Source: Pavona decussata (Eukaryota). Taken from it: a stretch of DNA of 64,000 bases. Under the pieces are notes generated by a model, which was not told the DNA's origin, searched no databases, and saw only the letters and a list, made by a program, of their open reading frames with translations. Numbering within the stretch: the first letter of the stretch is position 1; the number at the start of each line of letters is the position of its first letter. The DNA lies in assembly GCA_977016875.1 (NCBI GenBank), contig CDRNST010000093.1, forward strand, positions 5,084,001 through 5,148,000. Reading direction: 5' to 3'. This document shows positions 1-64,000 of this stretch, piece after piece. The position numbers were made by a program, and so were the translations under genes.

Positions 1-10860: not shown

Positions 10861-13800
10861 CTTTTGTTGGTTCTGATTCACTGCTTTTACTTGATATTCT
10901 TTTAAATCAGTGGTGATCCCTCCCTTGGTTTCATCTTTTGGTGAAGAGACTACATCTGGAGTTCAAGTTTTCTCGTTCAAATCCTTAAAATTCTGTCAAC
11001 ATCTTTTCGTCATTTCAAAGCCCTAATTTACGGCCTTGTAATTTGAAAAAAAAGTCAGGACTGCAGGCTACTCCGCATCGCGTAATTAGTAGTTTTAACA
11101 TTTGCTAATTAGTTTTGTCCACTCATTAATGTCACCTGGCAGGGAGTTGCATAGCGCTATACACTACAGACCATTACACCGTTATTGAAGCAGGTTATTT
11201 TTCAAGTTTTTGTCTATCAATACGAGTGTAGGTGTCGACAGCTATGTCAAATGACAAGGATGTGAAGAAGTGCTTAATTGGAAAAGCGCGAAAGGTTTCA
11301 TGAAATTTGGCCATTTTTACTGAAGGTTTGCATTTATGTAAGATAAACTAGGAGGTACTTTCCCCTGAATAACAGGAAACTTCTTTTTGGGCAGAAAATT
11401 GCCTGATAAACTGTTAGTCATAGACAGGACCATTGATGGGAGATTGAAATGAATCCTCCAAATTTTTCAAGGCTACAGGCCTGTTCGAAGCACAGAATTT
11501 TACTTAGGCCGGGTTATTCGCTGCTCGTGGTGGTTCTTCCTTACTGATAAACAAAGGCCCTATCCCGAACCCCCTTCTAACGCTCCGCCATTTGTTTCTA
11601 GGTCAAAAATCTTTTGACTTATTGCAATAATAAAACTTGCATCTATAGAGAGATGTCTATCTCAGATGCTGCAATTCTAGCTGACTCATGCAGTCATTTA
11701 TCTTTGTTACTATTTGCTACATTAGCTAAATAGTAACCAGTTGCATTTTTAAATATATCAGTTTAAGAATAATTGCAGCTCATTTTCTTCAGAGTCAAAA
11801 CTAACAGCTGTTTTGTTTGACTGCTCTTGAGATAGTTGTTCCAAATTTACTAAAAAAGCAGCTTGTGTCTAGAAACACAACAACGGAACCACCAACTGCA
11901 GTTCCGCTTAAAACAAAGAAAACGTTTTCTAGAAGCAGATATTGTTTTCTGTGACGTCAAGTCTTGTTTATTTTATTGGCCAACCAAAAAAAACCCTTTT
12001 GTTAAACCCTCTGAGCGTGACAGTTCCCTTCCTTAATATTATATCAAGCGCCGAGTCTACAGGAGAAACATTTACCCTGATATGGTATTTGGAGGTTTTG
12101 GAGTCATAAAACCAACATCAGGTTTTCACAGTTCCACTTTTCGGAGAAAATTCGAGCTTCACAGAACAGGTACTTGATATAGTTAATTGGTTATTACTGA
12201 CAATCTCATGCATTCTAGGATCACTAACCTAACACATTTTACTGTCTTGTTGCTATGGTATCCCAAGATAAAAAGAAGTCAACTTTATTTATTTAGTCAG
12301 GACATTCAGCCTATCAGAAGATTAATATCGAAAATTGCTTTTGGACCCAAGAGTTGAGCGATCATAAATTAATTTCTCGCTCCATGCTTACACAAAGCCT
12401 AATTGTAGCTTTCTGCTTAGAAATGAAATAACTCGACGGCTTTCCACTGAAGCCTTCAATCGGTAAGTGTAGACTGAAGGACATCAATTTATGCACTCAT
12501 GCCTTTTGCGTGCCGTGCCGCTTGCTTTTATCTACATCCAGTTCGTGAAACAACTCAGTCAAAGCTCGGTGACTAACAATCGTAGCCGGATCGATCGACG
12601 CTCGTCCCTTATGGACCGTGCGACCTTCAGAAGACAATTTCTATCAAACCGGAAAGATATTTTAAGTTATTTTATTTTACCAAAATTGCCCGATTGATGG
12701 AATTGTCTCTATGTCTTTAATATTATTCCAAAATTCGAGCATTGTCACACTTGTTCGCTGTTCTACACGATCATCGTGTTACGTTTGGTTCCAAAACGTA
12801 TTCAAAAAGCCGGAAAAAAAAAACCGCAACGACTATAAGCCGGTGGTATATTTGCACGCTAAATAATCTAAAGACTAAAATGCAAATTACTGTTTCTGGT
12901 TCACAGCATGTCAATGTGTTTTTGAGTTTATTTGCCTAAAGCAAGTCAAAAACAAAAACCTATTCGTCTTGTTTGCATCATCCGTTCAACGCAGTCACGG
13001 TTCGTTTAGAGCCATGTGTGCTGAACTGAATAAGACAACTTAGAAGTTTCCATTAAAGAGAAAAAAAATAATAACTTCACTCACTCACGAAACCTAAGAT
13101 CGTTTTTTAAAGTTATTTTAAGACCACTTTTTATTCATATTATTTATTCGCGTGCCCTTCGATAACCTTGTGTATCTATAAAAAAATAAAATAAATTAGC
13201 ATGAACGTTGTTCAATTGTATTAAATTGTAGATGTTACCTTGTTTACTTCTTATATTAACTCTAGAAGGCGAATATCTAAAGCTGAAAATTATGTCAAAA
13301 ATACGTTGTTATAATTCCCCTCTATTGGGTCACACAAGTTCGTCTGAATTGTAATAGCTAAGCTGCAAGCTTTAAAATCTAAATAAAATATGGTTTTACT
13401 ACTAGCATAACTTTAACATAACATCACATACTCTATTCAAGATGCAAATATAATATCGATATACAAAGATCTAAATTAAACTAAAAGGAAAGGAAAGAGG
13501 AATAAGGTGTCTTGACTGATGAACTTTAAGGGTTAGCCCTATATAGAAACTCCCTAATGAAATGAAGAATTAGAAATTAAGATTAAGAATTAAAATTACA
13601 AAATCACTATACTACTGGTACATTTAACTGAGATAAAAAAAACTGAGGGAGCATGATCATTGGTTTTGGTAGCTCATTAAGCCCACCGTTGAACTATGCT
13701 AGCAGAGATCTCTAATTTCCTCTTCCATTCAGTTTCCTTGCTTCTGTTTCCTTCATTACTCAGTTTACACGGAAACATAACTGTTTTAAATTCGTGTTGA

Positions 13801-14277
13801 CAGACCCGGCAAACGGCTAAGTGTTGTGTTCTCATACAAAATGTTTCACAAACTTCAATTCTTTGCTTAAATCTCAGTTTGATATCTTATCTGTCTCGCT
13901 TTAATTTGAAGTAGACAACTCATGTACTCATGTATAAGTTTGTCATGAAAAAAATGTATGTCAGTGTATTTACCAAAACTGGCTAGACTATTAAACTTTG
14001 ACCGGTTTTAAGGGAAGTGGTAAAAACTACTATACTCGAACAGGAACCATCAAACCCCAAAATAGATGGTGGCCTCTGCCTGCACTCCCCTTCCTCAACC
14101 TCAAAAGTTAGTAATGTTCACGAGATAGGTGGTGTCTTTGATAACCCCCCTACCCCAGACAAGGTGGGTCCTCCTCGAACAAACTTCTTGTTATGACCAG
14201 TTCCCTAAGTTCGCTAAGTTTCATCACTACTCCTTACTTTTATAATCTCTACTTGCAGCTAATACCCTGAGTTAAAC

Positions 14278-17200
14278 ATGGGGATTGTAGTGTCCAAGAA
14301 GAAAAAGAAACTTCAGCTGGAACAAAATGAGGTATTTTCGTAATTTTACTTTCAGTCTAAGTACTGCTGTCTGCTGACTGTTGACAACAAAACTCACGAC
14401 CAAGACGATTGAAAGCTTTATTCGTCCCTTTTCTTCCCTCCCTTTCATCCATCTCCTATCTTCAATCTGGAAAAGCCATCCCGGCACTCTGACACTAATT
14501 GACTAGTCTCCGTAACATCACTGAGTAAAATAGCAACTGGCAGGGCTTCCCTCCACTAGTTCTTTAGAGAGTTATGTTCTTTCTATTTCTAATGTTCTTG
14601 GTACTAAGATGTTTTCTTTTTACTGAGCTTTTAGTTTAAGTCCCCCCCCCCCCCCCCCCAATACTATTTTTATTATCTACACCATCTCCATGTTAAATTT
14701 TCATAGTCCAAACAATAACTGCATATTGGGCAAGTTTGCAACTGAGAAAAAAAAGGAGCTGACAAAAATGCTTATCAGCCCCAAATGTTTTCGGGAGTTT
14801 TGAAAAATGGATCTCTGGACTAACTTGTTTTTCGGGCATTATAGAAAATTGAAATCTTTTTAATTTTATACTTAATTTTGTAGACAAAGACAAGGGAGGG
14901 GAAAAGAAAAAGTCGCGAAAGCGTAAATCTGAAGCAGGTACGAGGTGCAGCTGGAGCATCCGAAGAAGACGAGAGACACATTGCCGAGGAACAGGAAGAA
15001 AGCGAGAAGCTTGAGGAGGCGCGAACGTGTGATGATGAGGAGGAAGAAAATTCAGAACAGGAAGATGAAGAAAAGGAAGAGAATGACAACGAAGACGAAA
15101 GTGATGAAGAGGAGGAGAGTGATAACAAAGAAGAACACGACGAAAATTCCCAGGACGAGGAAGAAGAAGACGAAGAAAAAGACGTAACAGAAACGAAAAT
15201 CTCTAAAGTGCTTGCAAATTACAGTGAGAAATTACAGAAAGCTTTGATGGGCGATCTGGATTGTGACTTTCCGGAGAACGTTAAGGTTGTTCGAATCTTC
15301 ACGAGCTCTACGTTCACTGGTAAATATTTTTAGTTACAAGGGCAGAAAAATTGTTTTCGGGAATCCCTCTGCCCTTCTGTACTGATGGGGGTTTCACGAA
15401 AAGTCTATTGGTTTGTAACACAACTCCTTTCCCTTAAGGTGATTCCATTGAATTGCGTTGCGTATTATTAATGCGCATAATTTCTTACGTCATTAGAAGG
15501 ATACAAGAAGTGGTAGATAACGAAGCCTTGCAAACTTATTAATTATCCATCATCAAATAATTTAACTGGATGAATTACAAACTAACAAATGTCGTGTACA
15601 AGAGGAGGTCTGCTATTTGAACATATCAGAACCCTGTTCAGTGAAGTCCCGGTCAGGAGTTCCTCTAGTGAGCAGTATTTTAACCATCACATGAACGTCA
15701 TCCATAATTTTCTATAAAATTCTATTTAGATACGTCTGTGGAGCGTAACACCCTGATGGAGCGAGTATACCCTCGACTGAAGTCATACTGTCAAGAAAGA
15801 GGCTACGACTTCCAAGTGGTGGACATGAGATGGGGAGTCCGGGACGAGTCCACTGATGATCACATGACCACTGAACTCTGCATGAGGGAGCTGCGTGCAT
15901 GTCAGAAATTATCAACTGGACCCAACTTCATAGTGAGTTTCAGATCCAAAAGAGAAAGTTAGCCAGTTTCTCATAGCACACGCCTCTAAGATCACTCGTT
16001 ATGTCGGTCTCTGTCCTTCTTCATCTATTTGCATTTAGAAAGGAGATTATGTCCATAAATTACTGCTTTTTACATAATAGCTGTTTCTCGTCACTCGAAA
16101 GTTTACAAATTCGCTTCATTTAAGTGTTGACTAATTGCATTTTATATTTTGCCAGATATTAGTCCAGAGTTAACGGTATGGATTTTGATCAATGGACCCT
16201 TCTCCAAAATGGCGGCCGAAAATTCAAATAAGTTAAAATAAAAAACGTATACCAGCACTAGAAAGAGCACTTTTACTTTAGTAACCCTGCAAATTTTCAG
16301 CATATCAGGTGTAATATCAGCTGAAGTATGACGTATAACCCAGTCATACAAACGTCTGTAAATTTGTCAAATTTCATCTTACATTCCCCAAGCTGGTATA
16401 ACACCTAATATGCTGAAACTTTGCAAGGTTCCTCAAGTAAAGGCGTTCTTTCCAGTAAAGGTATCAGTTTCTCAGTCATTCAGTTCAATTGTAACTCATT
16501 CAAATCTGTTGCCGCCATTTTGGAGAAGGGTCTATTAAGTTTGTTTAATGCATAATTGTGGGTGCATGGTTTTACCATCAAATTTAAAGAAATCTTACTT
16601 TGCCTATTTTCAGACCTTTTTAGGGCAGAAATACGGCTACCGCCCTTTCCCAACCAAAATCATTGCTTCTGAATTCGAGAAACTCCTTGGAGCAATCGAC
16701 AACAAAGACGATCACCAACTCCTAAGACATTGGTTCTGGAAAGATGATAACGCAGTTCCCGCCCAATATGTCTTGCAACCAATCACATCACTGCTGCCTC
16801 ACTATCGTGACTATGAGAACAATGAGTTGCGTAAGAAGGCGTCCGGTGATTGGTGGGCAGCGTTTGAGAGAATGCAGGTTGTTTTCAGGATGGCTGCTGA
16901 CAAGGCTTTGGATAATAAGAGTGAGCGACACAAGTACTACATGTCAGGTATGACAGTATTAAAAGCTGGAGATGATAAAGGTTTTAGCCGCATTTTAAGG
17001 ACAGCACACCTAAAAGGAGTACTGATAACTCCTAGCGTATATATTGTCAGAGACCAGGGACGAGTTGCATAAAACTTAACGACGGGCGTAACTGCTATCG
17101 TCAGACGTTAAAATACTGAATGTTACTTGGCTGAAGGTCTGGCGTTAGCAGTTACGCCCGACGTTAAATTTTATGCAACTCACCCCAGGTTAACAGCTTT

Positions 17201-20200
17201 TGCAGCAACGGAGATTACCAACGCAATTACAGTGTCCTAAATTTGTTAAAAGCGCACTCAAAATTGCAAACGTTACCAGTTAAAAATTTCTTCGATACAT
17301 AGTTTTGTTTTTTCTCCTTTTGCGAGATGGGTCATGAAATTCTATGACGCCTGTGTGAATTACTTGCCTTTGTTCCCTTTTCCTTCGGTTTGTGATCTAC
17401 AATTCCTTCAAAAATCAATCACACTTTAGATACATCATTCTGGCTATATTCCAATTAAATCGACTAAATTCATTGTGAACGTCGTTAATTTCAGTATTTC
17501 GCGTTCTCCTGTAGTAACCGAGGATGAAATCCGTCGAGGTATTATCAATGCATCTAATCCTTCCAAACACTGCTTCTGGTTCAAGAGAGTCATCCCTGAT
17601 CTTGGAACAAACATCGATGGAAAAAACGCTGGAAAGTACATTGACAAAACGTGGGGAGACAACGCATCTGTAGATGAAACTGCACAGAAACTTCTCAGCG
17701 TTCTCCGAGAGAAAGACCTTCCACGTGCCTTACCAAGCCAAAACATTGTGACTTACAACGTTAAGTGGTCTGACAATGGCGTGAATCCCTCAGCATTACC
17801 AGAACATGCAAAATACATTGAGAAACTGTGCGAAGACTTTTATGCCACTTTAACAAAGATGATTGACGACGGAATTACGGAAAATGAGACGTCTGACTCG
17901 AGAGATCCATTTGCTGAAGAAATCTTCCAGCATGGTTCATTTTGTCAGAAGAAGTGCAAATCATTTCATGGGCGTAAACAGTTTCTGGAAGCGGCTCAGA
18001 AGTCCTTGGTAGAACACGAAAGGCATATGGTCGTCTTGTACGGGGAATCCGGTTGCGGGAAAACGTCAATAATGGCCAAAGTTGCTACGGAAGTGAAACC
18101 GTGGGTGCAAGACCAATCCGCTATAGTCATTTTGCGATTCATTGGCACATCACCGGAGTCATCTGGTATCAGACCTCTCCTGAAGAGCATATGCATGCAG
18201 TTGTGTAGGGTTACTGGACAGGACACAACAGGTATTCCAGAGGTAACTATTTAAACTTGATTTTTGTACTGTGAAACGCGGTTTGTTGGCAATGTAATTC
18301 ATTTATAGAGAGGAGATGAATGATATTTCATGGGCTTGGTTAATATCCACCCCATCCTTGTCTGCTACTTGGTTACGTGATTGCAATTAATATGATATTC
18401 TCACACACATTTGAAAAAGCTAAGTCGAATTCAACCTGTCATCCATGAACAAGAGCATCTCATCAAATACGTTAGTCAACTTGGAGTAATTAAGAGAACG
18501 AAGAAGAGAACGGAAACGCCACAAGGACGTAGAGGCGAATTCATTGTCTCCGATGTAAATTCTTTTCCTTTATTCTAAATCAGAACTGAATGATGTAAAT
18601 ATTTTCAATAGGACATGGAATCCCTGAAGGACTATTTCCAAGAATGCCTGGAAAAGTCAGCGGAAAACAACCCCGTCGTTCTGGTTTTGGATTCGCTGGA
18701 TCAACTTTCCATCGATCATGGAGGACGACAAATGGACTGGTATCCAAGAAACCTACCGCCCAATGTGTATGCTATCCTTTCAACTTTGCCTGGCCAAGAA
18801 CACCAAGCGTTACCAAGTTTGAGAGTAAGATATAAAGCTTTTATAACTTCAAAGAAGTATGCCGGACAACAAGTGATCCTTTTAATTGCTTTTAAGTAAT
18901 GAGCTCCATGTGTCTGTTGAGCAAATTTGTCAATGCAATGATTCAAGTTTAAACTTCTAGTCACGTCTTCAAATATGTCAGGTGGTGTTTTATTTCAGTT
19001 TTACTTTTACAAGAGTCATTTATGGGTTAATTTTGCTTATTCTCACTGGACTTCCTATTCCACTGCATACTAAATAGCCAACTTGTTCACGCAAGAAAAA
19101 CAGCTGTTATTTTCATTGCTTAAGGTAGCCCAAGCTTGCATACAGATTTTCTGAAGGTAAACGTTTTGTTCACATGTTTTATTAATCTTAGACTATCCTA
19201 CCTGGTGAGTGCTTTCTGGAGGTACCAAGGATCCCCTTAAATGAAGCAGGTGTTATCCTTGACAACTGGCTGAAAGCGGCTAATCGTACCATCCTTCCAA
19301 AACAGAAAAGCTATGTGATGGATTCCTTTCAGAAGTGTCCTCTTCCACTCTACCTCAAACTTGCCTTCGACGAAACCTTGCGATGGAAGTCTTACACTCC
19401 CGACTCCGATATTCATCTTGAACAGAATGTAAGAGAAATCATCGACGACTTGTTTGAACGACTGGAAAGACGACATGGCATACTTCTTGTCAGCCATGCC
19501 TTAGCTTACATCACTGCCTCCAAGAATGGTTTAACGGAGCCCGAGCTGGAAGACCTCCTTTCCTTGGATGACGAAGTTCTGAATGACGTATACCAGTACT
19601 GGACACCACCAGTCAGAAGACTTCCGCCGTTGCTATGGATTCGTATTCGATCGGACATTGGAGACTATCTGATCGAGCGAGGGGCCGATGGCACCCAAGT
19701 GGTATTCTGGTATCATCGTCAGTTTATAGAAGCCGCTCGAGAACGATACCTGAAAGATCAGCAAGCGGAAAAGATTCATGCCAACATGAGCGACTACTTT
19801 CTTGGCACGTGGTCTAGTGGTGTGAAGAAACCATTTGTAAGTAAACAAGGCAAGGAATTATCCATGGATAGGCTAGTACCCAAACAACCTCTCATGTTCG
19901 ACTCACGTGAAGACAAACCGATTTTCAATCTTCGCAAGTTGAGTGAATTGCCTTTCCACCTTTTGTATTCCGGAAATTTGGAACAAATGAAAGAGGGATG
20001 TCTTTGCAACTTCGAATTCCTTTTAGCAAAAATACAAGGGCTCTCTTTGCAGGCTGTCGTGGGTGATTTTTCATCGTATCTCGACGCAAGGCCTGACGAT
20101 GACGACGTGCAACTCCTACACGAATGTTTACAACTCTCCGCCCATTCTCTCTCCAACGAAAGCAGACAACTTCCCACTCAGATAGTTGGTCGAATGTACA

Positions 20201-22485
20201 ATTTTCTGCAGAGGCAGGAACAATACCCTGATGTTTACAAGGTTTTGAATCAAGCATTGAATCCTTCGATTGACTGTTTCCTTCCCAATCGAAAGTGCCT
20301 GACAGCACCTGGGGGAGCACTACGTGCTGCAATTGGCTTGAGACAGTTCGGTACTGATTTCATCAGTATGGCTAAAGACAACCGCACAATTGCAGTCACA
20401 AGTCAGTCCTCGGAAGGACTTGTCATTAAAGTAATTGATTATCGCAGTGGAAGAGAGCTTCGAAAGTTTACCATACAAGAACCTACGGAAATGTACAGCA
20501 CGAATTTCAACCAGATAAGCCAAAAGGATCCCGATCTGCTGCTTCTTGCCGGGTCTCACAAGATTTATTTGCTCAGTACTTTGACTGGGCAAATAATCCA
20601 AGAATTCGAAGTAACCGATGACGAGTGGTTTTCCTATTATCCCCAAGCTCCAGTTTCGTACGCGAAAGATGAGAATTTGATAGTTGCTTTGTGTCCAGAC
20701 GCATTGAAGATCTGGGAAGTAAAGAATGGCACATTGCTTCACCATCTACCTTTAACAGATGTAAACACAGAAGATGAACTTGGCAGCCTAGATGCACGTG
20801 GTGAATACGCTGTTTACAACATTCGTGGACAGAATACTGTGCACTTTGTCGATGTGAAAATTGGCAAAGAGGTGGACAAGATCACTATAAACTACCCCCC
20901 AAAAAATGAAGAATCAGTCTTCATCAAGGAAATCAAAATAACATCCTTGGATCAAGTGGCTGTTATCCCATCCTCCTTCGATAACTTACGCCTATACGAT
21001 CTTTCTGGAAGTCTCATTCGCGAGCTAACTAATTTCAAGATGCAACAGGGTCTACATCGATTGCAGATCACTGACGATGGCAAAAAGGTGGTGACTGCCG
21101 ATGTTTACGAAATCTGCATCTTAAATCTGGAGTCAGGAGAAATGGAAAGATGCCTCCGAAGCCCAATTTTCCGTTTACGAATTTACACACGTGATGGAAA
21201 AAACATTTTAGCTATCGGTCAAGATAACATCCTCCGTGTCTATGACAAAAGTCGAGAAGAAGAAGATGAAAATCAGATGGACACTACTCTCAACGAAATT
21301 CAAGGCAACACCGTCGCTGACCAAATAACCACCATTTCATCTAGCTTTGATCGGCGCCATGTCCCCACAACGGTTATGATGCAACTTAAAAACGAGATCC
21401 ACCTCTGGGATGCACTAAGTGGTAAACGAGTTCGTCGACTGATGAACCTAACGGTATTTCCGAATCCTATTCGCATGTGTACCGCCACACAAGGAGTTGG
21501 TTTCATCTTTGACCAGAACCTTCCACACTACAAGGTGTTCAACTTTAAAGAGGGAACGATTGAGAGAAATTTGGATGGAAAGGCGTGCAAAAGAATGAAT
21601 GCTTTTGGATTCATTGACGAGAAACACATGATATCGTTTTCTCGAGGACGGAGAAATGTGAAAGTGTGGGATGTTGACAGTGGAAAAGTAGTGAAAGTGA
21701 TAAAGTTTACAGAAAAGCGTCGCTTTGAGGACCTGGTGATCAGCAACAATGGTCAGATGGTTGTGTGTTGCCAAGCAAGCCAAATGACCCAGCACACTGA
21801 CAAAGAGCTGTGCTTGATCGCCATCGACACAACCAGCTTCACCCACAAGTTTCTGAGACAAGAAGGAGAACAGTTGTCCCTCTTTAACGCAAAGATATCA
21901 GATGACGGCAAATATCTGGTTAACTTAGTCCAGTATTCACAGCCACTACTTTGGAATCTTCTAACCGGCAAGCTGGTTTGCAAGCTCTTCAATGCAGAAG
22001 CATACGAAACAGCTAGTGCCGTTGCAGTTTCAGGATCCTCCATGACAGCCATCACTGCAGGAAATGACATCGGTATCAAAATCTGGAGTGTCGAAAGCGG
22101 CCAGATTACCCGCACCATCACCTGCCCTGACGTTTCTGAGGTTAATGTCTCGCCTGATGGAGGAGCAATCATATCGAGATCTGCAAATTCAAACAGCTTC
22201 GACGCGTGGGACATGAAGACGACGAAACACCTGGCGTCCTTTACGACAGATGGTTCTCCAAATCATGTGAAAACTATTGGAGACAGGATCGCACTAGCGC
22301 TGGGAGAGAACCCAAATCTAATGGTTCTCCATCTCTACCGACCTGGCCACAAAGAGGTAGAAGAGATGAAATCGCCATACGATGGTCTGTCCACAGAAGT
22401 TACGATTGCGGGCTTCCAAGAGAGGCTTACTGTTGAAGACGGCTTGGATGATGACAAGGATGACGATGACAGCTATATCTGTTAA
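14278..22485 (+). CDS. NWD2-like: DUF4062-NACHT-WD40 STAND NTPase (NWD1/NWD2-like), paralog 1, ~1753 aa, 7 coding exons
   Basis: Exons 14278-14331, 14884-15319, 15730-15932, 16614-16947, 17515-18242, 18612-18824, 19192-22485; all GT-AG and frame-consistent (5262 nt). DUF4062 motifs VRIFTSSTFTD..ERN, DMRWG, FLGQKYG, SVTEDEI; Walker A GESGCGKTS; Walker B VVLVLDSLDQL; LPLYLKL and RRLPPLLW helical/winged-helix motifs; WD repeats (LKIWEV, IHLWDA, VKVWDV, IKIWSV). Confidence 0.92.
16191..16536. mobile_element. ~345-bp MITE with AATAGACCCTTCTCCAAAATGGCGGC termini (intron 3 of paralog 1)
   Basis: Terminal and long internal inverted repeats; same family at 42790-43016 and 59329-59671. Confidence 0.85.
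17058..17185. mobile_element. Short palindromic MITE (Harbinger-like, CAG TSD)
   Basis: GAGTTGCATAAAACTTAACGACGGGCGTAACTGCTA ... TAGCAGTTACGCCCGACGTTAAATTTTATGCAACTC flanked by CAG/CAG. Confidence 0.7.
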
Positions 22486-23890
22486 AACGCTCGCATGATT
22501 TCTGTGGAGTACACACAAGATGGAACAGTATGGAAGGTTTAGCACAAAAATTTAAAGTCAAAATAACAAAAAATTGCAGTTTGCATTTAATCGGTACTTT
22601 AGAATTCAGCATCTTTTTTACTACACTCATGAAGTCGTAAAATTTTGAACCTTTGATCTTTATAATCAGTGGTGATTAGGTCAGACATATTTCTAGTTAA
22701 TGAATTTATAAAGAAGTACATATAGTCGGACTATAAGGTGTGCGAGCCGAAAAGCAATCAACTTATCGTTCACAAGTCTATGCAAAAGCAACCACGTGCA
22801 AGGAAGACGTTTTAAATATACTGTAGTTCTTAGAAATTCGGGCTCCTCGATCGAAGAAAAAAAAAGGGAACAAAGCCCATTCCGTGTATGTTGCTCCTGA
22901 TATGACCTACAGACAACAAGCTTCTTATAGCTTTCTTCGCTTGCTTACTACATCGATTTTAAGAAATAAATAAACCTTGAACAGTGTGAGAAAGACTGGT
23001 CAGGGTGAGTCTGCAGTTGTAGTATGTTAAAATTTCTGTTTGTCTCATGAACTCTTTTACGCGTGTTGGAAAATGATAAGAAAAAAAACAACGATTAATA
23101 TAATTGGCTTCCTTCTCAAGGCTGAAGTTCTGTTTTCTGGTCGAAAAATCCCATCTCCTCGAGACCAGCCAAACGAGCGAGATCAGGGATCTGCAACTTA
23201 TTAGCATAAGCCAACAACTGTATGGACGGTTTTTCTTTGCTATTTTCGCATTTCGCATCGTTGACTTCACTCTCTTGAGGACGGTACGCCATTTTGGAAT
23301 TTCGCGGGAAAATTGGTCCACCAATATGGCGACCGGAAATTATGTGACGTCACGTGAAAACGATCTATCCTATCTGGCCGCAAATTAGACTTCACCTTTG
23401 GTGGTCCAAACGTTATCAGTTGTTATACAGTTTTGTAAACTTTTCTTGTGCTTTTCCTGTCCTTTCCTACCTTGAAGGTAACTATATGCGTTGTTTTTCG
23501 CGACTGTTTGACACAACGCGAAAATAAAATTAAAATTGCTGCTATAATTTAAAGCAGCTGAGCTAAATTTACCCCATTTTACAGGTTACGTAACAAACTA
23601 AAATCATTTTGAATCTGCTATCTTCCTTAGTCATTTCTTCACCTGACATGATTGCTGAGTTTACAACAAGAGCAAAAGATTGGTCAGTGTACTTTTTTGC
23701 GTTAATGGACAACGAAAATATAGTTCAATAAAACACGTTTCTTTGATATCTCTTGTTCATTTCTTCCGGATTGCTCGTTTTCTTATTTAGTCCTGTCCCA
23801 GAACTTGCTCTTTCCCCACCCAGGGTTCAGGGCGAGGCAAGAGGGTGTTCTGGAACAGGACTATTTCTGATAATTGTTTAAGCAGGTCCT

Positions 23891-24071
23891 TATAGTCCGT
23901 TTTCATTCACGTGACTACCGGCCATATTGGTTCACTGAAACAAAAGAAAGTATTTGCATAAAAATAGAGTTCAATTCCCAGAGGTTTAGTTTGAGACACC
24001 AACATGGCCGCCATTTTTTTGTTTTGGGACACCAACATGGCCGCCGTGACGTCATGTGAAAACACTCTATA
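23891..24071. mobile_element. MITE (ATAG...TTTTCA-TCACGTGAC / GTGACGTCATGTGAAAACACTCTAT family); related end at ~23320-23368
   Basis: Inverted termini plus internal CCAACATGGCCGCC repeats. Confidence 0.65.
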
Positions 24072-27000
24072 AGTAACAGTATTCACGGTGAGGTGAAGGT
24101 AGGGGATTTCAGGATCAGTTTAAATCAGTTCTCTTAGTGTTCTTCCCGGAGGATGCCCGATCAATCATGCAGGGAGGATTGCACCGGACTCGGTTTCGAT
24201 CAACTCTTTACCTTTTTCACATACGATGGATGCGTTAACTACTGAAGCAGCACCTCTTCTGCAGACATAAAACAAAATTTGTATCTCTTCTGGTCATGTC
24301 TCCAAGATAAATAAAAGCCTCATTTTTCCTGTCGCCAGAAACATCTTTGAGTTGTAATTTCTGCTAGGAATTTCTCCGGCTAAGTCAATGCTATAATTTC
24401 CGTAATACTTGGATACAATTTCTACCCTTTAGGTTCAATTCATAATCTAGTTTTGCGACCCTTTAAAATACGAAAATTTTAAATTTCATTACTGTTTTGC
24501 ATACTTCGCGTGTTACATAAACAGTCCTTTCTCTGGTGGAACCTTCCGGCAAAGCACACTTTTTGGAGCACCCCCCTCCCCCTCCCACCAACACACAAAA
24601 CGAGTAAAACCCGTTTTGCAAGATAAACAAAAGAAACAAGATAAACCTGTTTTAAGATCCTGTCGTACACAACCTTTATCTGCCCAATCCCTCTTCACAT
24701 AACCCTGTGCAGCTGGGGTTAGAAGAAGGGAAAGGGGAATTAATGAGTGAAGTGTTGACCAGTCCCTTCACTCCTTGCATAAAGAGGGATCTGAAAAGAT
24801 CGCAGAAGATAATTTGATTTAAAATAAAAGGAGCGTTTGCGTCGACATCCTTCAACAGTTGTTTCAGAACCTGTTACCCAGTCTCTCAGCAAATATATGA
24901 ATTTTTTTGAGTTGATTTATTATATTGGCTTTGACAAGATGTTCGAACAAAGCAATTTATTTCAGCCATAAATTCTTATTATCTATTACCGTGTGGCAGA
25001 TTTGACAAACAACTTGCAACTGCTGACGTTATCACCTTGTCGAAATGGTTGGATTCCGCATTCTTGAACACAATTGAAGATCCATAATGACGTATTTGCG
25101 TCCAGTAAGCTGGGCCATGTAATCTTTATTTTATTACCAATTTCAAAAGTGAGGATTAATCTACATGATACGTTGATGGCCCTAGCTATACTGAAGTGAG
25201 TTTGAGAGGAAAAATAGCATGATTATTTTTATATCTAGTTGATTGCTGGAGGTTTCTTCGCTTACTTGCTTGTAATTCGTTAACCTCGCGTTATTAAACA
25301 TGTAGATTAAGGGCGTCGACAAGATAATTTAGCTTCTTTTATTAAACTCGTGCAGAGCTATTTGGACAGCGTCTCTTTTGTCATTCAAGATCAAGTCCGC
25401 TACACAACAAAACCAAGTCGTTAAAATTACTCATCTCCAGCGCGTTTGGTTCCCTGATGGCGACAGTTTTGCCGAAATGGTAGCTTTTGAACAACATTTG
25501 AATTACCCCTCTTTTGCTAACTGATCCAGTCTTTGTAATACTCTGACTACTAACAGAGAGACAGCTGCAGTCAACGCATTAGCTTTGTAGTGTGAGCTAA
25601 ATCACCCATTAAAGATCTTCTCAAGAAAAAGTGCCGCTAACATCGTCACATTATGTAAGCAAAATGCTTGTTTTTTTTTTTATCAACTGAATTCTGGTAA
25701 ATTTATCAACTGCACTTGACCGTACAGCCTGTCATTTGATCAACAGGGGTGTTTCGTGACATATTCCATTATTTAAAGCAGTTTGCTTATTCTAAATATA
25801 AAGCACATGAATTTTAATATCGTATTGCAGATAATTTCCATTGCCATCTTTGACTTTCATTTTCGTCGCTGCATATTGACGCTCTGAGAGGTGACAATGT
25901 GAGGAGTGGGATATTGAGAGACCAAGCGGCACACATAAGGTGAGGTTGGTATCTACATGAACAAAATGACTTAATTGCTATGCAAGAAATATTCCATCAA
26001 ACTTACATATTCTGAATATTCTTAACAACCACGAGGACATCGATTACTGAGCTTACTCGCCCGCTCAGGAGAATCAAAGGCGCTAGACAAAGCCAGATTG
26101 AACGATTTTACTCGGGACTTCTGCAACTTGAACGTCTGCTAATAGTGTCTAAAATCTCCTACATTTTACAATCTTTTCAGTAATAAATTAATGTTTTGAA
26201 CTTGGGTACATAAATCTTTCAACATGTTTCCTCGAGTCTGACAAAACAAATTGCCGAGAACGATTAAATCATTTTTTTCGTGAAATCGTTTGCATACCCA
26301 GTGTTCATACTATGTATTATCGGTTTTTTATTTATTGAGCTTTGCCAAAGGGAGAAGAAATTACAAATATATTCTACACTGTTTCATTTTAAAGGTCACA
26401 ACACCGCTTAGCCTATGTGTTTATGTTTCTCTCATCGATCTCTTAGCAACTATTACGTGCTAATTTTGTAGGCAATTCAACGTTTCCAGCTTTATCTGAA
26501 ATTTGTGGTTAATTTTCAAATTCAGGGTAACACGACACCAGTGTCTTCTTTTTTTTAAAAAAAAAATTAACGACTCAATGTAACATTTTGCGCGATTTCC
26601 AGAGTATTACTCCAATGCATGTTTACTTAAATAATTCTGTCACTCCATGTCTGTTTTATATATGAGCCAGGTGTAGTTGACATGACGTTACGAAACCTGA
26701 ATTAGCAAAATCCTTATTGGAGAGATTGATTGCTTCGTTCCCGGCACACTTCTATGTCCCCAGCTTCAAATAATTGTCTTTGTCATCCTCGGTAGGATAG
26801 CTCTGTCCCTCGATTCGATTCGATTTTGTGCCCGGGAATAACCTACTTTCTTTGTTTTCGTTCCAGTCGTAACATTTATCGACAGAAACAAAGCAAAAAA
26901 CACACTTAAAGCAAGAGTCGTGAGGAACAGAAATCGCAACTTAAGGCGTTGGCTGAGGCATGTGACTTGCAAGAAAGTTATTTTAAGAAACGCTGGCGTA

Positions 27001-28182
27001 CATGGAAACACAGTTCCGGTTCCATTGAGTTAACAGAGCGGCGCTAAATGACCGCCTTTAAAATATTCAATTCTTAATTTAGCGATAGGACCATGCACGA
27101 AAGCGCTCAATTGAGTTCCACTCGGGTGAGCTGTATTGCAATGGTTTTGGATGAGGTCTATCAAAGTAGCTTTTACAAATCGTGGAATTAGGGCCTTGAC
27201 ATCAGGTATAATTCTGCCCTTTTGGACAAACAGCGCTTTTGAGTGATTTACATTGTACTTTACGAGATGTGGCGCTAACTTGTGACCTTAGGGTAATTTG
27301 TTGCTATTCCAGTTTCTATATTCTAAGTAATCTACAGGGGACTAAACTCTGCTTCATTCACCCTTTCAACCCCTCAGCCTCAACAATGACTAACATAAAA
27401 CGCCTCTTTTCAGTATTCCACCTTCATCAAACGTAAAGTCATACGTAGATACAGAAAGAGAAAACCAAAAATGTAATGTGTCGATGTTTAAACAAATCGT
27501 CCTTACTAGAAACATGAGAAACATATTGAGAACATTTAAGAGAATATAGGTGCTGCTCCTTGGGATTTATAGTTCAAAATGCTTTGATCCTTTCGTTTGT
27601 CCTTATGTTGAATCGCCATGAAATAAGACATAACAACTAAAAAAAAACTTTCAGGATTCTGAGCCTTTTTTAAAAGTAATTTTGTAAGTCAAGGGTTATG
27701 TTCAGCTCTATGTTCAGAACATTTTCCGTCGGAAATTATTTGTGAATTGGTGCGCTCGTTGGAAAGTTGTAAGGCCTTGATTTTCAAAATTTTACTTCTG
27801 AAAACGTCGCTGCGGTGAAAACTGTTTGCCTGTTTGACGTTCAATCAAATATCAAAGTATTTAAGTTTTCAGTCAATGCTTAAACGACGAATCGATTCCG
27901 GTTTTCCGGCAGCCACTGTTTCTGCTTGTGCCTGCCCTTGCGTTTTTTCCGCTTGCCAAAGAACTCTTCTGTTTCATCAAAGTTAAAAACCAGCTTTTAA
28001 CGTGGAGAGATTACTCTAACGACCGAACGCATTTTAATTTGAACACCTTTTCATAAGTGCTAAACGAGGAGTATTCCTCTAGCGCCATAATTGCCGGGAA
28101 GTTATCTGATCGTTGACTTAACCAAACTTATATTTGCAGGTGAGGTAGAAACCGGTTAAAACCATATCGACCGGTTGAAACA

Positions 28183-31100
28183 ATGGGGATCATTCTGTCT
28201 AAGAAGAAAAAAAAAAGCCAGCAGAGTTTTCAGGTATATATGAGCTTACTGATAAAGTTTGGTTAGGTCTTTGGACGAAAATCAATGTCCGTTTGCCAAC
28301 ATATCACTTACAATGGCTAATTGTGTCGAGTTCCCTTTCAAGCAAATAATAGTAGACTTTTGTTTTAGTACGATAGTTAGAGTCCAACTTCTTTGCAAGA
28401 AAGTCGTGTAAAGTAAATAATGTAGAGTTTTTTTTTTAAAATTGTGTACAACTCAGTGTTAAAGTCTATAGACATTGTACCACAACTTATCTTAAGTAAG
28501 AAGAACTAATACTATCCCTAAGAGTAATCAAAAGTTTGTCTGCCTGAAGACAGCATCTTTTTGAATATGGCTCTGTATTCTGAAGCTTGTAAGGCAAGTG
28601 TCTCTAAATCCAGTTGCCCAAGAATATGTGTAGATCGTACATCGTAACCCTTAAAAGCAGTAATTCGTGCGGCTCGATTTTGCAGTTTTTAGAGTCTGTA
28701 GCAAACCCCTTAGTCTAGATTGCCCCAGACAACATCGCAACAATCGAAAACAGGCTGATTAAAGATTTAAAAATGATATTCAGGATATCCATAGGTACAC
28801 CACCAAGTGCCTGTTTTAGACCATTTATATTTATCGGTTTACTTAAGCACAAAGCTTATCAACATGGTCTTTCCATTTAAGGTTTTTGTCAAGGTGAACT
28901 CCAAGATATTTTGTGTTCTGAACCGAACTCGTTTAAATTCGTTCTCACCAATCATAATTGGAAAAATCTACCTACATTGGACAACTTGATACATATATTT
29001 GGTTTTTGTCATATTGAACCAGAGTTTGTTTGCTTAGAGTGTGTATCAGAGAGAGAGAGAGAGAGAGAGATCACTGGATTTGTTTAACATTAGTTACTCT
29101 TTTCTAACGTATACCCTATCAGACGTTTGCAGTGTGCTCCCGCTCTTTCTTTTGCTCTTGTTATGCTCTACAACTGAACAAGGAGAGAATAAAAGCCAGG
29201 CCAACTACAGTGAGCAAATTATTGGTGATTGAATTGTTGCTTTTATTTTGGGCTGTCTACATGCAGGTTGCTTATCCTCAAATACAACAGAATGAGACTC
29301 CCATCAATCAGGACAGAGAAGAATCTGAAGAGAACCAGGAGGAACGTGACAGCGATAGTGACAAGAACTCCACTGAACGGAACGAGGACGATGAAACACA
29401 ATCGGACAAGAGTTCTGGAGTTCTGAGTTTAGGAATGAAGGAAGACAGCGACAATGACGACGATGAACTGGACAAGAAAAGTAGACGGAGTTCTTCAGCA
29501 GGAAGCAAAAGAAGTAGCTCGTCACGAGAAGAGGAGGCCAAAGACGAACAGGACGAGAAACCGGACGAGGACAAAGCTGAAGATGCTGGCGAGGATGAAG
29601 TTGCAGATAACTTGAGCTATGAAGAGAAAGTGAAGAAGGCCTTGACGGGAGACATGAACTTCAATTACCCAGAAAAAGTTAAAATTGTCAGAGTATTTAC
29701 AAGCTCTACCTTTACAGGTACATTGCGAAATCTGCGTTTAGATATGTTCAGTAAAACGCGCCTGAAACTATTAACTGATTTAAAACTGGTCATAGCAAAG
29801 GCGGCGCCCATTACAATTGTTATGTAAAACACTGCTGAAACAACGCTTTCTAATATGACACTATTTAAATTCACTCAAGATATCTCCTTGGCAGTTAACT
29901 TACTCCATAGCTTAGGGCCTCAGTACCTTAGCGAATGTTTCTCATATATTACCGTTTTAATTCTTGGTGGCAAAAAGTTAGATTGGTTGGCTTAATTGAA
30001 ATGTAGAGTCACATTGAGTCCTCACAACAGAAACGTTAAACCTATGGTATAAACCGAAGTACAAAGATGTAACGTTAATGCAAATTTCCAGTTTCCATAG
30101 ACACTCCATCCTCGGAGACATAGGGGTTTTAATTCGTCTCGTCTCGACTTACTGCCCCTTGGCATCCGAAGATGGAAAGATAGACTCCTAACGAATTAAA
30201 AGACCTCTGAAACGGTGTTGATGATTAAGGCTCGAGACAAACGCGTCCCTGGATTACATATGCTGTTTGTACTAATAACCATATGCTTTTGATTCTTATC
30301 TTAACTTTTTAGACACATCTGTGGAACGTAACACCCTAATGGAGCGAGTATACCCTCGATTGAAGTCATACTGTCAAGAAAGAGGCTATGACTTCCAAGT
30401 GGTGGACATGAGATGGGGAGTCCGGGACGAGTCCACTGATGATCACATGACCACTGAACTCTGCATGAGGGAGCTGCGCGCATGTCAGAAGCTGTCAACT
30501 GGACCCAACTTCATTGTAAGTTAACGAAAGCATAATTCAATTATTTCTGGGTTATTTTATGGTTTCTGAACAACATTTAATGTTTATCTTATCAGACCTT
30601 CTTGGGACAGAAGTATGGCTATCGACCCTTTCCGGTCAAGATCGTTGCTTCTGAGTTCGAGAAGCTTCTTGGAGCAGTTGAAAATAAAGACGATCAACAA
30701 CTGCTCACAAACTGGTTCTGGCGAGATGACAACACAGTTCCCGCCCAATATCTCTTGCAACCAATCACATCACTGCTGCCTCACTATCGTGACTATGAGA
30801 ACAATGACTTACGTAAGAACGCGTCCGCTGATTGGTGGACAGCGTTTGAGAGAATGCAGGTTGTTTTGAGGATGGCAGCTGACAAGGGTTTGGATAAAGA
30901 AAGCGAGCGACACAAATACTATATGTCAGGTTTGTTTCTGAAAGAAAGTGAATATATGAAAATTTATACATTTGAACTGCTGAAGAAAGAATGAATAAGT
31001 GTATGATCATCGAAGTTATACACGCAACGTTTAAGCAGTTGTAAAAAGAAAGCCTGAAAGGCTTTCTTTTCGCAACTGCTTAAGTTGAGTATATAACTGC

Positions 31101-34100
31101 GATGATCATTCACTTCTGCAACTTTATCATCTATTTAATACTAAGGTGAGACGTACCGTGAAGAGGTGATACGTCAAGAGTAGTGAAGAGTATTCTAATG
31201 TTAGGGTTAGGGTTAGGACACAGGAAGGATCCCTTTTATGTATACGTGTATATACGTTAATGCACCTTATGCATAGTTTGTGCGTGAATGCGGTCCTTTG
31301 TCCTGACCTTATCCGGTCGGGAGTTTGAAATTCGGGATGAATATACATGCAGATGTCAGTAACCAGTTCTTCGTCTTCATTCATGAAGGATGAACAATAA
31401 CATATAATTTTTTTTCCTCTATTAACAGACCACTTACATATATTTTTTTTCCTTTAGTGACAGAAGATGAAATCCGTAGAGGTATCATAAATGCCGTTGA
31501 CCAAGAGAAGCGCTGTTTCTGGTTTAAAAGGGTCATCACCGACATCGGTGATAACATGGGAGACTCCAACGCTGGCAAATTTGTCGACAAAACCTGGGGG
31601 AATCCCTCCACTGTGGATGAACCTGCCCAGCAGCTGCTCAACAAGCTCCGAGAAAAGGACCTTCCCGAAGTGTTGCCCAGCAGTAACATCATTCAGTACA
31701 ACGTTAAGTGGCACAACAATGGTATAGATCCAAGTGCCTCACAAGAACATGCCCAGTACATTGAAAAAATTTGTACTGACTTTCACGACGCACTAACGGA
31801 AAAAATAAATCGAGGTATTGAAGAAGACAAGTCGATTCACACTGAGGATCCTTTAACCGATGAGATATTCCAACACGGAACGTTCTGTAAGAAGAAATGC
31901 GAGTTATTTCACGGCCGTCACGAGTTTTTGACGACCGTTAAAGAGAAGGTGAAGAAAGACCAAATCGCTGTGTTGTTTGGGGAATCCGGATGTGGAAAGA
32001 CTTCCTTGATGGCTAAGATTGCGATGGAAGTAAAGAAATGGTTGGATACAGAAGAGGCTACCGTTGTTGTTCGATTTATCGGGACAACTCCAGATTCATC
32101 AGATGTGCGATCCCTGATACGTAGTATCTGCCAACAGATCTGTAAGGCAAATGTCGCAGAAGACTCAGAAGAAAAAACCGTGCCACAGGTAAACGAATAC
32201 AGTAAAATCTCGCGAGTAAGTACCTGAAGTTTTGGAACCTGTTAGACTAAAATTTCTAATTTCAACACCCTTTAAAGCCTTAAATCTAAATCAGGTTCTT
32301 ATTTATAACTTAAATAAAATATAGCATATGAAAAGGCCAATATTTCGTATCCTCTAATTAGTTATAGTAAATACAAAAAACTTGACTTATTTAGGTGAAA
32401 CAATTAAGTCGTTCTGTATAACAATATTGTGTCAGTTAAGGCTGGACTGTTCAAAGTGCCATATTGTTTTCACTCTATACTAGAGAGTACACGTATTTTG
32501 TTATCAAGAAAAATGAGAATGTGTTTATGAACCTATATAGCCTACATTTCTGTTAAACACCATTTATATAAGAATCTGTTGAGGCTAACTTGAAAAAAAA
32601 ACGGTTTTTACTTGCGGGTTTATATAGAGTACAGAAGTGCCTCAGAGTAATTGTGTTAAACGTTTGCAGCAACATGTTACTGGGGCGTTTGTGACTCACA
32701 CCTTTGTCTTATAAATTGATTTTCTTTTCAGGATATTCGATCCCTGCTTGAGTTTTTTCCGAAATGTTTGGAGGAGAATGCATTGTCTTCCAGCCCCACG
32801 GTGCTTATCGTTGACTCGCTGGATCAGTTATCAGATGATGATGCAGGAAGAGAGTTGGATTGGCTTCCAAAGCAGCTACCAGACAACGTTTACATTATCT
32901 TGTCAACACTTCCTGGAGAGGAGTACGTCTGTTTACCCAAACTGCAAGTATGAGACTTTATTAAACGCTTTTCCGAAGCTCTTGTCTGTTCAGTTTGGTA
33001 TTTTAGCTCCGTATTTTGCTTCAGATGTTTCGAATGAACGTCTCGCACACTATGTTTTCTCGTTGACGATATTGAGAGATGACGAGATTAGTTTCATGTT
33101 CTATGTCAAGGATGCAAAAAAACTGATAATGAAAGACGAAGCCACTTCGGGCTACAATGACGTTCTTGCAACTGTCTTCTGATGAACTTTGCTGTTCATC
33201 ATATACACGGTGTAACTGATTGATGAAAGCAATAAATAACTCACGAAAATCGGTGTTAATCTGGAAAACAATTGATACCAATTAATTAATCGATTAATAT
33301 CGGTAATCGATGAAAGACATTTTTGTGATTTTTTATCGATTAGAAATCGATCATCCATGATGGTCATTGACTAGTGTTAATTGTTATTGATTATTATCGA
33401 TTATCTTCACCTCTCCCTTTAATTAATCTAAATCCAATCAATGAAATGGTCGTTGTAGTATCTATTGAACGTTAACACGATCTTCCATTGTTGTTGATGT
33501 TGTTGGTGCCAACGAAACAGAAAAAATGTTATTTAGATAGTTTAAGTATAATCTTGTTATACAATTTATGTTCCATTTGCAGGAAAAATACGACAATGCG
33601 GTCCTCTTAGAAGTTCCAAAGATGCCTGTCGACACTGCAAAAGAAATACTTGACAATTGGCTGAAATCATCGGGACGAGTGCTGCAGAGTGAGCAAGAAA
33701 AAATCGTTTTAGAAGCATTCAAAGAGTGCCCATTGCCCTTGTACTTGAAGTTGTCCTTTGACGAAGCCTGTCGTTGGAAATCGTATACGCCTCTTGAAGA
33801 CACCAGGCTGGCTCCAACAATCAAAGGGATTATTCATGACCTACTTGACAGGGTAGAGAGACTCCATGGGAAAGTCCTAGTCAGCCAAGCTTTAGCTTAC
33901 GTCACCGCGTCCAAGAATGGCTTGACAGAACCCGAGTTAGAAGACATCTTATCACTAGACGACGTAGTTCTTAATGATGTATATCAGTACTGGACACCCC
34001 CCATTCGACGGTTGCCACCCCTGTTATGGATCCGAATACGGTCGGACATTGGCGACTACCTCATTGACCGAGGTGCAGACGGTGCACGAGTTATATACTG

Positions 34101-37100
34101 GTATCATCGCCAGTTCATCGAGGTGGCCCGCGAGCGATACCTTGGAGCAAAACAAGCAGTCGGAATTCACTCAAACATAAGTGAATACTTCCTTGGAAAA
34201 TGGTCAGATGGTACAAAGAAGCCTTTTGCAGACAAAAGTGGGAAAAAAATGTCCATGGACCGTCTGATACCAAAACATCCACTTATGTTCGATGCGAATG
34301 ATGAGAAACCCATTTTTAATCTGCGCAAGCTAAGTGAGCTTCCTTATCATCTCTTGTACTCTGATCAACTCCAAACGCTTAAGGAGGAAACTCTGTTTAA
34401 TTTCGAATTCCTCCTGGCAAAAGTTCAAGCCACGTCCGTGGAAGCGCTGCAACAAGACTTCAACGCTGCCATTACCGTTCATCCTGATGACAAAGAGTTC
34501 GATCTCCTAAGTAAGTGGCTCGGGTTGTCCTCATTAGCACTCCGGGAAGACCCTCGTCAGCTGCCAATCCAGCTAATAGGTCGCTTATACAAGTACACGA
34601 AGCAGGAACAATACCCATTCTTGAAAAAGCTGTTGGAAGCTGCAAAAACACCATCTATTCCCGCTTTCATTCCAAAACAACAATGCCTGACGCCTACTGG
34701 GGGATCTCTGGTTAACTCGATTTCATACGAAGAGTTCCATGGTGGCATCGAGTACGTGAATTTCACGAGTAATTCCAAAACAGTAGTTACCTGTAACCGC
34801 GGTTCGGAAGGGCTTTGCCTCCTCTATATCGATATAAAAAGCGGAAGAAGGCAAAGGAAGGTTTGCTTTGACGTATCTGGAACGGATGTGAATTCTTGCT
34901 TTTGTGCTAAGATCAGCTCAAAGAACGACGATATCTTTCTGGCATCGGGATCCTCAGCCAATATGTTCCTCATCAACGCGAAGACTAACAAAATCTTGCA
35001 GGAATATCATCCGATGAAGAACGAACGCAACTGGTTTAGAAGCTTTCCTTCAGTTGCATTTGCAAGCGATGATGAGCTGTTGGTTGCCCTTGGGGATGCC
35101 AGTGTGCGAGTCTGGGAGACTGAGAGTGGAAAGCTTTTACATGAGATACCTGTTTCTGGAATCAATGTTGAAGAACAATTTGGTTCTTTGGATGCGAAGG
35201 GAGAAATGGCGGTCTACTGTGTCCATGGAAAGAAGACTGTTCACGTTCTTAATGTCAAAACTGGAAAGACAATTTGTAAGGTAAGTCTGAAATAATTTTA
35301 ATCTAATCTTTTACCTATCACCTTATGCAGAAGTAATCACCTTATGAGAAGTAAGCAGCATCTCTGTAACCTTACTTCTTTGGTATGCAAGCAATCTAGG
35401 GTATAATGCATGGGGTTAGGCGTCAGAACTACATGATATGTATCGCCGGTTTGACTCTGGCAGATAAAGGATTAAACGTTTGCACCTATTTGTACAAATG
35501 ACGAAGTTGTAAAAGCTTGATTAAATGATACTGGCAAATTCTTTACCGTGTCATTCTCTTCTATTTACTGTTACCCCTATCCACAAGCTGGTAGTTTTGC
35601 TTATTTTAAACGACTATCGGGATTTAAATGATATTTAGTTTAAATAATTTAACTAGCAGAGCTCTTCAACCACTATTATAAATTCTTCTTCCCCCTATTT
35701 TATTTAACTGCACAGAGGTAGTGGCCAACACGAAAGCCTTGCTCCTTTGGCCACTACGCACTTCCTCCGTAAAAGTAAAATCATTAAGTAAATGCTCTGT
35801 ACGTTGAAAAATTTTTTTCCTACTGTAAAATATTTGTATTTCGTTGTAATAAGTGTGAATAAAATTGAATTGAATTGAATTGAATTGAGTTTACAGGGAA
35901 TTTAAATTATTGATGCTGTATTCAGTGTGCCTTATTTTTCTAATTTTTTTAATTTTTTCTATCACATCCTCAGATAAATGTAGATGTGGGAAAGGAAAAA
36001 GTCATGGAAAAGTGGGAAGAACGAAAAGTTAGAGAGATACACCTGACCTCCAGACTCCAGCTACTGGTGGTGGCAGAGGGTACTCTGACGTCAAAGCTAA
36101 AATTGTACGATCCTGCAACTGGTAAGCACATCTCAGACATTCCGGACTTTGGCATCGGGCAGCATGATCGCCTCGTAGTCACTGAGGACGGAAGGGCGGC
36201 GATCGCCATCAGAAACCACTATGAACTCGTTCGATGGGATTTTGACACTGGCAACGCGACTGTGGTTGCTAGGTTACAACCAGGCTTTGGAACGTACGGG
36301 CGCAAGGGAGATTTTGTGGCGACTGCTGGGTCCGATGGAGTCCTCAGAGTTTACGATGCTAGAGAGAGTGTTGATGAAGATGAAACAGACGACGCTGCCA
36401 TTACTGACGGTTTTGCTGATTCAACATGGATGCTGACAGGTGCAGCTGACAATCGTCACGTGATCGCTAGCTGCACAGTGAAGATGATGCCCGAGATTGC
36501 TGTGTGGGATGCACTGGCTGGAATCAAAGTCCGTTCTATCAAAGCGTTGAATTTCCCTCAACCACTGCGCATGTTAAATGACAAGATAGGCGTTGGAAGA
36601 ATTGCTGTGGGAGAGTCTACCAAAAAAAATTTTGATCACTACAAAGTACTGGACTTTGACCAGGCGAAAACGCTCCGTGCGCTGCAAGGGAAGTCGAGCA
36701 AGAGGATGGAGGCCGTTGGCTTTATTGACAAACAGAAACTTATCGGGTTGTCTCAGGGAAGACGGAACTTGAAGGTTTGGGACGTGGAAACTGGAAAGGT
36801 GAGATAACACTAATGTCATGGACTGGACCGGTGTCTAGATTCTCCACTTAACAGCACACCTTAAGGATCGGTAAAGGGCTCATTTTATGGTCCCCAGTCC
36901 TTGACCATTCAGGCGTGGGACACTTATAATTGAGTTCAAAACGCTTCAGGCCACTGAGACCCCCGCCACTCGATCAGCCATGCTACGTAAACAGGTTTAC
37001 TAATTAAGTGGTCGGTGGTGGAGGCTTCACGGCTCTAAATTATGAGATTCACTGTTATACATAAACTAAGGCCTCTTTAGCTGAATGATGGGGTTTAAAA

Positions 37101-39218
37101 TAGCAGGATCATCAGAAAACAAACACTTGACGCAGTTCTGACTCTTATTCTCCCTTGTCCACAAATTTTCTGGAGCGTTTAACCGAATATTTCTGCGTTG
37201 TCATCGACTCCTAAGCACGTTCATCTGATTTGAAGTAGTAACCAAATCTAACCCGCGTATGGCCTCCTGTGTTCGCCCTTTTTTAACGCTTAGTGTCTCC
37301 TTATCGTTTTCCCAGCCTCCATGGCTTTTCACTACCAAAGGCTCTCGTGCGTTTCTATTGATTGAGAATTCCAGTCAACCCTCTCACTCTTGTTGATTTT
37401 GATTGCTGTCTGTGACGCCCTCTCGTTAATTTTCGTGTACTCTTTTTAAGAATAAATCTGCTCAAATCTTCATGAAAACTGGAGAGAGTTGAAACAAGCG
37501 CAGTAGAAACCTCCTTTCATCCTGGTTAAACTCAGACGTGTGATATACTCTCATCGTCTGTGCTCCTTGAAGTAAATTATTCTCGGTTTTCATTACATCG
37601 GACAAGTTGCTTGGCTGTTGTACAACACCAGAATGCTGGATTTGCATTGGAAGAATACGAATTAGTTACGGCAAAATGTCTGAGTATGGTAAAGGGGCCA
37701 CGGAGTTTAGTATGACACCTAAAAGGCAACAGTTCTGAACTGGGCCTAAGCTAGACTTCCGCCAATCTTTTCGAACAAGTTGTTTTTCGAGATGGGTGAG
37801 TTCATTGATTGTTTGATTTATCGGCTCTTTATGGACCCTAAACTTAGGGCGCTTTTTTTATCCACAATCCTGGAATAAGAGTGGTTGGTACGGAATGCTA
37901 GGAATAATTCGGATTGTCTAAATAAAAAAACGCCCGTCGAGATGCACGGTCCTGGCACCAGTAAACATTGCGTAACAAATATGGCAGCCGACGGAGAGTA
38001 GCCATTTTTCTTCATGTCGTCGGCAATCGATCGGCCAAATTGCCCTTTTCTTGTACGAAACATCACTGAAAAAAGCCCTCGTTCTTTTGGTACAATGAAA
38101 TTAGAAGTAATGTTTCATTGTGTCCAAAAGTGTAACCTGATTTTTCTCACGTATTTGAATCCGCGGCGCTCGTCTCGCCGTCCGCCATCTGGATTTTCAT
38201 TCGCAACATTCTGTTCATTCTGCCCCTGAGAGCAGAATGGATGGAATGGCATTCTGTCCATTCCAGAATTGGAATGCGGAATAGAAAAAAGCGCGCATTT
38301 TACATTCTGGCCATTTTCATTCCAGAATTGCGAATAAAAAAACGCGCCCTTAGCCTAACTAACACACATTCTCGTTTGACTTTGATATCCTTCTTGTCGC
38401 AGGTTACTGGTCAGTACACTCTTGGTCAGAAACATCGCCTGGAAGCGATTCTTATCAGCGAAGATTGTAGAGTGGTGATTTGCTCTCAAGCCAGCTTTTT
38501 CGTCGAGCACAAAGAATCCACACTCCCACTAGTGGCCTTCAACACCATGACGCATGAACACAAAAATCTGGATCCGGTAGAAGACGAGCGGCTTGGTTTG
38601 GATCTTGGTGCAGCCATTACAGAAGACGGCAAGTACCTTCTTGTGCAACTGACAAACGAGATCAAAACAGCGCTGTGGGACACTGAATCTGGTCACATTT
38701 TGCACCTTTTAGATGATGCTAATCAGAGAGGCATGGTTGCGATTTCGTCCAAGAGCATGCGAGCGGTGACAGGCCAATCGGCTGAGGAAAGCGGCTTGAA
38801 GATTTGGGATGTGCAAAGTGGCAACTTACTTTACAACTTCGTTGGAGACGAAATCACCAAAATCTACCTCATACGAGAAGGGACCATCGCAATAACCACA
38901 GATTCCAAAGGGTACCAACCTACATGCTTTGAAGCATATGATCTCATGAAAGGTAAGAAGCTGGCCACGTTCACTGTTGACACAAACCCGTCTTGGATTT
39001 GTCAGCTGGGTGACAATGTTGTTTATACATTGCCAGCCAGCGTTTCAGTCATTACACTTGGGTTGCGTATTCCCTGGATCGAGCAGGGAGCCAAACTGGG
39101 GCCATCTTCGTATGGCGCCCACAAAGAACTAAGTGAATTCAAGGGAATGCTGGATCCTTGTGATCCTAATGACGTTGATAAGGACAAAGATGATGATGCC
39201 TCAGATGTCATGCAATAA
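28183..39218 (+). CDS. NWD2-like: DUF4062-NACHT-WD40 STAND NTPase (NWD1/NWD2-like), paralog 2, ~1774 aa, 9 coding exons
   Basis: Exons 28183-28233, 29267-29717, 30313-30515, 30596-30929, 31458-32188, 32732-32947, 33583-35280, 35974-36798, 38403-39218; GT-AG and frame-consistent (5325 nt). Same DUF4062, Walker A (GESGCGKTS), Walker B (LIVDSLDQL) and WD40 motifs as paralog 1; first six intron positions shared. Confidence 0.92.
28480..28985 (-). mobile_element. Decayed CR1/L2-type LINE RT 3' fragment in intron 1 of paralog 2
   Basis: Minus strand reads (with frameshifts) FKSLI.PVFDCCDVVWGNL...KLQNRAARII, a typical CR1/L2 ORF2 C-terminal motif. Confidence 0.7.
30995..31115. mobile_element. Palindromic fold-back element (internally deleted TIR element)
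   Basis: ATGATCATCGAAGTTATACACGCAAC..AAGCAGTTG..AAGAAAGCC / GGCTTTCTTTTCGCAACTGCTTAAGTTGAGTATATAACTGCGATGATCAT. Confidence 0.65.
37847..38349. mobile_element. PIF/Harbinger-like MITE (~500 bp, TTA TSD) in the last intron of paralog 2
   Basis: TTA|GGGCGCTTTTTTTATCCACAATCCTGGAATAA ... TTCCAGAATTGCGAATAAAAAAACGCGCCC|TTA. Confidence 0.75.
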
Positions 39219-39388
39219 ACGCTCTATGGCTGTTGTAAAGCATTTACCTGAACGTATGGAGTTAACAATTTCTTCTCACGAGATATGTCGCCTTGGAGAG
39301 ACTGATAAACGAGGAACTTCCTCAAAAAGTACTGCTTTATATGAAGAGTCGCACTTCTGGATATTTTTTTATAAACTAAATTGCCATA

Positions 39389-40100
39389 CAGTAGAACCCA
39401 GCTAACTCAAACTCCCACTAACTCGATCAGAATCCGATTTCCCCTGGGCCACATTTTTTTTTTTTCAGTCTTTAACTATCAGCTCGAACTCGGCTATCTC
39501 AAACTCCCTGTCAACTCGAACTAATTTCACTTTCAACCGTTTTAAAAAGGTAGTTCGGTAAACCTCAAAATTTCAGAACACACTGAGCCGATTAATGCGT
39601 CCAAATATTTGATCTTTATTCATAACGTGATCGTTCATAACAAAGTCGCAGTTTGTTTTGCCATGTTGTTAAACTGAATTTTTGGCCACTAAAATTCCTA
39701 AGCCAAACGTTCTTATCAAAAGTCTCTTATAAAACAAATTTATTGCACCAAAGTGACTCGTGATCGTGAAAGAAATATAAAAACCACGATATTTTTGTGT
39801 TCGACGTAGAAAGAACACACTCCTAATTGCGTTTGGAGTCGAGATTGTATGGGACAATCAACGAATGAATGAATCTAGCTTGGGACGCGTATCTGGCACC
39901 CCCCCCCCCCCCCACAGATTTTGTAGGGCGGATGACATCATCACCAGCTTGGCAAAGGGTAGAGAGCATGGGATCGAGATCAACGAACGCAGTCCCTAAT
40001 CTTTGATTATTACTAGTGTTAATTATTAACAGGATACTTGAAATTCAACACCAACCCGGGCAACGCGAACCCGTGAGTTCGAATTGACTGGGTTCTACTG
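39389..40100. mobile_element. Tc1/mariner-pogo (Tigger-like) non-autonomous element, TA TSD
   Basis: TA|CAGTAGAACCCAGCTAACTCAAACTC ... GAGTTCGAATTGACTGGGTTCTACTG|TA. Confidence 0.8.
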
Positions 40101-41648
40101 TACTCACTCTATATTATACGTAAGGCAATTGAAACAGCACCACAGTAAAGCACTCAGTGCTAAATAGCTTAAGGTATTTTGAGGTTTCAAGACAGTTAAC
40201 TCACATATTCAATAAGTAGAATAATTTTGTAACCAAAATAATCTTATTATCGAACGTAGCTGTAAGGGAAAACATGAAAAAGTCGGAATCAAACAAGAAT
40301 GACGTTTAAGAGTCGAACGGCAAGGGCTGATGACCGTCGACTAATTCTCTTGATCATAAGGGGCAGACTAGATTTACATGGACTGCCAATCTTTATGCGC
40401 ACTCGTATTTTTTACCTTCTTCTTTAGCCCTTGAGTTAGGACGCTACACTTCCGGCGAGCGATCTCGGGCAGCGTTCTTCACCTCCGTCGGATCTAACGT
40501 AATTTCTGACTCAGAAAGAATGTTTTTAGCCGCATGTTCGTTGTTTTAGTGAGCCTCGTGAGCGCCAGCCGTGTGCAGGCAGTCAGAGGGGAAATTTTGC
40601 TATGAGGCTTAATTGTCTATGGCCGAAGGAGATCGCAGCCTAACCATTGAAGTTAAAAGTTGATACTCTTTGACCACGAAAGAGACAGGTACCTCCTGTG
40701 TTCTTGTGTACGGGTCAGTATTAATGAGAGATCTTGAGAACCACGCTTAAGGCTATAACCACAAAGTACACGTCAGGGTTTGGAGTTTGGCGTAAGAGGT
40801 TGTGACAGTTTGTGCATTAAGATTGAAGTAAACAAGAACAACGGATCCGGGGCCGCCATATTGAATCTCCTTGATGCTCAGCGTTGGTGTTTTAGCCAGC
40901 GGAAAAATCATGGCATTTTTGATCTTTTAGTTCACATGAAAAGGAGGGTAAAAAGTTGTTTTGTTGATCTGCAAAATCCTTAAGTAGAATAACACAAATT
41001 CCAGGTCATGGAAAGCTGAGGTCATGAATGACCTCCTCCTCCTACCTCCTGCTGTCAAAAACGACAGAAAAATAACCTCGACATTACGGCAATCATACTC
41101 TCGTCATTCTTGTTTGATTATGGCTAAAACTGCATGGTCTGCATGCAGGTCACTTACATTATTATAATCATTGATCATCTTGCTTAGATGAACTATTAGT
41201 TTTAAAACGTGTTATTCGTTGTCTTAAGATGTAGTCCGGCGCTTTGATGTCAATCGCACTGATCCGAATTCGCGAATCGAAAGTGACTACAGCGTAAGAA
41301 ACGAAAATGCGTTGTAGTTATATATTATTAACGTGTACGCTATGCGTTTTACCAGGCGGCAAGGCATACGAGTAAGTAAGAGATGAGCCAAGGAATATAA
41401 CTTCTTTCCTCCTTCTTTTCACAATTCTTCGTTGCCTGCGCTTTATACGCGTTCCTCAATTTATGTGATGGATCGTCATATTTCGGCTTCTTTCAGTTGA
41501 TCTATAATTCGACTGAAACAACAGTACGTAATAAAAATACACAAAGGGTGCACTTGAAAATATGTTTTCCTCCGTCGTGTTTTATATAAAAATGATTATC
41601 CTCCCGCGGCCTCCTGCACTATTCTAACACACAACAGGTTCTTAACAG

Positions 41649-41891
41649 GGCCCGGTTGTTCGAAAGCCGATTAACGCTAATCCATGATTAAAAGTTAACC
41701 GAGGTTTACATCTCGCTCATTAAATAAAAGTGGTTTTTGAAAGCTAATTTAAAGCTAATCTTAGAGACAAGTCTATTGGCAAAAGTGAGAGACAAAATCT
41801 TTGGAAGAATCTTTGATGATTCGTCATTAAATTCGAATCAAAGTTCACGTTAATCTAGGATTAGTTTAATCGGGCTTTGGACAACTGGGCC
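41649..41891. mobile_element. Harbinger-like MITE, CAG TSD (partial copy at ~42410)
   Basis: CAG|GGCCCGGTTGTTCGAAAGCCGATTAA ... TTAATCGGGCTTTGGACAACTGGGCC|CAG. Confidence 0.8.
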
Positions 41892-42789
41892 CAGATGATC
41901 AGTGTGAATGTGTTCTTTTCCGGCTTAGATGCCTAGGCTGCACCACTGTTCTATTTGGTCATTCGTGGCAACAAACGGACCTTGTAAAGATCAGATAATG
42001 AACGCACAGAACTGTAGCTTTAATACCTCTGTACATGATTTTCACGGACCACAGCCTGAGAAATGTTTTGGAGCTACAGCGTATCTCATTCTGATACTGT
42101 TGGCTGCGCCTTAGCGTGCCGGGTGCCAACAGTTTGAGGGAGCGCTACATTTTTTCTTGTGTGAAATCATTGACTAGCATTTTCTTCAATTTTTTTGTCA
42201 TCGATGTGACACCCACAACACTACCAGGGAAATAGGGAGAGAATTTTCTCTTTTGAAACCCGGCTTTGTCTCGTAATACCAGGAACGCAATCGTGACCAC
42301 TGCCAAGAATCTTGGACCTAGATGTGCTGGATAGCTTTTTCGTGGCGACGCCTTATTTTTTCTCGGTTTGTTAATTGACACTAGTATTCTATATCATTAG
42401 CTACAGTACTGGGCCCAGTTGTTCGAAAGCCTCTTACCGTTAACCTGGGACAAAAGTTTGGCAAGTCTGTTTCTCTCGTTGAAAAGCACAAGGAATCAAA
42501 GAGTTTAAAGACAGGCAAATTGAAAAGACAAAACACTGGACGAACTCAACAGAATTAATATGAACCCACTTCAGAATAAATTTATCGCGGTTATCGATAA
42601 TTGCAGAAAAAAGGGCGCCGGATTGACGAGGCCTTTCTTAGTTAATACATCTGCTAAGCATTGTTTCTAAGCATTGTCATTATAACAATGGACTACTGTT
42701 CAGAAACAATACTTAGAATACATTTTAACTTAGGAGAGCTCCATGAATCTAGCCTCAGGAGCCCATAATTAGGAACCTCTATCTGTATT

Positions 42790-43016
42790 AATAGACCCTT
42801 CTCCAAAATGGCGGCAACAGATTTGAATGAGTTAAAATTGAACTGAGTGAAAAACTGATACCAGCAATAGAAAGAGCACCTTTACTTTAGTAGCCTTGCA
42901 AAGTTTCAGCATATTAGGTGTAATATCAGCTTAGGAAATGTAAGATGAAATTTGACAAATTTACAGACATTTGTATGACTGGGGGTATACGTCATACCCC
43001 CAGTCATACAAACGTC
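42790..43016. mobile_element. Truncated copy of the AATAGACCCTTCTCCAAAATGGCGGC MITE
   Basis: Matches 59329-59510 and the reverse complement of 16340-16536. Confidence 0.8.
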
Positions 43017-43379
43017 ACCAGATTGACAACGGAGAAACCTTCCGGGAATGATCTTGAAAACATCAACAAGACCGTGGAAGAGCTGATGCAGCAAAATGTA
43101 ATCTCGCCGGTGGAACTGAAACCCATTTGGATACCTGTGGATTGCAAATTGTGCTCTCTGCTCGACTGTGATCGCGTTTTTGTTAATAAAGGGCTGGAAA
43201 AAGGAGCATTCGGGACATATTAAATGCAGAAAAGGTCACAGTGTATATTATTATTATTATTATTAAAAATATGAAAATTCTTTATTAAAATATTCCACAC
43301 AAATTGCTATTTACAAGTTAAAAGTATATAAAAAAGAGCTATTAAAAACCTATTCACATTTCATTTCGATTAAAAAAAG

Positions 43380-43432
<53 letters not shown>
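43380..43432 (+). repeat. (TAT)n microsatellite
   Basis: Direct reading. Confidence 0.95.
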
Positions 43433-43902
43433 CTATTTCCTTATATTTTGTGAGACATCACAGGGAAATAAAATCTTGGTGCAGTTATTGTTGAAATCTT
43501 TGTGGTTGAGTTTAATGGGATCAAAAGAACACATATCAGGAACCCAATAATCCTAAACTTAAACATTTCACGTCATACATCAAGGCCAACCTGCGAGCTG
43601 GCGTCTTCTTTTCTGAAGGCACGTTCGATGGTTTGAAAGCCGGAAAGTGCGAAGCATCATGGTTCTTTTAGCTATTCAGTTCCTTTAAAATTGAACTATC
43701 TAACAGAGTCGGTTTAAGCCAGGCGTTGCATGGTACATTGTATGTACCAGTTTAAAAGGAGTCTTATCCCATGCAGGCTGTATATTTATATTCCGCCCCG
43801 ATACGTTTTTTGAGCAGTTTGGTCTAAAAACGGAAAAAAGTGAAATTATGGTATGGTAAGGTTTGGTGCTGCTGAAGAGGTTATAAAGACGCTTTTGTAT
43901 AA

Positions 43903-43904
43903 TA

Positions 43905-43972
<68 letters not shown>
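43903..43972 (+). repeat. (AAT)n microsatellite, probably the 3' tail of a minus-strand LINE relic
   Basis: Direct reading; the minus strand reads GAGGAAATAAAGACTTTT(ATT)n. Confidence 0.9.
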
Positions 43973-43974
<2 letters not shown>

Positions 43975-45535
43975 GTCTTTATTTCCTCACAAGATAAAAA
44001 ATACATATCTCATGTAACAATATTTGAGTAAAAAGTACATATATCTAAGTTATTTACCATTAAAATACGCTCACATAGCTAAATTTGAATAGCTGGTGTG
44101 GTACAGTATTATACTGAAGAGCTGATCAAACAAGACTGATGTTGGTCAGACCAACCTTTTTTTATGTATAGATGTTACTAAGTGTATTACTGTAAAATTT
44201 TCAAACTATATAAGTGAACAATTTCGCAACATACAAGTGAGACAGGATATGACGTACAACTACGTGAAAGAGAAAGATTAAAATAGAAATGGAAAAAGAA
44301 AACGTTTTCAAAACATATAGATTGCATTTCATCACGTTTGCTGTCACAGTCAGCAAGGATTTTAGCTTATCAGATCTCCTTAGCTTAACAGATTTTAACC
44401 ATATTTGTCTGGAAGTCAGTCTAAAAACGGGCATGGTGAGGTCTGAAAACGGGTATTGGAAAGATAGTTTGTTGTGAGACAGGGTCAGGGTTTGGAAAAT
44501 CAGCCGACACTCTTAAACCAATAAAATTTCAAAGAGTACGGGAGTGGAGGGGGGGTTGTACTAAGGCAAGCGCCCCATGAGCTGAACAATTTTTGTATTC
44601 GCGGGTCATTAACTATTTTTTCAGCTACGCAACAAAAAAGGCTTACAGGAGAATACTAACCAAAAATAACTGATAAGTCATTACCTAGGCATTCACCGGA
44701 ACAAATAAGACGCATGCCGGTCACCAAATATCCGGAGTTTGATTTAAAACTTTCCGGAAGAATCCCAAAACTCGTATCACACGTCACTATGCCGTAGCTT
44801 CTAGCGAACAAGGCTAATGTTACGCTGCTGATAGGAGCAGAATCGTGCGCTTAAATCCATGCGTGATGAATGAAACTCGTGCTGTTTGAGTACGATGAAA
44901 AAGTTCAACATGAAAGAAATATATTGAATCGTTTCCTGTTGTAATCAATTGATTTTCAAATCCTCAAGATTCATGACGTGAATCGCATCACGATTCTATC
45001 TTTGGCGAAACGTTTGTTGGTTTTCTTTTCTTTGGAAACATGTATTTCTTTGTCTGAGGCTGTTGAACTTTGGAGAAAAACCTTTTAAGCCGAGCCGTTT
45101 TAATGCATATGTCTGTAAGTCACGCAAACGCCGCCAAAAAACTAATGTTGCGTGACCGTAGCGTCTACGTTCAAAGAGCAAAATATGGAAGTAACGAGAG
45201 GTAACGATGAAAAAGTTAAGTTTAAAGCTTGTTAAGGTGACTTGGCTCTAAACTTAGTTGTTTTAAATTACAAACGTAAGAAAAGAAATATGTACAAATT
45301 AGGATTCTTGTGAGCCAAGTCACACAATTTCTTCCGCTCCAAGTGATTCATGGGAGACTTTGAAAGCTCAGCATCACGCATGCGTCAGTTTAGTCGTTAT
45401 TCTACAAATTTGCTCCATCCTTTTTGCTTCCTACTTGCAGTTATGTTTGGTCCCTAACAAGGCAATCGAGTCATGTAAAAGCGTTATTTTTCGAGAAAGT
45501 GTGTTGTTCGCATTGTCATAACTCTTGGACTCAGG

Positions 45536-63601
<18,066 letters not shown>

Positions 63602-64000
63602 ATATCCTTTACACTGCTAGTTTTACTGAAATTTACGTCATCCACAAATTTTCCCGTCTGGGAAAAATAAGATCTGGACAATGCTATTGTGAAAGGAATT
63701 CTCGATACCTTTCGTTTTAATGGCCACAGTCTAGATTTTCAGCAACTGACTCAAAAGTTAGAACCATGCAGCACGACAGATAGCACCACAAGAAAATGGT
63801 GGTCAGTAGGTTTATTTGAATGGTTACAGTTTGGGATTTCATCCACAGACTCAAAAGTTAGAGGAACCATCTACGGCATAATAAACATCATCACAGGAAA
63901 GTACTGCTCAGTAGCTTTCATTTGAATGGTCACACTTTAGGATTTCACCAACAGATTTAAAAGTTAGAAATACCTTGTAGAGCATAATAAATAGCACCAC
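63602..64000 (+). other. Start of a U12-type AT-AC intron of the formin gene (3' end outside the window)
   Basis: FH2 homology ends at DKFIPVMK followed immediately by ATATCCTTT; no suitable GT donor at the boundary. Confidence 0.8.
63690..64000 (-). repeat. Same ~106-bp minisatellite family as 1-560, opposite strand
   Basis: Reverse complement reads GAAATCCTAAAGTGTGACCATTCAAATGAAAGCTACTGAGCAGTACTTTCCTGTG. Confidence 0.85.

Follow-up and report, generated by a model that had tools for sequence, protein, structure and literature searches.

The question raised by this locus is why tandem paralogs of apparently great age, with silent sites saturated over most of their coding sequence, remain closely alike within exons 3 and 4. 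The window, by which we mean the whole 64,000-nt stretch analyzed from the coral Pavona decussata (contig CDRNST010000093.1), contains two of three old tandem paralogs, which lie in the order C, A, B; C is located 36 kb upstream, beyond the window, and shows the same exon 3 and exon 4 pattern as A and B (Table 1). The preliminary description of this DNA proposed that the effector domain is kept identical by exon-restricted ectopic gene conversion while the sensor domains diverge, as expected if the effector domains must co-oligomerise or share a partner.

From their sequence, A, B and C are predicted to be coral NWD1-like STAND proteins with a DUF4062 TIR-like head, a NACHT ATPase, an NWD1 winged helix and WD40 propellers, and full-length coral relatives carry the NCBI name NWD1-like. 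Pfam searches, run exon by exon or with the Oculina ortholog rather than on joined spliced proteins of the window, place the NACHT and winged-helix domains of both genes above their cut-offs, as well as a propeller in A, with sub-threshold propeller matches only, exon by exon, in B. DUF4062 (PF13271) exceeds its cut-off on the Oculina ortholog P0014:140-360 (32.6 vs 24.7 bits), which differs from the gene A exon 3 peptide solely by an Arg-to-Lys change; the head exons of the window genes, searched singly, gave faint NPHP3-domain matches only. RNA-derived contigs, compared with gene A, confirm each of its splice junctions from exon 2 to exon 7, and exon 7 of this gene has orthologs with 78-85% identity in other corals. 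The triplication is older than the divergence of at least four scleractinian genera, with an age, estimated from dN in exons 5-7, of 2.4-3.5 times that of the Oculina split.

Table 1. Positions of the gene A and gene B features within the window, with the evidence for each.
Feature	Position	Strand	Evidence and remarks
Gene A exon 2 tail (DUF4062 start; ends ...SSTFT + first base of split Asp codon)	15184..15319	+	RNA-contig splice joint 15318/19 to 15729/30; pS saturated vs B and C
Gene A exon 3 (203 nt, 67 codons, DUF4062 core)	15730..15932	+	Converted stretch about 15742-15910; RNA contig
Gene A intron 3 (681 nt)	15933..16613	+	Not homogenised; RNA contig
Gene A exon 4 (334 nt)	16614..16947	+	Low silent divergence about 16686-16900; 3' end about 16906-16947 paralog-specific; RNA contig
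Gene A exon 5 (DUF4062 region end, NACHT P-loop)	17515..18242	+	Pfam NACHT (PF05729) 29.2 bits, cut-off 26.7; RNA-contig joints; saturated vs paralogs
Gene A exon 6	18612..18824	+	RNA contig; paralog comparison
Gene A exon 7 (1097 codons + stop; NWD1-type winged helix, WD40 propellers)	19192..22485	+	PF25469 67.5 bits, cut-off 27; PF23586 42.7 bits, cut-off 33
Exon 7 control block of A	19519..19671	+	Pairs with B 33910-34062; 94% protein identity, silent sites saturated
Gene B exon 2 tail	29582..29717	+	Sequence comparison with paralogs
Gene B exon 3	30313..30515	+	Sequence comparison with paralogs
Gene B intron 3 (80 nt; 80 nt also in sp2 ortholog)	30516..30595	+	
Gene B exon 4	30596..30929	+	Sequence comparison with paralogs
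Gene B exon 5 (NACHT P-loop)	31458..32188	+	Pfam NACHT (PF05729) 33.4 bits, cut-off 26.7; nSTAND1 37.7 bits
Gene B exon 6	32732..32947	+	Sequence comparison with paralogs
Gene B exon 7 (winged helix, first WD40 blades; 3' boundary not fixed)	33583..35292	+	PF25469 61.5 bits, cut-off 27
Gene B further WD40 coding stretches	within 35953-36804 and 38136-39215	+	

Comparison of A with B bears out the similarity that was first described. Exon 3 differs at 11 of 203 nucleotides, all synonymous (dN 0, pS 0.23, 3/29 four-fold sites differing), with a perfect run of 89 nt at 15807-15895, and exon 4 (pS 0.39, 8/34 four-fold sites differing) is identical over 55 nt at 16771-16825. Saturation is seen in the tail of exon 2 and throughout exons 5, 6 and 7, with pS of 0.74-1.0 and approximately 65% of four-fold sites different, and the silent-codon differences in exons 3 and 4 fall below those in exons 5-7 (Fisher, P = 1e-10 and 2e-7, respectively). 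The control block in exon 7, equally conserved at the protein level according to the preliminary description, has a pS of 0.87. The third introns (681 vs 80 nt) do not align, and the WD40 parts are without a nucleotide match beyond about 20040. A high-copy repeat lies inside intron 3 of gene A, at about 16187-16609.

The low-divergence stretches are therefore real, but they are short tracts inside the exons and are not bounded by the exon edges: two valleys lie within exons 3 and 4, silent divergence climbs toward both edges of intron 3, and the segment ends (exon 3 nt 3-12 and exon 4 nt ~293-327) are paralog-specific in all genera. Nor is the effector module kept identical, as had been proposed, given a dS between paralogs of 0.27-0.55.

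Similarly to the window species, three other coral genera (four in all) carry orthologous trios or pairs that repeat this pattern. Within species, silent-codon differences amount to 13-25% in exon 3, 23-32% in exon 4 and 57-67% in exons 5-7, and low silent divergence in exons 3 and 4 recurs in 8/8 paralog pairs from the four genera (P 1e-7 to 1e-14). In exon 3, paralogs within a species differ at a smaller fraction of silent codons (0.187) than orthologs between species (0.254), while in exons 5-7 the order is the reverse, with 0.62-0.67 for paralogs within species and 0.37-0.41 for orthologs between species. Moreover, quartet sites counted for paralogs A and C of the window species and Oculina, as supporting grouping by species, by orthology or the third pattern, number 9/1/1 in exon 3 and 14/4/2 in exon 4, as opposed to 5/97/16 in exon 5 and 16/258/19 in exon 7.

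Tree tests with the exons as separate partitions agree with these counts. With preset boundaries, whole exon 3 plus whole exon 4 reject the orthology tree (delta lnL 20.7, AU p 0.027); by itself exon 3 gives a borderline rejection (p-AU 0.052), and whole exon 4 does not reject orthology (AU p 0.18). For a core of exon 3 nt 13-201 plus exon 4 nt 1-285, the boundaries of which were picked after inspection of the sites, the AU test rejects the orthology tree (delta lnL 55.9, p 0.0003) but not the species tree (p 0.17). For exons 5-7 the unconstrained tree coincides with the orthology tree, and grouping by species is rejected (delta lnL 3050, AU p 7e-8). The prediction that per-exon trees with other corals would group the head exons by species and the later exons by paralog thus holds for exon 3 with the first ~285 nt of exon 4, and for exons 5-7. 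Oculina A, C and a third paralog also have in common the Arg-to-Lys change in exon 3 and several exon 4 residues. The species grouping of the sp2 and sp3 copies is not clean, which indicates a mosaic history and not full homogenisation.

Introns followed a different course from the exon cores. The length of intron 3 is paralog-specific across the four genera; orthologous copies align weakly (z up to 9.5), and among seven paralogous pairs z is below 0 in six and 3.5 in one, such that no homogenised intron was found in the intron 3 comparisons. A single recent partial duplication or unequal crossover can be rejected, since introns and exon 2 are unshared and the pattern recurs in four genera.

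RNA from another individual hints at exchange between paralogs at the allele level. A 1870-nt RNA contig, a single assembled contig (k = 31) rather than raw reads, joins the A-specific exons 2, 4 and 5 to a partly C-like exon 3, which has C-private letters at 15767, 15782, 15785 and 15803 and A letters at 15869 and 15887; 5/12 of its exon 3 differences could not be listed because of their closeness to the exon ends. At 15806 and 15896, contigs (again not raw reads) from other runs have B/C states.

The silent sites of the exon 3 and 4 cores also evolve slowly between genera, by a factor of 2-3 relative to baseline. Orthologs and non-orthologs from different genera differ at 0.12-0.26 of silent codons in the cores, compared with a baseline of 0.37-0.45, and 12 sequences from five genera show little or no variation at six A/T-ending codons of the exon 3 core. 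In at least five scleractinian genera all three paralogs display this slowdown, which a distant paralog on another contig lacks. The preliminary description had held that the same silent conservation between distant species would speak for an RNA or regulatory constraint instead of conversion, and in the cores part of that conservation is present. Conversion cannot produce a slowdown between genera, which weakens the argument for conversion from raw dS, and a nucleotide-level constraint or a low rate acts alongside conversion.

Several candidate causes of this slowdown were rejected. The exon 3 fold is no better than shuffles (z +0.76), arguing against RNA structure, and Rfam families gave no match within 14800-31200. 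Dual coding was likewise rejected, as 7-92% of synonymous recodings (mostly 30-65%, depending on copy and frame) attain the open alternative frame of exon 4 or the antisense exon 3 frames. The longest run invariant in the 12 sequences is 14 nt, which excludes a discrete invariant block of small-RNA size, and a general effect of protein conservation is excluded by the conserved exon 7 block, the orthologs of which diverge at silent sites to the baseline level (0.374). GC3 is somewhat raised, in keeping with conversion, at 0.54-0.64 in exon 3 and at 0.48-0.58 in exon 4, compared with 0.42-0.51 in exons 5-7 of nearly all copies (one reaches 0.55 in exon 6), but the invariant A/T-ending codons of the core argue against purely GC-biased conversion. 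Plant miR482/2118 targets conserved NLR motifs; by analogy, the slowdown could mark a nucleotide element that the three mRNAs share, such as the target of a small RNA co-regulating the whole cluster, an idea to which we give little credence. If it were true, conversion would help to preserve the target.

Collectively, these data are probably best explained by short ectopic gene-conversion tracts between old tandem paralogs within exons 3 and 4. Tracts of tens to about 200 nt would have been copied repeatedly among the paralogs since the triplication, within exon 3 and the first ~285 nt of exon 4, where extreme protein constraint and a lower silent-site rate may keep the DNA alike enough for pairing that is possible nowhere else in the genes. 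The tracts would end ahead of the unrelated introns and the paralog-specific segment ends, and because they stop short of them, introns, exon 2 and exons 5-7 would evolve as those of ordinary old paralogs. Of the original proposal, ectopic conversion between old paralogs stands for exon 3 and most of exon 4, but continuous identity and exon-bounded tracts do not. We infer that conversion follows passively from sequence identity, in a self-reinforcing loop, and is not selected for compatibility of the heads.

The slow silent sites and the invariant A/T-ending codons would also be expected from constraint with no copying at all, if core silent sites were selected or slow-mutating and the paralogs had never diverged there. 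We consider this account decidedly unlikely, as a rate of 0.3-0.7 of baseline combined with a triplication 2.4-3.5 times older predicts paralogs more diverged than orthologs, while exon 3 differs less between paralogs of one species than between orthologs of different species, its informative sites favor species grouping, the AU test rejects the orthology tree, and the Oculina paralogs have derived amino-acid changes in common; the mosaic allele, seen in one assembled RNA contig, also argues against it. Selection on function, in which conversion would keep the heads alike for mixed oligomers or a shared partner, draws on the activation by oligomerisation described for TIR-like NADase domains, including DUF4062 (bioRxiv 10.64898/2026.05.01.722283), and on a similar argument for zebrafish NLR groups (Howe et al., 2016, PMC4852459). 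The exon 3 peptide, however, is invariant across scleractinian copies except for Ser/Phe and Arg/Lys differences (paralog- or lineage-specific) and a few copy-private changes, and is still ~85% identical in Nematostella, without conversion between those lineages. Purifying selection alone therefore explains the protein identity, conversion adds nothing at the protein level, and the co-oligomerisation rationale becomes superfluous; amino-acid differences between paralogs moreover persist in exon 4 (84% identity), and we regard such selection as unlikely.

Unhomogenised introns between homogenised exons might suggest spliced transcripts as donors, that is, RNA-templated (cDNA) conversion. Yet in both exons homogenisation is weakest at the bases beside the exon 3/exon 4 junction, a junction-crossing tract would delete the intron, and intron 3 is kept in all genera with its paralog-specific length; ordinary DNA tracts ending at the limits of homology fit the same facts, making a cDNA donor highly improbable. 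No evidence was found in support of an assembly collapse or polishing artefact as the source of the exon 3-4 likeness, and its probability is negligible: the exon 3 copies differ at 10-16 sites and hence are not collapsed, four independent assemblies from different genera show the pattern, DNA contigs from another run link A exon 3 to A's own intron 2, and the A exons are joined in RNA contigs.

The label of effector domain for the DUF4062 head is reasonable, as recent work assigns DUF4062 to the TIR-like NADase domains, although it detected no NADase activity for human NWD1 and NWD2 (bioRxiv 10.64898/2026.05.01.722283; 10.64898/2026.09.04.749371). The solved TIR-like domain of TEP1 (PDB 11gz_A) gives a sequence match with E 1.6e-10, spanning only the first ~95 residues. 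Animal NWD1, NWD2 and TEP1, with a DUF4062 ('NIR') TIR-like NADase head, have the same domain order as the coral genes; enzyme activity has been shown only for TEP1 and bacterial members.

Domain-differential gene conversion is known from the zebrafish NLR-B30.2 genes (Howe et al., 2016, Open Biol 6:160009, PMC4852459), likewise clustered NACHT-type STAND genes with conversion in part of each gene, read from silent divergence and tree discordance between domains, for which the authors discuss compatibility of head domains in multimers. Unlike the hundreds of young zebrafish genes, in which NACHT and B30.2 exons are converted, the coral genes are three very old syntenic paralogs with tracts of at most ~200 nt in two DUF4062-head exons, an untouched NACHT and sensor, and an additional silent-site slowdown between species. 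Concerted evolution has also been described for the fungal NWD/HNWD (het-e/het-d) STAND genes (Paoletti et al., 2007, PLoS One 2:e283, PMC1805685). These share with the coral genes the NACHT-WD40 architecture and sequence exchange between paralogs. The fungal exchange reportedly concerns the WD40 repeats, creating diversity; in the coral genes, by contrast, the WD40 sensors diverge freely and the N-terminal head is what is exchanged. In corals, gene conversion was reported to be very rare, judged by conserved exon/intron structure (Noel et al., 2023, Genome Biol 24:123, PMC10236652), among tandem duplicates that resemble the present ones in being old, still clustered and syntenic between genera; under this criterion exon-internal tracts would escape detection.

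Taken together, the locus shows partial gene conversion of a clear but ordinary kind, and offers a clean example, from four genera, of very old tandem paralogs in which conversion acts on just a few hundred bases, in animals for which such events were reported to be very rare (PMC10236652). In coral NWD1-like genes, orthology and age will be misjudged from trees or dS of the DUF4062 head, and such tracts will go unnoticed under criteria that rely on conserved introns. As the TIR-like NADase type of head has recently been tied to bacterial antiphage defence and to human TEP1, these genes may interest those tracing the evolution of this immune module in early animals.

The window spans 5,084,001-5,148,000 of contig C93 in a 602-Mb assembly of this scleractinian coral, and its plus strand carries two tandem NWD1-like genes, A and B. 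Homology searches were run one exon at a time for A and B or through stored orthologs; Pfam scans of single exons matched the NACHT, NWD1 winged-helix and WD40-propeller domains, and the DUF4062 head, spread across exons 2-5, exceeds the Pfam cut-off on the Oculina ortholog, which also matches, in sequence, the TIR-like domain of known structure in human TEP1. RNA-derived contigs from two public runs confirmed 5/5 gene A splice junctions between exons 2 and 7. The cluster has a third member, paralog C, 36 kb upstream of A and beyond the window edge; its start codon shares an exon with the SSTFT motif, and its single last exon has 1153 codons. A distant fourth DUF4062 copy on a separate contig, C72, has 66% protein identity and saturated silent sites in exon 3, and stays outside the exchange among the cluster copies. 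High-copy repeats occupy two gene A introns, at 16187-16609 in intron 3 and 17033-17314 in intron 4, and reach a summed contig depth of 1e5 in one DNA run; the intron 3 repeat fills about half of that intron and recurs at 42787-42997 and 59329-59672, and an inverted repeat family lies at both window ends (47-492, 6653-6934, 63706-64000; 74-88% identity).

Coordinates of the exons of genes A and B (window positions) and of two further paralogs (contig positions)
Feature	Position	Strand	Remark
Gene A exon 3	15730-15932	+	
Gene A exon 4	16614-16947	+	
Gene A exon 5	17515-18242	+	
Gene A exon 6	18612-18824	+	
Gene A exon 7	19192-22485	+	
Gene B exon 3	30313-30515	+	
Gene B exon 4	30596-30929	+	
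Gene B exon 5	31458-32188	+	
Gene B exon 6	32732-32947	+	
Gene B exon 7	start 33583	+	more WD40 exons to ~39215
Paralog C	C93:5062244-5070141		contig of the window
Fourth copy	C72:~2412674-2412864	-	

The preliminary description had read exons 3 and 4 as homogenised between A and B, and its counts hold: exon 3 differs at 11 of 203 bases, every one silent, with a perfect run of 89 nt, exon 4 contains a perfect run of 55 nt, and intron 3 is dissimilar (681 nt in A vs 80 nt in B) and unalignable. Silent divergence (pS) between A and B is 0.23 in exon 3, 0.39 in exon 4, and 0.74-1.0 (saturated) in the exon 2 tail and exons 5, 6 and 7; the protein-conserved exon 7 block offered as a control (51 codons, 94% protein identity) indeed gives 0.87. 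C repeats this pattern when set against either A or B. Restriction to exons stands in part: low divergence sits in exons 3 and 4, but a sliding window resolves two valleys, ~15735-15900 and ~16686-16866, with silent divergence climbing again on either flank of intron 3, so that each low stretch occupies only an inner part of its exon.

Protein searches recovered A orthologs in other corals at 78-85% identity. We compared adjacent A and C loci of Oculina patagonica, A, B and C from each of two further coral assemblies from ENA (sp2 and sp3), C of Acropora digitifera and a Nematostella relative. In exons 5-7 the copies assign clearly to one ortholog group each, A, B or C (pS ~0.5-0.6 between orthologs, ~0.8 between paralogs), and dN places the triplication 2.4-3.5 times earlier than the split from Oculina. 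In 8/8 within-species paralog pairs the share of differing silent codons is lower in exon 3 (13-25%) and exon 4 (23-32%) than in exons 5-7 (57-67%; P 1e-7 to 1e-14). Oculina, sp2 and sp3 keep the gene order C-A-B, with C-to-A distances of ~163 kb in sp2, ~345 kb in sp3, 36 kb in Pavona and <4 kb in Oculina; in the Nematostella vectensis relative (P0054, L016:3026-3447) an extra intron interrupts the exon 3 equivalent after ...GYEFQ.

Exon 3 and the greater part of exon 4 have lost the orthology signal. Quartet sites from paralogs A and C of Pavona and Oculina support species, orthology and third patterns at 9/1/1 in exon 3, 14/4/2 in exon 4, 5/97/16 in exon 5 and 16/258/19 in exon 7, and in all genera the orthology-supporting sites are confined to nt 3-12 of exon 3 (a C-type Phe codon) and nt ~293-327 of exon 4 (a C-type one-codon deletion and motif). 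In AU tests with each exon its own partition, the orthology tree was rejected for whole exons 3 and 4 together (delta lnL 20.7, p 0.027) and strongly rejected for the core, exon 3 nt 13-201 plus exon 4 nt 1-285, whose limits were picked post hoc from sites already inspected (delta lnL 55.9, p 0.0003; species tree accepted, p 0.17). Exons 5-7 recovered the orthology tree and rejected the species tree (delta lnL 3050), the per-exon grouping that conversion predicts. Taken singly, exon 3 gave a borderline rejection of orthology (p 0.052) and exon 4 none. Oculina A, C and one further paralog share an Arg-to-Lys change in exon 3, together with several residues of exon 4. Parallel codon-usage shifts do not account for the signal, since in exons 5-7 the species pattern occurs no more often than the third.

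The valleys are low between genera too. Silent divergence within species, between orthologs and against Oculina is 0.08-0.09, 0.12-0.16 and 0.19-0.26 for exon 3 nt 76-135, and 0.14-0.20, 0.16-0.22 and 0.14-0.20 for exon 4 nt 151-255, on an exon 5-7 baseline of 0.62-0.67 (saturated), 0.37-0.41 and 0.37-0.45. Acropora keeps the exon 3 core, with 2-5/16 silent codons differing; against Nematostella the slowdown is weak (6/14), and the distant paralog on contig C72 shows none (6-7/12). Because unbiased conversion leaves between-species divergence unlowered, constraint or a low rate acts beside conversion. Such conservation between distant species had been named beforehand as evidence against conversion and for an RNA or regulatory constraint; this applies in part, since silent sites are conserved between genera, but species grouping in the core still supports conversion. 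We found no excess RNA structure in exon 3 to account for the slowdown, no Rfam family in 14800-31200, no dual coding and no invariant block >14 nt in 12 sequences; a general property of conserved blocks was rejected as the cause, and simple GC-biased conversion as the sole account.

Intron 3 length is specific to the paralog across genera (A copies 681/718/714/278 nt; B copies 80/80/124; C copies 243/358/417/71), with weak alignment between orthologs and none between paralogs. Read alongside the two valleys, the intron data point to short DNA tracts that stop where homology stops. Conversion templated by cDNA would be expected to concentrate at the exon junction and remove the intron; instead the introns are spared and two valleys are seen, which argues against it. 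Ectopic conversion between old paralogs is supported by trees and quartet sites for exon 3 and the larger part of exon 4, but the valleys do not span whole exons and an extra slowdown acts between genera.

In run X5, from another individual, one RNA contig of 1870 nt is A-like outside exon 3, differing from A at 0/119 bases in exon 2, 2/332 in exon 4, 12/721 in exon 5 and 12/204 in exon 3. The listed exon 3 differences are the letters of paralog C at 15767, 15782, 15785, 15803, 15806 and 15896; those at 15767 and 15782 are carried by C alone in a set of 11 coral sequences, while A letters are retained at 15869 and 15887. To the left of the patch A equals C over 23 nt, below the assembler's 31-mers, so an assembly-graph chimera could not make the join; the patch is a candidate polymorphic conversion tract. 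A C>T at 15784, private to this contig, would turn Ser into Phe in an otherwise invariant peptide. In other runs the B/C state occurs at 15806 and 15896 within A context, and these assembled contigs suggest that conversion may be ongoing.

Most likely, identity and conversion reinforce each other in a loop. Extreme purifying selection, acting on the core of DUF4062, and the silent-site slowdown would keep a few hundred bases alike, permitting occasional short conversion tracts that would in turn maintain this likeness, with unrelated introns and paralog-specific ends setting tract limits. Across scleractinian copies the exon 3 peptide varies only by two substitutions, each specific to a paralog or lineage, and by a few changes private to single copies; protein identity therefore needs no conversion. 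DUF4062 was recently shown to be a TIR-like NADase that oligomerisation activates, both in bacteria and in human TEP1, human NWD1 and NWD2 being inactive in the same work (bioRxiv 10.64898/2026.05.01.722283, 10.64898/2026.09.04.749371); that the heads must co-oligomerise is speculation. Conversion was reported as very rare in coral tandem duplicates (PMC10236652), by a criterion that would overlook tracts of the kind found here, and our literature search found no published report of it in coral NWD1-like genes. As in zebrafish clustered NLR-type genes, where partial, domain-differential conversion is already known (PMC4852459), only part of the gene is converted, and the pattern in coral NWD1-like genes is a real feature of that known kind.
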